From the IMG/VR virus record IMGVR_UViG_3300005289_000016, positions 186,001 through 250,000 of that record: a stretch of DNA of 64,000 nt; one strand, 5' to 3'. Numbering within the stretch: position 1 is the first letter of the stretch; each line of letters opens with the position of its first letter. A program made the translations under genes and the position numbers. This document shows, piece by piece, positions 1 through 64,000 of the stretch. A model generated the notes under the pieces. It saw only the letters and a list, made by a program, of their open reading frames with translations. It did not search any database and was not told the DNA's origin.

Positions 1-153
1 TCTGGTGAAGAGTTCGACTCTGCCAAGCACCTGATGAAAACCATCCAAGGGGCTGCTGGCATCTTCATTGACGCACTGCATACCGCAGATAGCATTGACC
101 AGCTCATTGACATCAACAATGAGTTCTACAAGATGGCCTGCACCAAATGCTGA
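1..153 (+). CDS. 3' end of a hypothetical protein (starts upstream of the window)
   Basis: Frame 1 is open from base 1 (SGEEFDSAKHLMKT...MACTKC) to TGA at 151-153 and is followed directly by a terminator hairpin. Confidence 0.65.
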   Translation, partial: SGEEFDSAKHLMKTIQGAAGIFIDALHTADSIDQLIDINNEFYKMACTKC

Positions 154-157
154 CATA

Positions 158-188
158 GAGCCCGGGGAATCCCCGGGCTCTTTTGCCG
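158..188 (+). terminator. intrinsic terminator
   Basis: GAGCCCGGGG-AAT-CCCCGGGCTC followed by TTTTGCCG. Confidence 0.8.
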
Positions 189-196
189 TCTCGATT

Positions 197-227
197 CGAT
201 TCGAAATATTTTCAACAATACATGATT
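197..227 (+). promoter_or_regulatory. putative phage (early-type) promoter, copy 1
   Basis: CGATTCGAAATATTTTCAACAATACATGATT; near-identical copies at 4624-4659 and 50399-50425, each between a terminator and a co-oriented run of small genes. Confidence 0.65.
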
Positions 228-264
228 CCGATGAATAACCTACCCTGATCATTGGAGATCAAAC

Positions 265-591
265 ATGAACCTGCTCGCTAAAGCTGTAGAATTGAAAGCC
301 GCTCAAGAAGCTGCTAAACCAGTTGAGAAAGTATCTCTGCTGGCCCGTATCAAAGCTTACTTCCGTAAGCGTGCTGGCAAGAAAGCATACGAGGCTCTGA
401 AACAAGCCAAGCGTGAAGAGAAAGCCCAACTGGCTCTCACCAACGCTGAACGTGCTGACTTGCTGGACAAAGAATCCGATGAGCTGATCATGCAGTCCAT
501 CGGCGTGAAAGACAAAGCCAAGGTTGACGAACTGATTGAACTGGCTACTGCCAAGTCGATCGAAGCCGCTTCCCTGCGCGTAGCATTTTAA
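265..591 (+). CDS. hypothetical protein, Ala/Lys-rich helical (108 aa)
   Basis: GGAGA RBS, phage-typical codon usage, first gene after the promoter motif. Confidence 0.8.
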   Translation: MNLLAKAVELKAAQEAAKPVEKVSLLARIKAYFRKRAGKKAYEALKQAKREEKAQLALTNAERADLLDKESDELIMQSIGVKDKAKVDELIELATAKSIEAASLRVAF

Positions 592-617
592 TCCCCCGGA
601 ACTGAAGGAGTTTCATC

Positions 618-1337
618 ATGGAAAAGCAAGTAGCCGTAATCGTTGGTGTTGGTGCTGTAGCCGCTGCTCTGGTTGGCGGTCTGGGTTGGAAGACTCTGAA
701 GAACCGCACTGGCAGTGACAAACTGTCCCAAGAGGCCATGGACCAGCGCAAAGAAGAACTGCGTGCTCGTCTGGCAAACAAGATCACCCAGCCTGTAGAA
801 GTACAGGTAGTTCACAAGGAAGCTGACCTCAGCACTCTGCGTGAAAGCGGTGTTCCAGTGTTGGCAAACATTGCCAGCCTGTTGGTCGAGACCACCGAAG
901 CACCAACCATGGATCAGGTGGTGCAAACCATCCTCCATGCAGAAACACCTAAGGACATCGTCGAGGTGATCGAAGGTGCTCACGGTGAGAAGGTCGTCAG
1001 CATCTCCCGTCCTCGGGCGGTGACTGCTCCTGTACAACCCGATCAGACTCCGATGTTCTGGAGTTCGTTCGTGACCAAATTGCGTCGTCCCGATGTCATC
1101 GAGATGTCTTCGAAGGACTTCGATACGCGCAATGGAGACTTGGCTCGTGGGTACCACAAATGCCGCGTGGATGGCGTTGATGGTGTTCTGCACGTGACCA
1201 AGTCCAACGTCTCTGCCGTGCTGCACATGGGCGGAGATGAGTTCACCGGCATCAGTACTTCGGGTAGTCGCTTCAATGGCAAAGGGTTGGTTAACCTGAA
1301 CCATGAGCAAGCGAAGAACTTCTTGACCGGTCGTTGA
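618..1337 (+). CDS. hypothetical protein with N-terminal membrane anchor (239 aa)
   Basis: AAGGAG RBS; hydrophobic N-terminus VAVIVGVGAVAAALVGGLGW followed by basic residues. Confidence 0.8.
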   Translation: MEKQVAVIVGVGAVAAALVGGLGWKTLKNRTGSDKLSQEAMDQRKEELRARLANKITQPVEVQVVHKEADLSTLRESGVPVLANIASLLVETTEAPTMDQVVQTILHAETPKDIVEVIEGAHGEKVVSISRPRAVTAPVQPDQTPMFWSSFVTKLRRPDVIEMSSKDFDTRNGDLARGYHKCRVDGVDGVLHVTKSNVSAVLHMGGDEFTGISTSGSRFNGKGLVNLNHEQAKNFLTGR

Positions 1338-1405
1338 TATACCGCCATAATGGCACTTCACCATAACCCGGGACTCTGAGGGTCCCACTTGCAAGAGGCT
1401 TTACC

Positions 1406-1777
1406 ATGCGTCCTTTGAAACAAGCAATCTACTCCAGCCGTACTGCTGACAAGTTCGTTGTTCGTCTGCCTGATGGCATGCGTGAACGTATCGCAGAGGT
1501 TGCTAGGGATCACCATCGCTCAATGAACAGCGAGATCATTGCTCGCTTAGAGAAGAGCCTGGACCTGCCGGACGCTGAAGTGTTTGAAGTAGAAGCCCCG
1601 GAGGGTTCCATCTGGAATCCTTCCCTTCACAACTTGGTTCGTACCAAGGGTGGACAAATGGGCACTATCACGGAGTTCCGTGAAGTGTACAACAAGACAG
1701 CCGTCATCCAGGCTAAATTGGATCATCTGCATTGGCATGATCTCGGTGACTTGAAGCCGGTGTTTGTCAAAGCGTAA
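1406..1777 (+). CDS. amrZ: AmrZ/AlgZ-like Arc-family ribbon-helix-helix transcription regulator with a divergent C-terminus
   Basis: N-terminal [52 protein letters not shown] closely matches the Pseudomonas AmrZ DNA-binding domain as I recall it. Confidence 0.88.
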
Positions 1778-1783
1778 CGGAAT

Positions 1784-1826
1784 AGATCAGGGACCTTCGG
1801 GTCCCTGATCTTTAGTTCCTTTTTTC
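1784..1826. terminator. bidirectional terminator between convergent genes
   Basis: 12-bp stem AGATCAGGGACC-TTCG-GGTCCCTGATCT plus a T-rich tract. Confidence 0.8.
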
Positions 1827-1830
1827 TTTG

Positions 1831-2298
1831 TTACCAACGCATGGTCGCTGACTTTCCTTTGACCGTGACCTTCTTGCCTTTGAGCCAGTCTTTCAGATCC
1901 ACCAACTCACAGCTATCAATCATCTTCGAGCCAATGACCGACTTGGTCTTGTACTCGTTGCTCATGCCGTTGTGCAGGTTGTCCACCTTGACCCACATGG
2001 TCTGATCCCAGTCGATCTTGTAGAGGTAGACTTGCAGGCTTTGCAGTTCACGCTCAGACGGCAACGGACCATCGATGGTGATGGTGATCTCATTGCTCGC
2101 CGATTGGAACCGGGACAGATCCCAGTGTTTCTCGATGACTGAGGCAAAGCCCTGAGCAATGGCTTCTTCCATTAACGTCGTGGCGTACAACCATTCGTTG
2201 GATTCGGTCTTGTCCCACTTCTGCAACTCACCAGAGTGCATGATCCCGGGCTTGAGTTCGGGGTGCTTGTAGCCAGATCCATGGTACAGGTGGGACAT
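1831..2298 (-). CDS. hypothetical protein (155 aa, start MSHLYHGSGY)
   Basis: Internal ATG of the 188-aa track ORF; begins with an LYHGS motif seen in several phage proteins; converges on the terminator. Confidence 0.7.
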   Translation of the reverse strand: MSHLYHGSGYKHPELKPGIMHSGELQKWDKTESNEWLYATTLMEEAIAQGFASVIEKHWDLSRFQSASNEITITIDGPLPSERELQSLQVYLYKIDWDQTMWVKVDNLHNGMSNEYKTKSVIGSKMIDSCELVDLKDWLKGKKVTVKGKSATMRW

Positions 2299-2361
2299 GT
2301 TGATCACCGTTAATAAAGATAAAGAGCTGAGATGGTGTAGAACTGGACAAGGTCTCACACC

Positions 2362-2877
2362 ATGAAAAAGTTGTTGGTATTCCGTGAAGGACTGCATCCA
2401 GACTCTCGGGAGTTGGAAGACTACCTATACGATAGCGAGGCCATTCGAGATGACTTCTTCGATTTAGCTGCCCGCGATGAACTAGGGGTCTACCACGGTC
2501 GCCTGTCCATGCACGCTACGTCGTGGGACGTGACATTTAAAGACGATGACAAGTTTGACTTCTGGCACATCGTCTGCGAGGGCTCTACAGGTTATGCGTT
2601 CGAGGAACCTGCCTTCATTGCCGCAATGGAATTCTTCAAACAAGAATGGCGTCAAGCCAAACTTGTGAACTGTCGTGCCGTACTACACAAGAACAATTAC
2701 ATGGTCAGTATCTACCGCCTCCCTAAGGCGATGTCGGAAGTGATGAGCATGGACCTCAAGAATCGCTTGGAGAGTTTTAAGGATGGGAAGTTCCATTATG
2801 AAACACCTGCGGATGCTCTTGGACCTCTTGCTGTTGCCGAGGAGGAGAGAGAAATTCAGGAAAGTGCTAAAGGCTAG
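2362..2877 (+). CDS. hypothetical protein (171 aa)
   Basis: ORF track; globular composition. Confidence 0.7.
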   Translation: MKKLLVFREGLHPDSRELEDYLYDSEAIRDDFFDLAARDELGVYHGRLSMHATSWDVTFKDDDKFDFWHIVCEGSTGYAFEEPAFIAAMEFFKQEWRQAKLVNCRAVLHKNNYMVSIYRLPKAMSEVMSMDLKNRLESFKDGKFHYETPADALGPLAVAEEEREIQESAKG

Positions 2878-3361
2878 CATCCACGCTACCTTGTTGGACA
2901 AACACACCTACTACGTCTTCTACAGCATCCGGAAGGGTCTGGGCGTTGAATACGCGCGTGCCATGCTGCGAGATTCCATGTACGACATGGTGCTGTCGAT
3001 GTACAAAGAGAAAGGCCTTGAGATGGCGTTCTACACGGACATCGCTCGAGATCTGTGTGAGTGGGGTGATCGCATTGAATTCCTCGGTCTGTATGAGCCG
3101 ACACCACAGCGTGAGAAGTTTGTCTTCTACCACGGCCAAGGGATTCCTGCCAAACGTCTCTACTTCCAATACGGTGACCACCTGTTCAATCGACTGGTTG
3201 ATTACCCGGGTGTACAGATGGAAATGAGCAACATCATGTTCGATGTCATTGATAACAAAGGGGCTCCGGGCCAAGAGCCAGTGATCCATGCCAACGGTCG
3301 TAGGACGGTCAGTATGTTCGTTCTGAGGACTGAGGAAACTCAGGATAGTATGAAGGACTGA
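2783..3361 (+). CDS. hypothetical protein (start uncertain: 2783, 2798 or 2813)
   Basis: ORF track; overlaps the previous gene by up to about 95 nt. Confidence 0.65.
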   Translation: MGSSIMKHLRMLLDLLLLPRRREKFRKVLKASIHATLLDKHTYYVFYSIRKGLGVEYARAMLRDSMYDMVLSMYKEKGLEMAFYTDIARDLCEWGDRIEFLGLYEPTPQREKFVFYHGQGIPAKRLYFQYGDHLFNRLVDYPGVQMEMSNIMFDVIDNKGAPGQEPVIHANGRRTVSMFVLRTEETQDSMKD

Positions 3362-3396
3362 TCAAAGTCCTCTGCCAACTATCTAAGGAATCCAAC

Positions 3397-3813
3397 ATGG
3401 CCGTCATTGACGAAACCAAGAAACCAGCCCAGAAGAAAGCAGCAGCCAAACCTGCGGCAAAGAAGCCAGCCGCTAAACCGGCTGCCAAGCCTCGTGCCAA
3501 GGTCGCTCCTGCCGACGGTATCAAGAAGACCCCAGTGGCTTCGATCACCGTTCCTCCTGCTGCTCAGGCCAAGCCTGCTGCGAAGAAGAAGCCAGCGGTC
3601 AAGCAACCCATCGCGAAACTGCCTCCTCGTCTGGCCAAGATCATCGAAGGCTTCGCCAAGGGCGGCGTGACTCGTTCTGAATCCCTGGGTGGCAAGATCA
3701 CCAAGGCTCAGAAAGAAGTCCTGAACAAAGAAGCTGCACGTCTGGGCGTGACCCCGGCTGCACTGGTGGCCGCACTGGTCATCAACTTCCTCGAAGCCTG
3801 CGCTGCCGAGTGA
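3397..3813 (+). CDS. Lys/Ala/Pro-rich histone-H1-like protein with a helical C-terminal domain
   Basis: AAGGA RBS; KKAAAKPAAKKPAAKPAAKP repeats; C-terminal LNKEAARLGVTPAALVAALV resembles RHH helices. Confidence 0.75.
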   Translation: MAVIDETKKPAQKKAAAKPAAKKPAAKPAAKPRAKVAPADGIKKTPVASITVPPAAQAKPAAKKKPAVKQPIAKLPPRLAKIIEGFAKGGVTRSESLGGKITKAQKEVLNKEAARLGVTPAALVAALVINFLEACAAE

Positions 3814-3820
3814 TGTGCCT

Positions 3821-3848
3821 GGGGAGAGCTTCGGCTCTCCCCTTTATG
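3821..3848 (+). terminator. intrinsic terminator
   Basis: GGGGAGAGC-TTCG-GCTCTCCCC then TTTATG. Confidence 0.7.
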
Positions 3849-3858
3849 AGGAGATACC

Positions 3859-4362
3859 ATGAGCAAGCTATTATCACTGAGTAGCCTGAAGTGGCTAATC
3901 GCCATCGGCATTCTGCTTGCCGGTCTGGCGTACTGGATCAACTGGTCTTTGGACATGAACACTCAGGTGGCCGACCAGAAGACCACCATCGAGCAACGTG
4001 ACGAAACCATCGCTAGTCTGCGTACCGAGATCGAAACGTACACCTCCAATAAGAAACAGAACAAGATGTGGTTTGATGCGCTGGAAGACGCGCAAGTAGA
4101 CCTTCTCTGTGCTGCCCGTACAGGCACGCCAGTGCCGACCCCTGACGTTCCCCAGGTACAGATCAAAGAAGTGATCCAGTACCGCGACAGGGTCTCTCAA
4201 TGCCCCACTACCGACATCACCAAGGCAGAAGTCTTTGACCCCAAGGTTTCTGAACTGCGCCCTGTGAATGATGAGATCGCATTGCAAGCTTTGAACAATG
4301 CCTGGAAGGCGTTCTGCAAGGCTGACAACAATGAGGATGAGACATGCGCGCCCTTTCGTTGA
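3859..4362 (+). CDS. inner-membrane spanin (Rz-like)
   Basis: Single N-terminal TM helix, coiled-coil periplasmic domain, immediately overlapped by a lipoprotein gene. Confidence 0.72.
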   Translation: MSKLLSLSSLKWLIAIGILLAGLAYWINWSLDMNTQVADQKTTIEQRDETIASLRTEIETYTSNKKQNKMWFDALEDAQVDLLCAARTGTPVPTPDVPQVQIKEVIQYRDRVSQCPTTDITKAEVFDPKVSELRPVNDEIALQALNNAWKAFCKADNNEDETCAPFR

Positions 4363-4589
4363 CGCTCTTGTTTGCTGTGTTCTTCCTGCAAGGATGTGGC
4401 AATCGACAGTACCAAGCAGTGCCTCGCTGTGAACCCAGTAATCCACCCAAGGGCGAACAGTACACCAAAGGCACCCCGGATGAGAAGTTGGTCCTGATGA
4501 CCACTGCCTACATCCGCCAGACCCAAGTAGTCACCGACTGCAATGACAGCATCCGTCTGATCAACGCGGCTAACAAAGCAGTCAAGTAA
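4344..4589 (+). CDS. outer-membrane spanin lipoprotein (Rz1-like)
   Basis: Signal peptide ending in lipobox LQGC; short Pro-containing mature part; overlaps the 3' end of the i-spanin. Confidence 0.75.
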   Translation: MRALSLTLLFAVFFLQGCGNRQYQAVPRCEPSNPPKGEQYTKGTPDEKLVLMTTAYIRQTQVVTDCNDSIRLINAANKAVK

Positions 4590-4594
4590 ATACT

Positions 4595-4625
4595 GGCGAG
4601 GGCTTCGGCTCTCGCCTTTATGCCG
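4595..4625 (+). terminator. intrinsic terminator
   Basis: GGCGAGGGC-TTCG-GCTCTCGCC then TTTATGCCG. Confidence 0.78.
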
Positions 4626-4659
4626 ATTCGATTGAACTTTATTTCAACAATACATGATT
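4624..4659 (+). promoter_or_regulatory. putative phage promoter, copy 2
   Basis: CGATTCGATTGAACTTTATTTCAACAATACATGATT; shares an 18-bp core with 210-227. Confidence 0.65.
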
Positions 4660-4698
4660 GCGGTGTATCAACCCTAACCTAGTAATAAGGATCGCATC

Positions 4699-4878
4699 AT
4701 GTCTGAGAACAACACCGCTGCAACGGTTATCACCGTCGGCATTGTGGGTCTGATTGGCTTTAAGTGCTATCGGAACTACAAACGCCGTAAAGAAGAAGAA
4801 GCGAAGATGATTAAAGTTCGTGCCACTGTGGCGAACATGATCAAGGACGTTCCCGGCTACAACAAACCATCTCGCTAA
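4699..4878 (+). CDS. small membrane-anchored protein (59 aa, not in the ORF track)
   Basis: Manual translation MSENNTAATVITVGIVGLIGFKCYRNYKRRKEEEAKMIKVRATVANMIKDVPGYNKPSR; AAGGA RBS; first gene after the promoter motif. Confidence 0.75.
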   Translation: MSENNTAATVITVGIVGLIGFKCYRNYKRRKEEEAKMIKVRATVANMIKDVPGYNKPSR

Positions 4879-4888
4879 GGAGATAGCA

Positions 4889-5251
4889 ATGTACATCGAC
4901 GCCATCGTCGCAGTGTTCGCTCCAGCTCTTCGGATCTGGACCAGTCACGCCAGCCTGCTGAGCAGCTACGTGTCCACGCAGAACTTCGCGGTGGCCATTG
5001 AACTTATCCAAGGCTTTGTTACCACGATCAACGTGGTGGACATAAAGGGAACCGTCCTGCACACCGAGCAGATCGAATTCCCTTTTGAAAGCCTGCGCTG
5101 GTACGCAGAGACCCTGCAAGGTATTCCGATCTTTTCGTTGAAGCATGAGCTTCAGCCGGAGTACCGTGCCAAGGTCATCATCGAGCAAGCAAAGATTATC
5201 CTGTCCGTCGATTGGGCAGAGAATCCTGCTGACAAAAGCAAGTTGCAATAA
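4889..5251 (+). CDS. hypothetical protein (120 aa)
   Basis: AAGGAGA RBS; ORF track. Confidence 0.75.
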   Translation: MYIDAIVAVFAPALRIWTSHASLLSSYVSTQNFAVAIELIQGFVTTINVVDIKGTVLHTEQIEFPFESLRWYAETLQGIPIFSLKHELQPEYRAKVIIEQAKIILSVDWAENPADKSKLQ

Positions 5252-5282
5252 CCTACCCTATCCCCATGCTAAGGAGCATGTC

Positions 5283-5939
5283 ATGACTTACACTATCATC
5301 GTTGATTCCCGCGAAGTTGCAGAAGCTCAGGCTAACACCCGTGAGCCGTTTAAAGACCTGTTCGTCACTCGCCTCCCAAGCGAATGTGAAGAGGTTGGTT
5401 ACGAGCGTGTCGATGACATGCTGATCGTGAAGTACGAAGAGAACGAAGATGGTCGCATGGCCATCACCGCTCAGATGCCGTACGACCTTCACGATCACCT
5501 GCCTCGCATCTTCGGCGTTATCCTGAAGCTGCATTACGGTGTGACCAAGATCAAGCTGGGCAACAAGATCCACCGCATCGATGTCCTCGTGAACGCGCCG
5601 TTAGGCGTGTACTTCAATGAGGCCATCATAGGTGGTCGTGCACTGAAACATGAAACAACCGGCACTGTATTTACCCGTGGTGGAGATACATACGCCGCTG
5701 TAACGGACGTCACCCTGAAGATCCTTAACGAGCGTTTCGTTAAGAAAGGCACTGGCGTCTTTATCCCTGATACCTACCTGGTCCGCTTCGTTGTGAATGG
5801 CCGGTATGTGTATCAGCCAATGTCTCGTCTGTTCAACGATGTTGATGTGGCTAGCAGCTTCAATGCCGCCATCACCAAAGAAGAATGGGCTGAGAAGAAT
5901 CAAGAAGTAATCAACAGCCTGGGAGATCCCACCAAATGA
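5283..5939 (+). CDS. hypothetical protein (218 aa, start MTYTIIV)
   Basis: AAGGAG RBS before the ATG at 5283. Confidence 0.75.
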   Translation: MTYTIIVDSREVAEAQANTREPFKDLFVTRLPSECEEVGYERVDDMLIVKYEENEDGRMAITAQMPYDLHDHLPRIFGVILKLHYGVTKIKLGNKIHRIDVLVNAPLGVYFNEAIIGGRALKHETTGTVFTRGGDTYAAVTDVTLKILNERFVKKGTGVFIPDTYLVRFVVNGRYVYQPMSRLFNDVDVASSFNAAITKEEWAEKNQEVINSLGDPTK

Positions 5940-6241
5940 TCCAAGTATATCACGAAGAGAACGGCCTGATCTTCCGTAAGCACGAGGCCGACACCGGGAT
6001 CAGCTACATCGCTGTTCCCATCGAAGAACTGGAACCAGAGGAGCCCTTGAAAGGCCTTCTGGTTCGTCACGGTAATCCGCACACAGGACAGTGTGGTTAC
6101 TACCCGCTGTCCTTACTGCTTACCACTCCTGACAAACGTTACGAGATCGCCAGCAAACAACACAAACGTCCACCAAACGAAAACTGGGTACAACGTATCC
6201 TGTCCGACCTGAAATGTGAAGGCTTGAAACTGGTTCACTGA
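5936..6241 (+). CDS. hypothetical protein (101 aa)
   Basis: ATGA overlap with the previous stop codon. Confidence 0.7.
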   Translation: MIQVYHEENGLIFRKHEADTGISYIAVPIEELEPEEPLKGLLVRHGNPHTGQCGYYPLSLLLTTPDKRYEIASKQHKRPPNENWVQRILSDLKCEGLKLVH

Positions 6242-6290
6242 CGGCATAAGGAGAGGACCCCATGGGGTCCTCTCCAGTGCTTTCTTTTTT
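6242..6290. terminator. bidirectional terminator
   Basis: CGGCATA, then GGAGAGGACCCC-AT-GGGGTCCTCTCC and a T tract, between convergent genes. Confidence 0.78.
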
Positions 6291-6292
6291 CT

Positions 6293-7399
6293 TTATTTGA
6301 CCGAACGGTCGATGTACTTGATGATTGCCACAGCCGTCTTATAACGCTCGAGCATATCGATGATGCCCCAGGTCCACTTCTCAGGATCGCCTTGGAAGTA
6401 GAAACGGTCGTAGAAATCTTCGTACAGGCTGTAGTCCGACTCGTAGATCCACGCACTGAACTCAGAGCCGTCTTCGAAGTCCAGCCAGGATAGGTCGCGC
6501 AGAAGTTTTACCGACGGGTCCCACTCTCGGTCCGACAACATCTCTTTGACCAGTTTGGCACCGTACAGGACATCTTCCTTGCTCAATGCAGGTAGGGTGG
6601 CCTGTGGCTTGACTTCCGGGATGGGCTTGGTATCCACATACCCGTTTTCATCAATAAAGATGTTGAGGTTCTTGATACTGGACGTCCCCATCTTTGGAAG
6701 CTTGGGTACCGGATCAGGGATCTTGTTCAGTTCCTCAACTGCTTTACGTACGACTTCCAGCGCGCCTTCGTCACCTTCTTCCTTGCCTTTGACAGCGGCA
6801 TGGCAACGCTTTTCGATAGCCTGGACTTGGTTGTCCATTGACTTGAGTACCTGACCCCATGCACGACAGAACTTATCTACCGAATCATGGGCGACCTTGA
6901 TATTCAGTAGCGCGCCTTTGCCGATGGTGTTGTTGACCGTGAAGTATGGGCTGATATCAGAGGCTGGAACATCACCTTCCACGAACTTCTGCTTGTCAAG
7001 CCATGAGGAACTGAGGTAGGTCTTCTCGAGTTCTTTGAGGAACTTGGCGATTTCGTTACGGTGCTCCTGATTCCATTTCTCTTCTTCGGGAATGGATTTT
7101 GGTTTACCCTTCTTGCCAAAGATAGTGGAGATGACGCTGCCAAGACTTTCCATGGCTGGTCGCTCGCCTTCAGGCAACAGACCACTTACCAACTGCACCA
7201 CGCCTTCTTGCGCAGCAATGTTCTCTGGCATATCGCGACTGATCTGGATAGCCAGAGAGCGAGCTTTATGCAGGGCCTCGTTACGGCATTCGTCACGCCG
7301 GTTGATCTCTTCGATCGACTCGAGTGACGCCAGAAGACCCTTACTGACTTGTCGAGCATCTGATACGATGTATTGACTGAGGATGTTGTGTTTCATCAT
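6293..7399 (-). CDS. probable virion head protein (proteolytically processed type)
   Basis: N-terminal ASLES, AAQEG and AMESL motifs match the S/A/G-x-E cleavage sites of phiKZ-type prohead protease substrates; start 7399 or 7396. Confidence 0.6.
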   Translation of the reverse strand: MMKHNILSQYIVSDARQVSKGLLASLESIEEINRRDECRNEALHKARSLAIQISRDMPENIAAQEGVVQLVSGLLPEGERPAMESLGSVISTIFGKKGKPKSIPEEEKWNQEHRNEIAKFLKELEKTYLSSSWLDKQKFVEGDVPASDISPYFTVNNTIGKGALLNIKVAHDSVDKFCRAWGQVLKSMDNQVQAIEKRCHAAVKGKEEGDEGALEVVRKAVEELNKIPDPVPKLPKMGTSSIKNLNIFIDENGYVDTKPIPEVKPQATLPALSKEDVLYGAKLVKEMLSDREWDPSVKLLRDLSWLDFEDGSEFSAWIYESDYSLYEDFYDRFYFQGDPEKWTWGIIDMLERYKTAVAIIKYIDRSVK

Positions 7400-7437
7400 C
7401 GATCCTTAAAAGGTGGGGACCCGAAGGCCCCCGGTAG

Positions 7438-9516
7438 TTATGGTGTCAGTTCAGGGGTCAGTGTCTCATCAACCGGGATGGTATCGGCAGGGAGCATGGT
7501 GCGCAGTTGTTGCATGAACTTCTCACTGTCGTCCCAGTTAGCCTGAGGGTCCTCGACCAAAGACTCCAAGGAAGCCTCGATGTCATCAGGTGCCTGAACC
7601 CCAAGGATCGCTTCCACTTGGCTTTTCGACCACGAAAGGATGTCCTTGGAACGAGTGGAGATGTTCGGCTCTTGGCCAGTGTCGAGGAAGGTCTCGTGCA
7701 CATGGCAACGATGCTTCTGACCGATCCGATCTACCCGTGCGATGGTCTGAGTGCGCTCATAATCACGGAACGGGGAGTTGGTGAAGATCTCGGTGTTGGC
7801 CATCACCAGAGGCACCGCCGTCGACAACGACTTGAAGGTCGCAATCAATGGGTTGGCATCTGGATCGTTCTCGAACTGCTTGACGATAGACGTCAGGTCC
7901 TTGTTGGTCTCACCATACACCAGCAGAGGCTTATACCCTGCGGCTCTGAGGAGGACATCGAGGTCCTTGACCACTTCCACGTAGCTGGTGAAGATCACCG
8001 TCTTGCTGGCAGCGTTGTCGATGATGGTATCAAGCGGCATGTTCGGGAGCATGTCGAGGTGACACTGAATGCGCATCCGACCCAGCACCTGAGACAAGGC
8101 CTCACCCATCACTTTCAGTTCAACGTACTTGATGATCGCCCGCACGTTCAGGAATGGCTTCCGGTAGGTGTCAGGCAACGATGGCACGATGTTCTTCAGC
8201 TCGTAACGGTTGCAGTACATCACCATGTCTTTCATGGTGACCGGGTCGTAACCTTTACGGATGGTCCTGACGTAAGACTGGTACTGCGTGAACGCTTGAC
8301 GCTCGGACGGCGACTTGAGTTTGGACTCGTGCATCGCCATGCAGCGTTCGTACAGACCTTCGTATTCCTTCATGCCGTCCTTGTAGTACTTCAGACGGGT
8401 CTCAATGAAACCAGTCATCTTGTCCCGGACCGAAGTCAGGGTGTACTCAGGACCGTTCTTCAACGGGATCTTGACTTCGTGGTAATCCACACCCGGTGTC
8501 TCGATCTCGGCCTTGACAACCTTAAAGGAAACGATACCCACACGGTTGGCCAGAATCTCCAGTGCCTTCTTGGCTTCCTTACCGAAGATCTTCCGGAAGG
8601 ACGCTTCTACTTCGGCGGTGAAGTCGGAGCAGATGGTCTTGAGCAAGGTGATCGCTTCAGACCCCATTGCCTTGAACGGCGTACCAGATGCGTGCACCAC
8701 ATCGCGTGCTTTAAGTCCATGGCAAATGTCGATCAGGTATTGGGTACGCGCCGACTGTTCGTTGAAGTTGTGAGATTCATCGATAGCCACAAAGACTTTA
8801 CCGAAGGCACCACGGTTCTGCTTGACGAATGCGAGGAACTTCTCCATGTAGTCGTAGTGAACAATGTAGTACTCTTTACCCAGTGTAGGCTCTTCGCCAC
8901 TGAGACTGTGCCAGTGATCAGGGACGCCCTTCTTGAAGAGCATCTTGATCGTCTTGACCCACACGTCGAACACGGAGTTCTTCGGTACGATGAAGACCTT
9001 GGTGTTAGCCCCGAGCACGTGACCGAGAGCAAAGTTGGTGATGGTCTTACCGCCGCCTGCTGCCACGTCCATGAGCATGCCATTCAGGGCATATTCGAAG
9101 GTCGTCCGATCGTACTCGTGTAAAAAGTTAAGTTGGTGCTGGAATAATGTGACATTGAGGTCACTCAACGCCTGGTAACTCAAGCGGGGCGTGAACCCAG
9201 TCATGCCAATGTTACGTAACCAAGTGGAGCGAATCAGTTCCTCGGCAACCTTGGATAACGTACGACGTCCACAAAAGGTACGCCGGGAATCCTGCAATTG
9301 CTCCAGGATGTACAGGACCTCGATGGCAAACCACTTCGGGAATTTAACGGAGGACCGAGAGACCGAAGTAAAGATGTTGTTGGCGATCTTGCTGGTTTTC
9401 CAAAAGTTGTAGATGTCTTTCTGAAAACGCAGACCGGGTATTCCGTTCACTATAATGTGAGAGTCAGTCTCTTTGACAGAGATTATCCCCAACATGCGCG
9501 AAAAGCTGGCGTACAT
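7438..9516 (-). CDS. superfamily 2 (SNF2/DEAD-like) helicase, 692 aa
   Basis: Motif I DVAAGGGKT, II DESH, III SGTP, VI QTIARVDRIGQ; GAGGA/AGGA RBS before the ATG at 9516. The longer 1228-aa track ORF is an antisense extension. Confidence 0.88.
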   Translation of the reverse strand: MYASFSRMLGIISVKETDSHIIVNGIPGLRFQKDIYNFWKTSKIANNIFTSVSRSSVKFPKWFAIEVLYILEQLQDSRRTFCGRRTLSKVAEELIRSTWLRNIGMTGFTPRLSYQALSDLNVTLFQHQLNFLHEYDRTTFEYALNGMLMDVAAGGGKTITNFALGHVLGANTKVFIVPKNSVFDVWVKTIKMLFKKGVPDHWHSLSGEEPTLGKEYYIVHYDYMEKFLAFVKQNRGAFGKVFVAIDESHNFNEQSARTQYLIDICHGLKARDVVHASGTPFKAMGSEAITLLKTICSDFTAEVEASFRKIFGKEAKKALEILANRVGIVSFKVVKAEIETPGVDYHEVKIPLKNGPEYTLTSVRDKMTGFIETRLKYYKDGMKEYEGLYERCMAMHESKLKSPSERQAFTQYQSYVRTIRKGYDPVTMKDMVMYCNRYELKNIVPSLPDTYRKPFLNVRAIIKYVELKVMGEALSQVLGRMRIQCHLDMLPNMPLDTIIDNAASKTVIFTSYVEVVKDLDVLLRAAGYKPLLVYGETNKDLTSIVKQFENDPDANPLIATFKSLSTAVPLVMANTEIFTNSPFRDYERTQTIARVDRIGQKHRCHVHETFLDTGQEPNISTRSKDILSWSKSQVEAILGVQAPDDIEASLESLVEDPQANWDDSEKFMQQLRTMLPADTIPVDETLTPELTP

Positions 9517-9561
9517 TCCTATATTCCTCAAGGGGAGTATATCTGAGAAGAGGGTCATAAC

Positions 9562-10983
9562 ATGACGCACAATACCACCGCACGACCTAATGCGGCTCAA
9601 ATGCTCCATGAGGCTCAAGGCTACCGCACCAGCCTCGAAGCCCTGATGTCGGTAGGCAAGGCACTCCTGCTCAATCCATCGTTGGAAAGCGACTCCGCTT
9701 CTTCCTTCATGGTGCTGGCAGAAGACGTGCTGGAACAAGCCGATCATCAAGCCGACTTGCAGGTCGTCGATGGCGTGACTGAGCCTCAGGCTCAAGTCGA
9801 ACTGATCATGCAGGACGTGCTCACTCCACGCCTGACTGAAGTTGAAGCGATCGAGCAGGCACTGCAAGAAAAGGCCGATAACGACGAGCCTGTTCCATTC
9901 ACCACCCGCGATTCGGAAACTTCCGCGTCGCTGGAATCGCTGAGCTTCAAAGCCGAAGCCCTTGGCCTGTTCAAGGAAAACATCGACACTGTGAAAGCAG
10001 TGATCTCGATGGAAGGCATGACTGTCGAAGCCGTCCGTCCACTGGTGCTGAACGTAGCCCGTCGCATTGGCGATGGTCTGGCTACTCTCGGCGTGTCCAT
10101 GGAAGAACTGGGCGAGACCCAAGTCCTGGGCGAGATGTCCGATGCGGTTGACCGTATCGAGCAACTGGTAGCCACTGCCAAAGAGCAGGCTGAAGAAAGC
10201 ATCGAAGCCGCTCGCGCTGAAGCTTCTGAGCAACTGGCCGAAGGTACCGACAAGATGGGCGACTTGATCGAAGCCCACCGTGCCGATAACCCGTCGGGTC
10301 CGAAACTGAACGACGACGTCCAGGCCAGCAGCATTCCGTCTGACACCCCGTCCAGTCAGAACAATGGTGAAGGCGAAGTGACCGACCCTGTCGATCCGAA
10401 CGCTGATCCAGATGCGCCGGTAGACCCCGATGCTGATCCGGTCGATCCAATCGACCCTGATGCTGATCCGGTAGACCCGATCGATCCAGATGCCGATCCA
10501 GTTGACCCGGTTGATCCCGTTGATCCAGACGCGGACCCAATCGACCCTGAAGCGGACATCGCTGCGGCTAACGCCGACGCCGATCCAGTTGATCCGGATG
10601 CAGATCCGGTAGACCCAGTCGATCCGGTTGATCCAGTGGACCCAGAAGAAGAGGAAGAAGAGGAAGACAAGGACAAGGTTTCGACCGAATCCGTTGCCGA
10701 CCCGATCGTCATCGAAGACATCACCACTCGCGTTCAAGATGTTGACGCCGTGGTTGGTATCTCTGGTCAACTGATGAACTGGCTGGACTCCAATGGCCTG
10801 TTGACCGCTGACGGCAAAGCTGCGCTGGAAGGCGGCATTGACCACAAGTTCTGCCTGTGCACCAACATGGTTGTTGACGCTGCTGGCGACGTATTGGTCC
10901 GTCACTACGACACGTGGGTTGCTGCCTGCATTCGTGATGGCGAAACCAACACCCGCGCCCTTGCTGCATTGATGGACATCTAA
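9562..10983 (+). CDS. probable virion head protein with an Asp-Pro repeat region (473 aa)
   Basis: Multiple S-x-E sites (TSLEA, PSLES, ASLES, ISMEG, VSMEE, VSTES); GAGGG RBS; acidic composition. Confidence 0.75.
   Translation: MTHNTTARPNAAQMLHEAQGYRTSLEALMSVGKALLLNPSLESDSASSFMVLAEDVLEQADHQADLQVVDGVTEPQAQVELIMQDVLTPRLTEVEAIEQALQEKADNDEPVPFTTRDSETSASLESLSFKAEALGLFKENIDTVKAVISMEGMTVEAVRPLVLNVARRIGDGLATLGVSMEELGETQVLGEMSDAVDRIEQLVATAKEQAEESIEAARAEASEQLAEGTDKMGDLIEAHRADNPSGPKLNDDVQASSIPSDTPSSQNNGEGEVTDPVDPNADPDAPVDPDADPVDPIDPDADPVDPIDPDADPVDPVDPVDPDADPIDPEADIAAANADADPVDPDADPVDPVDPVDPVDPEEEEEEEDKDKVSTESVADPIVIEDITTRVQDVDAVVGISGQLMNWLDSNGLLTADGKAALEGGIDHKFCLCTNMVVDAAGDVLVRHYDTWVAACIRDGETNTRALAALMDI
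10378..10675 (+). repeat. coding low-complexity repeat (DPVDPDA)n ending in EEEEEEEDK
   Basis: Seen directly in the translation; synonymous variation between the units. Confidence 0.85.
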
Positions 10984-10999
10984 ACCGTTGAAACCACGG

Positions 11000-11440
11000 T
11001 ATAGTATGTAGGACCTGTTCTTTAACAGTCTATCCGACATTGATGCGCTTGACTGCGTATAAAAGAGGAGAGCTTTGGCTCTCGCACTCGTGGTACCCAC
11101 CCACTCCCCCATCGGGCGGGCCACACAGCTGAGGGCATTGCGCCCTCAGCTACTATTTCGTTGCCCCTAACAAACTCGTCGTGATAGTTAGGGTTGTTGC
11201 TGTTCCGTAGCCCCATGCCAACGCTACCCATGGTGTGTTACGGTAAACGATGACGCGTCTGAGCGTATGCTCCACGTCGCTGCCAATGATGTCTCCCGAT
11301 CCGGCTGAAAGGGGATGTCAGGCGTCACGAAGTGCCACTCCTCATGGAGTGATGCCATCTTTAGTGCAGCCTCCAGTGTTCCGTCTTCGGATAGAGCATT
11401 GGGGGATGCACTGCGGATGGCTTTTATTTTTATTTTGCCG
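11000..11440 (+). ncRNA. candidate structured non-coding RNA
   Basis: About 440-nt gap with no convincing ORF and several hairpins, ending in a 68-nt G-U-rich stem with a TTCG loop and a U tract; strand inferred from the U tract. Confidence 0.4.
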
Positions 11441-11468
11441 TGTCACTGTATAGACGAAGGAGGGAACT

Positions 11469-11834
11469 ATGGAACTCTACACTATCGCTCTCTCCCAATG
11501 GCGCAAGGCTAAGGAGAAGCAAGTCACCCTGATTGACATCACTGTCAAGTCAGGTCTCTTGGTCTTTGCACCAGAGCCGTCCGTACTGTGGGCCTACAAG
11601 AGAAATGAAGTCTCAGACGAGCAGTATACGCAGTTGTACCTAGAACGCCTCAGGGAGCAGTTTAGAGCCCATCCTGAAGCCTTCCAAGAGTTCCTCGAGC
11701 AGGAAGGTCCGATCTGTGTGGCATGTTACTGCAAAGCCGGCAAGTTCTGTCACCGTCACATCTTCGTGGAGTTCATTAAGGACGTCGCAGAAGACAATGG
11801 TTACACGTTAAGACTGTGTGGCGAAATACTATGA
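11469..11834 (+). CDS. DUF488-like protein (121 aa)
   Basis: C-terminal CVACYCKAGKFCHRHI resembles the conserved C...CHR motif of DUF488; AGGGA RBS. Confidence 0.6.
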   Translation: MELYTIALSQWRKAKEKQVTLIDITVKSGLLVFAPEPSVLWAYKRNEVSDEQYTQLYLERLREQFRAHPEAFQEFLEQEGPICVACYCKAGKFCHRHIFVEFIKDVAEDNGYTLRLCGEIL

Positions 11835-11860
11835 CTAGGGCTTTCTACTGAGGCTATCTC

Positions 11861-12424
11861 ATGGCGTGTAAAACCGACAACTTCAAGTTTGACCCCGACA
11901 AGACAGCGCTGGAGAACCTCTTTGCTCTGATCTATCGGACCAACCGCGTTAAGCTGAACCCAGACATGGTGGAAGTAGAACTCCCTCGTGCCTTGGCAGA
12001 CGGCGAAGACCCTGATGGCGACAACACCGTTATCTTGGTCAAGGCCAAGCAGGGCGGTCCGTTCAAAGGGCAGGAAGACCTGTACTACGCAAGGGCTGAC
12101 ATCAATACCCACTACCCGACCTTCACCCTCGACCTAGAAGACGTGAAGGACATCCATGACAAGTCTGCGTTGATTGCCTACTTGGATGGACGGTTCAATC
12201 TGGTAGACGGCGAATTCGATGTTGACATTGATGACCCATTCACGTCGCTGTTCCAATTCATTGACGTGGACATCTTTGCCAAGGAAAAGTCCCTGATCTA
12301 CATCGGGGATAAGAAGATCCATTTGTTCTGGTCTGGCGGTATCCGTCGGATCACGGATGAGGGTCAACTGCGCATCACTGATGAAGGTCAGATCCGGGTC
12401 ATTCCCAACGGCAGTCTTGACTAA
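11861..12424 (+). CDS. virion structural protein (tail/baseplate paralog family)
   Basis: Shares V-A-x-x-x-S-x-x-G...Y-x-R-x-D motifs with 14256, 38866, 39885 and 40331; C-terminal RITDEGQ tandem repeat. Confidence 0.6.
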   Translation: MACKTDNFKFDPDKTALENLFALIYRTNRVKLNPDMVEVELPRALADGEDPDGDNTVILVKAKQGGPFKGQEDLYYARADINTHYPTFTLDLEDVKDIHDKSALIAYLDGRFNLVDGEFDVDIDDPFTSLFQFIDVDIFAKEKSLIYIGDKKIHLFWSGGIRRITDEGQLRITDEGQIRVIPNGSLD

Positions 12425-12466
12425 CGGCATATAGAGCGAGGGCCACTGGCCCTCGCTCTATGTCGC
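12425..12466. terminator. bidirectional terminator
   Basis: ATAGAGCGAGGGCC/GGCCCTCGCTCTAT stem flanked by CGGCATA and TATGTCG, between convergent genes. Confidence 0.78.
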
Positions 12467-12472
12467 GTCGCC

Positions 12473-13690
12473 TTAAACTTCAGGCTCTGGTTCCAGACCG
12501 TCGGACGCTTCGTTGAAGGCGTCGATCAGGGCTTGGGCCAGTGCGTCGATGTCACTGGTGTTGGTGTCGAGCTGGGTCTGCATCGGACCAACAGCAGCAG
12601 CCACTGCCGCATCGACTTCAGCGCTGGAAACCAGCAGGTTGAAGCCAGTACCGGCGACTTGCACGTCACCGATGGACAGGGTGAAGATTTCGACGAAGGT
12701 GTGACCTGCGCCAGTGCTGTCGGCGATTTCAACGCGACGGGTAACGACTTTCGAAGGCACGCCGCCAACGGAAGCTTCAACCACGCTTACCGACAGGAAT
12801 GCTTTATCAGCACCGGTGTCAGTCAGGATGGTGGTGCCGGACATGGCAGCAACAGCAGCAGGACCGGACCACTCGCCGACCTCATGCGAACCCATTGCCA
12901 CGTAGTCAACGCCCAGGAAGACGTTCAGCGGAGCGATGGAGAAGTCATCCGGAGTAACGCCGGACATTTCCAGGATCTCGTCGAGCGTCTTGCCTTCCAG
13001 CAATGCCGAGTCGGCGGCCTGGTCGGTCTTGCCCAGCTTGGTGCTATCGGCGTACGCCTTGGCATCAGTCAGCGCTTGAGCGGCTTTGGTGGTCGCGTCG
13101 GTAGCGGCAGCGGCTTGTGCAGCATCGGCCTTGGCCTGTGCACCTTCAGGGGTTTCCTTGGTGCCGATCGAGGTCATCAGGGTGTTGATGATGTCAGGAT
13201 CGTTTTGCAGAGCGTCGGCGATTTCCTTGATGGTGTTCAAGGTTTCAGGAGCAGCACCGACCAGGTCGTCGATCTTCTTCTGAGCGATCAGATCAGCCAG
13301 GAAGGCGGTGACGTACTTGTCAGCAGCGCCAGCCAGAGCCTCAGCTTCGGTAGCGACGCCGTAGTTCTCGACGTTACCCAGGCCAATGGAGGTTTTGTCG
13401 ATGGCGGCAATGTCGCCTTCGAGTTCAGTCTTCGCAGCGTCAACGGCAGCCGCGATGGCAGCAGCGTATTCGGCTTGCAGAGTAGCGAGGTCCTTCCCGC
13501 CAAGCTTGAGGGCGTTGTCGGCTTCACCGGCAGTGGCTGCTTTACCAGCCAGGATCAGTGCAGTGATCTCGGCCAGGGTTTTGCCTTCGAGCTTCAGGCT
13601 GTTGAGTGCATCCTTGTTAGCCAGTGCGGCTACAAGACGTGCGATCGCCGCTTTCAAGGCGGCTTCTAGTGCGGCGTTGGACAGTGCCAT
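12473..13690 (-). CDS. tail-fibre-like virion protein (405 aa)
   Basis: LVGAAPETLNTIKEIADALQNDPD is the recurrent tail-fibre helical motif; Ala-rich coiled coil with repeated LKLEGK/LKLGGK/LLEGK. Confidence 0.65.
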   Translation of the reverse strand: MALSNAALEAALKAAIARLVAALANKDALNSLKLEGKTLAEITALILAGKAATAGEADNALKLGGKDLATLQAEYAAAIAAAVDAAKTELEGDIAAIDKTSIGLGNVENYGVATEAEALAGAADKYVTAFLADLIAQKKIDDLVGAAPETLNTIKEIADALQNDPDIINTLMTSIGTKETPEGAQAKADAAQAAAATDATTKAAQALTDAKAYADSTKLGKTDQAADSALLEGKTLDEILEMSGVTPDDFSIAPLNVFLGVDYVAMGSHEVGEWSGPAAVAAMSGTTILTDTGADKAFLSVSVVEASVGGVPSKVVTRRVEIADSTGAGHTFVEIFTLSIGDVQVAGTGFNLLVSSAEVDAAVAAAVGPMQTQLDTNTSDIDALAQALIDAFNEASDGLEPEPEV

Positions 13691-13803
13691 GAAACGTTCC
13701 TCTCGTGGGAAGTAGTGGCGAGGGACCGACGTGGCACCTCACATAATAAATGGGTCTGACGCACGTCCCCAAGGCTACTCGGGTCGGTGCGTCAGGAACG
13801 ACT

Positions 13804-14226
13804 TTAGACACCCACCAGAAGTGTGTCAGTAATGTCGTCGATGTCACTGGTGACGTTCTGCAACGTCTGTTGAAACTCTGCAACCAGCAGGTAGTCTTCA
13901 GCCGGCTTACCGCCAAGCTTCAGAGCGTCCACCGCCACGTCTTCTGCACCCAACTTGCCATCGAGCAACTCTTGAGTCTGTTCGATGGTCATTGCCCCGA
14001 CTTGTTCAGCCGTGACGTTGTTGGGGTTATCTCGCCTTGCGGCGTAGATAGCGAGGATGTCGTAGATGGTCGTCCGATAGGTTTTCTTCGGAAGACTTTC
14101 GCCACCATCAGCACGGGTGCTGGTAGTGATCTCTACGCTATCCTCGCCAGACAGCAGCGAGGGATCAATGGGCGTCAACTGCCCAATGGTACTGGTCCAG
14201 CTTTGAGGCACTTCTGGCTCAGCCAT
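13804..14226 (-). CDS. probable virion/tail protein (140 aa)
   Basis: Contains NPNNVTAEQVG and ALKLGGK motifs; the latter is shared with the neighbouring fibre protein; GAGGG RBS. Confidence 0.6.
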   Translation of the reverse strand: MAEPEVPQSWTSTIGQLTPIDPSLLSGEDSVEITTSTRADGGESLPKKTYRTTIYDILAIYAARRDNPNNVTAEQVGAMTIEQTQELLDGKLGAEDVAVDALKLGGKPAEDYLLVAEFQQTLQNVTSDIDDITDTLLVGV

Positions 14227-14255
14227 GATATTCCCTCACCCTATCGGGTCAACTC

Positions 14256-14780
14256 TTAGGCACCAGCTTCAGAGTCAACTGGGGTTACTGCCAGGCCGCC
14301 GAGCTCTGGGTTAACGACGGCTTCAGCTAAAGGGGTTTGAGCTACCGCCAGCGAAACCAGCAGGTCGCCTTTGAACGCGAACGAACCAGGCAGAGCGGAC
14401 AGAACGACTTCGGTGTCTTCTTCACCAACGACGGTGGTCAGATCGAAGTCTTCGGCATTGAAGCCCAGGCCGTAACGGGTGTTGATGGCGTCAACCACTT
14501 CACCCACGTTGACAGCACCTTTGACGACGGACACGTCGGTGATGCCGGCTGCGGTGAAGATGCCTTGTACGTCCAGACGGTCGAAGAAGACAGTCTGTTC
14601 GCCGGAGAACAGGGACTCCGGAGCGGCGGTGATTTCAACCTGAACTTCACGGTTCGGGTTGGTGGAAGCGGCGACAGCGCCGTAGGTGAAGTCGGTAGCC
14701 AACAGGGTCTTGCCCTGGGCGGCAGCAGCGACGTTCAAGGCCGCGAGCAGCAATGCGCGGCCAGTGTGAGCAGCGTTCAT
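14256..14780 (-). CDS. virion structural protein (tail/baseplate paralog family, 174 aa)
   Basis: ITAAPESLFSGEQTVFFDRLD and ALPGSFAFKGDL motifs; GAGGA RBS before the ATG at 14780. Confidence 0.65.
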   Translation of the reverse strand: MNAAHTGRALLLAALNVAAAAQGKTLLATDFTYGAVAASTNPNREVQVEITAAPESLFSGEQTVFFDRLDVQGIFTAAGITDVSVVKGAVNVGEVVDAINTRYGLGFNAEDFDLTTVVGEEDTEVVLSALPGSFAFKGDLLVSLAVAQTPLAEAVVNPELGGLAVTPVDSEAGA

Positions 14781-14834
14781 AGAGTGATCCTCGTGTGAGC
14801 GAATACAGCGAAGGAATTGCTGTACATAGGATGT

Positions 14835-14873
14835 CGGCATAAACCCCCTACAGCACCGTAGCGCTGTAGGGGG
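14835..14873 (-). terminator. terminator after nrdB
   Basis: CCCCCTACAGC/GCTGTAGGGGG stem followed on the minus strand by TTTATGCCG. Confidence 0.7.
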
Positions 14874-14879
14874 CAGGCT

Positions 14880-16064
14880 TTATAGTGCGAGCATGCCACT
14901 GTTCTGAGAAACAGGGCGATGTAATTGGAACGGGAAGGTCTTCTCGTGGTCGTCGTGACGTACGACGTTCACACGGTACTGGCCATTGTCCTGCTCCTGT
15001 GGGGAGGCCTGAGTGGCTGCCACATCGAGCCATTTCGCCATGTACGGCAATGGCATCTCCAGCGGGGCTTTGAAGTCCACAGGACGTTCCAGGACGTCAC
15101 AGGCATCAGCCACGTTGAAGTTGATGAAGGAACCGATCTCATCCCAACCCACGCCCGGTACGATCGAACCCGAATCACGCTGGAAGTTTCTCCAACGCAT
15201 TTCAGATGCACGCACTTCGAGGGTCATGTCGTCAATGAGTTGACGATTCGCCTTCCAGCAAGCACGACCACGCTGAGTAGACATCTCGTACTGGAGGACG
15301 TACTTGCCAACGTTGACGTGGATCTCAGCTTCGTCCTGAGCGATACGCTGTACCGCTTTACAGATCGGCATGTAAGCACCGGTCTGAGCAATACCTGCGG
15401 TCACGGCGAACGAACCCATGAAGTTCACACGCTCGAGCAGGAACAGTGCCACGGTGAACATGAACGCAGCACGGTAGGCTTCGTCGGAGTCGCGAGCGAT
15501 CAGGCCCAAGGATACCTTCAGACCCACACGGTAGCTTTCGCCCATCACGCGGCCAATGGTTTCCATACGGGACATGGCTTCCTTGACACCCAGCACATCA
15601 GCCAATACGGCGTTTGGACTGTCGAAGCTGTAACGCACGATCTCACTGTACGTGGTAGCGTGCAGGTTCTCGTTGGCTACGATCTGGTCCCACACTACCT
15701 TCAGTGCCGAACTGGTGACGAAGTGGTTACCCACAGCCATGATGCTGTTGGCTGCCATGGTGTCGCCTTCCCACTGCCAGCCCAGGTTCTGGATCATGGC
15801 CTGAGCGACGTACTTGTCACCGGTCTTGAACTCGAGCAAGCACGGGCTGAAGTCGAACTCGTTGGTGTCCCAGTCCAGCGACCGTAGACTACGCCAGAAG
15901 TCCCACAGCTTAGGATGAGGATCGTTTACCGTATCGAGCAGGCCAGCAGGCTCGCCGAGGAACAACCGACTGTCTCCGTAGTTCTCCTTGTTGGCGTTGA
16001 AGATGTTGATGTCGAACATCGTGTTGGGCGTTACGATCATTGATGCTTCTTGCAAATTGGACAT
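14880..16064 (-). CDS. nrdB: ribonucleotide reductase class Ia beta subunit
   Basis: Di-iron and tyrosyl-radical motifs ENLHATTY, LERVNFMGSF, DEAEIH; directly downstream of nrdA; start may be 16040. Confidence 0.9.
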   Translation of the reverse strand: MSNLQEASMIVTPNTMFDINIFNANKENYGDSRLFLGEPAGLLDTVNDPHPKLWDFWRSLRSLDWDTNEFDFSPCLLEFKTGDKYVAQAMIQNLGWQWEGDTMAANSIMAVGNHFVTSSALKVVWDQIVANENLHATTYSEIVRYSFDSPNAVLADVLGVKEAMSRMETIGRVMGESYRVGLKVSLGLIARDSDEAYRAAFMFTVALFLLERVNFMGSFAVTAGIAQTGAYMPICKAVQRIAQDEAEIHVNVGKYVLQYEMSTQRGRACWKANRQLIDDMTLEVRASEMRWRNFQRDSGSIVPGVGWDEIGSFINFNVADACDVLERPVDFKAPLEMPLPYMAKWLDVAATQASPQEQDNGQYRVNVVRHDDHEKTFPFQLHRPVSQNSGMLAL

Positions 16065-16127
16065 AGTGGGATGTCGTCTATCGAATGGGGGAGGGAAGCC
16101 GGTGTTGCCACCGGCATGCCTGAGCAG

Positions 16128-18608
16128 TTAGACGGAGCAACCGCCTGTAGTGCAGACTGGACCGTTGGTGTCCAAGCCATCGTCTTCTGCTACTTCACGA
16201 CGTACGCGAGTCATGACCGCTGCCAGCGCGTCTTTGTCAGACGAGTCGGTGTTGGTGTAGTAGACGGTCTTCTGGCCGTAGAAGGCCAAGGCGTTGGTTT
16301 CTTCGATCAAGTCGCTGGAGCTGACTTTCTCATCGCCCTTGAGGGTGGCGTACCAGTCTGCACTGATGGATTGGTCTGCCCACTTCTGGAAGATCGCGTA
16401 CGTCTTGGTGTGATCCAGACGAGTACGGTTCCAGGCAATGGAATACCACTCTTTCAGTGTGTCGGCTTCTGGTGCTACCCAGTACATGGAGTTGTCGGCG
16501 TCGGTCTTGATGATCGACAGTTCACGCAGATCCATGAGGCTGTTGGTGCAGGCGCTGTACTTCGAGGAGGACTCACCTGGCATGTGCGCAATCAGCGAGC
16601 TGTTGCGGCAACCTTTGTTCTCGATCAGTCGACGGGAGACATCGTCCCAGTCGTACACGTTCACGAACGGTGCCAAGGTATCGACGTTACGGTTGTAGGT
16701 TGTCTGTGGAGTCCAGCCACGTGGCCAGTCGGTCTTGTGAATCCACTCTGCGTTGCCACGCTCTTGACCCAGACGGATCGAAGCGTTGATCAGGTGATAC
16801 GCATGACGCTCGGCGATGCGATGCAGCTCCATCATGCCTTCCTGCGAGTTGTAAGACAACTTGCGCTGGGCCATGTAGTGAGCGACGTCCATCAGACCCA
16901 CACCAGCGTTACGACGCGCTTGGGCGGTCAGCTTCATGTGAGGCAGGGCGTAGTCGTTGTTGTCGATGCAGTAGTCGATCATGTACAGAGCGTTGTAAGC
17001 CGTCTCGGCGTACTGTTCTTCTGTCTTGATGTTGGTCGGGATCAATGCAGCCAGTGCACAGAGGGAGACCTCAGGCTCTTGACGCTTGTCATGGACGGCT
17101 GTCACCTTGTGGTAGGTGAACGTACCTTCACGACGGTACTCCACGCCCGGCTTGAGTTCCAGTGCGGCAACCGAACCCACCATGCCTTTGATTTCAACTG
17201 GTACGTTGGAGTCGAGGAACATATCCTCATTCTCTTCGGTGGCGAACTTGATGTAGCCCAAGAACTTGGTGCTGTACAGTTCGATCAGGTGATCATAGTG
17301 CCAGGTAGGTTGAGTGATCTCAACACACAGGTTGGACGACAGGATCGGATCACGGTGCGGCGTGTGGAAGTTGATCTCGTCGATCAGTGCCAGGTAGAAA
17401 CGACCGGTCTCGAACCCTTCGGAACGGGCGTTGACGACCAGTTGGCGAGCCGATACAAAGGTCTTCTCGAACGTCTCGTCCTGTTCGTACTTCTGGTACA
17501 GACGGATGAATTCGTTGAGGTCCTTGCCGTACATCGCCGCCGACAGGTCAGGGGCGCTGAAGACGTTGAACAGGAAGACCTGCTCATTGAGCGCCGACTT
17601 GTGCAGCAGGAAGCGGTTCAGCATCATGGTGTAATCGATGCCGCGCTGACGCTTGTTGATCGGGGTCCGTGGGTTCTTCAGGACCATGATCTCGGCGACT
17701 TCAGGATCGAACGCACTGAAGTACTCGTTCAGACTACCGCCACGAGGACCTTGCTTGTTCGACTTGACGATGCCGAATTGCTTGTTGTAGTACGGAAGCT
17801 TACCGCTATGGATCACCAGACCGCCACGGATCGGTTCGCCCAGAGAACGGACACGCATGTTCTCGCCGAGGCCGGCGGACATGTAGGTCATCACTTCAGC
17901 AATCACGGAGGACGCGCCGATGGATTCCTTGGTGTCGTCACAGGTGAACAAGCAGCACGAGAAGAACCCGTTGTGGCCAGTGCCCATGTTGTTGTGGTTC
18001 GGCGTTGGTGCCGACAGACGCTCGTTCACGAGGTCAGCGTAGATCGACTCGAAGCGAGCCATCCGGGTGATCGGATCGTGGTGCTCACAGACGACCATGG
18101 CCACACGAGCCAGCGCGTGTTGACGAGTCTCGTAGATACGACCAGTCACACGGTTGCGCAGAGCGTACTTGTCACGGCCTTGCTTGAGCTGGTAGTGCGC
18201 ACAGTGGAAGTCACGCTCGTGGTCGATCAGCGACTCGATGTGAGCGTATTCGTCGTCAGAGTAGTTCAGGTTCAGCAACACGCCAGCGGCTTGCATGACG
18301 GTGTGGACTTCGCGCAGGGTGCGTTTCTTCTTGCCCCCGAATACTTCCTTATGGATGTCAGTTGCGTAGATACGTCCGGCCATCAGTTGGCCAGCCCAAG
18401 TATCAGTGTTCAGTGCGTTACGGATCAGGCCGTTGTTGAATTCTTGAGCAGTGCAGCGCTCTGGCATCTGTGCCACAGTGGCGACAACAATGGCCTGCCA
18501 GTCGATGTACTTGGCGAATCCTCGTGCTCCCCACTTCCCCCAGCCGAGAGCCTTGGATGCGTTGAACGGTTCAATGTGCCCGTCACGTTTGATGAACTCT
18601 TTGATCAT
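16128..18608 (-). CDS. nrdA: ribonucleotide reductase class I alpha subunit
   Basis: N-terminal ATP-cone-like IKRDG, LSAPTP, FSCC, SNLCVEI (catalytic Cys/Asn/Glu), KTVYY and C-terminal CTTGGC. Confidence 0.95.
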   Translation of the reverse strand: MIKEFIKRDGHIEPFNASKALGWGKWGARGFAKYIDWQAIVVATVAQMPERCTAQEFNNGLIRNALNTDTWAGQLMAGRIYATDIHKEVFGGKKKRTLREVHTVMQAAGVLLNLNYSDDEYAHIESLIDHERDFHCAHYQLKQGRDKYALRNRVTGRIYETRQHALARVAMVVCEHHDPITRMARFESIYADLVNERLSAPTPNHNNMGTGHNGFFSCCLFTCDDTKESIGASSVIAEVMTYMSAGLGENMRVRSLGEPIRGGLVIHSGKLPYYNKQFGIVKSNKQGPRGGSLNEYFSAFDPEVAEIMVLKNPRTPINKRQRGIDYTMMLNRFLLHKSALNEQVFLFNVFSAPDLSAAMYGKDLNEFIRLYQKYEQDETFEKTFVSARQLVVNARSEGFETGRFYLALIDEINFHTPHRDPILSSNLCVEITQPTWHYDHLIELYSTKFLGYIKFATEENEDMFLDSNVPVEIKGMVGSVAALELKPGVEYRREGTFTYHKVTAVHDKRQEPEVSLCALAALIPTNIKTEEQYAETAYNALYMIDYCIDNNDYALPHMKLTAQARRNAGVGLMDVAHYMAQRKLSYNSQEGMMELHRIAERHAYHLINASIRLGQERGNAEWIHKTDWPRGWTPQTTYNRNVDTLAPFVNVYDWDDVSRRLIENKGCRNSSLIAHMPGESSSKYSACTNSLMDLRELSIIKTDADNSMYWVAPEADTLKEWYSIAWNRTRLDHTKTYAIFQKWADQSISADWYATLKGDEKVSSSDLIEETNALAFYGQKTVYYTNTDSSDKDALAAVMTRVRREVAEDDGLDTNGPVCTTGGCSV

Positions 18609-18790
18609 TGGATGATGCCCTAGCTGTTGATTCTGAGACCAAGATTGGTGATTGGTTGGCCCTCTATGCATAATGTATCCGGTCTAAATTTCTTTTGTAA
18701 ATTGAACCGTATTATGACCACACATTATCGACTCGATGGACATGTAAATTAAAAAGGAGTGGGGCCTTTATATGTACGTCAGGGGGATTT

Positions 18791-19108
18791 ATGGAAGCAG
18801 TAACGATACACAAGCTCAACGAAAAGCTCGTCGTTAGCTTAGCCGAACTACCGGGCTTTAGAAGACTCGGATCGGTCGTGGTAAAGGATGAGCAAGGATT
18901 GAAGTCCGGGGCTGTCACCGTGTACTTCGCTGGGGATTACTTCGACAGCAGGCTAGAAGAAGGGGAATTCGATAAGACGCGTAACCAGATCACGAAGCTG
19001 GTCAGGAACTACGCCGTCAAGAATGGATACGGTGTCTCTACAGGACGGATGAACCTGTCCTTGACGTTACGTGAACGAAATAACGCACAATTACCAGAAG
19101 TTGCATAG
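18791..19108 (+). CDS. hypothetical protein (105 aa)
   Basis: ORF track; first gene after the AT-rich divergent intergenic region. Confidence 0.65.
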   Translation: MEAVTIHKLNEKLVVSLAELPGFRRLGSVVVKDEQGLKSGAVTVYFAGDYFDSRLEEGEFDKTRNQITKLVRNYAVKNGYGVSTGRMNLSLTLRERNNAQLPEVA

Positions 19109-19118
19109 GGGCTATTCA

Positions 19119-19451
19119 ATGGGATTTATCAAACGGTTCCGCGCTCGACATGAAGAGCGTCGTCAGCTGTACGAGAGCATCAAGCTCACCCATAAAGCTA
19201 TTCGCAGGCTGGTCGTGACCGACATCTTCGTCGGCTACAACAACCACTCAGAAGAAATCAGGGCACTCTACCGCGAGATGATCGAACAGGTCGGTCGCTT
19301 TGCGGACATCGTTAAGAGTGTCAACCTCATCGACACCATGTTCTACGGCGAAGAAATGCGTAGACAGGTGCCTTACATCAAAAAGCTCGACGACGAGATC
19401 AGGAACATGATGTTCTCGACGCAAGAGCAAGAACAGGTCTTAGCCACATGA
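19119..19451 (+). CDS. hypothetical protein (110 aa, start MGFIKRF)
   Basis: Internal ATG avoids the overlap; ATGA coupling to dcd. Confidence 0.65.
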   Translation: MGFIKRFRARHEERRQLYESIKLTHKAIRRLVVTDIFVGYNNHSEEIRALYREMIEQVGRFADIVKSVNLIDTMFYGEEMRRQVPYIKKLDDEIRNMMFSTQEQEQVLAT

Positions 19452-20290
19452 GTCTTAAAAGTGATCGTTGGATCATCGGACAGAACCGCATCCCAGCATT
19501 CCGCTTCGTGGATCGCAAAGGGGATAAGAACTACGTCGTAGGGCCTCCGTACACCGAGTACGAAAGCCAAGTCATCAAGGCATCCTTGTATGACATCGAA
19601 GGTATTGGTGGTCCTTCTCCAGCCAAGCATCCGTTGCGTCGTCACATTGCTGTCCAGATCCCTAAGGCTCAGCTGGACGACTGGAAGCCAATGATCGAAG
19701 GTGCGGTGGACAAACCCATCCGTTACGTGGATCGCACTACTGGGGAGCCTGTAGACGTCCCCTACGGTGAGGAGCCGCCAGAGACAGCCCGTAAGATCAT
19801 TTCCTACGGAACGTCTTCCTACGGCTACGACGTGCGCATCAAGGGTGATCCCGAGCAGATCAAGGTCTTCACCAATGTGTACGAACCAGAGATCGATCCC
19901 AAGAACATGAAGGAGAGCAACTTCGGCACTCCTCAGGTTCAGATCGCTGCTGATGGTTCGCGGTTCGTCTGGGTCCCAGCCCATGGCTACATCCAAGCAC
20001 CGACCATGGAGTACTTCCGCATCCCGCGTGACGTGCTCGTGATCGTGCTAGGCAAATCGACTTATGCACGCTCTGCCTTGATCTGCAACGTGACGCCTAT
20101 CGAGCCTGAGTTTGAAGGCGAGGTGGTCATTGAAGTAGCCAACGTGACCAACAGTCCGGTCCGCTGCTACCTCGAAGAAGGCATCGCTCAGTTCGTCTTC
20201 TTGCAAGGCGATGAAGCATGCCTGCGTTCGTACAAAGACAAGATGGGCAAATACCAAGGACAACGCGGCCTGACTCTGGCCCGCGTCTAA
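19448..20290 (+). CDS. dcd: dCTP deaminase with N-terminal insertions
   Basis: MSLKSDRWI, ISYGTSSYGYDVR, GKSTYAR, NVTPIEPEFEG, EGIAQ and KYQGQ. Confidence 0.92.
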   Translation: MSLKSDRWIIGQNRIPAFRFVDRKGDKNYVVGPPYTEYESQVIKASLYDIEGIGGPSPAKHPLRRHIAVQIPKAQLDDWKPMIEGAVDKPIRYVDRTTGEPVDVPYGEEPPETARKIISYGTSSYGYDVRIKGDPEQIKVFTNVYEPEIDPKNMKESNFGTPQVQIAADGSRFVWVPAHGYIQAPTMEYFRIPRDVLVIVLGKSTYARSALICNVTPIEPEFEGEVVIEVANVTNSPVRCYLEEGIAQFVFLQGDEACLRSYKDKMGKYQGQRGLTLARV

Positions 20291-20305
20291 CCGAGCATAG
20301 ACACC

Positions 20306-20647
20306 ATGACTAACACCATTATCATCAAAGACGACATCGAGCGTGCCATCAACTACGTCCGCAAGCACAATCTTGAATGTGCTCAACCGCTGACGGAGAT
20401 GATCTTTGATCACATCGCCAAACTCCGCGATGGCGGCTGGAACATCACCTACACCGGTTCGGTCCTGACCAACCGTACCGACTACGTTTATAACCACACT
20501 GGCGAAGACAACGATGAGCGGGTGTTCTTCCACCTGTTCAAGTTGGATCAGAAAGGTCAGGCCATCGACGTGGCCTCCTTCATCGCTGTGAACCTCACTC
20601 GCGGTACAGTCACCGACTGCTCCGCCAACATTGTTTCTGTGCACTGA
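20306..20647 (+). CDS. hypothetical protein (113 aa)
   Basis: ORF track; typical codon usage. Confidence 0.7.
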   Translation: MTNTIIIKDDIERAINYVRKHNLECAQPLTEMIFDHIAKLRDGGWNITYTGSVLTNRTDYVYNHTGEDNDERVFFHLFKLDQKGQAIDVASFIAVNLTRGTVTDCSANIVSVH

Positions 20648-20654
20648 GGCAACC

Positions 20655-21035
20655 ATGGCAACATTCAACGCAAAACTGGGGATGGGACAACAGTCCCTGA
20701 CCGACACCAGTCTTGAGAAACTCAAGGCCAAGGCCAACGCTGGTCAACTGCTCTGTGAGTTCCAAGCGCCACGTCTTGTACAAGGTGCCAGTCCTCAGGA
20801 GAAGGCTGACCGTTACAAGATGATCGTAGACGATCGTGTCTGTGCCAAGATCACCCGCATCTATCGGGGTGAAGATGGTCACGTCTACGGCGACGTTGAG
20901 CCACATGGCCCAATGAGCAAGACCCTCAAGCAAATGGTGGATCGTGGTACCACCGATAACGTCATCTTCGGCATGCGCACTATCTTGAAAGCGGGCATCG
21001 CCGACGTGATCACCTACGACCTCGTTCATTTCTGA
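20655..21035 (+). CDS. prohead-protease-fold paralog, probably catalytically inactive (126 aa)
   Basis: CEFQAP...DDRVCAKI...DVEPHGP...NVIFGMRT...VITYDLV follows the phiKZ/T4 head-protease motif order, with the catalytic His and Ser apparently replaced; GAGG RBS. Confidence 0.5.
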   Translation: MATFNAKLGMGQQSLTDTSLEKLKAKANAGQLLCEFQAPRLVQGASPQEKADRYKMIVDDRVCAKITRIYRGEDGHVYGDVEPHGPMSKTLKQMVDRGTTDNVIFGMRTILKAGIADVITYDLVHF

Positions 21036-21042
21036 GACCATC

Positions 21043-22020
21043 ATGACCAAACCCATCGTTGTACTTTATCACCGTGGCTGTAACGACGGTATCGTTGCGG
21101 CCTGGGCTGCCTTTGCCCATTACGGTAAGGCAGCCAAGTACATGGCTTACCAATACGGTGAAGAGCTGCCTGCGGATGTCTTTGGCGCCCATGTCATCAT
21201 GGTTGACCTGAGCCTCCCTAAGGAGATGCTCGCCACCATTGGGCAGGAAGTGGAGTCGATGCTCATCATCGACCACCACAAGACGGCCAAGCCGTTGGAA
21301 ACCATCATGCGTCCGGTCAAGACGTATTCAGAGTACATGCGTTATCGTTCCATTGGTGAACGTTCGTTCCTGCTGTTCGACAATGCGCACTCTGGCGCTG
21401 CATTGACCTACGCGTTCTTTAACAACTCCGAAACCGTCGTGGCTGAAGAGTTGCCGTACCCGATCCGTCTGATCCAAGACTACGATCTGTGGCACCACAA
21501 GTTCGAAGACACCAAGCCGCTCAATGCATGGTTGATCAATGGCGGTCTGACCATCGAGCGTGTGGATGAGTTGATGTCTCATGGCGACAACATCCCGGCT
21601 GAATACTTGGCCGTGGGCAATGCGCTCATGAAGTACGATGACAAGATCATCCGCAGCGTACTCCGTGAGTACCTGGAAGTCTTCACGACCGATGCCGGTC
21701 TGAAGTACGTGATGGTCAATGCTCCGCACCACCTGCGTAACGAGATCGGCGATCGTCTCTCCGACAAGTTCGACTTCGTTGTGCTGTACACCCGTCGCAA
21801 AGATCGCACCATCTACAGCCTTCGGGCCCGTAAGGGTGGCTTCGACACGTCTACCATCTCCCAGATGTTCGGGGGCGGTGGCCATGCAGAAGCTTCTGCG
21901 TTCTCCATTGCACACCCGGCTACCGGTAGCATAAGCCTGCCGAATATTCTCGGCAAACCACCCACCTTCCTCGAACGTCTCTCCGCTGCGTGGGGGTTCT
22001 TTCGAGGCGCTACGTCGTAA
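21043..22020 (+). CDS. DHH/DHHA1-family phosphoesterase
   Basis: YHRGCNDG, MVDLS, IIDHH and GGGGHAEASAF motifs. Confidence 0.88.
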   Translation: MTKPIVVLYHRGCNDGIVAAWAAFAHYGKAAKYMAYQYGEELPADVFGAHVIMVDLSLPKEMLATIGQEVESMLIIDHHKTAKPLETIMRPVKTYSEYMRYRSIGERSFLLFDNAHSGAALTYAFFNNSETVVAEELPYPIRLIQDYDLWHHKFEDTKPLNAWLINGGLTIERVDELMSHGDNIPAEYLAVGNALMKYDDKIIRSVLREYLEVFTTDAGLKYVMVNAPHHLRNEIGDRLSDKFDFVVLYTRRKDRTIYSLRARKGGFDTSTISQMFGGGGHAEASAFSIAHPATGSISLPNILGKPPTFLERLSAAWGFFRGATS

Positions 22021-22029
22021 GGATACACC

Positions 22030-22239
22030 GTGACGGACAATTCGTTACTCATCATCGTTGCAGGCGTCTTGTCGGCGCTTGTACACCTCGTGCTGAACCC
22101 ATTGTGGCTGTGGTTGGCCCCTACGAAGAAGATTCCCAATCCATTCGTGCTGGTGCTGGTCTACTTCCCTCTGGGTGCAGTGATCATTTACGCAGTTCTT
22201 TACGTGGTATATCGATTGTACCTTAATAGCTACCCCTGA
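22030..22239 (+). CDS. small two-TM membrane protein (69 aa)
   Basis: AAGGA RBS, GTG start, two hydrophobic segments. Confidence 0.7.
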   Translation: MTDNSLLIIVAGVLSALVHLVLNPLWLWLAPTKKIPNPFVLVLVYFPLGAVIIYAVLYVVYRLYLNSYP

Positions 22240-22267
22240 GGACCAGAGTCCTCGCACAGGAGGCAAC

Positions 22268-22846
22268 ATGTTCAGCAAGTCGTCCCACCTGCTTCAGTAC
22301 CGTGTGGAGTTGCATGATCAGTATTACCGTAAGGGACACACTGATCAAACAAAAGTGCACAGGCTGTCGCTACTGGATCATGACTTGTTGAGCATCAACA
22401 ACAAGATCTGGGGTGACGGTAATCAGACCAGCGTTGGTTACATCGATGCCGCTGTCGGCGCGATCATCGCCATCCGGATCTTGAACCTGTGCAACAAGAA
22501 TGCTAGCCAAGCCTTTATGTGCGACGGCGAAGCAGAACCCACTGATCCGCATGCATTGCTGATTGCTGGGAATGGGCTCTCCAAAGCGATCCGTGAGTTT
22601 GGTCTGAAAGGTGACGTCAAGTACCTCAAGATCATCATCACGGTCGCAATGGAGATGCTGTCGATTTATGTCCGACAGTGCTGGGCCCAAGACCGTGACC
22701 TTAAACAAGTCATAGTCACACAGCTCGATGTGGAGGCTGAGGAGGAACTCTTCCACAACTTCCACAAGGCTGAGATTGACCGACTGATGGAAATGGCCAA
22801 GTCCATGACCATAAACCAACCTACCACTTCAATGCTACCAATGTAG
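22268..22846 (+). CDS. hypothetical protein (192 aa)
   Basis: AGGAGG RBS. Confidence 0.78.
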   Translation: MFSKSSHLLQYRVELHDQYYRKGHTDQTKVHRLSLLDHDLLSINNKIWGDGNQTSVGYIDAAVGAIIAIRILNLCNKNASQAFMCDGEAEPTDPHALLIAGNGLSKAIREFGLKGDVKYLKIIITVAMEMLSIYVRQCWAQDRDLKQVIVTQLDVEAEEELFHNFHKAEIDRLMEMAKSMTINQPTTSMLPM

Positions 22847-22859
22847 CTGGAGACTTCCC

Positions 22860-23258
22860 ATGGAAGCTGTAATGACTGCACCTGCAACAGACGCTGCATC
22901 CCTGCGTAAACTGAAAGCCATCGGTTGCCTGAACACCCTGCAAATGCTCGCAGCGCGTAATCAGACGATCAACTACGAGACGCTGGCGCTCATGATGGGC
23001 CTGCCGTCCTCTGGCAACGCCCTGGCTGCCTCGATCTCGCCGGTGCTGTACGACGTGTTCAACTTCTGCGTAGAAGCTGGCCTGCCTCACCTGACGGTGC
23101 TGGTGGTACGCAAGTCGGGTAAAGACAAAGGTCTGCCTGGCCCGGGCTTCTGGAAGGTGTACCGTCCAGATCAACAACTCACGATGGTCGAGCGTATCGA
23201 CCTGACTGAGGAAGAAACTGCCAAGTGCTTCCGTCTCTACGAGAAGCTGGGCGCGTAA
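22860..23258 (+). CDS. putative winged-HTH nucleic-acid-binding protein
   Basis: INYETLALMMGL...LPHLTVLVVRKSG..GLPGPGFW is reminiscent of alkyltransferase-like wHTH domains; GGAGA RBS. The family call is weak. Confidence 0.55.
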   Translation: MEAVMTAPATDAASLRKLKAIGCLNTLQMLAARNQTINYETLALMMGLPSSGNALAASISPVLYDVFNFCVEAGLPHLTVLVVRKSGKDKGLPGPGFWKVYRPDQQLTMVERIDLTEEETAKCFRLYEKLGA

Positions 23259-23270
23259 CACACCCGTAAT

Positions 23271-23296
23271 AGAGGCTGGGGAAATCCCCAGCCTCT
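23271..23296 (+). terminator. hairpin, probable terminator
   Basis: AGAGGCTGGGG-AAAT-CCCCAGCCTCT; weak U tract. Confidence 0.55.
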
Positions 23297-23325
23297 CACC
23301 ATTTGAAATCCTTCGAGGAAACACC

Positions 23326-24144
23326 ATGATCCGTCCACAAGCGCTCACCGAATTCGCTCGCTACGCAGTAACCACCAACAAGTGGGCTATCGATCCACAA
23401 CTCGTTGAAGATTCGTTCATCCAGTTCTACTACGGCTACCTGTTCAACAAGAACATCCAGCCTATCGTTGGACTGGCTGCCACTGTCCGGGGTGACGATT
23501 ACCCGCTGGGTTCGTTCTCCGTCGACTTGACGATGGAAGAACTCAACCGTCCGCGTGGCGACTTCCGTTTGAAGGTTACCGCTTACGGTCCCAACGAGTG
23601 TGAAGTACAGGAAACGCCATGTGACCTGCACATGCGCATGAACGATGGTGCTGAACTGCTGATCAAGTTCGATCAGTCCATGGTTGCCAAGAAGGAACCG
23701 GTTGAAGGCGAAGACACCTCGAAGCAACGTAGGGCAGACCATCGCGGTACTCGCAGTGTTCGCGACGAGCTGACGGATCACGACATCAACGTACTCCACA
23801 GCATCAGCATGATCACTTCGTCCCAGATCATCGAGTACTTGACCGGTGGTCGCAATGCTCGTAAGGATCTCCCAGAGATCGCGTTCCGTTTGGGTGCCAC
23901 CAATCGGCTCCATGCCGCTGTGAAGGTGATCAGTACCCAGTATGTCGGTGAGCAGGGCGAAGACATCCTTGTCCAACCGCTGCTCAGTAAAAGGACCACT
24001 CCAGCGTTCAGTTCTCATTACGGGACTGACAAGGAATGGCGGATGTCCATCAAAGGCGACGCCCGTCGGGCCGAGTTTGAATACACCCCAGAAGAGAAAG
24101 AGGTATTCGACGAGTACTTCAAAGTTCTTCACGCAATGACCTAA
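23326..24144 (+). CDS. hypothetical protein (272 aa)
   Basis: GAGGA RBS; typical codon usage. Confidence 0.78.
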   Translation: MIRPQALTEFARYAVTTNKWAIDPQLVEDSFIQFYYGYLFNKNIQPIVGLAATVRGDDYPLGSFSVDLTMEELNRPRGDFRLKVTAYGPNECEVQETPCDLHMRMNDGAELLIKFDQSMVAKKEPVEGEDTSKQRRADHRGTRSVRDELTDHDINVLHSISMITSSQIIEYLTGGRNARKDLPEIAFRLGATNRLHAAVKVISTQYVGEQGEDILVQPLLSKRTTPAFSSHYGTDKEWRMSIKGDARRAEFEYTPEEKEVFDEYFKVLHAMT

Positions 24145-24161
24145 GGTCAAACGAGGATAAC

Positions 24162-24962
24162 ATGAAACGGATACTCAGCATCATCCTGCTGGCCTTCTGT
24201 GCCAGTGCCAACGCTTCCGTAGATTACTACGACGGCAATGGCGTGTCATTCCCCGATGAGGTCAGTCCTCACGGTTTGCCTGAAGTCATCCCATGCATCA
24301 GTAAGAAGGCGTACACCGGTCAGACGATGCTTGTCTGCACTTGGCTGGCGAACGCCCGTTACATCGACGTGTGGGATGACAAACGACAGCAAGACGTGAA
24401 GTACAACAACCAGATCGGTGGGCAGTGTCGCCGTGGTACGTGTCGTGCTGACACTATCAACGTCGGACAGTGGCAGCAGGACGTTCCGTTTCTGTTGTCC
24501 CGCTGGTACAACATCGGTCGTAGTGCCGATGGCAAGCCTGTGGCCTACCGTGTCGATGCTTCTCGTGTCGTCACCTACGCCGAGGCTGGACGGCTGTTGA
24601 TGCAGTTCTACATGGATGCAGGGATTCCGGATGAGGAATTGGTCTCCACCTTCGATAAGCGCTACGACGGCGGCTACGCTGCGTGGAAGGCTACGGGTGC
24701 CCAAGTATCCTCCGCTCCTCTGCAACCCTCTGTGATGAAGGTCAGCTCCCCACAGAGCTATCCGGACGTCACGTCTGCTTGGTGTAACCCACGGGCCGAC
24801 GATGATTGCTACATCAACAACAAAAAGGTACCGATTGCCGAACTGGGCAAGTACCTGCCAGCGATCAGTGAATCCAATGCCGATCAGTTAGGGGGCGGTT
24901 GTGAAACCATCCTCTGCTTCGACAAGGACGACAAGCCGCTGGGTTATCTGCTTCAAGAATAA
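24162..24962 (+). CDS. secreted/periplasmic protein with Cys pairs (266 aa)
   Basis: Sec signal peptide MKRILSIILLAFCASANA (AxA site); GAGGA RBS; several Cys. Confidence 0.75.
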   Translation: MKRILSIILLAFCASANASVDYYDGNGVSFPDEVSPHGLPEVIPCISKKAYTGQTMLVCTWLANARYIDVWDDKRQQDVKYNNQIGGQCRRGTCRADTINVGQWQQDVPFLLSRWYNIGRSADGKPVAYRVDASRVVTYAEAGRLLMQFYMDAGIPDEELVSTFDKRYDGGYAAWKATGAQVSSAPLQPSVMKVSSPQSYPDVTSAWCNPRADDDCYINNKKVPIAELGKYLPAISESNADQLGGGCETILCFDKDDKPLGYLLQE

Positions 24963-25017
24963 TCAACTGTACGGGGAGTGCCAATGTGCTCCCCTAGACC
25001 ACCATGGGGTTTTAACA

Positions 25018-25554
25018 ATGTCTGTATTGGTTCTGGATTCTGGCTACATCGTTGACGGTCTTGGTTTGGTGCCACGCATCAAGGGGATTTATCGGGATCA
25101 GTCTGAAGGACGTGAACGCTGGGTTGTATCGCCAACCAACGACAACAACCTGAAGGAACGTGCCTACTTCCACGACAACGTGTACGGTGATGCTGACGAA
25201 GCCTACAAGGCGGCTGTCAAGTATCTGTACGAACATGGCGAACTGTACGCTCAAGGCATGCGCCGTATCCTGAAGGAGCGTTGTGACAAGCAATGGCTCA
25301 CAGGGACCGTGGGTGTCTGTGTACGTCGTCAGCACAGGGGTAACCTCGACTACTACGCGATCATCGCTACACCGATCGCTGAGCAGCCTGGGTGCATCGC
25401 TTATGCCGGGAACGAGAACACTCATGGCCACTACTTCGACGCAGCATTGAAGTTGGTCACTGAGCATCGTCACCGCGCAGTCAAGCGTTATGTGAAGAAA
25501 CGTCGTGTGAAACTGAAGGATGCCATGCCCTGGCAGATCCCCGGTATCATGTGA
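25018..25554 (+). CDS. AP2-like DNA-binding domain protein (178 aa)
   Basis: KGIYR...RWVV...F...YGD.DEAYKAA and a second TGTVGV unit resemble tandem AP2 domains. Confidence 0.5.
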   Translation: MSVLVLDSGYIVDGLGLVPRIKGIYRDQSEGRERWVVSPTNDNNLKERAYFHDNVYGDADEAYKAAVKYLYEHGELYAQGMRRILKERCDKQWLTGTVGVCVRRQHRGNLDYYAIIATPIAEQPGCIAYAGNENTHGHYFDAALKLVTEHRHRAVKRYVKKRRVKLKDAMPWQIPGIM

Positions 25555-25562
25555 CAGCTCTA

Positions 25563-25606
25563 GGCAGGAGGGCTTCGGCCCTCCTTGCCACCCCTTTATT
25601 TTTTCT
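25563..25606 (+). terminator. intrinsic terminator
   Basis: GGCAGGAGGGC-TTCG-GCCCTCCTTGCC plus a T tract. Confidence 0.75.
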
Positions 25607-25621
25607 TTGTTCGAGGACGCT

Positions 25622-26254
25622 ATGGCTCGCATTACTCCGCCAATGGACATCTCGGGTCCGTTCTTGCTTCGAAGCCCATTCGTTGCAGATCCCGCCAAGA
25701 GTTACACCGTCACTGCCCATCGTTCGTTTGCTGAATTGATCGCTCGGTCGCAAGATCCATTGAAGTTGGTTTATGCGCCAGTGGGTCTGACAGCAACCGC
25801 TTACGCCGAAGACCAGATGGAAGGTGCTATCGTCATCGCTCTGCGTGATAGCTCTGGCAACATCATGTACGTCCCTGATACGTACGTCGACCGCTACCCG
25901 GGACTGGGCAACGTTCCTTACAGTCGCTTGGTAGGTGTGGTTGATCTGGGCATGTGGGCCAACTACCGTGACCTGGATGACGTACAGGCTACGTTGAAGG
26001 ATTCATGCAAGGCTAACCTTGGGGTTGACGTTGAAGTCACCCTGGCTCGTGCCTCTACCTCCAACTTCGTGACTGAAGACCAGCACACCCAGTTGCTGGC
26101 AGCTCGTGAGTCGGCTAAGACCAACAACGAGACCCAGTCGGCTACCATCATTCGCTTGAGTGATGAACTGGCTCAGAAGAACGCACTGATTGCAGAGCAG
26201 GAACTGTTGATCCAGTCCTTGGCTGCACAGATCCCTTCTACCCCAGCACCATGA
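25622..26254 (+). CDS. conserved phiKZ-like protein, probably virion structural (210 aa)
   Basis: GAGGA RBS; adjacent to the DnaB-capsid block; C-terminal coiled coil. Confidence 0.65.
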   Translation: MARITPPMDISGPFLLRSPFVADPAKSYTVTAHRSFAELIARSQDPLKLVYAPVGLTATAYAEDQMEGAIVIALRDSSGNIMYVPDTYVDRYPGLGNVPYSRLVGVVDLGMWANYRDLDDVQATLKDSCKANLGVDVEVTLARASTSNFVTEDQHTQLLAARESAKTNNETQSATIIRLSDELAQKNALIAEQELLIQSLAAQIPSTPAP

Positions 26255-26258
26255 CACA

Positions 26259-26298
26259 CGGCATACAGGGCAGGCCACTTGGCCTGCCCTGTATGCTG
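26259..26298. terminator. bidirectional terminator
   Basis: 16-bp stem GCATACAGGGCAGGCC-ACTT-GGCCTGCCCTGTATGC between convergent genes. Confidence 0.8.
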
Positions 26299-27870
26299 CT
26301 ATGCCGCCATTGCTTCGTTCATCTCTTCGATGTCGTTCCAAGCCATCCCACCACCTTGGGAGTTTGGTCTGCCACCGATGATCTTGTAGCTCAGGTCCTC
26401 CTCCAGATGGTAGTCGTACATCACACCGTACATTGGGTTCGGGTTGAACTTGAGTACGAAGTACTTGTGCGCTTCTGGCGTAGGCTCCACCACACCCCGG
26501 TGTTTGCCCCACAGGTACTCGATGTACGCGCCATCGTTAACCACTTGCTTGTTGACGTAGAACTCCCAATCCACCTCGGTGTCCAGCTTCTTACACCCTT
26601 GGTAGTAACCACCGCCCGGCATGTCCCGAATGAACTTGGTGGGGTTCATCCGCTTCTCTTCCTTGGCTTGGGTCGAGAGTTGGTGTGCCGTGACTTGCAA
26701 GATCTTCTCGGCAGACGTGTATTCACGTGTCCGTTTGTACAGGTCTTGCAGGTCGTCGCCGGTAGCCCCTTGTACGCAACCGTCCTTGCTGAACATAGCG
26801 AGGTAGTCGACGTACGATGCGCAGACTTCAAAGCCTTTGGCCTTGTACTGCTCCAGGTGCTTGATGTACTTGGCGTAGGTAAACGAGGAACCCTTGATCC
26901 GGTGGATCTCAACGAACCAACCACGAGCCTGTAGCTTCTCGATGACGTAGGCGGTAGCTTCTGCTGGGTCGAGACCCTTGACAGAGACAGCCATGCCCAG
27001 TTCGAGTTGCTTGAGGATGACGTAGATCTTCTGAATGATGATCGGTACGTCGTCTTCTGTCGAGTAAAGAAGGCACAGAGGTTTCTTCTCAGGGTCGAAC
27101 AGGAACGGATCGTTGAACAGACAGGTGCCAAGGAACAGGTCGAGCAAGGTGCCTGACTTGTTGTTGTGAGGCAAGGCGTTGACCAAACCAAACTCACCCC
27201 GGCGTCCACCACCTTGTACACCCATCATGCGGTTCAGCGCTTTGAAGGGGAACTTGATGATGCCGTCGATGCTAAGGGATTTGTTCATGTCCTCGAACGC
27301 GGCAGTTACCGACGTTGGGTCATTGAAGTTGACGCTGGTAATGAATGCGGGGTCAATCCGCTCTTCTGTCTCCATGTCGACCGACAAGAGGTCTTGCGCA
27401 GTCTGTAGTACGAAGGTGTCCCAGTCTTCAACCTCGGCTTCGTTGAACGACAGGGTGTAGGATGCTTTCTTGACAATCTCGTGCAGCTTCTCCCGGTTCT
27501 TATAGCGACGCATCTCCCGAGAAATATCGTTGATGTGCTTACGTACAACCGACTCATCCGGGTACTTGCGGATGACTTTATCGAGTGCTTTATAAGTCAC
27601 GTCATCGGACTGGAGATTCATCCGAATACGCTGCATCAGCATATCCGGCTCATATCTCTGTGAACCACCGCTGTTCAACATCTCCAGAACAGTGGAGCGC
27701 AAATTCGACAGGATGTTCCTCCCGTCGCCGATGTCGCCGATGTTTTCGGGTAGCTTGATCTCGCTCAACATTGAACGGATCATTGATGCGTTACTCGAAC
27801 TGTACCCCTCGATTTGACTCTCGAGGTACAACAGGGTAACAGACTTGACTAGGAATAACTTGATGTCCAT
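26299..27870 (-). CDS. dnaB: DnaB-like replicative helicase (phiKZ gp118 type)
   Basis: Divergent Walker A ALPHNNKS, YSTEDD, VDYLAM, HQLS; divergent from the capsid genes as in phiKZ-like phages. Confidence 0.85.
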   Translation of the reverse strand: MDIKLFLVKSVTLLYLESQIEGYSSSNASMIRSMLSEIKLPENIGDIGDGRNILSNLRSTVLEMLNSGGSQRYEPDMLMQRIRMNLQSDDVTYKALDKVIRKYPDESVVRKHINDISREMRRYKNREKLHEIVKKASYTLSFNEAEVEDWDTFVLQTAQDLLSVDMETEERIDPAFITSVNFNDPTSVTAAFEDMNKSLSIDGIIKFPFKALNRMMGVQGGGRRGEFGLVNALPHNNKSGTLLDLFLGTCLFNDPFLFDPEKKPLCLLYSTEDDVPIIIQKIYVILKQLELGMAVSVKGLDPAEATAYVIEKLQARGWFVEIHRIKGSSFTYAKYIKHLEQYKAKGFEVCASYVDYLAMFSKDGCVQGATGDDLQDLYKRTREYTSAEKILQVTAHQLSTQAKEEKRMNPTKFIRDMPGGGYYQGCKKLDTEVDWEFYVNKQVVNDGAYIEYLWGKHRGVVEPTPEAHKYFVLKFNPNPMYGVMYDYHLEEDLSYKIIGGRPNSQGGGMAWNDIEEMNEAMAA

Positions 27871-27896
27871 TCTTTGTCCCAAGAGGGTGAATACTG

Positions 27897-28442
27897 ATGT
27901 ACAACATCAAACTGGTCATTGTGCCCGCATGGCTCGACCTCATTATGAAGGAGCTGGGCATCACGAACGATGATCTTGCAGACTGGGAGAAACTTTCAGG
28001 CATACTATCGCCGAGAGATCTTTTGATTTACAAGATGGTCAATTGGAACGCTGGTGAAGTGCTGGCGAAGCTGCCAGGCAGCAACCAGGAAGTGGCTAGC
28101 AGGCTCGTTGATGTGCTTGCCGTGGCCACTCCAGTGCCGACTCTGGAAGAACGTGCCTTCACTGCGAACCAGGAAATTGACACCTGGATCTACGGCGCTA
28201 CCTGCACTCGTGACAAGGAGCAACAGCTCTACGCTGAAGCTTACATGTCGGACAGTGAGGTATTGTGTGTAAGGCTGATTCCGTTCAGCCGTGCTTCTGA
28301 CACTTTGAAGAATGAAGGCAAGACTCTCTCTGAGAAGATCGCCCACATTCTTTACAGCCGAGTTGGTTTGCAAGCGGCCGCACAGACCGGTGCTTTCAAA
28401 CAGTATGTAAAGGAAATTCCTTTTAACTCGGTATTGTATTGA
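27897..28442 (+). CDS. conserved phiKZ-like protein between the helicase and the capsid gene (181 aa)
   Basis: GAGG RBS; synteny. Confidence 0.7.
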   Translation: MYNIKLVIVPAWLDLIMKELGITNDDLADWEKLSGILSPRDLLIYKMVNWNAGEVLAKLPGSNQEVASRLVDVLAVATPVPTLEERAFTANQEIDTWIYGATCTRDKEQQLYAEAYMSDSEVLCVRLIPFSRASDTLKNEGKTLSEKIAHILYSRVGLQAAAQTGAFKQYVKEIPFNSVLY

Positions 28443-28567
28443 GACCCGTGCAGTAAAAAACTGCAATGGTATGCAAAACTTGCGAATGCGCTGAGCGATG
28501 ATAAAGAGACCTCAGTATGCCTCGCAGTAAATCGCAGCGCGCGCTGCATATTCCGCGGAGAAACACA

Positions 28568-30826
28568 ATGAGCGTAGTAGGTAAATCGGCTCGCACCAGT
28601 CAGCAAACGCTGAATGCGCAGGCCACAGCCATTCAAGAGAAATTCAAGCAGGGCGGCATCGTTGGTAACAGCGCGATTGCCTCCATGGAATCCTTGACCA
28701 CCCTGGACCACGAAAACCTGTTCGCCTCCATGGAATCGGCCGTGCTGTCCATCGGCGAAACCGTTTCGATGGAAGCGCTGGGCGACTTCGGCCTGAACGC
28801 CGCTGACCTGACCCGTGCTCAGAAAGACGCCATGGGCGTGATCGCAATGGCCGCTCTCGAGCCAGGTGACTACGCTCGTCGCGCTCTGGGTGCCAGCGAC
28901 ATGTCGGCTCCGAAGACCGGTACCGTGGTTTCGGTTGAATCCATGGGCGACTTCGACTTCCAGGAGAAGGCCAACCCTTCGATGGAAGCGTTCGACAACT
29001 CGAACCTGACCGACTTCATCGGTCTGTCGATGGTTTACAACCAGAAAGCGGCCAAGCAGGGCGAGTTCGCTGAAGCGTTCTACCGCACTGTGATCCTGAC
29101 TCCGGAACAAGGCGGCGCTGACGTCACCATCCGTAGCCACCTGGTTCTGAACCACTTCCTGCACAACACCCGCGGCGACCACGCCGATTTCAAACAGCGC
29201 CGTCTGCTCGAAGCTGCGATCAACTACAAGATCCTGGCTGACCAGTCGACTACTCTGGTTCCTGAAATCCACGACGGCAACAAAGACCTCTTCGTCGCTG
29301 AAAGCGTCGTTGAGCCACGTTCCGTTGAACTGGGCAACCGTACCGTCACCACTTCCGCCCTGCTGATCGGCAAGCGCGTGAACCTGGTGGGCCTGGCTCA
29401 GAACAGCCTGGTGAAGATCGCTGGTCAAGCGAACCAAACCGATGCTCTGGACCGCGCCGTTGGTCTGAAGACCCTGTACGTCCGTAAGGGCGATGCTGAC
29501 GTTCTGGCATTCGACGTCGAAACCCTGCCTCGCGCTGCCTTCATCAAAGGCAACCAAGGCCTGGCTCGCGAACTCGAGCTGAACTTCCGTACCAGCTCCT
29601 TGCAGCTGAACGCGAACAGCGTCAACTACAAGGGCGAAGTGCTGACCAACCCGATCCTGAAGCAGATCGTCGACGGTGACTACCGTGTGACTCTGGCTGT
29701 TACCGTAACTGGTAACGTGGACACCGAGAAGGCCAACGCCACCGTCAACGCCGCACCGATCGTTGTCGACAAAATCGTCAACGCTGCTGGTGAAGTGCTG
29801 GCTCTGGACAAAGCGGGTCCTGGTAAGGACATCGCCGACGCCCTGGCTGACCTGGTCATCATCGGTTGGGAACCGAACGCTCGCCTGTCCAACGCCAACC
29901 GTCGTCTGCGCGGTCTGCAACTGAACAGCTCCGAGTACACCGAGCGTTACCCAGTAATGCTGGGCAGCCCGTTCTCGATCCCGAGCCCGCTGCAAGAAGC
30001 TCGTGGCATGGCCGACATCGACCTGCTGGTTACCGCTGCGCGTCTGCGTAACGACAACATGGCGATCACCACCCTGCTGCGCTTCACCGACGGCCTGAGC
30101 CGCTGGAAGTTCCTGACCGACGCCATCAACTCTGACGACCTGCTCCCAGAAGTTGAAGGTATCGCTCGCTTCCTGGTCAAGCCATGGTACCGTGAGCGCG
30201 ACCTCGACCTGCGCAAGCTGGTTGTGTCCCTGCGTTCGTACGACCGCGTTCAAGACGTTCAGGCTGCTCTGGCCAACGTTCTGCGTAGCGACATCCAGGA
30301 CTGCATCCTGGAATCCAACTACAAGACCGCGCTCGATGCGTACACCGGCTACACCGGTGAGAAGGTCCACGTTCTGATCGGTTCCGATCCGAAGACTGCC
30401 TCGTACATCATCACCACCGGCGACAGCCGTACTCTGGGTGACGACATCACCTTCGAGAAGGTGTCGGCAGTTGACCAGCGTATCCGCAAGCAGATCTTCT
30501 GGACCTTCAAGCGTCAAACCGAAGGCCTGGACCCTCTGAACTGCGGTACTCACTTCTGGATTCCAGAGCTGATCTCCCACGTGAACGTATCGCGTGACGA
30601 GACCCAGATCCGCGAAGCCATGGTTCAGCCGCGTAACCGTCACGTTAACCACCTGCCGATCTTCGGCAAGATCAACGTGATCGGCCTGGACGAAGTACTG
30701 TCGGAGGGCTGGCACATCCCAGTTGCCACATTTCCAGTTACCGGTGACGACACCACCGGTGGAGAAGGTGGCACTGACCAGCCTGTTGCCCCAGGTGATA
30801 CCGGCAATGGCACCACCCAGCCTTAA
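28568..30826 (+). CDS. major capsid protein (phiKZ gp120 type)
   Basis: About 752 aa, very strong codon bias, N-terminal propeptide with repeated SMES/SMEA protease sites, synteny with DnaB and RNAP beta. Confidence 0.88.
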   Translation: MSVVGKSARTSQQTLNAQATAIQEKFKQGGIVGNSAIASMESLTTLDHENLFASMESAVLSIGETVSMEALGDFGLNAADLTRAQKDAMGVIAMAALEPGDYARRALGASDMSAPKTGTVVSVESMGDFDFQEKANPSMEAFDNSNLTDFIGLSMVYNQKAAKQGEFAEAFYRTVILTPEQGGADVTIRSHLVLNHFLHNTRGDHADFKQRRLLEAAINYKILADQSTTLVPEIHDGNKDLFVAESVVEPRSVELGNRTVTTSALLIGKRVNLVGLAQNSLVKIAGQANQTDALDRAVGLKTLYVRKGDADVLAFDVETLPRAAFIKGNQGLARELELNFRTSSLQLNANSVNYKGEVLTNPILKQIVDGDYRVTLAVTVTGNVDTEKANATVNAAPIVVDKIVNAAGEVLALDKAGPGKDIADALADLVIIGWEPNARLSNANRRLRGLQLNSSEYTERYPVMLGSPFSIPSPLQEARGMADIDLLVTAARLRNDNMAITTLLRFTDGLSRWKFLTDAINSDDLLPEVEGIARFLVKPWYRERDLDLRKLVVSLRSYDRVQDVQAALANVLRSDIQDCILESNYKTALDAYTGYTGEKVHVLIGSDPKTASYIITTGDSRTLGDDITFEKVSAVDQRIRKQIFWTFKRQTEGLDPLNCGTHFWIPELISHVNVSRDETQIREAMVQPRNRHVNHLPIFGKINVIGLDEVLSEGWHIPVATFPVTGDDTTGGEGGTDQPVAPGDTGNGTTQP

Positions 30827-30878
30827 CCCGTAAGGGCCAAAGGTAAAGTGGCGTCAGCGCTAGTCGCTGAGCGTTAAA

Positions 30879-30913
30879 CATAAAGGCGGGGCTTCGGCTC
30901 CGCCTTTATGCTG
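30879..30913 (+). terminator. intrinsic terminator after the capsid gene
   Basis: CATAAAGGCGGGGC-TTCG-GCTCCGCCTTTATG. Confidence 0.8.
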
Positions 30914-30944
30914 TATGTCTGGATGCTGGCTCGGTGCTATCACG

Positions 30945-30970
30945 TTGAAGCTGTTTTCAGCAATACATTA
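30945..30970 (+). promoter_or_regulatory. degenerate copy of the promoter motif
   Basis: GTTTTCAGCAATACAT after a terminator, in AT-rich DNA upstream of 31034. Confidence 0.4.
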
Positions 30971-31033
30971 TTTACGTGAGCAAACACGGGTAATAAAATA
31001 CACGTGTAAATTTTTAATAAAGAGCCAACCTAT

Positions 31034-32164
31034 ATGGACGAGTTCTCACGTATCGACAGTGCGTATCAGCCGAAGCGTATAGACACCCAGAGACATCACC
31101 TAGCTAAGACGGCGCTGCCGTTTCAACATAAGGCAGCCAGTCGCATTCGGTTGGCAAGTCGTCAGCATGAGAACGGTATCAAAGGTTCACCGATGGTTAC
31201 GGTGTCGTACTTCAATTACATGGAGCGCGACATTATAGTGACCAGTCGGGATGGCTCCAGTGTTGTGGTGCCTCCTGTCGGGAACTTCTCGGCCGATGAG
31301 TTCATTGTCTGCGTGACTCACACCATGCCCAAGGAGTCGATGGAACGGGCACTGGACATTTTAAAGAATCGTGCCAATCCTGATGAGCGAGAATGTCAGT
31401 ATTGGATTCGTGCCTACGAGGCAGCGCTGTACAACAACAAGTCTCATCATGTTGTTGCTGCAAGCGTGGAATACATCATTTACTTCCGGGATATTCAGGA
31501 CGCCGGTGGGCGTTGCTATATGCCGGATGTCGATCTTCTGGTGGAGTGGTTGGCAGAGCACGGGGCTGTGCATCCGTTTGACAAGATCAAGCGCGATGAG
31601 GCCACGCTGCAATCCATTGCACCGGGTGTCGGTGAGGCAACCTTCGTCTTCATGATCAAGGCTGTCGACAACGCACAAAGCGTTCAGCGGGCTACCCGTT
31701 ACATTAACCTAGGTGGCGATGTCTTTATGATCCCGATCGAACGGGACCTGAAGTATCAGACTGGCATTCACATCGTCAGTCGGTCACCGATCAAGAATGG
31801 TGAAGCGGTGTCCGATGTTGTTCATCGGTCATTCACTTTCGAGGAGGCGGACGAGAAACTGAGTCTTCACCGGACCATTGAGGATGCCCACACGGGCGGT
31901 CCACTCAATGACATGGCCAAGACAATCATTGAAAGAGAAACGACCGTTAAGAAAGTCGAAGAAGTAAAGTTACGCAGTGAGCAGCTCGGGGCTGATGCCG
32001 AACTCCAGCGCCTGCGTAATGAGGGGGCACTGACGAAGGCTCAGCAAGATAAAGATGCCGCAATGCGGCGCAACTATGTCGAGTGGGCCAAGACAACAGT
32101 CGCTCTCCTAGGGGCGGCAATAACCATTTATGGGATATTGTCTAAGCTTAAATCCGATAAGTGA
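31034..32164 (+). CDS. conserved phiKZ-like protein with a C-terminal coiled coil and TM helix
   Basis: ORF track; lies between the capsid and RNAP genes; start uncertain (31034 or 31193). Confidence 0.7.
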   Translation: MDEFSRIDSAYQPKRIDTQRHHLAKTALPFQHKAASRIRLASRQHENGIKGSPMVTVSYFNYMERDIIVTSRDGSSVVVPPVGNFSADEFIVCVTHTMPKESMERALDILKNRANPDERECQYWIRAYEAALYNNKSHHVVAASVEYIIYFRDIQDAGGRCYMPDVDLLVEWLAEHGAVHPFDKIKRDEATLQSIAPGVGEATFVFMIKAVDNAQSVQRATRYINLGGDVFMIPIERDLKYQTGIHIVSRSPIKNGEAVSDVVHRSFTFEEADEKLSLHRTIEDAHTGGPLNDMAKTIIERETTVKKVEEVKLRSEQLGADAELQRLRNEGALTKAQQDKDAAMRRNYVEWAKTTVALLGAAITIYGILSKLKSDK

Positions 32165-32174
32165 AGGCGTTCCA

Positions 32175-33827
32175 ATGGACGACAGACTATTCGAATTCTC
32201 ACACCGCAAGCGTGCACCTGAATTCAATCAGGACGTGGTGAAAGGGATTGCCTGCAAGGATGTGCCCGGTGCTCAGCGGTACGTCGATAGCATCATCCGG
32301 TGCGGGGAGAAGCAGTATCCCGAGGGGTTCGTATATGAGGGCAGTGAGCGCTGTAATCCACTGGAGGAGTACAACGTAATTACCCGCGCACGAGCTGGTA
32401 ACAACCGGATCTACGATATTGCTCGCAGTTCAGTGTTTCTGGTGAAGTACAAGTTTTCGTTGCACGGGAAAGACTTGCACCCAATGTACATGTACCTGCC
32501 TTTCGTGCATCAGGCAGGCATGCTCTACATCTCCGGTAAGCAGTTTGCAATTGCTCCGGTGATGGGGGATAGAGCATTTGAGATCGACGAGAACAGTGTG
32601 TTCATCCGGATTCCTCGGGCGCCGATCAGCTTTAACCGTGAAAGCCACACGATCATGATTGATGGTGTTCGTGAAAAGGCTGACGTGGTCTACTCGCAAC
32701 TGCACAACAAGGGTGGCAAGAAGTCGCGGAACCGCAGTGACCTGATTCGTTTGGGCCATGTGCAAAGTTCGCTGCCTCACTACCTGTTCTGCAAGTACGG
32801 GATGTACGGGGCGTTCGAGAAGTACACGGGCACCCGTCCAATCATCATGAAGAAGGAAGACTACGACGCCGAGAAGTTCCCTTCGGAGCACTGGGTCGTT
32901 GTGTCCTCTCACGGCGCGCCACCCGATGGGATCAACCCTCGGCGTAAAGGCAGCTACGCCCTCCATGCTACCCAGCTCATCATGCTGGTAGACCGTGGGG
33001 CGTGGACCGACATGACCAAGTCGTTCGCTGCGGGCTTCTTCTATGTAATCGATCACTTCCCTGAGTTCGTAACTGAACCTGCCGAGCTCGATGAGACTTG
33101 GTGGTGGTGCGTCTTCATGGCGTTCATCCAGTGGGGTGAAGGTAACAACTACGGTCGTCTGGTAGAGGATGTCGAAACTCACCTCAAGTCTCTCGACAGC
33201 TATGTCGACCAAGAGACGGTCAAGACCTTGCAAGAGGTCCAGGTGAACTGTAAGGATCTGTACGATCTGATGGCGTACATCATGCGCGAGATGCGCTCGA
33301 TGCTGGAGAACAACCGGGGCAAAGAAGCCAGCTTGTACAACAAGCGTCTGGAAGTTCTGCGTTATCTGCTTCGTAACATCAATAACAGCATGTTCGAGTT
33401 CTTGTTCAAGATCACCGGCAACAGCAAGAAGGTCCTTCAGCCGAAAGAGTACGAGGACATTCTGCGGAAGTATTTCAACCCTTGGCTGATTCATGGCATC
33501 AGCTCAGCAGCTGAGCATCCAGAAGTCAGTTCGGTATCCAATCCGAGCGACAATATGTTCTTCAAGGTCACCTCGGTGATCGTCCAGCAGACCGATACAC
33601 ACGGTCGTGGGAAGTCCCAGGATGCCAAGCCGATTGGCCCCACCATGTACTTGGACTCTTCCTTTGCCGAAGTAACTGGCTTTGGTGTGTTGCCCAAGTC
33701 GACACCGATTGGCAACAACCGGTTCAACCCATGTGTGAAGCTTGACCCGGAGACACGCACCACCGTGCCAAGTCCCGAGCACCAACCAGTCCTAGACGGT
33801 GTACAACGTCTTATTCAACGCGTTTAA
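32175..33827 (+). CDS. non-virion RNA polymerase beta subunit, N-terminal part (phiKZ gp123 type)
   Basis: About 550 aa; LYLPFV...ISGKQFAIAPV resembles the RpoB N-terminal region; synteny downstream of the capsid gene. Confidence 0.75.
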   Translation: MDDRLFEFSHRKRAPEFNQDVVKGIACKDVPGAQRYVDSIIRCGEKQYPEGFVYEGSERCNPLEEYNVITRARAGNNRIYDIARSSVFLVKYKFSLHGKDLHPMYMYLPFVHQAGMLYISGKQFAIAPVMGDRAFEIDENSVFIRIPRAPISFNRESHTIMIDGVREKADVVYSQLHNKGGKKSRNRSDLIRLGHVQSSLPHYLFCKYGMYGAFEKYTGTRPIIMKKEDYDAEKFPSEHWVVVSSHGAPPDGINPRRKGSYALHATQLIMLVDRGAWTDMTKSFAAGFFYVIDHFPEFVTEPAELDETWWWCVFMAFIQWGEGNNYGRLVEDVETHLKSLDSYVDQETVKTLQEVQVNCKDLYDLMAYIMREMRSMLENNRGKEASLYNKRLEVLRYLLRNINNSMFEFLFKITGNSKKVLQPKEYEDILRKYFNPWLIHGISSAAEHPEVSSVSNPSDNMFFKVTSVIVQQTDTHGRGKSQDAKPIGPTMYLDSSFAEVTGFGVLPKSTPIGNNRFNPCVKLDPETRTTVPSPEHQPVLDGVQRLIQRV

Positions 33828-33845
33828 TATCCAGCTGGAGTCATC

Positions 33846-35777
33846 ATGAGTAACGATTTCGTCAACTTCATCTACGATCGTACGGTCGATTACATCGAGA
33901 ACCGTGCGCCGGACAATGAACTGCGTGAAGCCTACGCAAACTACATGTCCAAGGGCAACTGGAACAACAACGAAATGGCCAACGTCGTGGAGGTGATCGC
34001 GGTCATCGCCGAGGACGAGCTGCGTAGTTGCCGTTCCACCCGTGAGGAAGAAGCGTGCATCCGTGATGTCGTCATGACCTGCGTCGATGCCAACTGCGGT
34101 TCCTTCGGTCTGTCTGATCGCCAACTGGCGAATGCTGTTCCCGATGAAGTCTACACCGAAATGAAGCGTGCAGATGCCAAGTGGAACGACATTCTCAATC
34201 GTCTGTCGGGCAATACCCGTGGTGGTGGCCGTAACGAGCGCTCTACTTCCCGTAGTTGGGGCGGTGGTAGTGCTGGTGCAAGCCGCAGTGTGTTTGATCG
34301 CGGTAACCAGTACGGCGAACGCCGTAGTGCGTTTGACCGCAGCGAGCCTCGTGAGGAGCGCGCAAGCAACAGCGTGTTCGCAGGCCGTGATGTAGGTGGT
34401 CGTAGTCCGGTATTCGATCGTCATCAGGATGAGCGAGACCGTGCTCAAGCTTCTCCACCACGTTCTGCCTTTGCCCACACCCGTGAGCGCCCACCAGCGC
34501 CAGAGCCGGTTCGTCGTGAAGAGCCAGCCCGTCAACCTGAGCCGGTACGCGAAGCACCGACCCAGGAAGGTCCGGACATGAATCTGGAACGTCCGTACGA
34601 CGACTTCTGGATGAAGGGCGAGAACTGGCAGATCGCTCACCGCTCCAAGTTCGTATGGAGCTGGTCGCCGAAACAACAAACCCGCCGTGCGTACGATCCT
34701 GATCAAGAAGTCCGCTTCCTGGTCAAGGGCGTCGACGGTCAAATCCGAGAGGAGTTCATCGCAATGACCGACGATCTGGTCGAAGAAGCACACGCCATCC
34801 GGGCACACCAACGTCCGAACCGGACCCGTACCACCACCGAACGCGTAGAAGGCGACGACTTGTTCGAAGGTAAGGATCTGGACGTTGTGGATCTGGACGC
34901 GCTGCAAGTAACCAAGCATTACGCTGCCAAAGAACTGCTGCAAGAGCTGGACATCACCAGCCCGTACATCTCCGAGCAAGCGATCTCCGTCGCAACCCTC
35001 GAAGAAGCCGCAGTCCGTGTAGCAGGCGACGCGACCAAGAACGAAGGTGACGTCACTGCCACCAACAACATCATGTCCGTCCAGTTGGCTGGCGATGCAC
35101 TGAGCATCAAGGCGCTGGAATCGATCAAGGCCATCGGCGTGAACGAAGGCGATCTGCTGCAATTGCAGAAACGTCTGAAGTCGCTGCGCGGCACTCTGGC
35201 CGAAAACGTGATGAACTACCTGGACAAGCATTTCACCCAGGAAGTGAACTCCGCACTGGGTGACCAGTTCGGTCTGGCCAAGCCACGCATCGAAAGCTTC
35301 GTCGAGGACTTCGAAGACCTGCTGAACTGCAACACGTTCAAGAAGCAAGGTCAGGCGTACGCCAGCCAGTTCCTCAGCCGTACCCGTATCCTCCTGGCTT
35401 CCATGCAGTACCTCACCGAGGACGACCTGCGTGAAGAGTTCCTCGAGTGCACGGATCTGCTGCAACCTGGCGAAAACGATCCTGAGGCCTACACCGAGTT
35501 CCGCAAGAACATGGTGGTGCTGTTCAAACCGGTAGCGATGGTTCACATCAAGCTGCTGGCTGAGCAATTGGGCTACATCGACAATGAAGTACGTGTACCT
35601 CGCCGCACTGGCGAAGGCGCTGATCCAACCATGGTCGACATCCTGAACGGACTCTACGCCATCGGGCGTAAGACTGCCGGTGCAGGTCGTGTGTACGTGG
35701 TGTCTGCGGACAACCTCGTCTTCGAACTGGTGCCGATCAGTGGCGCACGTGACATCATCGGTATCCGTACCGTTTGA
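33846..35777 (+). CDS. conserved phiKZ-like protein (643 aa) with a central charged/disordered linker
   Basis: GGAG RBS; strong codon bias; Arg/Glu/Gly-rich segment at about aa 120-235. Confidence 0.8.
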   Translation: MSNDFVNFIYDRTVDYIENRAPDNELREAYANYMSKGNWNNNEMANVVEVIAVIAEDELRSCRSTREEEACIRDVVMTCVDANCGSFGLSDRQLANAVPDEVYTEMKRADAKWNDILNRLSGNTRGGGRNERSTSRSWGGGSAGASRSVFDRGNQYGERRSAFDRSEPREERASNSVFAGRDVGGRSPVFDRHQDERDRAQASPPRSAFAHTRERPPAPEPVRREEPARQPEPVREAPTQEGPDMNLERPYDDFWMKGENWQIAHRSKFVWSWSPKQQTRRAYDPDQEVRFLVKGVDGQIREEFIAMTDDLVEEAHAIRAHQRPNRTRTTTERVEGDDLFEGKDLDVVDLDALQVTKHYAAKELLQELDITSPYISEQAISVATLEEAAVRVAGDATKNEGDVTATNNIMSVQLAGDALSIKALESIKAIGVNEGDLLQLQKRLKSLRGTLAENVMNYLDKHFTQEVNSALGDQFGLAKPRIESFVEDFEDLLNCNTFKKQGQAYASQFLSRTRILLASMQYLTEDDLREEFLECTDLLQPGENDPEAYTEFRKNMVVLFKPVAMVHIKLLAEQLGYIDNEVRVPRRTGEGADPTMVDILNGLYAIGRKTAGAGRVYVVSADNLVFELVPISGARDIIGIRTV

Positions 35778-35865
35778 TGAGCGTTAGGTAGATGGGGGCC
35801 TCCGGGCCCTCATTTATTATGACTCTCTTCATTTTTTCTTTTGCTCAAATGCAAGGATACGGATC

Positions 35866-36522
35866 ATGAATGCAAAGACGGTATTGGCAACTGTCCTCAA
35901 CCCTCCTGTAACCACCTCTCTGGAGGCGTTAGCCCCTGCTGCCGGGCAGACTGTCAAGGAACGGGAATACGAGATCTACGGACGCGTAGACGACCTTGCA
36001 GCGATGCAGGCGGGTGCTCGTGGTAAAGAGTACCAAGAACAATGGGGCATGCCGTGCGACTTCGGCAAAGACGCTGGCATCTTCGGCAGCATCCGTGTTC
36101 GGATGACTCGTGAAGGTGAGGGCGAAGGTGCGACTGTGAAGTACGAGCAGACCATCAAGGAGAAGCAGCCTGATGGTAGCGATGAGAACGAGATCGAGAT
36201 CGGTGAGGCTACCTTCAACATCTTCTCGCGGCTGGTGCCCAACGGTTTGGTGAAGACCCGCTACTTCTTCCCGCTGGAAGGCACTGAGCACGAGCTGCAA
36301 GTCGATGTCTTCAATGATGCCGACGGTAAGCAGTGCAATGTGGTGAAGATCGATCTGGAGGTCCCTGAGGGCATCTCCGTCGGTGAGATCAAGATCCCGT
36401 TCAAGATCGAGATCACCCGTGTCATCAAACCGGGCAAGAAATCGGCAGAGGACTCGGAGTACGTGCGTGACTTGTTCGCCAATCACTACGAAATCCCGAA
36501 CCCGCAGCATAAACGCAAGTGA
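35866..36522 (+). CDS. CYTH-like (triphosphate tunnel) protein
   Basis: EREYEIYGR, SIRVR, KTRYFF, VDVF and KIDLEV motifs. Confidence 0.65.
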   Translation: MNAKTVLATVLNPPVTTSLEALAPAAGQTVKEREYEIYGRVDDLAAMQAGARGKEYQEQWGMPCDFGKDAGIFGSIRVRMTREGEGEGATVKYEQTIKEKQPDGSDENEIEIGEATFNIFSRLVPNGLVKTRYFFPLEGTEHELQVDVFNDADGKQCNVVKIDLEVPEGISVGEIKIPFKIEITRVIKPGKKSAEDSEYVRDLFANHYEIPNPQHKRK

Positions 36523-36572
36523 CGGCATAGAGACCCACCAGCCTGTTTAAGGGCTGGTGGGTCTCTATGTTG
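36523..36572. terminator. bidirectional terminator
   Basis: Perfect 18-bp stem CATAGAGACCCACCAGCC/GGCTGGTGGGTCTCTATG. Confidence 0.82.
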
Positions 36573-36574
36573 GA

Positions 36575-36787
36575 TCACGCGGTCGGAGACGGCGTATTCA
36601 TCAGCGAGAGCAACGTATCGAGCAGCTTGTTAATCAGCTCGAGGTTGATGCTACGCCCCTCCTTTAACGCAGCGATACACTCCACTGCGAAGGAGCCCAC
36701 TACCAGTACAAGAATGGCAATGACGATGTAAGTGGTGAAGCCAGGCTTCTTGACGGCCTGTACCGGGGTGGCGCTTTCTTCGTCCAT
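36575..36787 (-). CDS. small single-TM protein (70 aa)
   Basis: GGAGG RBS; hydrophobic YIVIAILVLVVGSFAV. Confidence 0.7.
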   Translation of the reverse strand: MDEESATPVQAVKKPGFTTYIVIAILVLVVGSFAVECIAALKEGRSINLELINKLLDTLLSLMNTPSPTA

Positions 36788-36789
36788 GA

Positions 36790-37254
36790 TTAACCTCCAA
36801 GGGAAATGCCGAAGACTTTCCATAGAGCGCTGAACAACTCGCCCCAATGGAAATCACGATGGGCTGCCAGGTTGGAGATCATGATCGCACCCATTGACAG
36901 TGGCAGAACCACCAAGAATGCAGATGTCATGAACTGTGGAGTGAGCACAGCACGCCGCAACGCGGCAGTGTCGTCGAGAGTCGCTGACTCCCCTTCATGC
37001 TCAATGACCATCCCGCCCCCCGCGGGAGTGGCCACGCAACGGCGGGTAGGATCGAGCTTAGCCCGAAGTACCAGATCACGTTGTTCAGCAGGGAGAGAAT
37101 CCAGGGCGGTAGTGACATCCATGCCAGTGGAATCTTCCGTGATTCTGTTCGCTTCATCGACGAACAGGTTTACCGTGTCTTTAACGACGCAACCCCATGG
37201 GAACGCTTTTAAGGGAGTGTTTCCCAAGACCTTTATAACGTCAGACATAAGCAT
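36790..37254 (-). CDS. membrane protein with two C-terminal hydrophobic helices (154 aa)
   Basis: GAGGA RBS; co-transcribed with ruvC. Confidence 0.7.
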   Translation of the reverse strand: MLMSDVIKVLGNTPLKAFPWGCVVKDTVNLFVDEANRITEDSTGMDVTTALDSLPAEQRDLVLRAKLDPTRRCVATPAGGGMVIEHEGESATLDDTAALRRAVLTPQFMTSAFLVVLPLSMGAIMISNLAAHRDFHWGELFSALWKVFGISLGG

Positions 37255-37271
37255 GACGTATTCCTCACAGG

Positions 37272-37868
37272 CTACTTCCTGAGGAACCCGGTCGCTTTTC
37301 GAATCGCTTCACCGTGTGCAACTGCTACGGCTATGGCATCGTACTCGTGTTCCGTCAGGGTGTGTTTATCAATGTCCTTGTTGTAGCTAATGTTGGTCAT
37401 GGCAAGGACGCAATCTTTGATCACGACCTTCTTCATGGTGAACTTTCCCGACTTAGCTGGTTGGACAGCACGCTTAGCTTCGCCTGGAGATACCCTGTAG
37501 ATGTCCCGCCCCGAATGATCCTCTACCGCTTGACGGATGAAGATCATCATCTCAGTCAACGTTTCGAAACTCTGGACACGCCGAGGCATGAAGAACGGAG
37601 TCTCTACAGCGACTGCATGTGGGTTATGGTATCGCAATTCTCGACGGACACAGTCCTGAAGGGTGTTTTGTCTGGCCCATCTCGCACCATGAGAAACTAC
37701 GTTCCCTTCGTGACGCGAGATGAGCTTTTCTGCCACGAACGTGTCTTTCGCCACGACGTGATAGTGACCCAGCCTAAGGTCGAGAAGAACAATCACCATC
37801 CCGAGCATGGACGAGCCATTATCGATCGCCATGATCTTGTAGATGTATGAATCGTCTTGGTACTTCAT
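37272..37868 (-). CDS. ruvC: RuvC-like Holliday junction resolvase
   Basis: IMAIDNG, AVETPF, AKRAV and HEYDAIAVA give the RNase H-fold catalytic D/E/D pattern. Confidence 0.82.
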   Translation of the reverse strand: MKYQDDSYIYKIMAIDNGSSMLGMVIVLLDLRLGHYHVVAKDTFVAEKLISRHEGNVVSHGARWARQNTLQDCVRRELRYHNPHAVAVETPFFMPRRVQSFETLTEMMIFIRQAVEDHSGRDIYRVSPGEAKRAVQPAKSGKFTMKKVVIKDCVLAMTNISYNKDIDKHTLTEHEYDAIAVAVAHGEAIRKATGFLRK

Positions 37869-37897
37869 TGTCTCACCTTAGGCGTCCGCCATTTAAC

Positions 37898-38812
37898 TTA
37901 GACAGCCAGCGACGTACCGGATGGACCGGTCGAAGCATTACCGCCGAGAAGCGACATGGTTACAGTTGGGATCTGACCTGTTGCCAACAGGGGCTGTACA
38001 GCGCCGACTTCAAGGTTGAAGTCAAAACCTTTGCTGTTGAAGATCAATTCATAGTGGCCGGAGATGATTGCAGTGATCTGCGCACCAATGGCTTCTTTGA
38101 ACGACACAGTGCCTGCCGAGGTATTGATGGAGACGTCAGCCATGACCGCGGTGCAGAAACCGAACTCAGAGATGATCGCCATGCGGCGGTCGCCAAAGAG
38201 GATTTCAGCCACGTTGTACATTTCGGCAACGTCTTGCTCGGTGAATGGCATTGGTACGATGGCCGAGGTGGCCAGGTACTCGTTGCTGGTGGTGACTGCT
38301 TCGTTGTTCGGAATCGCTGCCGGTGTAGGCGACAGGTTCTGCTCGGTGTAGACGTACTCTTCGATCTCGGTCTGATCGTCGACCACAGTACGCTTGGTCA
38401 TCTTCGGCACAACGCCGGCCATGCTCAGGCGCTTACCGTAGTAGGCGTAGTAATTGACGTTGTCGACCGTGATCATTTTGCGCAGGCAGTACTTGGTACG
38501 TTCGCCGGCGGTGAGGTCGTCGTTGATCGGACGGATCACGAACGGCAGGTGTTTGAACAGACCTGCGTCGCCCGAGCTGTGGTCCAGGATGTCGGACAGC
38601 GGGATGTCATTCGGCCCCATGGTGTAGGCGTGACCGCCGATACCGATGGTGTAGAACTGAAGCGTTGGGCGCATGCTCGGTTGGAGCACGGCGGACGCCT
38701 GAATGTCGAACTTCTGGTTCAGGGTCGTGTTGTCGAACTTCTCGAAAGCAGTGCCCAAGAAGTTGGACACCTGGAGATAGTTCGACAGCTGTGTCGGGAC
38801 GATCTTTTGCAT
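37898..38812 (-). CDS. virion structural protein (baseplate region, 304 aa)
   Basis: Lies in the minus-strand structural operon typical of phiKZ-like phages. Confidence 0.65.
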   Translation of the reverse strand: MQKIVPTQLSNYLQVSNFLGTAFEKFDNTTLNQKFDIQASAVLQPSMRPTLQFYTIGIGGHAYTMGPNDIPLSDILDHSSGDAGLFKHLPFVIRPINDDLTAGERTKYCLRKMITVDNVNYYAYYGKRLSMAGVVPKMTKRTVVDDQTEIEEYVYTEQNLSPTPAAIPNNEAVTTSNEYLATSAIVPMPFTEQDVAEMYNVAEILFGDRRMAIISEFGFCTAVMADVSINTSAGTVSFKEAIGAQITAIISGHYELIFNSKGFDFNLEVGAVQPLLATGQIPTVTMSLLGGNASTGPSGTSLAV

Positions 38813-38865
38813 GGGACGGCCTTTATGGTCAGAAAGAAATACGGTTCATACGATAGCGTAAGGAA

Positions 38866-39876
38866 TCACTGGTCTTGGATCGGCAGGTTGTCGATCCGCT
38901 CACGACGCAGCCACGAGTCACGGTTGTAGTAACCGATGATCCATTGCCCGCGGATATTCGAGCAGTACTCGTCAGCGAATTGAACGATCAAGATGTTGGA
39001 CACCTTCGGATCGTTAATGTAAACCTCGCCCGTGTTCAAACCGTTGTAAACCACTTTCGTACCGTAGAGGTTGAAAGGGTTCTGGTTCTGCGTGAATACC
39101 CAGTCGTCGCCAGTAATGGCCTTCGCCGTGTCCACGATCCACTTGTCCACCAGATCACCCGGCTTCAGGTTCTTCATGACGTAGTCATGGTCCACGAAGC
39201 GGTTGTTAGGGAGGATCATCTCAGCCGGCATCTTGTGATGCTCCTCTGGACCCAAGTAACGCAGGACTTCCAGAGTGGTCTTGATGTTGCGATCGAGGAA
39301 CTCAACGGCTTCCCGGATGTAGACGTGGATCTCACCGACGTAGACCGGATGCTCTGGCTTCATCTTGATGACGAGGTTGTAAGCAATCGGTTGTACGAAG
39401 TCGGCGCAGGCGTCGGTTTCCAGGATGGAGCCCATGTGCGTACGGAACAGTACTTCATTCAGACTCACCTCGAGGAACTCAATGGTAACGAGTTCTTTGT
39501 CGAGATAGAGACCATACTGTTCGCTCAAAGCTTTCAAAATAACTTCGTCGGTTTGGTCGGCGCAGTAGATAACGAAAGGCACGCTGATGAACTGATCCTG
39601 AATCACGCGGCGGCGGTACGTCAGCTGTGCTGATTTGCGCCAGCCGGATTCAGGGGTCGGAAGGACTTCAATGCCGGTCAGGGTACCTTGGGTAGGCCGG
39701 ACATTATTGTAGTCGTTCAAGTGTTGCACGTTGATCTGGGGCTCAGGCTCCGAGACCGGATACGGGAGACCGAACGTCACCTGCCACGGCTCAATGGCCG
39801 TTTGGTTCGTGGCGTTCAGGATGTCCAGCATCAATTGTTTGGCGGGCTTGTTGTACCGCACTGGACGGACGTACAT
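38866..39876 (-). CDS. virion structural protein (tail/baseplate paralog family)
   Basis: PTPESGW...LTYRRR and KPEHPVYVGEI motifs; GAGG RBS before the ATG at 39876. Confidence 0.65.
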   Translation of the reverse strand: MYVRPVRYNKPAKQLMLDILNATNQTAIEPWQVTFGLPYPVSEPEPQINVQHLNDYNNVRPTQGTLTGIEVLPTPESGWRKSAQLTYRRRVIQDQFISVPFVIYCADQTDEVILKALSEQYGLYLDKELVTIEFLEVSLNEVLFRTHMGSILETDACADFVQPIAYNLVIKMKPEHPVYVGEIHVYIREAVEFLDRNIKTTLEVLRYLGPEEHHKMPAEMILPNNRFVDHDYVMKNLKPGDLVDKWIVDTAKAITGDDWVFTQNQNPFNLYGTKVVYNGLNTGEVYINDPKVSNILIVQFADEYCSNIRGQWIIGYYNRDSWLRRERIDNLPIQDQ

Positions 39877-39884
39877 GGTCACCT

Positions 39885-40328
39885 CTAGGCTTTCTGGATG
39901 GTCATCTGCCCATACCACCGCAGCGAGTTAGGAGACGCTCGCAGGATGGCGTTGGTGGGCGTAAGGACCACGGATTCAAAGTCCGACTCATCAAAGACGA
40001 TGCCGGTGCGTTGCGTGATGTGACGAGCCACGTCATGACTGACCACCTCACCGAAGTAGTCCATGATGAACGGCCGGGGAAAGATGTCAGCCAAGTTCAA
40101 GCGCTTGACGGAGATGTCTCCGCTGCCACTGAACCGGTTCTCCTCGGCGTTGGGACGCTGCTCCAGTGCTTTGATGCGAATGGTCAGGTCTGCACCGTTA
40201 CTGCTCACCACCTGATCGAAACCAACGAACCGAGGGTTGAGCTGCGTGCCGTGCACATCGTTGAATGCAATCAGCAGTGCCTGATACGGAGGGTACGTGA
40301 GAAGCTGGTCAAGGGAGAAGTTCGCCAT
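39885..40328 (-). CDS. virion structural protein (paralog family, 147 aa)
   Basis: FSGSGDISVKRLNL and RASPNSLRWYG motifs. Confidence 0.65.
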   Translation of the reverse strand: MANFSLDQLLTYPPYQALLIAFNDVHGTQLNPRFVGFDQVVSSNGADLTIRIKALEQRPNAEENRFSGSGDISVKRLNLADIFPRPFIMDYFGEVVSHDVARHITQRTGIVFDESDFESVVLTPTNAILRASPNSLRWYGQMTIQKA

Positions 40329-40330
40329 AA

Positions 40331-41317
40331 TCAGATCGCCTTATAGTCGATGGTCAACTCGCCAGTGAAGCGCAGGTTGTCGTCTTTGAAGGTGATCGTC
40401 AGTGTCTCTACTTCGCCAACCGGGACGTTCGTGTAGGTTTGACTGATCACGTCTGCCACGGCTATCGGGAAGCCTGTCTGCAACGCCACCTGCTGCACCA
40501 TGTACAGCGTGGTTGGCTTCGACGGACCCTCTACCAAGAACTGTGCCCCGTTCTGACTCCAACCGAAGTCGTACCGTGTATAAACCAGATCCACCGACCC
40601 CAAGTAGTAACCGTCACCTGTAGCAGTGGCGGTGATCTTGGTATTGTCGTACTGGTAGCCGGAGATCTTCTCAGGCACACCGAACGATGTCAGGGCTGGT
40701 TCCAACGGATACAGTAAGGTTGGGCCGTTGTCCGAAGCCATCTGGTCCAGCAAGCGTGTCTTCGGATCGTTACTGAAGTAGCCAACGGTTCTGAAGCCTA
40801 CCAAGGTCGTGTCTTTGATGACGTCGACCAATTGACGCTGCTTAGGCTTGATGGTGAACGACGTTCCACCGTACAGCAGGAACTGACCCGGGTTGACCGT
40901 GATGGTCTGGCTCCCCACGACAGTCACTGGTGCATCGGCCACTTGCTCCGAACGGTCGTAGAGACCATTGGAGGTCAGGAAGATCTGCATCAACTTGCGA
41001 GTGGTGGTGGGCAGGTCCGCACGGATCGTGGTGCCAAAGCGGGCTTTAAGTGCAGCCATGGCCAGCCGACGATAACGAATGGTTTGCTCACCTGAGTGTG
41101 GCCAGAGTGACACGTGAGCTTTATCACGAGCCACCTTGACCGGAGTCGTAGCGTACTGAGCGTCTGTGGGGTCCGCCGTGACTGCTCCACGCTCAAAGCC
41201 TGACGGATCAACGTCTTTCTTGAGCAGGGTGCTCAGGAGGCGTTCGAACGCCTCCTGGTCGGACTCCTGAAGCGCAGTCAGGGACAACTGCGTTCCATTA
41301 AGGGTTTGTGAAGGCAT
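40331..41317 (-). CDS. virion structural protein with two copies of the paralog domain (328 aa)
   Basis: SGEQTIRYRRL and YLGSVDLVYTRYD; C-terminal DDNLRFTGEL. Confidence 0.65.
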   Translation of the reverse strand: MPSQTLNGTQLSLTALQESDQEAFERLLSTLLKKDVDPSGFERGAVTADPTDAQYATTPVKVARDKAHVSLWPHSGEQTIRYRRLAMAALKARFGTTIRADLPTTTRKLMQIFLTSNGLYDRSEQVADAPVTVVGSQTITVNPGQFLLYGGTSFTIKPKQRQLVDVIKDTTLVGFRTVGYFSNDPKTRLLDQMASDNGPTLLYPLEPALTSFGVPEKISGYQYDNTKITATATGDGYYLGSVDLVYTRYDFGWSQNGAQFLVEGPSKPTTLYMVQQVALQTGFPIAVADVISQTYTNVPVGEVETLTITFKDDNLRFTGELTIDYKAI

Positions 41318-43487
41318 CGCTTTGAGTCCTGTCGAATAGATCAGCGATTGGCTTGGTTGGCATGGCTGGGATAGTGATCGACTTGCCATTGAGGCTTGCC
41401 AGATCTACACCAGGTTGGGTCACGACGCCGAAGAGGGTGCCCAATGCTACGCCGTGTTGCAGGAACTGGTTCAGTCCTGACAACTCGAACTTCAAGCCAA
41501 GGTCCACGCCCATGTCGTGAGCCGAATGCTGGTCCATGGTTTGGATGGTTACGCCACTGACATCAATCAGCTTGTGCAGCTTGGCCTTCCCGTAGAGTTC
41601 CATTGGGAGCGCTAGGGTGGCCGGGAGCCGCATGTCGTGAGCAGTGTGTCCGCCAGTGTTGTGCCAACGGATGTGCCCCCAGTCAAGCATGACCACGGCG
41701 TCTTCGTTGATCTGCTGGATGTACTGCACGCTGTACGAAGACAGTTGCGACATGATGTTCAGCATGGCTTTCTGGATGTCTTGCAAGGTCAGTGAGGTTC
41801 TCAACTGCAAGCCAGTGGCCTGGTTGATTACCGACAGCATGATCTCGTCCAGTTCAGCCGGAGAATACCCTTCGAAACTCAAGCCACGGTCACGCAGCCA
41901 CGTCGGGTAGTTCTGACCATGGTCCATGTCGACTGGCATGTCAGCATAGAAGCGGTTGGTCATCAACTGCATCTCAGCGTACGTCCACAAGTCTTCCCGG
42001 AAGACGTACAGATCGCGGTGCAGAAGCATGCGTTTCTGAATGTCTTGGCAAACCTTGAGGAAAGCATCCACGGAGACATAGCTGGTGATGTCGACGTTGT
42101 CCTTCAGAGCGGCTCTGATGAACTTATCGGACACATTGGCCCGGGTGGTCATACTGCGCAGCTCATCGAACTCAGGCAACGGCATGCGCCGCACCCGCTT
42201 GGCTCGGATCTGAGGGATCTCCACCATGTCCACGCCTAACCGAAGCATGTACAGGTACTGGTAAACGAGGAATGCTTCCTTCATCGACAGCTTGAAGCTC
42301 TCTCCGCCGTTCGGAAGCTGTAACGTGAGCACCGTTTTATAGATGCCAAGGTCCGCAAAGTAGATCCACTGGTTCAACAACACATCTGCCAGCGTGTAAG
42401 GCTCCGATTCCTTCATGTCAAGCACGTTGGACTCGAGAACTTTGGTGTCCACTTGAGCACTGAGGCTCCGAACAGCCGCTGCCGGGATGTACTGCTCAGC
42501 GTATTCCTCTTCGCCGACGTTGGAACGGGCCAACTTGCGCTGAAGGTCCAGCATTTGACGCGTGTTTTTGAGATCGAGACCCAACGCTGATGGGATACCG
42601 TTGATCGAGGTCCGCATGTACTGGATCTGCGGGTCGAAATCAGTGGTCACGTTGCCATCGTTCTGCTGCAAGGTGTATTCAGCGACCGGGAAGTTACGCT
42701 CGGTCATCACATTGCCGACTAATTCACGGAAGATCTCGTCTTTACCGTTGTTACGCATGATGTAACGGATGTTCCGGTAGAAATAAAGCCGTTGGAACTC
42801 GTTCATCTGGGTGTAGTACTGGTCCAGCGGCCCAAACGACGCCAAGTAGCGACGAATGTGGTAGCTGTGTACCTGAGGTGTGTGGCAGTTCTGAGTCCGG
42901 AGGCTTTTAATAGCTCCCGGCATGGCCATAAAGAGGATACCCAACCGCGCAGCCGTGAAAAGGCTGTTGTTGATGCGGTAATCGTCCTGTGCCCAACGTG
43001 TAAACTGTGCTGTGATCCAGTCTTGCAGCTTTGGAATCAGGTTCGTCTCACGCCCTTCAACCAACGAAGAGTCAAAATAGAGAATACTATGATCCGGCGC
43101 GGCAATTGCCGTGGCCATATCCACCGGGCTCAAAATCCCGTGGATCAACATGTCCTGAGTCGGGTACTTGGTGATCAATTCGGTGTAATACCGAGAGCCG
43201 TATTGGTACTCACGCCAAGTGGCTCGGTGGATGTCCATATTTTCACGTGTGAAGTCGATTTCCTCATGAGTATCCATGGAGGTGACTTTCATCAACGTAT
43301 CGGTCGGGTGATACTGACCATTCAGATTGAGGTAATACTTCCAGGTCTCTGGTGCGTCGTCGAGAACCTCTTTTCCAAGAGCCGACACGCGTCCATTGAT
43401 GACCTGACAAGTAGCCTCATCTTTCACCACAAGAGTGGCGGCCAGTTTGGTCACCGACTCGTGATAGATCTGATAAAGATTACTCAT
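41298..43487 (-). CDS. large virion structural protein (phiKZ gp128-like, 729 aa)
   Basis: Divergent from the portal gene; WKYYLNLNGQYH motif; synteny. Confidence 0.7.
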   Translation of the reverse strand: MSNLYQIYHESVTKLAATLVVKDEATCQVINGRVSALGKEVLDDAPETWKYYLNLNGQYHPTDTLMKVTSMDTHEEIDFTRENMDIHRATWREYQYGSRYYTELITKYPTQDMLIHGILSPVDMATAIAAPDHSILYFDSSLVEGRETNLIPKLQDWITAQFTRWAQDDYRINNSLFTAARLGILFMAMPGAIKSLRTQNCHTPQVHSYHIRRYLASFGPLDQYYTQMNEFQRLYFYRNIRYIMRNNGKDEIFRELVGNVMTERNFPVAEYTLQQNDGNVTTDFDPQIQYMRTSINGIPSALGLDLKNTRQMLDLQRKLARSNVGEEEYAEQYIPAAAVRSLSAQVDTKVLESNVLDMKESEPYTLADVLLNQWIYFADLGIYKTVLTLQLPNGGESFKLSMKEAFLVYQYLYMLRLGVDMVEIPQIRAKRVRRMPLPEFDELRSMTTRANVSDKFIRAALKDNVDITSYVSVDAFLKVCQDIQKRMLLHRDLYVFREDLWTYAEMQLMTNRFYADMPVDMDHGQNYPTWLRDRGLSFEGYSPAELDEIMLSVINQATGLQLRTSLTLQDIQKAMLNIMSQLSSYSVQYIQQINEDAVVMLDWGHIRWHNTGGHTAHDMRLPATLALPMELYGKAKLHKLIDVSGVTIQTMDQHSAHDMGVDLGLKFELSGLNQFLQHGVALGTLFGVVTQPGVDLASLNGKSITIPAMPTKPIADLFDRTQSDAFTNP

Positions 43488-43521
43488 CGTTCGATTTCCA
43501 GACGGATATATAGAGGTAAAC

Positions 43522-46500
43522 ATGACTGACGAAGTACGGCGGTTTACGAGATTCGCTACGAACCGTTCTATTCCGAACGAGGTCAAGGCAGCTATCTCCA
43601 AACTCGGTGCCGATCCCCATGGACCTGGTAACCAACGCAAAAACATGCGGCTACCCGATGGTCGTGTGCTGGCTCACGTTGCCAACACGACCATCGGTAA
43701 CATCCGCGATGCTCGCAACTTGTTCCAAGTCTTGCCGGACATGGACTATGCGCGACAGATCGTCAACTCGGCAACGATCTCCCCGGGTGACTTGACCGAC
43801 ACCAAGGTTCTGTACACGATCAAAGATGCATCCATGGATAGCAACCTCTCTGGGCCTCTGCTCAGGAAGGTACAGGAGTTCTTCGATAATTCCTATAGGA
43901 TTAGGCCGCTGCTGCAACCGATCTTGAACGATGTATTGTTCGAGACAGGTAGCTACCCGATCCTCATTATGCCGGAATCCTCGATCGACCGAATCATCAA
44001 CGCCGACAACTATGGTGGCGTGTCGATGGAATCGGCAGTGGAGACTCTGGACGGTCACCTGCGTCAGGAAACTGATGACAAAGGTAACTACGTGCCATGG
44101 GGTATCTTGGGTAACTCCGGTAATGCTCCAGCCAAGGTCGACAGCTACACCGGTGTGTCGTTTGAAAGCCTGTCGTTCGGCCATGACCGTACCATCGGTA
44201 ACTGGGATGGTGAAGTCAAGGTCTCCAACTTCAAAGTCAGTCTCGAGCAGTTGCTGGTTGACGTAGAAGAGAACAAGGAAGCCCGAACCAAGCTGACCGA
44301 AGCGAGCACCAAGCTGGTCAAACTGGTGGAAGGTAAAGGTTCGACCATTCAGGTGACAGACAACCTGTCCATCCTGAAGCGTCCGATGGTCGTGGATGCC
44401 AAACGCAAGATCGCAGTACGTCGTATCTACGGTGGTAAGCTGCATCAGCGTGCATCGCTTGAGTCTCGTGCTCAGAGCGGTGATAAAGAAGCCATGCGCA
44501 ACTTGGCGGCCGTTGAACGCAGCATGTACCAGAAGCGTCGCTACCAGCACGTTCCGGTGCAGCCGCTGCTGACTCACGCTCAGACTGGCATGGACACCTA
44601 CGGTCACCCGCTGGTCATGCACCTGCCATCTGAATCGGTCATCCCGATCCACGTTCCAGGCAACCCGTCTGAGCACGTCGGCTACTACGTCATGCTCGAC
44701 ATCGACGGTAACCCAATCAACATCGCGGACCAATCGTCGTACATCGATGACATCCGTTCGCAGATGAACAACGTCGACAGTTATGCTTCTCAGATCATCC
44801 AACAAGCCCGCCGGGGCTTCGATGGTTCGGGTGGCATGCAGAACGAGATCGTTGATGAGCTGGGTAAAGTCTACTCCGATACCGTAGAACGTGATCTGTT
44901 GGCACGTCTGCGCAGTGGTGCTCTGTCGGGCAACTACGAGCTGGGTAAGACCGAGAACATCAACCGTATGATGTTTGCTCGCCACATGAAAGGTCAGAAG
45001 ACCGTCATGTTGTTCGTTCCGCCAGAGATGATGACCTACATCGCCTTTGACTACAACGAATTCGGCGTTGGTAAGTCGGTGCTGGAAGACGGCAAGATCC
45101 TCGGGTCGATCCGTGCTTCGATCATGTTGGCCAACACCCTGGCTACTCTGAACAACGCTGTCGGTGGCAAGACCATCGAGATCGAGTTGGACCCTGAAGA
45201 TGAAGACCCAGTGTCGACGGTGGAGTTCATGCTCTCCGAACACGCTAAGGTTAACAGCCAAGGCTTCAGCAAGATCATCGGCTCTACCCACCCGTTGGGC
45301 TTGGCCGATCAGATCCAGAACCATGGTGTGAACGTGGTGGTCTCCGGTAACAGCCGGTACCCTGAAACCAAGTTCAACGTCAACCAGCGCGAAGGGCAGA
45401 ACAAGCCAGTCGATGCTGATTTCGAAGAAACCATGCGTCGTCGTCACATCCAGATGTTCGGTCTATCGCCGGAGGTCATGGAAGGTATCAACCAGACTGA
45501 CTTTGCAACCACGGTGGTTCAGAACAACCTGATGCTGTTGAAGCGGGTGATCCAGAACCAAGAGAAGTTCGAGCCGTTCCTGACGGACTTCGTACGCCGT
45601 TACGTGTTGAACTCGGGGATCTTCCTGACCGAGATGCGTCAACTGATTACCGACAACAAGCAGTACCTGCCAGAGCACATCACCCAAGACCCGGCACTCA
45701 GCGGGGACGAAGGGCTGCAAGTGGACGCGTTCCTTTACGAGTTCATCGAAGCACTGTGCGTTGGTCTGCCAGCTCCAGAAGTGGGCGACATCAAGAAGTC
45801 CATGGATTCCTTCGATGCCTACTCCGAAGCGTTGGACAAGGTCATCGACGCCTACCTCAACGAAGAGATGTTTGCTGCGGATACGTCCATCGGCATGGAA
45901 GAGCTCATTCCAAACATCAAAGCCGTTGTCAAGGCGGAGTTCCAACGTCGCTGGCTGCGTCACAACAACGTCATGCCAGAACTCGATGTGTTCAACACGG
46001 TCACCGAAGAAGAAGGCTCTCCAGTCTTCGATCTGCTGGAGGCTACTGTCGAGCATGTGGACGGTCTCAACAACTCGATCTCCGAGTACGTCAAGCGGGT
46101 GGTTAAGGCTGCCAAGCGTCGTGCGAAGGTGCTGGAGAAGATTGCTACCGAGAAGGCTGACTTGGAAACTGCGAAGAACTCTGCTACTGATGCTGCTACT
46201 GGCGGCGATGGTGGTCTGGGCGATGGCACTGATCCGACGTTGGATGCAGATCCAAACGCCGATCCTAGCCTGGACGGTGGTGACGGAATGGACTTCGACA
46301 CTGATCCGAATGCCGACCCAGATGCAGATCCTGATCTGGCTGATCCAAACGCAGATCCAGATGCCGACCCGAACGCTGACCCAATGGCGGACTTGGATGC
46401 CGATCCTGACGCGGACCCGGCAGATCCAGATGCTGCTGACCCTAATGCCGATCCGGCAGCAGAGTTGGGTGATGCGTCTGACGTAGCGACCCTTGATGCT

Positions 46501-47427
46501 CCTGAGGGTGGTGAGGCTGCTGATCCTGCATTGGCAGACGTTGATGCACCGGTTGACCCAGATGCTGATCCTGACGCGGCTCCAGAGGTTCCTGATCTGG
46601 ATGCTGAGCCAGGTGAACCTACTGATCCGGATCTGGACATTCCAGGACCAGACGCAGAGCCTGCTACTCCAGAGGCACCAGCAGAACCGGATGCTGACGC
46701 ACCGATCCCTGATGTAGAACCAGATGCTGAACCTGCACCTGAAGTCGACCTTGACGCCCCTGAGCCAGAGGCCGATGCAGCCGCTCCTGATGCAGAACCG
46801 GTTGATCCGGACACTGCTCCTCAGGATGGTGATGTAGAAGCTGTACCTGACACCACGCTGGGCGGTAACAACCTTGATGTAGCGGATCTGGATGCTGCGG
46901 ACACTGCTGCTGCTGAGGTTGATGCTGAGAACCCAGACTTGGCTCCTGAGCCACCTGTGGAAGAGACCGCTGATGCTGAACCTGCGGAGCTGGACATCCC
47001 TGACCCAGATGCTGAACCGACCGACCCTGTCGATCCAGAAGCGCCTGTAGAAGAGGAACCAGCTGAGGTTGATCCTGATGCCCCAGTGGTAGAAGACACT
47101 GATCCGATAGATCCGGATGCAGAGCCTACTGACCCCGTTGATCCTGACGTGGACCCAGTAGACCCTGTTGATCCAGTCGATCCTGATGCACCGGTTGAAG
47201 AACCAGAGCCTGAGGATGGATCTGATCCAGTAGAGCCTGCTCCTGAGGTAGATCCGGATGCCGATCCCGATGCTCCAGTAGTTGAGGAGGAAGAGGAGGA
47301 ATCCGAAGAGGATAAGGAAGCCAGCAAGAATAAGCGTAAAGCTGATGCGGCTATCAAAGCGCTGAAGCTCCCTAACGAAGGGGGCATTCTTGATGGACTG
47401 CCTGACAACCCTGCACCTAAGGTGTAA
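43522..47427 (+). CDS. portal-like protein (phiKZ gp129 type) with a long Asp/Pro-rich C-terminal extension
   Basis: About 890-aa globular part plus about 400-aa low-complexity tail; GAGG RBS. The portal call is from synteny and size, not from a sequence search. Confidence 0.65.
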   Translation: MTDEVRRFTRFATNRSIPNEVKAAISKLGADPHGPGNQRKNMRLPDGRVLAHVANTTIGNIRDARNLFQVLPDMDYARQIVNSATISPGDLTDTKVLYTIKDASMDSNLSGPLLRKVQEFFDNSYRIRPLLQPILNDVLFETGSYPILIMPESSIDRIINADNYGGVSMESAVETLDGHLRQETDDKGNYVPWGILGNSGNAPAKVDSYTGVSFESLSFGHDRTIGNWDGEVKVSNFKVSLEQLLVDVEENKEARTKLTEASTKLVKLVEGKGSTIQVTDNLSILKRPMVVDAKRKIAVRRIYGGKLHQRASLESRAQSGDKEAMRNLAAVERSMYQKRRYQHVPVQPLLTHAQTGMDTYGHPLVMHLPSESVIPIHVPGNPSEHVGYYVMLDIDGNPINIADQSSYIDDIRSQMNNVDSYASQIIQQARRGFDGSGGMQNEIVDELGKVYSDTVERDLLARLRSGALSGNYELGKTENINRMMFARHMKGQKTVMLFVPPEMMTYIAFDYNEFGVGKSVLEDGKILGSIRASIMLANTLATLNNAVGGKTIEIELDPEDEDPVSTVEFMLSEHAKVNSQGFSKIIGSTHPLGLADQIQNHGVNVVVSGNSRYPETKFNVNQREGQNKPVDADFEETMRRRHIQMFGLSPEVMEGINQTDFATTVVQNNLMLLKRVIQNQEKFEPFLTDFVRRYVLNSGIFLTEMRQLITDNKQYLPEHITQDPALSGDEGLQVDAFLYEFIEALCVGLPAPEVGDIKKSMDSFDAYSEALDKVIDAYLNEEMFAADTSIGMEELIPNIKAVVKAEFQRRWLRHNNVMPELDVFNTVTEEEGSPVFDLLEATVEHVDGLNNSISEYVKRVVKAAKRRAKVLEKIATEKADLETAKNSATDAATGGDGGLGDGTDPTLDADPNADPSLDGGDGMDFDTDPNADPDADPDLADPNADPDADPNADPMADLDADPDADPADPDAADPNADPAAELGDASDVATLDAPEGGEAADPALADVDAPVDPDADPDAAPEVPDLDAEPGEPTDPDLDIPGPDAEPATPEAPAEPDADAPIPDVEPDAEPAPEVDLDAPEPEADAAAPDAEPVDPDTAPQDGDVEAVPDTTLGGNNLDVADLDAADTAAAEVDAENPDLAPEPPVEETADAEPAELDIPDPDAEPTDPVDPEAPVEEEPAEVDPDAPVVEDTDPIDPDAEPTDPVDPDVDPVDPVDPVDPDAPVEEPEPEDGSDPVEPAPEVDPDADPDAPVVEEEEEESEEDKEASKNKRKADAAIKALKLPNEGGILDGLPDNPAPKV
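46200..47315 (+). repeat. coding low-complexity D/P/A/E repeat ending in EEEEEESEEDK
   Basis: Seen directly in the translation (DPDADP, PVDPD, EPTDP units). Confidence 0.85.
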
Positions 47428-47433
47428 CTGAAT

Positions 47434-47464
47434 AGGGAGGAGCCTTCGGGCTCCTTCTTATGTT
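47434..47464 (+). terminator. intrinsic terminator
   Basis: GGAGGAGCC-TTCG-GGCTCCTTC then TTATGTTG. Confidence 0.72.
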
Positions 47465-47613
47465 GTCTCTGTAATTTAATCCGAGTCGTCCTGATCCTCT
47501 GAGTAATTTCGAAATGCTATAAAAAGCATTGTCGGAGTGTAGCGGAGACAATGCGCTAGCGGAGGAGCGAAGCGACGACCTCTCTTATTCTTTATAGTGA
47601 ACTGGGGACAAGG

Positions 47614-47826
47614 ATGATTAACATCAACATCGTAGCTGACATCCTGTTACTCATTGCATTGGCCATCAGTGCTGGGTGCAGTGCGTGGGTAGATGGTTAC
47701 GTCAAACAAAAGAAACTAGAGGCTGTCACCGGAGCAGCTACCTTTGCCAGCACGTTACAGCTCCTCTTGTGTCTCATGCTCGTTGCCAAGATTGCAGTCC
47801 AGTTATCGCAAGGGGGTATCCGATGA
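47614..47826 (+). CDS. small two-TM membrane protein (70 aa)
   Basis: AAGGA RBS; two hydrophobic segments. Confidence 0.65.
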   Translation: MININIVADILLLIALAISAGCSAWVDGYVKQKKLEAVTGAATFASTLQLLLCLMLVAKIAVQLSQGGIR

Positions 47827-48038
47827 ACTCTATCGGCATGATCATCATGTTGGTATTCTGTTGTCTCATTCATCAGCACTTGGGTCGTTTAATCCGGTTG
47901 CTGAACTATACCCACATCCGAGAGGAGATGAGACCTCTGCGCGGGATACGGTTGGTGATGGCAGGGTTCATCATTACCTATGCTGTATTGCTGATTAGAC
48001 GTCATATCGACTTTGTTAACTTGGAATTCCTGTTATGA
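47823..48038 (+). CDS. small membrane protein (71 aa, start MNSIG)
   Basis: ATGA overlaps at both ends; hydrophobic. Confidence 0.62.
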   Translation: MNSIGMIIMLVFCCLIHQHLGRLIRLLNYTHIREEMRPLRGIRLVMAGFIITYAVLLIRRHIDFVNLEFLL

Positions 48039-48346
48039 GTGAAGCCGTCAAGCAAGAACTGAAGCGCATTGATGCTGAGATCGCTTACATCGACAAGATC
48101 ATGTTGGCTATCCGTGAAGCGGCTGAAGAGAAGCGCCGCACCATGCACACCAAGCACCTAGAGTTCTGCCCGGATTCTCATCAACTCATGGAGCGCTTGG
48201 AGATCAAACGGGATGGTCTTCGGTCACGGCGTAGAAAGACTGAGATCTTCGAGGACATGCCTGAACGAAGGGCTGCTCTACGAGGTATCGCCGGCGCCCC
48301 TGCTCCAGTAGACGAACCTCCAGCCTCCCATTTCGTCATTCTTTGA
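48035..48346 (+). CDS. hypothetical coiled-coil protein (103 aa)
   Basis: ATGA coupling; ORF track. Confidence 0.68.
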   Translation: MSEAVKQELKRIDAEIAYIDKIMLAIREAAEEKRRTMHTKHLEFCPDSHQLMERLEIKRDGLRSRRRKTEIFEDMPERRAALRGIAGAPAPVDEPPASHFVIL

Positions 48347-48598
48347 ATTCTACTCAAAAGAATCTTGGCCCTACATCACTCTAGTGTCAACGATCGTTGC
48401 GATGTCTGTTGACACCCACAATGCACAGTAAACCGGAGCAAGTGGTAAATAAATACTACGTCAGGTAATGATGTAGGAGAAGGTACCAGTCTCCGAAGGC
48501 AGCATCAGGCGCGCGGTCTGGCAATAGCCACCGCCCCTGACTGCCAATATGCCGTCGTGCAAAATCGTTCCTCTATCAGACACTATGGGAAGACCATT

Positions 48599-48793
48599 AT
48601 GGTAAATGCCGTAGAACCACGTCGCCGTAGCAGTGATCAGATTGTCGACACCATTTATGATGATCACTTGAAAGAAATGGAGATCAATAGCCCCGCAGCC
48701 CTCTCCCTTGTAAGACGGCTGTTGCAGGACTCTGTAGTCTTTCCAGTGACCTCCCCTAACCGTTACGGTAAACCGCTGCAACCAACGACGTAG
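48599..48793 (+). CDS. possible small protein (64 aa, MVNAVEPRR...)
   Basis: In-frame ATG within the 78-aa track ORF; weak RBS. Confidence 0.4.
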   Translation: MVNAVEPRRRSSDQIVDTIYDDHLKEMEINSPAALSLVRRLLQDSVVFPVTSPNRYGKPLQPTT

Positions 48794-48955
48794 GCCCTAC
48801 CCGTTCTAATCACACGCTAGACTCGTTAACGCAGTCTCCTTTTAGCGATACCCCAGTCACCTGCCATGTTGCGGGTCTACTCCCCATCTCCTAAAAGAGG
48901 ATGATGGGGAGTAGGGGTATGTCTCTTTCACCCACAATAAACTAGGAGTAACACA

Positions 48956-49609
48956 GTGCACGTCAACCTTTATACCGACACGGAGTTCAACAGTGGAGGC
49001 GGTAAGCTGCTCTCTGCTGCTATGGTGAGCAGTCAAGGCCATCGTTGGTACGAGGCGATCCACCTGCCGGAAGATGTGAAGCTGGACTACTGGCCCAAGC
49101 ATCACGTGATCCCGGTACTGGGCAAGGCACAGATCACCCGGGATGCGATGTTGGAATCCCTGCTTCAGTTCCTCTGCCAGTTCGACAGTGTCACACTGGT
49201 GATCGACAACAACACTGACGCTAACCACTTCGCCAAGCTGTTTGAAGAAGTCAAAGCACCTGTGTTGATCGACATGTTGTTTGTTCGTCCTACCAAGGCG
49301 GTCAAGCACGTGTCCAAAGTCCCACACAACGCTCTCAGCGACGCTTACGGCTTGATGGAAGCGGTACTGGGGTCAACGGTGGTCGATCAACGTGGCGTCT
49401 CACCACGGGCCGTTTATACGGCTCTTGAACAACGTCGTCTGGGTCTCAATGTCATCAACAGCGAATTCAAGTTCGTGGACCTTGATGCCAACGGCGATGT
49501 CATCGTAGAAGTCTTCCCTGTGAAGACCAGCAACCGCACCACAGTAGATCGTTGGACCGATAACTACAATCACGCTATCGGTTCGATCCTGCTCACCCTA
49601 CCCGCATAA
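48956..49609 (+). CDS. DEDDh 3'-5' exonuclease/exoribonuclease
   Basis: YTDTEF, NTDANHF and HNALSDA motifs; AGGAG RBS with a GTG start. Confidence 0.8.
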   Translation: MHVNLYTDTEFNSGGGKLLSAAMVSSQGHRWYEAIHLPEDVKLDYWPKHHVIPVLGKAQITRDAMLESLLQFLCQFDSVTLVIDNNTDANHFAKLFEEVKAPVLIDMLFVRPTKAVKHVSKVPHNALSDAYGLMEAVLGSTVVDQRGVSPRAVYTALEQRRLGLNVINSEFKFVDLDANGDVIVEVFPVKTSNRTTVDRWTDNYNHAIGSILLTLPA

Positions 49610-49627
49610 CCACCTCGGAGCACCATC

Positions 49628-50347
49628 ATGCAAAACCCAGAAGCAATCACCACTCGCGTCGACCTCGTTGCCCAACCACCCTTCAAGAAGCAGCCTCCAT
49701 CGCTTCCTCGCATTAACTACGACCAGACCCTGTACTCGCTGCATGTACAGTTCGAATGGCAAGGTTACTGTGTGCGCTTTATCGGCTACCTGTCGCCGGG
49801 TACCCAGTACACCAACCAACGCAAACTCGATCCAGCCATCAACCTGATCCTGACCCGCCTGATCGTCAATGACAAGGCCGGGAAATTCATCGAGGGATTC
49901 AATGAAGATGCTCCGCTGATGAAAGCATGGAACGGTGACAAGCTGGTGTCAGTCGGTCAGATGTGCGATGAGCTGGGCATCGGTGACGAGCACATCAACA
50001 TCTTCCTGCAACCGGGCAATCTCAGCGGTTGGGGTCTGAGCAAAGACTACGAGGACACTCCAGAACACAACGCCTTGGTCGAATTGCATGAGCAGGTAAT
50101 CCCTCTCATGTTCAAATGCGGTCTGGGTGCAGTGAAGCTGCGGTGTGAAGACGGGCAGGTGGCGTTACTGGACATGTACCCTCTGGGTCTGTCTCAAGGC
50201 GACATGCCAGGGTTCTGCAAAGCCATGGTAAAGCTGGCGGGTAAACGTAATCTCACCATCCGTGCACATGGCGCTGGTGGTTCGACCTTCAAGCTGAACG
50301 AAGGCGAAAACCAGATCGTTCAGACATTCGCATCCTTCGCGATGTGA
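49628..50347 (+). CDS. hypothetical protein (239 aa)
   Basis: GGAG RBS. Confidence 0.75.
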   Translation: MQNPEAITTRVDLVAQPPFKKQPPSLPRINYDQTLYSLHVQFEWQGYCVRFIGYLSPGTQYTNQRKLDPAINLILTRLIVNDKAGKFIEGFNEDAPLMKAWNGDKLVSVGQMCDELGIGDEHINIFLQPGNLSGWGLSKDYEDTPEHNALVELHEQVIPLMFKCGLGAVKLRCEDGQVALLDMYPLGLSQGDMPGFCKAMVKLAGKRNLTIRAHGAGGSTFKLNEGENQIVQTFASFAM

Positions 50348-50390
50348 CATAAAGGCCTAGGGGTAATCCCCTAGGCTTCTTTTTTCTTTG
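50347..50390 (+). terminator. intrinsic terminator
   Basis: GCCTAGGGG-TAAT-CCCCTAGGC plus a T tract. Confidence 0.78.
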
Positions 50391-50398
50391 TTTAAATG

Positions 50399-50425
50399 CG
50401 ATTCGAATTTATTTCAACAATACAT
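50399..50425 (+). promoter_or_regulatory. putative phage promoter, copy 3
   Basis: CGATTCGAATTTATTTCAACAATACAT. Confidence 0.65.
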
Positions 50426-50486
50426 AGTTACAGTGAGCAAGGAGAATAATCTACCTGCCAATACTAACCTTGTAAGGAGTTACACC

Positions 50487-51044
50487 ATGGAAGCTAAACA
50501 AGCCGCTGTTCTGGGTGCCGGTGCTGTTGCAGTTGCTGGCCTGGGCTGGATGACCAAGCGCTTCTTGCAGAAGCGTGCAATCAAGAAAGCCATCACTCCT
50601 GCGGTAGTAGAGACTGCCAAGGACGCTGTAGACATGTCCCGCCTCAATGCAAACAACCAGCTGATCGCTACGCTCAAACAAGCTGCTGCCAAGAAAGCAG
50701 CCGACATGAGCCCGCTGGAGAAATGCTTCGATGCCTGGTACACCCGTATCGACACCCTGCTGGATTTCGATCCACGCTGGAAGAATGGCACCGGTTACTT
50801 CAACGGCGCTATGACTGTCGGTCTGGCCAATGGCAACATGGCGAAAGCCACTGGTGATTGTGGTCGTCGTCTGATCATGATCGGTACTGAGCACGGCACC
50901 GCTGTGTTCTTCGAGCGCTACACTCTGGGCCATGGTCCATTCGTAGTCGTTCACAACACTGCCAGTCAGTTCCGGGAAGAACTCCCGAACGGCAGCCTGA
51001 GCGTTGAGCAATTCAACGACTTCCTCACCAAGCACATGAAGTAA
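50487..51044 (+). CDS. N-terminally membrane-anchored protein (185 aa)
   Basis: AAGGAG RBS; AAVLGAGAVAVAGLGW then a basic stretch. Confidence 0.78.
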   Translation: MEAKQAAVLGAGAVAVAGLGWMTKRFLQKRAIKKAITPAVVETAKDAVDMSRLNANNQLIATLKQAAAKKAADMSPLEKCFDAWYTRIDTLLDFDPRWKNGTGYFNGAMTVGLANGNMAKATGDCGRRLIMIGTEHGTAVFFERYTLGHGPFVVVHNTASQFREELPNGSLSVEQFNDFLTKHMK

Positions 51045-51053
51045 GGAGAGTTC

Positions 51054-51161
51054 ATGAAGAACATCCTCATCAGTGTGGCAACCATCCTTGCCATCCGGGT
51101 TGCAGTAGACGTCTACTGCACTTCCAGCTTCCGCAAGAAGCTGCTGGCCCGTAACTCTTAA
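51054..51161 (+). CDS. hydrophobic microprotein (35 aa, not in the track)
   Basis: AAGGAGAG RBS; MKNILISVATILAIRVAVDVYCTSSFRKKLLARNS. Confidence 0.65.
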   Translation: MKNILISVATILAIRVAVDVYCTSSFRKKLLARNS

Positions 51162-51203
51162 TAACCTCGGGGGTGGCAACACCCCCAACCCAGGAGAAAC
51201 AAC

Positions 51204-51320
51204 ATGCGTGAATTTCTTATCGCTGCTGCTGTAATCGTGACTGTCAAAGTCGTCGTTCATGTATCGCTCAATGCGATCGCCCGCAAGTGCTTCGAAACCC
51301 AAGCACCGGCATCCCGCTAG
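51204..51320 (+). CDS. hydrophobic microprotein (38 aa, not in the track)
   Basis: AGGAGA RBS; MREFLIAAAVIVTVKVVVHVSLNAIARKCFETQAPASR. Confidence 0.65.
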   Translation: MREFLIAAAVIVTVKVVVHVSLNAIARKCFETQAPASR

Positions 51321-51399
51321 TTGTATCAATCTGGAGGCTCTTCATCGAGAGCCTCTACATGATCCAATTACCCTACCCAGTATCATCGGAGATACAACC

Positions 51400-51942
51400 A
51401 TGAAAGTATTCACCTACAACCCTACCGCTGCATGCGTCTCCCTGTCCCGCGTTGGTAAAGTCCGCGGTCTGACCGTGGAGTTCTCCCGGGGTAACGATGT
51501 AACCTTCCGTCGTCATGGTGCCGGTTACGAGCTGACTCGTATCAACCAAGACTACAGCTTCAACCTCTTCATGTTCACCAGCTCTGTTGATGAGTTGACT
51601 CATGACGAGAACGTGATGTTGGTTGCAGCGATGCTGTGCCTGAACATCCATCAAGTAAAAGTGGGCTCCGAGCTGATCACCCTGGGTTCACCTACTGGTG
51701 TCATCCACACGATCATCATCGACAGCCCAACCCCACAACCAGTGCGTCATGCATCTGGCTGGGACAAGGCTAAAGAGTTCGGCGTAAGCGGTCACCGCAA
51801 AGCTGAGTCTCCTCGCCACACCCGTACCGCTGTAGAACCACTCCCATTGCCGAAGACCAAGAAAGGTTGGTTGGCACTGGGCGCTGTAGCTGCGCTTACT
51901 GTGGGTGCAATCGTACTCGCCGCAGCCGTAACTGAAGAATAA
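51400..51942 (+). CDS. tail-anchored membrane protein (180 aa)
   Basis: GGAGA RBS; C-terminal TM helix WLALGAVAALTVGAIVLAAAV. Confidence 0.72.
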   Translation: MKVFTYNPTAACVSLSRVGKVRGLTVEFSRGNDVTFRRHGAGYELTRINQDYSFNLFMFTSSVDELTHDENVMLVAAMLCLNIHQVKVGSELITLGSPTGVIHTIIIDSPTPQPVRHASGWDKAKEFGVSGHRKAESPRHTRTAVEPLPLPKTKKGWLALGAVAALTVGAIVLAAAVTEE

Positions 51943-51967
51943 CTAACCCGCACCTAGGAGTCGCAAC

Positions 51968-52348
51968 ATGTCTCAAGTAATGACCGTAAACCAGATCCGC
52001 ATCCAACTGGCTGTCCGTACCGCATGGGAAGACAAGATCCATGGTGGCGTATCGAAATGCATGCAACAGATCAGCGCAAGCTTTGCTCGCAAGATCAAAG
52101 GTGAAAGCGACATGACCTTCCGCCATAAGGCGCTGGGTGAGATCGTCAAACGCCTGAATATCAACAGCATCCCTAAGGACGCCAAGCATGCCTTGGCTGC
52201 CCTGGATGTCTGCGACAAGCTGCCACGTGAAATCATCGGCAACAAGCTCGATGGTATCGCGTTCAACAGCGACGAGATGGCCATGAAGCTGGCTGACATC
52301 GCCTGGGAAGAAGGCGCTAAGCACGGCCTCGAACCACACGTCTACTAA
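51968..52348 (+). CDS. hypothetical protein (126 aa)
   Basis: AGGAG RBS. Confidence 0.75.
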   Translation: MSQVMTVNQIRIQLAVRTAWEDKIHGGVSKCMQQISASFARKIKGESDMTFRHKALGEIVKRLNINSIPKDAKHALAALDVCDKLPREIIGNKLDGIAFNSDEMAMKLADIAWEEGAKHGLEPHVY

Positions 52349-52359
52349 GGACTGCCACC

Positions 52360-52572
52360 ATGTGCAACAAATGCAGACCCCCTGTTACTGCCGCGTACTT
52401 CATCGACGACAAAGGTAACAAACGCGACATCAGCGAGCTCTCGCAAGTCATCGACGAGGTGGTGTTCCCTAAGCCGACTCCCGAACAGGCAAAAGCGTTC
52501 GAAGAGTTCTACGAGGCCATGAAGGACCATCCACCGACACACGTTTACGCGTTGGATATACCCGACGAGTAA
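52360..52572 (+). CDS. hypothetical protein (70 aa)
   Basis: AAGGA RBS. Confidence 0.68.
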   Translation: MCNKCRPPVTAAYFIDDKGNKRDISELSQVIDEVVFPKPTPEQAKAFEEFYEAMKDHPPTHVYALDIPDE

Positions 52573-52580
52573 CACCATTA

Positions 52581-52611
52581 AGAAAAGAGCCTTCGGGTTC
52601 TTTTCTTTTTC
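52581..52611 (+). terminator. intrinsic terminator
   Basis: AGAAAAGAGCC-TTCG-GGTTCTTTTCT plus a T tract. Confidence 0.72.
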
Positions 52612-52628
52612 TAACCAAGGGAATCAAC

Positions 52629-53369
52629 ATGAAACCAGAACGCTTGATCGTAGAGTGCCGAGGCAATCAAATCGGTCTCGAAGAACGCCTCCTCATGCAG
52701 CATGCTGAGGCCCACGACATCCCGGTGAAGATCTATTACGAGAAGCACATGGCTCGTAACCAGATCCCACTGTCATCCACTGATCTGGTAGCGGGGAGTG
52801 TCCCTTTCATCAAGCATGCATTGCGTCAGTTCGGAAAGGAATTGCCTCCTGAGGATTCTTACCCTGAATGTTTGCACCATCACCTGCACCGAAAGGTTGC
52901 AAAGATGGATACGCTGCGAGATGCAAAGAACCTGATCGACGATGTCGGCTCGCACTTTGTTAAACCCGTCACCCTGAAACGTTTCACAGGCTTTGTCACC
53001 TGCGACTCCATGGACCCTCGATTCAATGGGGCGTCGGATAAAATGCCAGTGTGGGTAGGTAAGGTAGTTGAGTTCGTCAGCGAATGGCGATGCTACGTGG
53101 CTAACGGTTGCCTGCTCGATATACGTTTTGCCGATCATGGCGGGGATCGTAAGATCAAGCCTAACCGCGGCATCATCCTAGATGCTGTACGTGACCTGAC
53201 AGAGTGCGCAGCGCCTGCCGGTTACGCGGTGGACTTCGGTGTACTGTCTACTGGGCAGACTGCTCTGGTTGAACTCAACGATGGATTCTCCATCGGTGCG
53301 TACGATGGCATTGAACCTGGCATCTATTGGGAAGTCATCCAAGCCCGTTGGCAAGAGCTGATTGGCTAA
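52629..53369 (+). CDS. ATP-grasp domain protein (DUF4343/R2K-like)
   Basis: FVKP...KRFTG, VEFVSEWRCYV and AVDFG...LVELND motifs. Confidence 0.78.
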   Translation: MKPERLIVECRGNQIGLEERLLMQHAEAHDIPVKIYYEKHMARNQIPLSSTDLVAGSVPFIKHALRQFGKELPPEDSYPECLHHHLHRKVAKMDTLRDAKNLIDDVGSHFVKPVTLKRFTGFVTCDSMDPRFNGASDKMPVWVGKVVEFVSEWRCYVANGCLLDIRFADHGGDRKIKPNRGIILDAVRDLTECAAPAGYAVDFGVLSTGQTALVELNDGFSIGAYDGIEPGIYWEVIQARWQELIG

Positions 53370-53370
53370 G

Positions 53371-53420
53371 CGGCATAAGAGGGAGCCCTAGGGCTCCCTC
53401 TCACGTCTTTCTTTTTTCTT
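53371..53420. terminator. bidirectional terminator
   Basis: CGGCATA, then GAGGGAGCCC-TA-GGGCTCCCTC and a T tract, between convergent genes. Confidence 0.78.
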
Positions 53421-53422
53421 TG

Positions 53423-54148
53423 TTACGCCACCCGAAGGTTGTTCGGGTGCAGGCCGTCCACGTACTTCTGAGCCACCTTGGCAGCAGCTTCAGCTTTGGT
53501 GATCAGACCATCGCGGTTGGCATCCAGGCCCTTGTTCTGAAGGTAGGCCTTGGTCTTGGTGTTCGCTTCACTGAACAGCACGTAGTCTTCAGGCTTGCCC
53601 ACAGCAGTAGGTAGAAGTATCCTCATGTAGATGTCACTGAGGGTCTTCAACTTGCCAGTGTACGGCTTGAAGAAGTTGTAGACGTAGTCGAGTTGTTGCT
53701 CGGCAGTCATCTTCAGCAACGCAGGGAGCGAGGTCTTCGAATCCTTCGCTGCCGCAGCGCCGAACTGAATCAGACCGTAGTACGGAGCACCTGCACCGTT
53801 GGCCACGGTAGGACTGAAGGTACCACCGGTCTCGAACGCCATGCAAGACATCAGCGTATCGGTACCGTCCCATGGCAAGGCCAGATCGGTAGCGATCTTG
53901 TTGGTCTTGCGCAGGAACTCATCGGAGACCTTGGCAGACCACGCAGGAGCCTTGCAGTAAGCGAACAGGGTCGCATTGATACCATCGGCAGCCGTCGATG
54001 GCTTCGACATGTTCACGGCCTTACGGCGAGCGTTCAGGAAGGCACCGTGGGATGCCCCACCCCAGATACCGTCGATGACGCCAGCGTAGAAACCCAGCGC
54101 TTTGAGGTTACGCTGAAGTTCCTTCAGTTGTTCTTTAGTTGCCGCCAT
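53423..54148 (-). CDS. modular endolysin (N-terminal peptidoglycan-binding domain plus lysozyme/transglycosylase-like domain)
   Basis: LQRNLKALGFYAGVIDGIWG (PG_binding_1); MAFETGGTFSP...GLIQF; EF-hand-like DANRDGLITKAE. Confidence 0.85.
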   Translation of the reverse strand: MAATKEQLKELQRNLKALGFYAGVIDGIWGGASHGAFLNARRKAVNMSKPSTAADGINATLFAYCKAPAWSAKVSDEFLRKTNKIATDLALPWDGTDTLMSCMAFETGGTFSPTVANGAGAPYYGLIQFGAAAAKDSKTSLPALLKMTAEQQLDYVYNFFKPYTGKLKTLSDIYMRILLPTAVGKPEDYVLFSEANTKTKAYLQNKGLDANRDGLITKAEAAAKVAQKYVDGLHPNNLRVA

Positions 54149-54782
54149 TGTTGATACCCTCGAGGTAGGCTTGCATGGCCGGGTAGCAGTCCCGGAGTTT
54201 GGCGAAGGAGTAGTTGCTCATCTGCGCCTGGATCATCTGGTCATCACGACCCGTCAGACGCCAGTCAAAGCGAAGACCTTCTTGCACCAGAGTCAGAGGG
54301 GTGTTGGCACCGGCCTCGTACTTGGTGATGTGGACCGCGTTGGCGTAATCCCACGGCGACTTCTGTAGCAGACGCCATGCCGCAGAGCTGGCCACTTGTT
54401 CCGCCGATTCCTGAGCAAAGGACAGCAGGGACATTGGCTCAGCCAGCACCTTGTTGTTCAGGAAGTCGTTGACGATGGCATCTTCAAGGTACAGCAGCTT
54501 AGGCGTGATGGTGCCCTTGGTGCGGAAGTACAGCTTGGTGATACCTGGACGCTGGCGAGGGATGTACGGTTGAACATCACCGCCCAGATGCGGAGCAGGT
54601 TGACCTTCTGGCCACCATTCGATGGTGTAGCCGACGATGGCGTATTGCAGATCGCTCAGGTAGTTGAAGACAGTGGCGTCTTTGATGCGGCAGTTGGCAC
54701 GCAGTTGCACACCGGAGTTGTCCAGCAGGCGAATGGTGCGGAAGTGACCGCGGTCCGGACCTGTGTAGAGTTCGTCAGCCAT
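54135..54782 (-). CDS. hypothetical protein of the radical-SAM cassette (215 aa)
   Basis: Starts 2 nt after the oxygenase stop codon; overlaps the endolysin start by 14 nt. Confidence 0.75.
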   Translation of the reverse strand: MADELYTGPDRGHFRTIRLLDNSGVQLRANCRIKDATVFNYLSDLQYAIVGYTIEWWPEGQPAPHLGGDVQPYIPRQRPGITKLYFRTKGTITPKLLYLEDAIVNDFLNNKVLAEPMSLLSFAQESAEQVASSAAWRLLQKSPWDYANAVHITKYEAGANTPLTLVQEGLRFDWRLTGRDDQMIQAQMSNYSFAKLRDCYPAMQAYLEGINNGGN

Positions 54783-54784
54783 GG

Positions 54785-55336
54785 TTACGCCTTGAAGTGG
54801 AAGTCATTGATCAGCGACAACCGCAGTTGCGCAGGGTTAGCAGCAACGCTGTGCTGGATGTAGCTCGGCATCAGCCACAAGTCACCAGCTTTCGGCGAGA
54901 TGTAGTGTTCGCCGAAGTGCGAGTCACGCACAGCACGCGGATAACCACGCGATGCATTGAAACGCGGGTCGATTAGCGACATGCCGGCTTGGGAATCTTC
55001 CGGGTAGTACACACTGGTCAGGCAGGAGTTGCCATGTAGGTGTGCACTCAGACCTTCCTGATGATCGAAGGCCTTGCCGAAGGTGTCGATCATGACTTCT
55101 TTCGGCATGACGTTGAAGATCTTCTGGATGTAGTCTTCGGCCACAGGACGCAGGATCACGTCACGGAAGTGAGTCAGGGCCGGGAACATCTCAGGGGTGA
55201 TTTCCAGCGGAGTCTGCGAGTTCCGAGGGGACATGCAGTGCAGCTGATGGATCTCATCAATGAGGGCCGCGTTATCCACTTGGTCCAGCAGATTGACGTG
55301 ACCGATCTCGATTTTCCATGGTTGGAAGAGTTTCAT
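54785..55336 (-). CDS. 2OG-Fe(II) oxygenase-like protein (TIGR02466 / 2OG-FeII_Oxy_5 type), paralog 3
   Basis: HLHGNSCLTSVYY, IDPR, PKAGDLWLMPSYIQHSV, RLSL. Confidence 0.85.
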   Translation of the reverse strand: MKLFQPWKIEIGHVNLLDQVDNAALIDEIHQLHCMSPRNSQTPLEITPEMFPALTHFRDVILRPVAEDYIQKIFNVMPKEVMIDTFGKAFDHQEGLSAHLHGNSCLTSVYYPEDSQAGMSLIDPRFNASRGYPRAVRDSHFGEHYISPKAGDLWLMPSYIQHSVAANPAQLRLSLINDFHFKA

Positions 55337-55350
55337 TGAACGTCCCTATG

Positions 55351-55908
55351 TCAGTTGGGGTCGAGGAAGTAATCGTTGACGAAGGAGAGGCGTAGCTCAT
55401 CCCGAACGGGGTTAACCGAATGCAGGATGTAACTTGGGATGATGTACACATCCCCAGCCTTAGGCTCGATCCGGTAGTTACCGAAGTGTCCACGACTGAT
55501 GTGGCTTGGATAACCACGAGCAGCATTGCCCCGCGGGTCAACCAAGACCAGACGTGACGCAGCATCAACCGGATACATCACCACAGTCAGACTCGACATA
55601 GCGTGGATGTGATGTTCGAGGTCTGCTCCGTCCTGGATACATACACATTGCGACAAAATGTCGACATCCGCAGCTTCAAGGCTCAGGTCGAACTCAGTGC
55701 GAATGTACTCAAGGACTTTCGGAGTGATGCAGCGATCACGCAGGTCCACCAGATCCGCTACCTCAGGAGCGTTGGGATCAACGGATACGAAGCTGCCGTT
55801 GACTTGCATGCTGTTGGCCAAGATAGCACCAACGATGAGATCAAGGTCCACCTGATCAGCAATGTTGAACTTACCGATGGTGGTGGTCCAAGGTTGGATA
55901 CGTTCCAT
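55351..55908 (-). CDS. 2OG-Fe(II) oxygenase-like protein, paralog 2
   Basis: HIHAMSSLTVVMY, VDPRG, PKAGDVYIIPSYILHSV, RLSF. Confidence 0.85.
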   Translation of the reverse strand: MERIQPWTTTIGKFNIADQVDLDLIVGAILANSMQVNGSFVSVDPNAPEVADLVDLRDRCITPKVLEYIRTEFDLSLEAADVDILSQCVCIQDGADLEHHIHAMSSLTVVMYPVDAASRLVLVDPRGNAARGYPSHISRGHFGNYRIEPKAGDVYIIPSYILHSVNPVRDELRLSFVNDYFLDPN

Positions 55909-55910
55909 GG

Positions 55911-56474
55911 TCAGAGATCCGTGATGACGTAGTATTCGTGCAGCAATGAGAGACGGGTAGCCTCGTCGACATTGGGCACACTGTGTTGGACATAGCTCGG
56001 GAAGATCAGCACATCGCCCGCTTTCGGACTGACTTTGAAGTTGGCAAAGTGCGGGCTATTGCGCATGCGCTTGGGATAGCCACGACAAGCATTGCCTTTC
56101 GGGTCGAACATGACCAACGAATTGGTCGAGTCGCTTGGGTAGCAGATGGCAGAGATCACAGAGCCAGGATGGTAGTGCGGAAACAGACCTTGCCCTTCAG
56201 GAATCCACTTGCCGTTGGTGTCGACGTGGAATTCATTGATGTTGAACGCAAAGTGTTCCTTGGCGTACTCCATCACCTTGGGTGTAATGATCCGGTCCCG
56301 CATCTCGAGGATGATCGGGAAGAGTTCCCTGTTCTTGATGACCAGTTGACGATCGTCTTCTCCGTCAGTCATTGCAAACAACGACAGGACTTCATCAGCA
56401 TACGCTGCCATGTCGAACTGATCGGCTACGTTGAACCGCACCAATGGAACAGACCACAGGTTGAGTGTTTCCAT
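55911..56474 (-). CDS. 2OG-Fe(II) oxygenase-like protein, paralog 1
   Basis: HYHPGSVISAICY, FDPKG, PKAGDVLIFPSYVQHSV, RLSL. Confidence 0.85.
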   Translation of the reverse strand: METLNLWSVPLVRFNVADQFDMAAYADEVLSLFAMTDGEDDRQLVIKNRELFPIILEMRDRIITPKVMEYAKEHFAFNINEFHVDTNGKWIPEGQGLFPHYHPGSVISAICYPSDSTNSLVMFDPKGNACRGYPKRMRNSPHFANFKVSPKAGDVLIFPSYVQHSVPNVDEATRLSLLHEYYVITDL

Positions 56475-56476
56475 GG

Positions 56477-56908
56477 TTACTCCGTGAGGGATGCGATCCC
56501 TTCCTCAGTGCACTCGAGCAGACAGTACTTGACCGACTTGGGAGCCCAGCCGCCTTTGATCCAGTCCGGCATGTCTTTCAACCGTTTTAAGATCGCTTCG
56601 TACGTTTCTGGATCGCAACTGTACGGGACGAAGTACGGGTCCTGATTAAGGAACAGGTCCTTGTCGTCGAGGATGGTCCGAACAGGCAGGTTGTAGAGAT
56701 CACACAGCGTGAAGGCGTAGATGATGGCCACGGCGTAACTCTTAGCCGGGTACACCAACGGGAATTCAGCCTTCTGGAAGTACGCCAAGGCGTTCTCTAC
56801 TAGCTCACCACTTTCGACGAACTCCATCAGGGAGAAATCGTCAGTGTGCTCGGTGACCAGCAGATTATAGAGCTGCTGGTATTCTTTATAAGGGAGAGTG
56901 TGCATCAT
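56477..56908 (-). CDS. hypothetical helical protein of the cassette (143 aa)
   Basis: GAGGA RBS; tightly packed between the radical-SAM-like and oxygenase genes; YPAKSYAVA and LFLNQDPYF segments. Confidence 0.75.
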   Translation of the reverse strand: MMHTLPYKEYQQLYNLLVTEHTDDFSLMEFVESGELVENALAYFQKAEFPLVYPAKSYAVAIIYAFTLCDLYNLPVRTILDDKDLFLNQDPYFVPYSCDPETYEAILKRLKDMPDWIKGGWAPKSVKYCLLECTEEGIASLTE

Positions 56909-57950
56909 GTTCCTCTTTGGTCATCAGATCCCAGCGGTTCTTCATGTCGATGAGGCATTTTTCAGAACCCGTTTCTTCCATCAGGCGCTGAACGTCACAC
57001 CGTGAACAACTATCGAGGAAACAGCAGTCGCCACACTCAGGATGTGCACTGTATTTCTCAAGGTTACGGTAGTACGCTTCTTGCCGGTCTGCGATCACAG
57101 CTTCGGCAGTCCACGGCTTTGCCAGCTTGAAGTTGTCTTTGTAGATGGTGAGGTTCTCTACCAACACAATGGTCGAATAGAGGGAGCCGCCACGGTAGGT
57201 GAATTCATACCCTTCCTTGTTGCCTGGAATCAATGGTACAAATTCAACGGTATTCACACGCTCTTTTGCAAAGTCAGCGAATACCTTCAGATCTCGCTTG
57301 AACCGCTCGGCATTCATGATGTTGTCGAAGCCTTGGCGGGCTGCCACAAAGGGGAACTCAATCACCTTGTGGATACCTTCGCCGAAGTCCATGTAGCGGA
57401 TCTTCTTGAACGCCTCGTCGCTGAAGTGAGCAAGGTTACCTTCCTCGACGTTGATGGTGGCATACAGGCGACTGAACTCTGCTTTCTTCATCATGCCTTT
57501 GAATCGCGCAAGGCGATCCTTGAGGATGGCGACGTATTTGTCGTTGCAGATATTCTTCAAGGTGATGGGTGTGCCAACGTTGACATACTTGCCGGGCATC
57601 AACTCATCCATCAACTCAGCGACTTCTTCCAGATGGCGATCATGGAGCATCGCCATGTTGATCGTCAGCACTTTAAAGTGAGCAGCGATCTTGCGAAACG
57701 ATGGGTGGCGCAATACCTGAAACCCGTTGTCCGCACTGGTAATGTCGGTCGGCCCTAACTTGAGTTCCAGCAGACGGAAGTCGTGGGCTTTCAAGTCTTC
57801 GAGCAACGCTTCCAAATCAGCCGTGTCTTCATCAGACATGTCGAAGGGAGCGAAGTTCTTCTCGACAGTACAGCCGGGGCAGCTATAGCCACACCCCTTG
57901 AGGACTTCCAGACCCAAGTTAAAGGTCTGGGATACACGTTCACTGAACAT
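56886..57950 (-). CDS. radical-SAM-like protein, non-canonical (CxxxCxxC = CGYSCPGC)
   Basis: N-terminal Cys triad; GPTD in place of GGE; C-terminal CGDCCFLDSCSRC Cys cluster. Confidence 0.7.
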   Translation of the reverse strand: MFSERVSQTFNLGLEVLKGCGYSCPGCTVEKNFAPFDMSDEDTADLEALLEDLKAHDFRLLELKLGPTDITSADNGFQVLRHPSFRKIAAHFKVLTINMAMLHDRHLEEVAELMDELMPGKYVNVGTPITLKNICNDKYVAILKDRLARFKGMMKKAEFSRLYATINVEEGNLAHFSDEAFKKIRYMDFGEGIHKVIEFPFVAARQGFDNIMNAERFKRDLKVFADFAKERVNTVEFVPLIPGNKEGYEFTYRGGSLYSTIVLVENLTIYKDNFKLAKPWTAEAVIADRQEAYYRNLEKYSAHPECGDCCFLDSCSRCDVQRLMEETGSEKCLIDMKNRWDLMTKEEHDAHSPL

Positions 57951-58968
57951 ACTGCAACCCCACTAGGCAGTCTTTGATTGACATGTGTTGCATGATCGCG
58001 CTGATGCCCTTCTCAGAGCAGCTACTGATGTAGGGGCACGTCATACAGGGCGTGTCCTTCAAGTACTCCAGAGACGCATCCAGAGCCTTCTGACGCACTG
58101 TCAAGAGGTTCTCCATGGTCCATGGCTTAGGGATGGTGAACTCGTCGTCTAGGAACGGGCAATCATCCTTCAAGAAAGGCACCCAGTACAGCTTACCGTC
58201 GGTGTACAGCAAGTTGCACATGGTCCCAGTGTCATAATGCAGGTCTGGGTTACGTCGACGTTCATCCTGACCTTCAAGCTCAGAGTAGTACTGCGTGATG
58301 CGGTAACTCATGCGCTTGATCTGCTCACTCACCATCAGGGTCTTTTGTTTAACCCGACCGTAAGGGATGTTCAGGATGTCATCTTTGTCCACAGGGAACT
58401 CAACGTCAAACCCAGCCCGCATGAACTCCTCGAACTTGTCGTCCACGGTGTCCTGCGTGCAACTGATAACAAAGCCAGCCTCATTCAAGTACGCCGATTG
58501 CATGGTGTTCTTGATGTGGGAAAGCTTCTTACCCACCATGTTGCCGAACTTCTCATTGCGGAAGAAGTACGGCGCAGCAGGGATCAGGAAGCGGATAGGC
58601 TTACCTGGCACTGATTGATCGATCTCAGCACACATACTCGTGTACTTGTCCATGTTCGTCTCAAGGAACGCTGCGTTGAACGTCACCTGATGGAACATCT
58701 GAGCCATCTCTTGGAACTCAGGATGGGCCATGACCTCATCTTTGTTGCTGGCAGTCATGTAGTCGGTAGGGCCGACACCCAGATCGAACGCCACGTAACC
58801 TGCTGTGGTCATTTCCGTCAGCAGGTCCTTCAGGGCAGCGAGGTCATTGACATCACCGCCCATGGCCTTGTCGATCATGCATCCGGGACAGACGTGTCCG
58901 CACCCTCGGAATAGATCAAGCGTGATTTCCAGCCGCTGTCTGTGCTGGACGAAGTGTGGAGATTCCAT
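57940..58968 (-). CDS. radical-SAM-like protein, non-canonical (CGHVCPGC)
   Basis: N-terminal Cys triad; GPTD; C-terminal CMTCPYISSC; paralog of 56886-57950. Confidence 0.7.
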   Translation of the reverse strand: MESPHFVQHRQRLEITLDLFRGCGHVCPGCMIDKAMGGDVNDLAALKDLLTEMTTAGYVAFDLGVGPTDYMTASNKDEVMAHPEFQEMAQMFHQVTFNAAFLETNMDKYTSMCAEIDQSVPGKPIRFLIPAAPYFFRNEKFGNMVGKKLSHIKNTMQSAYLNEAGFVISCTQDTVDDKFEEFMRAGFDVEFPVDKDDILNIPYGRVKQKTLMVSEQIKRMSYRITQYYSELEGQDERRRNPDLHYDTGTMCNLLYTDGKLYWVPFLKDDCPFLDDEFTIPKPWTMENLLTVRQKALDASLEYLKDTPCMTCPYISSCSEKGISAIMQHMSIKDCLVGLQYVQ

Positions 58969-59879
58969 TGGTCAAGTAACCCCTTGAAGCCGTTACAGGA
59001 GTGAGTCAGATCTTTCACCTCCCGAAGATGCTCAGAGAGGCAGTGACCCATGTAGTTACAGGAAGAGCAGTGACCATTGGTCGTGACTGCTTCTTTTTCT
59101 TTGGCACACCACGCAAGGTAACCAGCAACGCCATCCACATCGAGGAAGAACTCGTTGTCATTGGCATCGAACTCAAGCACAGCCAGAGAGCCCGTCGGTG
59201 TGATGTAGAGGTGATCGTCACTGAAGGCATTACGCGTACCTTCAGCCGCCTCTTTCACTTGCCGCTCATTCTCAAAGTAGAACTCTCGCTCAGGGTGTTC
59301 AATGACAGCCCAGACGAAACGCTCAAACTCATCAAACGGCACGTTCTGGGCATTGGCCTGGTTCGTGCTGTAGGGTTTGATCTCGACGTCCTTTGCATTG
59401 GCCAGCATGTTCATGGTCTGCACGAACGTATCGACGCTCACGGTGTCCAGGAACTTGCGAGAGGCCAACGTCAGGATGGTGAAGGGACGCGTCAGCATGA
59501 AAAGGTTGTTCAACACCCGGTCATGCATCTCCCGTGCTTCAAAGTCATACGACACGCTGAGGTCGAAGTCCAAGTCCTCGGTGATCTCGTTGAGCAACGT
59601 GAGGTTCGAGACCAACACGATATCATCCAGACCGTACCGGTGCAGGATCTCTTTCATCTCCAGCAGGTACTCGGGAGGCAACAGCAGGACTTCCCCACCG
59701 TAGATGTCGATGTGCCCAACGTCATAGTGCTCAAGGATCTCCAGCAGCCTTTCTTCAAAGACGCCCAAGTCCATGCGTGTCCGATCACCCAACTGCTCTG
59801 GTGTGAGATAACAGAACTCACAGCGCAGGTTACAGTAGTAAGACGGGTTTACGCTGAGGTTGATTTTTGGCTTAGGCAT
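58875..59879 (-). CDS. radical SAM/SPASM-type protein
   Basis: CNLRCEFC, YGGE, C-terminal CSSCNYMGHC...C; 3' end overlaps the next gene by 94 nt. Confidence 0.88.
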   Translation of the reverse strand: MPKPKINLSVNPSYYCNLRCEFCYLTPEQLGDRTRMDLGVFEERLLEILEHYDVGHIDIYGGEVLLLPPEYLLEMKEILHRYGLDDIVLVSNLTLLNEITEDLDFDLSVSYDFEAREMHDRVLNNLFMLTRPFTILTLASRKFLDTVSVDTFVQTMNMLANAKDVEIKPYSTNQANAQNVPFDEFERFVWAVIEHPEREFYFENERQVKEAAEGTRNAFSDDHLYITPTGSLAVLEFDANDNEFFLDVDGVAGYLAWCAKEKEAVTTNGHCSSCNYMGHCLSEHLREVKDLTHSCNGFKGLLDQWNLHTSSSTDSGWKSRLIYSEGADTSVPDA

Positions 59880-60091
59880 TTGATAAGTTCTCGCTGGTAG
59901 GGATTCAATGGAACTCCCATGGAATCCTTCATTACATCGAGGAAGTCATCCACGTTCTCGGTGCACCGTTTGATGACGACCTTCTTCAAGACCTCAGGGA
60001 TCTGAAGCTTGAGTTCGTAGCCCGGTGGGAAGAAAGCCATTTGATCGACGATCATGGTCAAGTCCTCAGAGAATCGTGGAACCACTTTCAA
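59849..60091 (-). CDS. small hypothetical protein (68-80 aa; start 60091 or 60055)
   Basis: ORF track; fills the gap inside the cassette. Confidence 0.5.
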   Translation of the reverse strand: MKVVPRFSEDLTMIVDQMAFFPPGYELKLQIPEVLKKVVIKRCTENVDDFLDVMKDSMGVPLNPYQRELIKCLSQKSTSA

Positions 60092-60272
60092 CTGACTTGG
60101 AATGTTTCATAGCCAGTTCATGGATGCTCTTGCGCAGGTCAACTTCGAAGTCGGCAAAGCCCACCGACGTCATGGTCAGTCCACGAGCCACCAGCTGACG
60201 TATGATCGCTTCGCCTTCCCGCTCGAGGGTGGTGGTAAGTTCTTTCTTCAGTTGTTCATGACCGTATTTCAT
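60066..60272 (-). CDS. small hypothetical protein (68 aa)
   Basis: Starts 2 nt after the radical-SAM stop codon. Confidence 0.55.
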   Translation of the reverse strand: MKYGHEQLKKELTTTLEREGEAIIRQLVARGLTMTSVGFADFEVDLRKSIHELAMKHSKSVESGSTIL

Positions 60273-60274
60273 GG

Positions 60275-61363
60275 TTAGCCTTTCGCGATGAGTTGGACAG
60301 ATTCGTCCACGTAAGGTGTTGGGATCAGGTATTCAGTCTGACCGTTCAATTCAATGATGCGAGGAGCCAGCGTCTTCATCTTCTTGCAATGATGTTCAGC
60401 CAGACCCAGTCGTTTAGTGTCAGCCACCGTCTTACGGCAACCGTTGCACACAGGGAACATCGGACACTCGTTACAGGCGTCCTTCATCGACCACAGTTCT
60501 TCCTGATTGCGCAGTGGAGTGAAGAACTCACCCGCCATCTCTTTCTCGAAGTCGATGGGGTACTTGAGGTCGTCACCAAAGGCTCCACAGGAGAAATACT
60601 GGTTGCCCGGTTGCAGACTGCGGATACCGCCATCGCAATCACGGGACAGAGGGCAGATGGTGTTCTGCGTCGACAGGCGCTTGACCAATTGCTTGGTGTT
60701 GAACTCCCACTGCATGAGACCAGCGTCGTAGATTTCAAGGTACTTCTCGTACATGTCAGCCTGAGTGTACATGGTCTCAGCGTTGCCCATGGAGACGCCC
60801 TTGTTGAGCACCACAGGACCAGAAGCTACCGCGTAGTTAACCTTGGCCTCTACGCCCATCCGCTGAGCCAGACGCACCGTGTCAAGGACCGTGTGCTCAT
60901 TGCTCTTATCGACGACTGCAATGAAGTCAGGACGATAGCCAATGCGCTCAAGGAACAGATCACTGACTGCCCAGAACTCTTCTTCAGTGAACGGCGTCTT
61001 ATCGCCCTTGAGGCGTGCATCGCCGTACTGGAACGAGGTCGTCACACCCAGACGTGGATGACGGAACAACTCTTCCCACATCTCAGGCTTCTTGTAGAAA
61101 GGCCAGAGGTTGCTGGTGAAGGAGATCGACGCATCGGACTCCAGACGGTCTAGGATCGCGATCAGGTCCCAGTAATACTGCACAGGCATCATGAGAGGGT
61201 CACCGCCGTTAACGATGATGGTGCGCGTCTCAGGGTACCGTACGATGAACCGTTCCACATCCTCCAGACTCACGACCTCATTGGCGTCATCGGTCAGGTA
61301 GGTGCTGGAGCAAAAGGTGCACTTGAAGTTACACCGCTGCGTCGGCTTTAGGATCAGGTCCAT
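60275..61363 (-). CDS. radical SAM/SPASM domain protein (362 aa)
   Basis: KPTQRCNFKCTFC, NGGDP, SPASM-like CPLSRDC...FSC...CNECPMFPVCNGC...C. Confidence 0.92.
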   Translation of the reverse strand: MDLILKPTQRCNFKCTFCSSTYLTDDANEVVSLEDVERFIVRYPETRTIIVNGGDPLMMPVQYYWDLIAILDRLESDASISFTSNLWPFYKKPEMWEELFRHPRLGVTTSFQYGDARLKGDKTPFTEEEFWAVSDLFLERIGYRPDFIAVVDKSNEHTVLDTVRLAQRMGVEAKVNYAVASGPVVLNKGVSMGNAETMYTQADMYEKYLEIYDAGLMQWEFNTKQLVKRLSTQNTICPLSRDCDGGIRSLQPGNQYFSCGAFGDDLKYPIDFEKEMAGEFFTPLRNQEELWSMKDACNECPMFPVCNGCRKTVADTKRLGLAEHHCKKMKTLAPRIIELNGQTEYLIPTPYVDESVQLIAKG

Positions 61364-61544
61364 CGGTGTTCCCCTTGTTCTCGTATTTGCCCGTCCAGAC
61401 ACCAAGGTAATCTCGACGGAATTGTTCGTGCTCTGGACTACGCGCTTCCTCTAACTTCTTACGAAGCCAGGTATCGTCACCCAGCTTACGAGGGAACCGA
61501 GGTACACGTGGTAGGCGACGCATTGGTAGGATGGGGTCGGTCAT
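61329..61544 (-). CDS. small basic protein (71 aa, MTDPILPMRRLPRVPRFPRK...)
   Basis: GGAG RBS before the ATG at 61544; follows an AT-rich intergenic region. Confidence 0.5.
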   Translation of the reverse strand: MTDPILPMRRLPRVPRFPRKLGDDTWLRKKLEEARSPEHEQFRRDYLGVWTGKYENKGNTDGPDPKADAAV

Positions 61545-61596
61545 GGATAACACTCCAGATATATTCATAGGAATGTTTGAGTGAAGTTTTAAATAG

Positions 61597-61626
61597 CGGA
61601 CATAGGGGAGGGACGAGCCCTCCCCG
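61597..61626 (-). terminator. terminator-like hairpin inside the cassette
   Basis: GGGGAGGG/CCCTCCCC stem immediately after the 61630 stop codon, followed on the minus strand by TATGTCCG. Confidence 0.6.
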
Positions 61627-61629
61627 AGT

Positions 61630-62628
61630 CTACAAGACGACTTTGAACATCTCTCGGATAGAGCAGACCTTGGACTTGCTGTCCAAGACCTTGTCGTGCA
61701 GGAAACAACGCAGCCCACACCGGGAGTAGTACTCGCACTCAAAGCAACCGTAATGTTCCACGAATGCAACCTCAGCAGCGTCCTTGGCAATCAAGCCTTC
61801 AGTCTCGTCTAAGATCGCATCCTTACCTGCTTCAGACCAACAGGTACTGATCACGCCATCCTTGTTGATGATCTTGGTGGAGCGACACGTGGTCTCATTG
61901 ATCACGTTGTTCTTCCAGTCCTTGATCGGATACGAGTTCGGGTACTTGTTGTTCAGCGCAATGTACATCGTGCTGATCAGGTCTTCGTCAGGTTGGTGAT
62001 GCAGGTACATCTGACTGGGGATGTAATGATCGAAGTACACATCGTACCGTTCACACATCTCAGCAAACTCCTCGCCTTCTTTACCGTCAAGGAATGTCTG
62101 GATGTTCTGTTTGGTGATCACCACGTTGACCGTCTGGACCAGATCACCCAGCGTCTCGAGGTTCTTGAAGAACAAGGCTCGTTGAGCAGGATTGAATCGA
62201 CCAGCGGGGTCATAAGACGTGGCCAGCCAGACACGCTCATCAATCACCCGAAGGCGTTCGATAAGGTGCCTGACTCGGTCAGTGTTGTGATAAACGAGGT
62301 TCGTGCCAAAGACCAGTTTGATGTGCTTGAAGTGACTCAAGGCCATCTTGCCGGCTTGGTAGTAAGCTTCGAAGAGTTCGTCGCTCACCTCGTTCATGAA
62401 CAGTTCACCGCCTGTGAAGTTAACCACCATGGCTGTGTCTGGATGTGTAGTCGCCAACAACTTAGCAACCTTGTCGATCACTAGATCCCCGTCGAGACCC
62501 ACTTTGGAATCGTGGTCCTGGTGGCAGAATGAGCAGCGCATGTTGCACAGCTCGAACAGAATCAGGTGAGCTTCTTTCCACTTACCTTTCTTCTCACGCA
62601 GGATGTCTACAACAGGGATCAGGTTCAT
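61630..62628 (-). CDS. radical SAM/SPASM-type protein (332 aa)
   Basis: CNMRCSFC, TGGE, C-terminal TTC...STC...CFECEYYSRCGLRC...C. Confidence 0.88.
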   Translation of the reverse strand: MNLIPVVDILREKKGKWKEAHLILFELCNMRCSFCHQDHDSKVGLDGDLVIDKVAKLLATTHPDTAMVVNFTGGELFMNEVSDELFEAYYQAGKMALSHFKHIKLVFGTNLVYHNTDRVRHLIERLRVIDERVWLATSYDPAGRFNPAQRALFFKNLETLGDLVQTVNVVITKQNIQTFLDGKEGEEFAEMCERYDVYFDHYIPSQMYLHHQPDEDLISTMYIALNNKYPNSYPIKDWKNNVINETTCRSTKIINKDGVISTCWSEAGKDAILDETEGLIAKDAAEVAFVEHYGCFECEYYSRCGLRCFLHDKVLDSKSKVCSIREMFKVVL

Positions 62629-63692
62629 TACCAGTTCGCTCCCTTGACGCAGTCCTTCAGGACGTCGACTTGTTCCGACAGGATGTACCGCACGAGGTTC
62701 TCGTCGTACTTGCCGGAGTCAGCGTTAGGCAGAGCCAGACGCTTGGCACCTTTGAACATGGTCAGCACCCGCTGCTTCAACACCTCAGGATCAAGGAGGT
62801 CTTCATCGGACGTGAGCAACTGATAGACCAGTCGAGTACGGCCCGCAGTCGGACCCTCGTCGCAATGATCCAACACGGTGATCAGTTCCAGAAGCAGGCC
62901 CTTGATCCACACGTCCGTTGGCTTGTTGTCGAACAAGTTCGGCTGGAGGAACATGGTGCTGTTCAGGTAGTGGAAGTTCAACGTACCTTCGAACACGCTC
63001 TGCCCATTGAGCAGGGTGTTCATGTCAGCACCGGCGAAGTCCCAGGCTTCCGGGTTGGCGATCTGACGACCCCATACGTCGAGAGCATCGTAGCCGTTGG
63101 CCAGCGCGATGCGACGCAGGATGTTCTTCAGAGTCTTTGGCAGCTTGCCCACACGGTTGTCGGTGAACAGACGCATGATGCGCCATTCCAGCGACAGCGA
63201 GTCTGGGTTTTCAGTAACCAGCTCACCGAACACTTCCTGATGAGGATCTTCGAACGCGAACAGTTCTTGAACGACCTGCTCGTTGATGGTCACTTCGTTC
63301 AGGATGTTGGTGGTCGGCTTGTGCATGTTCAGCAGCGACACCTGGAAGGTAGCCTTCTTGCAGAGCATGATCCAGCGGAACACGTCGATCGTGACGTTAG
63401 GCATTACTGCCTTGACCAACATGGTGTACAGGCGCAGGTAGGTCTGACCGTCGACGTAGACGAACACCTTGTCGTCTTGGCTGAAGATCTTGTCGAACAG
63501 GTCCTTGAACACATCGCCTTCAAGCGCGTCCAGAGACACCGCATAGCCAAGTTGCTCAGAACTCTCCTCGTACTCCGCCGGGTGATACTCAAAGCCCACA
63601 CGTGGACTGATGGTGGCGTACGGAATACGCTTACGTGAGATACGGGATTCGATCTCGACGTAGATTCGGTCACGCAGATGGTACATGTTCAA
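62628..63692 (-). CDS. hypothetical protein of the cassette (354 aa)
   Basis: Stop/start overlap with the radical-SAM gene; GGAGA RBS; no recognised motif. Confidence 0.78.
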   Translation of the reverse strand: MNMYHLRDRIYVEIESRISRKRIPYATISPRVGFEYHPAEYEESSEQLGYAVSLDALEGDVFKDLFDKIFSQDDKVFVYVDGQTYLRLYTMLVKAVMPNVTIDVFRWIMLCKKATFQVSLLNMHKPTTNILNEVTINEQVVQELFAFEDPHQEVFGELVTENPDSLSLEWRIMRLFTDNRVGKLPKTLKNILRRIALANGYDALDVWGRQIANPEAWDFAGADMNTLLNGQSVFEGTLNFHYLNSTMFLQPNLFDNKPTDVWIKGLLLELITVLDHCDEGPTAGRTRLVYQLLTSDEDLLDPEVLKQRVLTMFKGAKRLALPNADSGKYDENLVRYILSEQVDVLKDCVKGANW

Positions 63693-63999
63693 TCTCCTTG
63701 ACCGTCTTGTTCATCTGCTCAACAAGAGCATTGAACTGTTCAGGGACTTCCTGACCGATCAAGGCCATGAAGAAAGGGTTGTTCTGGTGAGCGAAGAACG
63801 CAAACAGGTTGGCCCCAGCGAAGCAGTATTCGTTGAAGAACAACTTGTTCCAGTTCCAATCGCTCTCTTCGATGCCCATGCAGACCAACGGGAAGTTGTC
63901 ATGAGCAATCAACTTGACGAAGTTCAGACCTACGAGGCCTTCTTCTTCATCTTGCGGGTAGTTCAGGACTTCTGACTTGAGGTCTTCTTTGCACTGGAA
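63670..63999 (-). CDS. 3' part of a cassette gene that starts beyond the window
   Basis: Frame open from the window edge (FQCKEDLKSEVLNYPQ...KEIEHVPSA); the 80-aa track ORF is its internal part. Confidence 0.7.
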   Translation of the reverse strand, partial: FQCKEDLKSEVLNYPQDEEEGLVGLNFVKLIAHDNFPLVCMGIEESDWNWNKLFFNEYCFAGANLFAFFAHQNNPFFMALIGQEVPEQFNALVEQMNKTVKEIEHVPSA

Positions 64000-64000
64000 G

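Follow-up and report, generated by a model that had tools for sequence, protein, structure and literature searches.

A phage cassette of radical SAM and radical-SAM-like enzymes linked to a CHxS-tailed protein, its putative substrate

What does a jumbo phage do with a dense block of radical SAM enzymes and iron oxygenases, and on which molecule do they act? The question is raised by the DNA analysed here, a stretch of 64,000 nucleotides (the window) from a 276 kb IMG/VR contig (IMGVR_UViG_3300005289_000016, positions 186,001 to 250,000). An initial annotation, made from the sequence alone, had described a cassette of five radical-SAM(-like) proteins, three 2OG-Fe(II)-type oxygenases and unknown partners at 54135-64000. 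It had inferred a dedicated multi-step modification pathway, most likely acting on a phage peptide or a virion/tail protein. The arrangement is confirmed: the minus strand of 53423-64000 carries an unbroken series of ORFs with gaps from -94 to +85 nt, and about 15 tightly packed, co-oriented genes fall in 54135-64000. Loci used for comparison are denoted by L numbers; L004 is the reverse complement of window 52631-73692, L017 carries the minimal version of the cassette, and DT01 is Pseudomonas phage pPa_SNUABM_DT01. The genes within the window are the following.

53423..54148, minus strand: downstream boundary gene, a 241-aa lysin-like protein with a peptidoglycan-binding N-terminus (weak PF01471/PF08823 hits); the DT01 homologue (77% identity) is annotated as a putative transglycosylase. 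It is absent from the distant versions of the cassette and not part of its core.
54135..54782, minus strand: hyp215, an unknown protein found only in the Pseudomonas-type lineage (L001 and L005-L008), without Pfam, PHROG or NCBIfam hit.
54785..55336, minus strand: 2OG-Fe(II) oxygenase paralog 1, 183 aa (PF13759, 41 bits against a cut-off of 27; phrog_81).
55351..55908, minus strand: 2OG-Fe(II) oxygenase paralog 2, 185 aa (PF13759, 34.6 bits).
55911..56474, minus strand: 2OG-Fe(II) oxygenase paralog 3, 187 aa (PF13759, 49.5 bits); the only PDB relatives are uncharacterised structural-genomics proteins, 3bvc and 2rg4.
56477..56908, minus strand: hyp143, a conserved accessory protein of unknown function (phrog_20737, E 1.3e-35), with homologues in 11 loci, including Atu_ph07 and the distant metagenomic phages, and no PDB relative.
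56886..57950, minus strand: rSAM_F, a radical-SAM-like paralog of 354 aa with CX3CX2C and a C-terminal CX2CCX4CX2C...C cluster (Cys306, 309, 310, 315, 318, 332), 25% identical to rSAM_E (E 8e-33).
57940..58968, minus strand: rSAM_E, a radical-SAM-like paralog of 342 aa, in which Cys23, Cys27, Cys30, Cys308, Cys311, Cys317 and Cys334 are invariant across 13 homologues.
58875..59879, minus strand: rSAM_D, a radical SAM enzyme of 334 aa with a 5-Cys twitch or partial-SPASM C-terminus (PF04055, 36.7 bits; phrog_1802, E 5.6e-37), with homologues in L001-L003, L005-L008, L010, L011 and L013.
59849..60272, minus strand: two small overlapping ORFs (80 and 68 aa), a lineage-specific insert outside the core; only the 80-aa ORF has a homologue, and only in DT01, while in L005-L007 rSAM_C and rSAM_D abut directly.
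60275..61363, minus strand: rSAM_C, a radical SAM/SPASM-like enzyme of 362 aa and the most conserved one (PF04055, 45.8 bits), 54-61% identical even in Atu_ph07, L010, L011 and L017; its best NCBIfam hits (DynA, MoaA, anSME) are all far below cut-off.
61329..61544, minus strand: a small 71-aa ORF in the rSAM_B/rSAM_C spacer, variable between lineages; it is similar only to the DT01 spacer ORF, and L005-L007 carry a different small ORF there.
61630..62628, minus strand: rSAM_B, a radical SAM enzyme of 332 aa with a full 7-Cys SPASM motif, CX14C...CX2CX5CX3C...C (PF04055, 28.7 bits, just below the cut-off of 29.5; phrog_1802, E 1.6e-33).
62628..63686, minus strand: hyp354, a conserved unknown protein with a likely ATG start at 63686 and no family or PDB hit; an HMM finds homologues in the same position in L010-L012, and a protein of about 360 aa occupies the same slot in L017.
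63670..64000, minus strand: 3' part of hyp280, which always neighbours the CHxS-tail gene (phrog_20767; AF2 model with pLDDT 93 and no PDB fold match).

rSAM_B, rSAM_C and rSAM_D all have CxxxCxFC, GGE/GGD and C-terminal CX2CX5CX2-3C clusters. Three details of the initial annotation need correction. The two paralogs it called non-canonical, rSAM_F and rSAM_E, do carry a canonical CX3CX2C (CGYSCPGC and CGHVCPGC) and a C-terminal Cys cluster; however, they lack GGE (with GPTD in its place), have no Pfam hit and align to rSAM_A (see below) only weakly in a profile-profile comparison (probability 2%), and cannot be shown to be radical SAM enzymes beyond their motifs. The likely start of the rSAM_C gene is the ATG at 61363, not the TTG at 61405. 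Lastly, the 80-aa ORF at 63670-63912 is the 3' end of a gene of about 257-280 aa that runs past the end of the window.

The initial annotation had suggested looking beyond position 64000 for a Cys/His/Ser-rich precursor or a tail-fibre gene; both are present in the source contig. In extrapolated window coordinates, the cassette continues as follows.

Start of hyp280: about 64443 or 64512.
64564-65103 (L004:8590-9129): pre179, the 179-aa CHxS-tail protein, encoded about 560 bp beyond the window end.
65105-66139 (L004:7554-8588): rSAM_A, the sixth radical SAM enzyme.
66141-66653 (L004:7040-7552): JmjC-like cupin oxygenase.
66678-68123 and 68194-70584: two tail-fibre-like proteins, followed by an opposite-strand gene and then the PAAR and spike genes.

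The 179-aa protein ends in C-H-x-S-C-H-x-[S/N]-C-H-x-x-R-[G/S]-R-R-stop. In an alignment from nine loci, 10 of the 14 invariant columns lie in the last 16 residues, although the bodies are only 25% identical, and all 120 listed database homologues end in the motif. The family is large: an index-free HMM search yielded 732 representative clusters at 50% identity (E<=1e-3). Of the best 150 members, 123 have the strict motif, and most of the other 27 are 2- or 4-repeat, CHxN, extra-Gly or contig-truncated variants. Every invariant residue shows synonymous codon variation, with Ser encoded by both AGY and TCN and Arg by CGN and AGR, showing purifying selection on the tail. The AF2 model of the protein has a pLDDT of 89 and a pTM of 0.81; the last 15 residues have low confidence, consistent with an exposed tail, although confidence in a monomer model is uninformative about accessibility in an oligomer.

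The cassette is not a chance arrangement, as the same gene order recurs in 16 other loci from at least five phage lineages. In all 17 loci rSAM_A is located directly upstream of the tail protein gene and the hyp280-like gene directly downstream, with one extra gene in between in L002; an Fe/2OG oxygenase precedes rSAM_A, and rSAM_C follows within a few kb. This includes eight loci (seven independent) retrieved through the tail protein alone. rSAM_A and rSAM_C are the two universal radical SAM enzymes. The radical SAM genes of pPa_SNUABM_DT01, for which the literature only notes "six radical SAM genes", and the radical SAM/cupin/2OG genes of Ralstonia RSL2/RSF1 and Burkholderia FLC6/S13 are the same cassette, gene for gene, with the tail protein annotated as hypothetical.

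All six enzymes have CX3CX2C; A and B have full SPASM Cys motifs, while C, D, E and F have partial ones. The NCBIfam neighbours of rSAM_A are peptide and protein maturases (anSME, YhhB, AmcB, PapB, FxsB and DynA), each aligned over nearly its full length, but none of the enzymes reaches the cut-off of any curated single-function family. None has an N-terminal RRE-size extension, as in the protein maturase anSME. In the cupin, H107-x-D109...H147 and K122 are invariant; it passes the Pfam JmjC_2 cut-off, and its profile hits the histidyl hydroxylase MINA53 (2xdv) at E 9e-6.

A link to tail fibres is suggested by the position of the cassette, which always follows fibre-like or giant virion protein genes, and by domain fusions. 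Family member P0253 has a Peptidase_S74 intramolecular-chaperone domain right after a (CHxS)4 array, and P0169 has an N-terminal Gly_rich_2 domain. Members P0047-49 have about 13-15 CHxS units but sit in an unchanged enzyme set, which implies iterative action. Adjacency to fibre genes may, however, only reflect insertion into a plastic region: RP31 carries a different radical SAM cassette at the equivalent place and no CHxS protein.

Taken as comparative-genomic evidence only, these observations support the inference of a multi-step pathway acting on a phage peptide or virion protein; the analogy with phiKZ gp144 made in the initial annotation played no part in this. With moderate confidence, we favour a phage-encoded, RiPP-like protein maturation system, whose inferred substrate is the flexible C-terminal tail C-H-x-S-C-H-x-S/N-C-H-x-x-R-G-R-R of the 179-aa protein, carried on a novel globular domain. 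rSAM_A and rSAM_C would use 5'-deoxyadenosyl radicals to modify the repeated Cys/His/Ser units iteratively. In the larger versions, rSAM_B and rSAM_D, the divergent rSAM_E/F pair, the JmjC-like Fe/2OG oxygenase and one to three PF13759 oxygenases would add further tailoring, for example His or Arg hydroxylation; hyp280, hyp354 and hyp143 would be non-enzymatic or novel accessory proteins. Candidate chemistries are thioether cross-links, His-C2-to-Cbeta cyclophanes, conversion of Cys/Ser to formylglycine, and hydroxylation. There is chemical precedent, as radical SAM enzymes are known to make His-C2-to-Cbeta cross-links on His-x-X motifs (PMC11499958) and HxsB/HxsC mature a His-x-Ser repeat protein (PMC13128918). 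Nevertheless, co-localisation does not prove an enzyme-substrate relation, a CH-rich tail could simply bind metal on a trimer axis, and the RiPP analogy is incomplete, as no RRE, protease or transporter is recognisable.

Other readings are less likely. The 160-aa domain could be a large leader, with the 16-residue CHxS/RGRR core modified, cleaved off and released as a small bioactive peptide, for example a metallophore or an agent acting on host or competitor cells. The C-terminal placement of the core behind a conserved recognition-like domain, the expanded, multi-core-like arrays of P0047-49 with NV(P)V/A linkers, and the predominance of RiPP enzymes among the SPASM maturase neighbours would fit such a true RiPP. 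However, no peptidase or exporter is recognisable in any of the 17 loci, the "leader" is a confidently folded domain in the model, and the fusions to the Peptidase_S74 chaperone and Gly-rich fibre domains and the constant position in the fibre module point to a structural protein. It is equally possible, and equally unlikely in our view, that the tail is no substrate but a metal-binding (Fe, Zn or Fe-S) trimerisation or tip motif of a fibre-associated protein, and that the enzymes act on the neighbouring fibre proteins, a host envelope component or a small molecule. The alternating Cys-His ligands do have a fixed 4-residue period, a trimerisation chaperone domain directly follows the array in P0253, and fibre-like proteins are always adjacent. 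On the other hand, no other conserved candidate substrate motif was found in the cassette, the fibre proteins are not homologous between lineages whereas the tail protein and rSAM_A/C are, and the gene order of rSAM_A then tail protein is invariant, even in the minimal cassette.

A role of the matured protein in phage-host conflict rather than in virion structure appears doubtful, for instance as a counterpart or decoy of the HxsA-type His-x-Ser effector that interferes with DNA entry of competing phages, or as a factor counteracting HXS-like defence. The bacterial effector is matured by two radical SAM enzymes and blocks phage DNA entry (PMC13128918), the minimal phage cassette also has exactly two radical SAM enzymes plus small partners, and the tail is strongly basic (3 His, 3 Arg). 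Yet the phage enzymes match HxsB and HxsC only through the generic radical SAM core (E 1e-4 to 1e-6, 18-27 bits against cut-offs of 268-370), there is no HxsA or HxsD match, and no signal peptide or peptidoglycan-binding domain was found in the 179-aa protein. Least likely is the synthesis of a modified nucleotide (DNA/RNA hypermodification) or a cofactor, with an incidental tail protein. Weak MoaA, QueE and viperin-like hits to the radical SAM cores, and two genuine DHFR genes inserted in the Ralstonia/Burkholderia version, could be read this way; but those hits cover only the N-terminal cluster-binding region and lie far below cut-off, no kinase, transferase or nucleotide-binding partner is conserved, the DHFR genes are lineage-specific, and the cassette sits in the tail module, not the replication module.

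The closest analogue is the HXS anti-phage system (HxsA-D; TIGR03976-03979; Li et al., Nat Commun 2026, PMC13128918), of which the cassette is not a member. In HXS, a ribosomal protein with tandem, basic His-x-Ser units is matured by paired radical SAM enzymes plus a small partner, and the minimal phage cassette likewise has two radical SAM enzymes, but HXS is bacterial and defensive, and its effector has a peptidoglycan-binding domain and period-3 HxS repeats without Cys. The phage enzymes, tail protein and partners do not match the Hxs models, and the phage version adds up to four more radical SAM(-like) proteins and four oxygenases and sits in a tail-fibre module. The anaerobic sulfatase maturase (anSME, TIGR03942) and QhpD/QhpC are likewise SPASM enzymes without an RRE domain that modify Cys/Ser in a short motif of a protein. 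anSME is the top NCBIfam neighbour of rSAM_A, but with 51 bits against a cut-off of 349. The last unit of the tail, C-H-x-x-R, has an Arg at +4, as appears to be the case in the sulfatase C/S-x-P/A-x-R motif, although it lacks the Pro/Ala at +2; here, multiple enzymes would act per substrate, in a phage setting. Triceptide, or three-residue cyclophane, synthases (YhhB, AmcB, FxsB, HtkB, HaaB; PMC11499958) act iteratively on repeated aromatic-x-X units, a pattern that H-x-S units fit. YhhB, AmcB and FxsB score 40-50 bits against cut-offs of 370-445; triceptide precursors are short peptides with leaders, while here there is an invariant Cys in every unit, on a 160-aa folded carrier. Sacti- and ranthipeptide maturases (PapB, SCIFF maturases) cross-link Cys-rich repeated cores, and PapB is among the hits for rSAM_A, B and D, but far below cut-offs, and the tail has no acidic acceptor residues and the enzymes no RRE.

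The product of the cassette is probably a tail-fibre- or baseplate-associated virion component, not a released peptide, although its localisation in the virion is inferred. Linked in every locus examined to a small phage protein with a CHxS tail, the cassette looks like an undescribed, widespread viral protein-modification system.

The minus strand of window 53423-64000 carries an uninterrupted series of open reading frames, with gaps running from -94 to +85 nt. Within it lie three tandem 2OG-Fe(II) oxygenases, confirmed by profile searches, and a group of radical SAM or radical-SAM-like proteins:

54785-55336, minus strand, PF13759 oxygenase (41 bits)
55351-55908, minus strand, PF13759 oxygenase (34.6 bits)
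55911-56474, minus strand, PF13759 oxygenase (49.5 bits)
56886-57950, minus strand, rSAM_F, radical-SAM-like paralog
57940-58968, minus strand, rSAM_E, radical-SAM-like paralog
58875-59879, minus strand, rSAM_D, radical SAM enzyme
60275-61363, minus strand, rSAM_C, radical SAM enzyme
61630-62628, minus strand, rSAM_B, radical SAM enzyme

The oxygenases exceed the PF13759 cut-off of 27 bits but do not reach that of the TIGR02466 subfamily (62.5), against which they score 17-36. For the radical SAM domain (PF04055, cut-off 29.5), rSAM_C (45.8) and rSAM_D (36.7) pass, while rSAM_B (28.7) and a sixth protein encoded beyond the window, rSAM_A (29.2), fall just below but match phrog_1802 at E<=1e-33 (1.6e-33 for rSAM_B). 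All six proteins carry a CX3CX2C motif near the amino-terminus (Cys13/17/20 in A, 28/32/35 in B, 11/15/18 in C, 16/20/23 in D, 23/27/30 in E and 20/24/27 in F), and these cysteines are invariant in the family alignments. This includes rSAM_E and rSAM_F, which the initial annotation had called non-canonical. The two are 25% identical to each other, have GPTD where GGE is expected and have no Pfam hit. Since a profile-profile comparison with rSAM_A is weak (probability 2%), we refer to them only as radical-SAM-like. By inspection, rSAM_A and rSAM_B have the complete C-terminal seven-cysteine SPASM motif, CX9-15GX4C...CX2CX5CX3C...C, although rSAM_A scores 25.7 on TIGR04085 against a cut-off of 27. 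rSAM_C has CX2CX5CX2C plus flanking cysteines, and D, E and F have partial motifs. As called, rSAM_D and rSAM_E overlap by 94 nt (58875-58968); the C-terminal 30 residues of rSAM_D are not conserved and its homologues are about 305 amino acids long, so one of the two gene boundaries may differ from the longest-ORF call.

None of these enzymes could be assigned to a curated radical SAM family. Scores against the anSME, MoaA, viperin, QueE, PapB, DynA, Hxs and cyclophane synthase models are all far below cut-off; for the anaerobic sulfatase maturase model (TIGR03942, cut-off 349), rSAM_A scores 51.4 bits and rSAM_C 32.4 bits. Small open reading frames of 80, 68 and 71 amino acids lie between the radical SAM genes, at 59849-60272 and 61329-61544. 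They were considered as precursors and rejected, as they are conserved only with Pseudomonas phage pPa_SNUABM_DT01; other relatives have a different small open reading frame of about 50 amino acids, or none, at these junctions, and rSAM_C and rSAM_D abut directly in three of the related loci (L005-L007). A scan for sigma-70 promoters and terminators gave no enrichment, which is uninformative for a phage with its own RNA polymerases.

The window is part of the 276-kb IMG/VR contig IMGVR_UViG_3300005289_000016. The only cultured relative at the DNA level is pPa_SNUABM_DT01 (81% identity over 1 kb), which has the same cassette gene for gene. The rest of the window (7438-47427) encodes typical jumbo-phage functions: a 1228-aa helicase-like protein, class I ribonucleotide reductase subunits (14880-18671), a DnaB-like helicase, a phiKZ-type major head protein (28517-30826), a polymerase-like protein and a 1301-aa virion protein. 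Beyond position 64000 the operon continues upstream, in locus L004, the reverse complement of window 52631-73692, in the following order.

Genes beyond the window end, with L004 coordinates
start at 9250 or 9181, end 10023: hyp280, about 257-280 aa, the 3' end of which is the 80-aa open reading frame at window 63670-63912
8590-9129: pre179, the 179-aa tail protein
7554-8588: rSAM_A, sixth radical SAM enzyme, 344 aa, full SPASM motif
7040-7552: cupin, 170 aa, PF07883 and JmjC_2 PF08007, both above cut-off
5570-7015: fibre-like protein, 481 aa, phrog_2163, E about 1e-132
3109-5499: fibre-like protein, 796 aa, phrog_2163, E about 1e-132
1669-2964: opposite-strand gene, 431 aa, phrog_3337
1360-1626: PAAR protein, 88 aa, PF05488
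557-1360: baseplate spike-like protein, 267 aa, phrog_3216

The cassette is therefore embedded in the baseplate and fibre module, and it ends at a lysin-like gene (53423-54148, minus strand). The two fibre-like proteins (L004:3109-7015, extrapolated window 66678-70584) share an N-terminal domain and carry four to six copies of a repeat of about 50-60 residues centred on N-N-P-H-x-x-T-K-A-Q-V-G-L-G-x-V-x-N, which Pfam does not recognise.

The 179-aa protein ends in I-C-H-T-S-C-H-S-N-C-H-C-A-R-G-R-R-stop. The same C-terminal pattern, C-H-x-S-C-H-x-[S/N]-C-H-x-x-R-[G/S]-R-R, closes the homologue in all nine loci first examined, including those of Ralstonia phage FLC4-5C (RSL2-like) and the T4-like giant Agrobacterium phage Atu_ph07. 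In their alignment, 10 of the 14 invariant columns fall in the last 16 residues, although the bodies diverge to 25% identity. A word-indexed search of 5.8 billion proteins found 255 homologues. An index-free HMM search of 1.84 billion representatives found 732 clusters at 50% identity at E<=1e-3, and 359 at E<=1e-10. Of the best 150 representatives, 123 have the strict motif; most of the others are close variants, with two or four units, CHxN, an extra Gly before RxRR, or contig-truncated ends. One homologue (P0031) is deposited as a protein of 'Streptomyces sp. CHB9.2' on a 241.7-kb contig, the size and content of which suggest a jumbo-phage contig inside a bacterial assembly and not a bacterial gene. 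A tblastn search with the aquatic-type tail protein against cultured phages gave no match. Codon alignment of 12 loci shows synonymous variation at every invariant residue (TGC/TGT, CAC/CAT, Ser as both AGY and TCN, Arg as CGN and AGR); the constraint is therefore on the peptide and not on the DNA.

AlphaFold2, with a 113-sequence alignment, predicts a confident compact alpha/beta domain for the tail protein (pLDDT 89, pTM 0.81), with low confidence for the last 15 residues, as expected for a flexible tail. Foldseek finds no PDB analogue at E<=0.001, and in BFVD only family members. The model of hyp280 is also confident (pLDDT 93) but has no PDB fold match at the same threshold; its N-terminal part is at best weakly STAS-like (6jhk, E 0.13). 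Sequence searches of the PDB with the tail protein, hyp280, hyp354 and hyp143, the latter two being proteins of unknown function from the cassette, gave nothing significant. The 18 nt that encode C-H-S-N-C-H at the end of the tail-protein gene (L004:9091-9108, extrapolated window 64585-64602) are repeated exactly 96 nt downstream (L004:9187-9204, extrapolated window 64489-64506). The copy sits behind an AGGAG ribosome-binding site and an ATG and is in frame with hyp280, giving a possible N-terminal extension M-S-C-H-S-N-C-H-A-N-A-G-R-S. Two related loci, L005 and L008, have M-T-C-H-S-S and M-T-C-H-V-S at the same place. It could be a remnant duplication, a second mini-substrate or a regulatory decoy.

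Seventeen loci carrying the tail protein were examined (L001-L015, L017 and L018, the last two being near-duplicates). In every one, rSAM_A lies directly upstream of the tail gene and the hyp280-like gene directly downstream, with one extra gene intercalated in L002, the locus of Ralstonia phage FLC4-5C. An Fe/2OG oxygenase precedes rSAM_A; it is the JmjC-like cupin in 15 loci and another 2OG oxygenase in L017/L018. rSAM_C follows within a few kb wherever the contig extends that far and is the most conserved protein, at 54-61% identity across all lineages. Eight of the loci (seven independent) were retrieved through the tail protein alone, so for them the presence of the enzymes is an unbiased test. 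The enzyme complement varies between lineages. The minimal version, L017, consists of fibre genes, oxygenase, rSAM_A, tail protein, hyp243, hyp360 and rSAM_C. Atu_ph07 adds rSAM_B, rSAM_D and hyp143, and the Pseudomonas and Ralstonia types add the E/F-type paralogs and one to three PF13759 oxygenases. The aquatic metagenomic type adds a B12-binding radical SAM enzyme of the class-B methyltransferase type inside the cassette (L010:13521-15251 and L011:13914-15410). In the Ralstonia/Burkholderia version, two genuine dihydrofolate reductase genes (PF00186, E 1e-46 and 2e-18) are inserted between rSAM_B and rSAM_C (L002:10817-12032).

The cassette always follows fibre-like or giant virion-protein genes, even though those genes are not homologous between lineages: collagen-like and DUF4815 giants in L010-L014, a 4450-aa structural protein in Atu_ph07, and phrog_2163 fibres in the Pseudomonas, Ralstonia and L017 types. 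Family member P0253 carries a Peptidase_S74 intra-molecular chaperone domain (PF13884, 44.8 bits against a cut-off of 22, E 1.5e-11) immediately after a (CHxS)4 array. This domain is probably typical of trimeric tail fibres and spikes and appears to cleave itself off after folding; it is absent from the 179-aa protein itself, and its presence in P0253 is indirect evidence for a fibre-like role of the family. Another member, P0169, has an N-terminal glycine-rich fibre-type domain. Members P0047-P0049 have about 13-15 C-H-x-S units, arranged in blocks separated by N-V-(P)-V/A linkers before the final RGRR, yet sit in a cassette with the usual enzyme set (L012). This implies that the enzymes act iteratively on units and not one enzyme per unit. 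P0263 has a poly-Pro spacer and a second short CH unit. In Ralstonia phage RP31 (L016, record 79172-86742), a different radical SAM cassette occupies the equivalent position after the fibre-like (YomR) genes, with a 537-aa radical SAM protein, an anSME-like protein, a MoaA-like protein and an MgoB-like protein, and no CHxS protein. The preceding 125-aa open reading frame is rich in H-T-H and Tyr motifs. RP31 ORF70 and ORF71 are not CHxS-type proteins. Fibre-adjacent radical SAM cassettes may be a broader, polymorphic theme.

Taken together, six proteins with the radical SAM cluster motif, four of them with auxiliary-cluster motifs, a JmjC-type Fe/2OG centre and three PF13759 oxygenases accompany an invariant tail on a dedicated carrier protein. 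We infer that rSAM_A and rSAM_C bind the tail and use 5'-deoxyadenosyl radicals to abstract hydrogen from the repeated units. Three chemistries are plausible, each with precedent among SPASM enzymes: Cys thioether cross-links of the sacti- or ranthipeptide type; His-C2-to-Cbeta cyclophanes on H-x-S units, of the triceptide type, for which His cross-links have been shown for HtkB and HaaB (PMC11499958); and oxidation of Cys or Ser to formylglycine, as by anSME, the top neighbour of rSAM_A, which aligns over nearly its full length despite the low score. The cupin scores 37.9 bits on PF08007 (cut-off 22), and H107-x-D109...H147 and K122 are invariant in 11 homologues. Its closest characterised relatives are ribosomal-protein hydroxylases (MINA53, 2xdv, E 8.7e-6), making hydroxylation of the invariant His or Arg a reasonable guess for the oxygenases. 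The radical SAM enzymes start 10-27 residues before the cluster motif, which leaves no room for an N-terminal RRE, as in maturases that act on proteins. hyp280, hyp354 and hyp143 may be scaffolds, chaperones or new enzymes.

The arrangement of a C-terminal motif encoded directly after rSAM_A in 17 of 17 loci resembles a RiPP precursor next to its maturases, and a genuine RiPP whose core is cleaved off and released is possible. However, no RRE (PqqD-like) domain, leader peptidase or exporter was recognised by Pfam or NCBIfam in any cassette protein, although novel accessory proteins could still fill these roles, and the domain fusions point to a structural role. The tail might instead be a metal-binding trimer motif that is not a substrate; this is chemically attractive and not excluded, but no other conserved candidate substrate motif was found in the cassette for the universally linked rSAM_A and rSAM_C. 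A nucleotide or cofactor pathway is supported only by generic core hits and by the two lineage-specific dihydrofolate reductase genes.

A conflict function related to the bacterial HXS system, in which HxsB and HxsC mature a His-x-Ser repeat effector that blocks phage DNA entry (PMC13128918), is a striking parallel, but none of the phage proteins matches the Hxs models. The best scores are 26.6 bits for rSAM_A against HxsB (TIGR03978, cut-off 370) and 23.2 bits for rSAM_C against HxsC (TIGR03977, cut-off 268); nothing matched the tail protein, hyp280 or hyp354 even at E<=10, and hyp143 gave no NCBIfam hit at E<=0.01. The tail does contain three H-x-S/N units, but with period 4 and an invariant Cys. 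As a tentative extension of the reading of the tail as substrate, tailed phages of several unrelated lineages would use two to six radical SAM enzymes plus Fe/2OG oxygenases to build a covalently cross-linked, possibly metal-binding, Cys/His/Ser 'ladder' at the C-terminus of a dedicated fibre- or baseplate-associated protein, needed for adsorption or genome delivery. This would be a previously unrecognised, widespread class of viral post-translational chemistry, and the phage-side mirror of the bacterial HXS defence effector.

The initial annotation had proposed a dedicated modification pathway acting most likely on a phage peptide or virion/tail protein, and had suggested looking beyond position 64000 for a Cys/His/Ser-rich precursor or a tail-fibre gene. 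This interpretation survives our computational tests and is sharpened by them, as the predicted Cys/His/Ser-rich target and the fibre genes lie just beyond the window. The paper on pPa_SNUABM_DT01 notes 'six radical SAM genes' and suggests DNA repair or metabolic boosting (PMC8541153), while papers on FLC6, S13 and RP12/RP31 list radical SAM, cupin and 2OG genes without interpretation. Radical SAM/SPASM maturation is known for bacterial peptides and a few cellular proteins, but we found no report of a phage structural or accessory protein matured by its own set of radical SAM enzymes, nor of a phage radical SAM/RiPP/tail-fibre system. The system would belong to radical SAM/SPASM maturation of a ribosomal product, but it matches no known family, is virus-specific and widespread, and is linked to the adsorption apparatus.

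The family, with its sharply defined 16-residue putative target, spans phiKZ-like, T4-like giant and uncultured aquatic phages. Cultured members exist in pPa_SNUABM_DT01, RSL2/RSF1, FLC6/FLC8/S13, Atu_ph07 and Phosso, and a jumbo phage of P. fluorescens SBW25 described as similar to DT01 (JPTI55) is also in culture. If confirmed, the proposed maturation would add new enzymology, in the form of iterative radical chemistry on C-H-x-S units, and would explain a conspicuous 'dark' block of jumbo-phage genomes. It could also reveal a new determinant of adsorption, virion stability or inter-phage conflict.

What the first reader, a model, noticed from the sequence alone, without database searches (positions are those of the whole stretch)
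56886..58968. Tandem non-canonical radical-SAM paralogs (CxxxCPGC, GPTD)
Both proteins keep a CxxxCxxC triad (CGYSCPGC, CGHVCPGC), but have Gly where canonical enzymes have the aromatic residue that stacks on the SAM adenine. Both replace the GGE motif with GPTD and keep a C-terminal Cys cluster. The shared deviations suggest a duplicated subfamily under selection rather than random decay. They could be SAM-independent Fe-S proteins, scaffolds or regulatory partners of the three canonical enzymes, or have unusual chemistry.
Basis: partly seen in the sequence, partly recalled or inferred. Interest (0 to 1): 0.65.

Follow-up and report, generated by a model that had tools for sequence, protein, structure and literature searches.

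The report
Divergent radical-SAM pair in phage cassette
The two genes are real, ancient paralogs of an uncharacterised but strongly conserved branch of radical-SAM/SPASM-type iron-sulfur enzymes. They sit in a jumbo-phage gene cassette that probably modifies a small protein with a Cys-His repeat tail, and their odd motifs look like a family signature rather than decay.

Summary
Two overlapping minus-strand ORFs (P0001 56886-57950, P0002 57940-58968) carry CGYSCPGC/CGHVCPGC, GPTD and a C-terminal Cys cluster, and are paralogs (25% identity, E 1e-33).

- **Fold.** Both AlphaFold models (pLDDT 87.5 and 91) match radical-SAM/SPASM peptide maturases, best anSMEcpe (Z 14.7 and 14.9 over about 300 residues).
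- **Family.** They belong to about 199 clusters (50% identity), mostly from jumbo-phage-sized contigs. In 127 full-length members seven Cys are invariant (CxxxCxxC plus Cx2Cx5C...C). Gly before the third Cys, P-T-D, N75 and R205 are at least 90% conserved.
- **Precedents.** E. coli NrdG, an annotated activase I know as an active radical-SAM enzyme, has the same CxxxCPGC. Published structures show GGE is variable, and NifB has a Gly-Pro cis-peptide there.

The motifs therefore do not argue for loss of SAM chemistry. "Duplicated subfamily under selection" is supported. "SAM-independent scaffold" is neither supported nor excluded.

The window is a phiKZ-like phage (276 kb; nearest GenBank match Pseudomonas phage pPa_SNUABM_DT01). 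The pair lies in a conserved cassette: cupin, four canonical rSAM, three 2OG oxygenases, unknowns, and a 179-aa protein ending in three CH pairs at a four-residue period plus RGRR. That protein is the likely substrate. No member has been characterised.

The parts
56886..57950 (-). P0001, 354 aa, P0001-type member of the CxxxCxGC/GPTD radical-SAM-like family
   Evidence: ORF and translation. AF2 model has pLDDT 87.5 and pTM 0.87. Best structural match is anSMEcpe 4k38_B, Z 14.7, 302 residues aligned. 42 homolog clusters found.
57870..57893 (-). P0001 Cys triad C20-x3-C24-x2-C27 (CGYSCPGC), predicted ligands of the radical-SAM [4Fe-4S] cluster
   Evidence: The three Cys are invariant in 127 of 127 family members. 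Gly26 is conserved in 93%. The triad lies in the loop after strand b1 (residues 9-14) of the model.
57744..57755 (-). P0001 GPTD (residues 66-69), positional equivalent of the GGE motif
   Evidence: It directly follows strand b2 (59-65) in the model. It is 39 residues after the third Cys, against 38 in canonical P0003. Conservation in the family: G 89%, P 92%, T 92%, D 99%.
56955..57035 (-). P0001 C-terminal Cys cluster C306-x2-C309-x5-C315 ... C332, predicted single auxiliary [4Fe-4S] site
   Evidence: All four Cys are invariant in 127 of 127 members. Global hhalign places them on the four Cys invariant in the canonical neighbours, P0003 C271/C274/C280/C295. C310 and C318 are not conserved family-wide.
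57940..58968 (-). P0002, 342 aa, P0002-type member of the same family
   Evidence: ORF and translation. AF2 model has pLDDT 91.0 and pTM 0.89. Best structural match is anSMEcpe 4k36_B, Z 14.9, 293 residues aligned. 100 homolog clusters found.
58879..58902 (-). P0002 Cys triad C23-x3-C27-x2-C30 (CGHVCPGC)
   Evidence: C23, C27, G29 and C30 are invariant in 34 P0002-type sequences.
58762..58773 (-). P0002 GPTD (residues 66-69)
   Evidence: G66, T68 and D69 are invariant; position 67 is P or A. The motif follows strand b2 (59-65) of the model.
57967..58047 (-). P0002 C-terminal Cys cluster C308-x2-C311-x5-C317 ... C334
   Evidence: All four Cys are invariant in 34 sequences.
58875..59879 (-). P0003, canonical radical SAM (CNLRCEFC, GGE) with the same four-Cys C-terminal pattern
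   Evidence: Pfam PF04055 E 6e-9 and phrog_1802 E 6e-37. Cys pattern.
60275..61405 (-). P0004, canonical radical SAM/SPASM (CNFKCTFC, GGD). The true start is probably Met15 at 61363, as in the DT01 orthologue.
   Evidence: PF04055 E 1e-11 and phrog_1802 E 7.5e-53.
61630..62628 (-). P0005, canonical radical SAM/SPASM (CNMRCSFC, GGE)
   Evidence: PF04055 E 1.8e-6 and phrog_1802 E 1.6e-33. The DNA is 81% identical to DT01.
62628..63692 (-). P0006, conserved cassette protein of unknown function
   Evidence: No family hit. An orthologue lies at the same place in DT01.
56477..56908 (-). 143-aa protein (phrog_20737, unknown function) that travels with the family
   Evidence: phrog_20737 E 1e-35. Homologs lie next to family members in L007 (47% identity, E 8e-45) and in the bacterial-looking contig L009 (E 4e-16).
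54785..56474 (-). Three tandem 2OG-Fe(II) oxygenase paralogs (55911-56474, 55351-55908, 54785-55336)
   Evidence: Pfam PF13759 E 6e-13, 3e-8 and 3e-10. PF13759 genes are also next to family members in L007 and L009; L008 has a weak PF13640 (2OG-FeII_Oxy_3) hit instead.
54135..54782 (-). 215-aa conserved cassette protein, unknown function
   Evidence: An orthologue is present in DT01. No family hit.

Best explanation
P0001 and P0002 are two anciently duplicated members of an uncharacterised, mostly phage-borne branch of the radical-SAM/SPASM-type maturases.

Proposed mechanism:
- Each protein is predicted to fold as the (beta/alpha)6 radical-SAM core.
- Each is predicted to hold one [4Fe-4S] cluster on the invariant CxxxCxGC loop.
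- A second, fully Cys-ligated cluster sits on the invariant Cx2Cx5C...C motif. This corresponds to the Aux-II site of SPASM enzymes; the Aux-I ligands are absent.
- The GPTD loop after strand beta-2 takes the place of GGE. I infer that its Gly-Pro replaces the usual Gly-Gly cis-peptide that presents backbone groups to SAM and the cluster.
- The small Gly before the third Cys is the arrangement also used by NrdG.

The most likely function is SAM-dependent radical modification of a protein or peptide substrate, as part of a conserved cassette. The cassette contains a JmjC-like cupin, four canonical rSAM/SPASM enzymes, the pair, a 143-aa protein, three 2OG-Fe(II) oxygenases and several unknowns. 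The best substrate candidate is the cassette's 179-aa protein. Its C-terminal tail, three CH pairs at a four-residue period followed by RGRR, is conserved across all cassettes that carry it.

Shown: fold, family, conservation and synteny. Inferred: cluster binding, SAM cleavage, substrate identity and chemistry.
For: **Fold.**
- AF2 models have pLDDT 87.5 and 91.0.
- Every top PDB match is a radical-SAM enzyme, led by peptide/protein maturases. anSMEcpe gives Z 14.7 and 14.9 over 302 and 293 residues; next come ChlB, SuiB, SkfB, CteB and EpeE.

**Homology to canonical radical SAM.**
- hhalign of the 127-member family against the canonical neighbours gives probability 94.6%, E 7e-8. The global alignment puts the C-terminal Cys on the neighbours' invariant Cys.
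- 27 of 127 members hit Pfam PF04055, best E 5.5e-6.
- 5 members hit NrdG TIGR02491, best E 5e-7.

**Selection.**
- There are 199 clusters at E <= 1e-3.
- Seven Cys are invariant.
- G26, P67, T68, D69, N75 and R205 are at least 90% conserved; Y139 and N167 are over 85%.
- G26, PTD, N75 and N167 lie just after core strands of the model, and R205 lies a few residues after strand b6. That is the face where radical-SAM active sites lie (combined with established knowledge of the fold).

**Precedents for the 'deviations'.**
- E. coli NrdG has GCVHECPGC.
- GGE variability and the NifB Gly-Pro cis-peptide are documented in PMC10267522.

**Cassette.**
- The same gene order occurs in DT01, SURPRISE13 and metagenomic contigs L007 and L008.
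- The 179-aa protein's tail is conserved in 39 of 39 sequences.
Against: - P0001 and P0002 themselves give no Pfam, NCBIfam or PDB sequence hit.
- Gly-Gly of GGE is replaced, and no characterised enzyme has GPTD.
- Residues invariant in the canonical neighbours (N92, L93 and S110 of P0003) are not kept in the family.
- I could not superpose coordinates. The GPTD = GGE equivalence rests on secondary structure and spacing; hhalign itself shifted this loop by six residues.
- One bacterial-looking contig (L009) carries two family members with the 143-aa protein and 2OG oxygenases, but no Cys-His-tail protein within 10 kb. The substrate may therefore be something else.
- No expression or biochemical data exist.
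Confidence: 0.6

Rival explanations
1. P0001 and P0002 are Fe-S proteins of radical-SAM ancestry that no longer cleave SAM. They would serve the canonical enzymes of the cassette as electron-transfer partners, substrate-holding scaffolds or regulators.
For: - Neither protein reaches any curated radical-SAM model.
- The Gly-Gly of GGE and the aromatic residue are both replaced, family-wide.
- Four canonical rSAM enzymes in the same operon could supply the radical chemistry.
- A family of pseudo-SAM/SPASM proteins is already recognised by NCBIfam (TIGR04347, listed).
Against: - The known pseudo-SAM family has lost the Cys triad (my background knowledge; one search gives only its name). Here the triad is invariant in 127 of 127 members.
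- Most of the other best-conserved residues cluster at the strand ends that form the active-site face. That pattern is expected of an enzyme rather than a scaffold.
- Both 'deviations' occur in active enzymes (NrdG; NifB and others).
- SURPRISE13-like phages keep one copy and L008 keeps four. Such variation fits substrate-site specialisation better than a fixed partner role.
- The co-fold of P0001 with P0002 gave no answer and counts neither way.
Confidence: 0.2
2. The pair are active radical-SAM enzymes, but the substrate is not the Cys-His-tail protein. With the 143-aa protein and the 2OG-Fe(II) oxygenases they would form a module acting on a small molecule, sugar, nucleotide or another virion protein, for example a tail-fibre or baseplate component.
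For: - The sub-module (family member + 143-aa protein + PF13759 oxygenase) recurs in contig L009 among glycosyltransferases. No Cys-His-tail protein lies within 10 kb there.
- In the phage, the cassette is flanked by tail-fibre-like genes and a baseplate-hub/lysozyme-like gene.
- Structural matches also include viperin, MoaA and BlsE/DesII-type small-molecule enzymes, at Z 9-12.
Against: - The best structural matches are protein/peptide maturases.
- The Cys-His-tail protein co-occurs with family members in five deeply divergent cassettes.
- Neither protein has an N-terminal extra domain.
- L009 was inspected only over 21 kb.
Confidence: 0.15
3. The two ORFs are decaying duplicates (pseudogene-like remnants) of the neighbouring canonical radical-SAM genes.
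For: Only the lack of curated-family hits and the altered motifs.
Against: - Both reading frames are intact.
- About 199 divergent clusters keep the same signature.
- P0002-type sequences have 56 invariant columns among 34 sequences.
- Both models are confident.
- The two types form deep, separate clades.
Confidence: 0.02

Closest known systems
anSMEcpe (anaerobic sulfatase-maturing enzyme, PDB 4K36-4K39) and other SPASM/twitch peptide maturases (ChlB, SuiB, CteB, SkfB, EpeE)
   Same: - They share the overall fold across nearly the full length: Z 14.7 and 14.9, about 300 aligned residues.
- Both have an N-terminal CxxxCxxC loop.
- Both have a C-terminal Cx2Cx5C...C motif preceded by a beta-hairpin with a conserved Gly.
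   Different: - Sequence identity is only 10-15%, with no sequence-level hit.
- Only four C-terminal Cys are present, enough for one auxiliary cluster. From my knowledge of the anSME structure these correspond to the Aux-II ligands, and the Aux-I ligands are absent.
- GPTD replaces GGE.
- Gly replaces the aromatic residue before the third Cys.
NrdG, anaerobic ribonucleotide reductase activase (E. coli b4237; NCBIfam TIGR02491)
   Same: - It has an identical cluster-loop pattern, G-C-x3-C-P-G-C.
- NrdG models are two of the only three NCBIfam families that any family member touches: 5 and 3 of 127 members, best E 5e-7.
   Different: - NrdG is 154 aa, with no C-terminal Cys-cluster domain, and it keeps GGD.
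- Family members score far below the NrdG cut-off.
- This phage genome has no NrdG match.
NifB and other radical-SAM enzymes with non-GGE loops (analysis in PMC10267522)
   Same: - A Gly-Pro cis-peptide occupies this loop in NifB.
- Thr or Asp is accepted at the third GGE position.
- 22 of 48 solved enzymes lack Gly-Gly.
   Different: - In NifB the Gly-Pro is shifted by one residue.
- The four-residue GPTD signature is not described there.
- No homology beyond the superfamily level is implied.
Pseudomonas phage pPa_SNUABM_DT01 gp057/gp058 (QTH80257, QTH80258)
   Same: - These are orthologues of P0001 and P0002 in the same cassette and order.
- They are annotated 'radical SAM protein' and counted among 'six radical SAM genes' in PMC8541153.
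   Different: - P0001 is only 31% identical to gp057, which has GPVD.
- There is no experimental work. The paper only guesses at DNA repair or host metabolism.
HXS anti-phage system (HxsA His-Xaa-Ser repeat effector matured by rSAM HxsB/HxsC with HxsD; PMC13128918)
   Same: - The logic is the same: a protein with short His-x-Ser-type repeats encoded beside several radical-SAM maturases.
- The canonical neighbours weakly hit HxsB/HxsC models.
   Different: - HXS is bacterial and defensive.
- The phage protein has three CH pairs at a four-residue period at its extreme C-terminus, and does not match TIGR03979.
- P0001 and P0002 do not match HxsB/HxsC.
- The phage cassette adds cupin and 2OG oxygenases.
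- This is an analogy only, not membership.

Membership tests
Radical SAM superfamily (PF04055) | CxxxCxxC triad in the loop after strand beta-1 | tested here: met
   P0001 C20/C24/C27 and P0002 C23/C27/C30. The triad is invariant in 127 of 127 family members and lies after b1 in both models.
Radical SAM superfamily (PF04055) | Partial (beta/alpha)6 TIM-barrel core | tested here: met
   Six strand-helix units appear in both AF2 models. Z is 14.7 and 14.9 to anSMEcpe, and all top matches are radical-SAM enzymes.
Radical SAM superfamily (PF04055) | Sequence match to the curated profile above its gathering score | tested here: not met
   P0001 and P0002 give no hit at E <= 1. 27 of 127 relatives hit weakly, best E 5.5e-6. 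Profile-profile comparison to the canonical neighbours gives probability 94.6%.
Radical SAM superfamily (PF04055) | GGE (Gly-rich) SAM-binding motif at the end of strand beta-2 | tested here: inconclusive
   The literal motif is absent. GPTD occupies the same place, directly after b2 and 39 residues from the third Cys against 38 in P0003. Published structures tolerate E/T/N/D at position 3 and a Gly-Pro cis-peptide. No coordinate superposition was possible.
Radical SAM superfamily (PF04055) | Binding and reductive cleavage of SAM at the unique iron | not testable with these tools
   This needs anaerobic reconstitution, EPR and 5'-deoxyadenosine detection.
SPASM domain (TIGR04085 / PF13186) | Seven-Cys motif Cx9-15Gx4C ... 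Cx2Cx5Cx3C ... C binding two auxiliary clusters | tested here: not met
   Only Cx2Cx5C plus one downstream Cys are conserved. The hairpin Gly (G255) is kept but its flanking Cys are absent, and there is no conserved x3-C. Canonical neighbour P0003 shows the same reduced pattern.
NrdG-type activases (TIGR02491) | Score above the curated cut-off (126 bits); small single-domain protein partnered with NrdD | tested here: not met
   P0001 and P0002 give no hit. 5 of 127 relatives hit, best E 5e-7. The genome has no TIGR02491 match. Only the CxxxCPGC loop is shared.
HXS system maturases HxsB/HxsC (TIGR03978/TIGR03977) and effector HxsA (TIGR03979) | Match to the equivalog models | tested here: not met
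   P0001, P0002 and the 179-aa protein give no hit. The canonical neighbours score 18-27 bits against cut-offs of 268-370.
Pseudo-SAM/SPASM proteins (TIGR04347) | Radical-SAM-like fold that has lost the cluster-binding Cys triad | tested here: not met
   The triad is invariant in this family, and there is no TIGR04347 hit for P0001 or P0002. That this family lacks the triad is my background knowledge of the model's description.

The most novel reading that the evidence does not exclude
The CxxxCxGC/GPTD proteins are a new mechanistic lineage of radical-SAM enzymes. They would have a proline-locked cis-peptide in place of Gly-Gly and an Aux-II-only SPASM remnant. Together with the 143-aa protein and PF13759 oxygenases, they would install a previously unknown crosslink or cofactor on the Cys-His repeat tail of a jumbo-phage protein encoded between tail-fibre and baseplate genes. 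That would make it a phage-made, rSAM-matured protein needed for infection, or for countering entry-blocking defences.
Probability: 0.2. Interest if true: 0.8.

Novelty: new variant of a known kind. Interest (0 to 1): 0.45.

Why it matters
**For enzymology.** If these proteins are active, they extend the accepted sequence rules for SAM binding: GPTD for GGE, and Gly for the aromatic residue. They would also define an auxiliary-cluster arrangement (Aux-II only) that curated models do not capture. This explains why Pfam and NCBIfam leave the window's own pair unnamed and why curated models reach only about a fifth of the family.

**For phage biology.** The wider point is the cassette. A block of six radical-SAM-type genes, several 2OG oxygenases and a protein with a strongly conserved Cys-His tail persists across deeply divergent phiKZ-like jumbo phages, next to tail genes. 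Nobody has studied it.

**A timely comparison.** A bacterial rSAM-matured His-x-Ser protein was shown in 2026 to block phage DNA entry (PMC13128918). A phage-side system of similar logic is now a directly testable question.

Tried and rejected
- **Heterodimer or partner idea.** The complex-prediction run of P0001 with P0002 returned 'no answer' (ipSAE 0.00, controls not run). It is no evidence either way.
- **Sequence search of PDB.** Profiles A1 and A5 found only a marginal N-terminal hit to GDGT-MAS (E 0.044).
- **The search for related loci with the 127-member alignment.** The taxonomic range in cellular genomes was therefore not surveyed. Only one bacterial-looking contig (L009) was seen.
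- **PADLOC.** There was no defence-family hit for the pair or the tail protein. The canonical neighbours gave only weak viperin-like hits.
- **HXS membership.** Rejected.
- **Protein atlas for the 179-aa protein.** Nothing usable.
- **Supplement of the RP12/RP31 paper.** It lists a similar rSAM block after tail-fibre-like genes, but gives no virion-proteome information for these genes.
- **Readings of the tail, considered from memory and not pursued.** One is overlapping CX3CH heme-attachment-like motifs. The other is the sulfatase C-x-P/A-x-R formylglycine motif. The spacing and residues do not fit either convincingly.
- **Residue-level superposition on SAM-bound anSMEcpe.** This could not be done because model coordinates are not exposed. 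hhalign's placement of the beta-2 loop is unreliable.
Full report
**1. What is there**

The window is part of a 276,032-bp virus record (window = positions 186001-250000). Several markers show it is a phiKZ-like jumbo phage:
- a major head protein;
- a class I ribonucleotide reductase;
- a helicase;
- phage-type polymerase subunits.

The only GenBank phage with nucleotide similarity is Pseudomonas phage pPa_SNUABM_DT01, at 81% over one gene.

The finding's coordinates hold two minus-strand ORFs that overlap by 11 nt.

| ORF | Coordinates | Length |
|---|---|---|
| P0001 | 56886-57950 | 354 aa |
| P0002 | 57940-58968 | 342 aa |

- They are paralogs: 25% identity over 336 residues, E 1e-33.
- Neither has any Pfam or NCBIfam hit. 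PHROGs places both in phrog_31457, of unknown function.

**2. Fold**

AlphaFold2 models built on 30 and 34 homologs are confident: pLDDT 87.5 with pTM 0.87, and pLDDT 91.0 with pTM 0.89.
- Both show six strand-helix units, then a beta-hairpin, a long helix and the Cys-rich tail.
- Foldseek's significant hits are almost all radical-SAM enzymes.
- The second-look aligner gives anSMEcpe as best match for both: Z 14.7 over 302 residues and Z 14.9 over 293 residues.
- Next come ChlB, SuiB, SkfB, CteB, EpeE, viperins, PqqE and MoaA.

**3. The family and its signature**

Word searches found 42 and 100 homolog clusters, many on contigs of 180-277 kb. A profile search of 1.84 billion representatives found 199 clusters at E <= 1e-3 and 174 at E <= 1e-10.

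Among 146 representatives:

| Feature | Counts |
|---|---|
| Residue before the third Cys | Gly 125, Asp 7, Asn 1, Ala 1; never aromatic |
| Motif 32-40 residues after the triad (mostly 35-38) | GPTD 93; APTD 8; GPVD 8; GATD 5; SPTD 3; GSTD 3 |

In an alignment of 127 full-length members with mean column identity 19%:
- the invariant columns are C20, C24, C27, C306, C309, C315 and C332 (P0001 numbering);
- G26, P67, T68, D69, N75 and R205 are at least 90% conserved;
- Y139 and N167 are over 85% conserved;
- in the model, G26, PTD, N75 and N167 sit just after core strands, and R205 lies a few residues after strand b6;
- that is the face where radical-SAM active sites are built. This last point combines with established knowledge of the fold.

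This is the pattern of a functioning active site under purifying selection, not of decay.

**4. Relation to canonical radical SAM**

- Profile-profile comparison with the canonical radical-SAM proteins of this and related cassettes gives probability 94.6%, E 7e-8.
- A global alignment places the four C-terminal Cys on the four Cys that are invariant in those neighbours.
- 27 of 127 members reach Pfam PF04055 weakly.
- The only NCBIfam models touched are two NrdG models (5 and 3 members, best E 5e-7) and, for a single member, TIGR04053.
- The C-terminal pattern is Cx2Cx5C plus one distal Cys. This is the part of the SPASM motif that, in anSMEcpe, ligates the second auxiliary cluster (my knowledge of that structure).
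- The hairpin Gly is kept, but the Cys that would bind the first auxiliary cluster are missing.
- Canonical neighbour P0003 has the same reduced pattern.

**5. Do the deviations imply loss of SAM chemistry?**

No.
- E. coli NrdG, which is annotated as the class III RNR activase and which I know to be an active radical-SAM enzyme, reads G-C-V-H-E-C-P-G-C. This is the same CxxxCPGC.
- A structural survey (PMC10267522) reports three relevant points:
  - the Gly-Gly of GGE is commonly a cis-peptide;
  - the third position can be Glu, Thr, Asn or Asp, and NifB has a Gly-Pro cis-peptide in this loop;
  - 22 of 48 solved enzymes lack Gly-Gly altogether.
- GPTD follows strand beta-2 directly and lies 39 residues after the third Cys, against 38 in P0003. 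It is therefore the positional equivalent of GGE.
- A Gly-Pro that fixes the cis geometry is a conservative reading. This is inference. I could not superpose coordinates, and hhalign misplaces this loop by six residues.

**6. Duplication history**

A FastTree of 80 family members gives these results:
- P0001-type and P0002-type sequences fall in separate clades, each with 100% local support and a long stem.
- DT01 has one of each.
- The pair in contig L007 is an independent duplication.
- L008 has four copies, and SURPRISE13-like phages have one.

Copy number thus varies from one to four. This argues for site or substrate specialisation rather than an obligate heterodimer. A co-fold of the two gave no answer.

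**7. The cassette**

Reading the minus strand from beyond the window end (locus L005 = genome 249001-262000), the gene order is:
1. Two tail-fibre-like proteins.
2. A JmjC-like cupin.
3. A canonical rSAM/SPASM (CNLDCKHC).
4. A 179-aa protein.
5. A 280-aa protein.
6. P0006.
7. P0005, P0004 and P0003 (canonical rSAM).
8. P0002 and P0001.
9. A 143-aa protein (phrog_20737).
10. Three PF13759 2OG-Fe(II) oxygenases.
11. A 215-aa protein.
12. A peptidoglycan-binding, baseplate-hub-like lysozyme.

The same order is seen in DT01 and, with variations, in SURPRISE13/RSL2-type phages and in metagenomic contigs L007 and L008.

The 179-aa protein ends in three CH pairs at a four-residue period, followed by a basic R-x-R-R terminus.
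- This tail is kept in all 39 sequences examined, including the most divergent cassettes.
- That makes it the best substrate candidate.
- The nearest described analogue of such logic is the bacterial HXS defence system, in which rSAM enzymes mature a His-x-Ser repeat effector (PMC13128918).
- None of the phage proteins meets the HXS family models, so this is analogy only.
- A caveat: contig L009, which looks bacterial, has two family members with the 143-aa protein and PF13759 oxygenases, but no such tail protein within 10 kb.

**8. Prior knowledge**

- GenBank annotates the DT01 orthologues as "radical SAM protein".
- The DT01 paper counts them among six radical-SAM genes, with a generic guess at DNA repair or metabolism.
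- Papers on RP12/RP31 and on S13 merely list the neighbours.
- No paper in the library describes the family signature, the tail protein or the cassette's function.

**9. Verdict**

- The reading "conserved duplicated subfamily" is right.
- The suggestion that the motifs point to SAM-independence is not supported, though only biochemistry can exclude it.
- The pair is best described as a new, uncharacterised variant of radical-SAM/SPASM-type maturases, within a conserved jumbo-phage protein-modification cassette.
- The finding itself is of moderate interest. The cassette as a whole deserves experimental follow-up.

Noticed in passing
L005:1564-2103 (-), i.e. genome 250564-251103, about 560 nt beyond the window end: A 179-aa cassette protein whose last 16 residues form three CH pairs at a four-residue period followed by R-G-R-R. 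The tail is conserved in all 39 homologs examined and in DT01, SURPRISE13, L007 and L008. An N-terminal N-S-G-I-S-W-G-T-N motif is also conserved. It is the likely substrate of the rSAM cassette.
   Followed up: partly
L005:1470-1620 (-): An exact 18-nt repeat (tgccattctaactgtcac). The coding sequence for the tail of the 179-aa protein is partly duplicated about 50 nt downstream, giving the next ORF an N-terminus M-S-C-H-S-N-C-H-A-N. It is not present in DT01. It may be a duplication remnant or a second short tail peptide.
   Followed up: no
window 58875-58968: P0003's reading frame runs 94 nt into P0002, whereas the DT01 orthologues overlap by only 4 nt. Many database gene calls for P0002 orthologues are 312 aa, starting at Met31 just after the third Cys. 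That would delete the Cys triad. The N-terminal 30 residues are strongly conserved, so these short calls look like gene-caller artefacts.
   Followed up: partly
window 56477-56908 (-) with 54785-56474 (-): The 143-aa protein (phrog_20737) and PF13759 2OG oxygenases accompany family members even in a bacterial-looking contig with glycosyltransferases (L009, from GCA_031292385.1). This suggests a portable three-part module.
   Followed up: partly
window 43522-47427 (+): A 1301-aa virion structural protein (phrog_3004). Its C-terminal third is a long, acidic, low-complexity run rich in Asp, Pro, Ala and Glu, with many D-P-N-A-D-P-type repeats.
   Followed up: no
L005:3678-5123 and 5194-7584 (-): Two tail-fibre-like proteins directly upstream of the cassette. 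They carry repeated units of the type N-P-H-x-x-T-K-A-Q-V-G-L-G-x-V-x-N.
   Followed up: no
window 52629-53369 (+): An ATP-grasp-like protein on the opposite strand at the downstream edge of the cassette. It is conserved at the same place in DT01 (gp051).
   Followed up: no
L007:12160-13764: In one divergent cassette, a B12-binding radical-SAM gene is inserted between the 140-aa protein and a 2OG oxygenase. This hints that methylation is part of the chemistry in some lineages.
   Followed up: no
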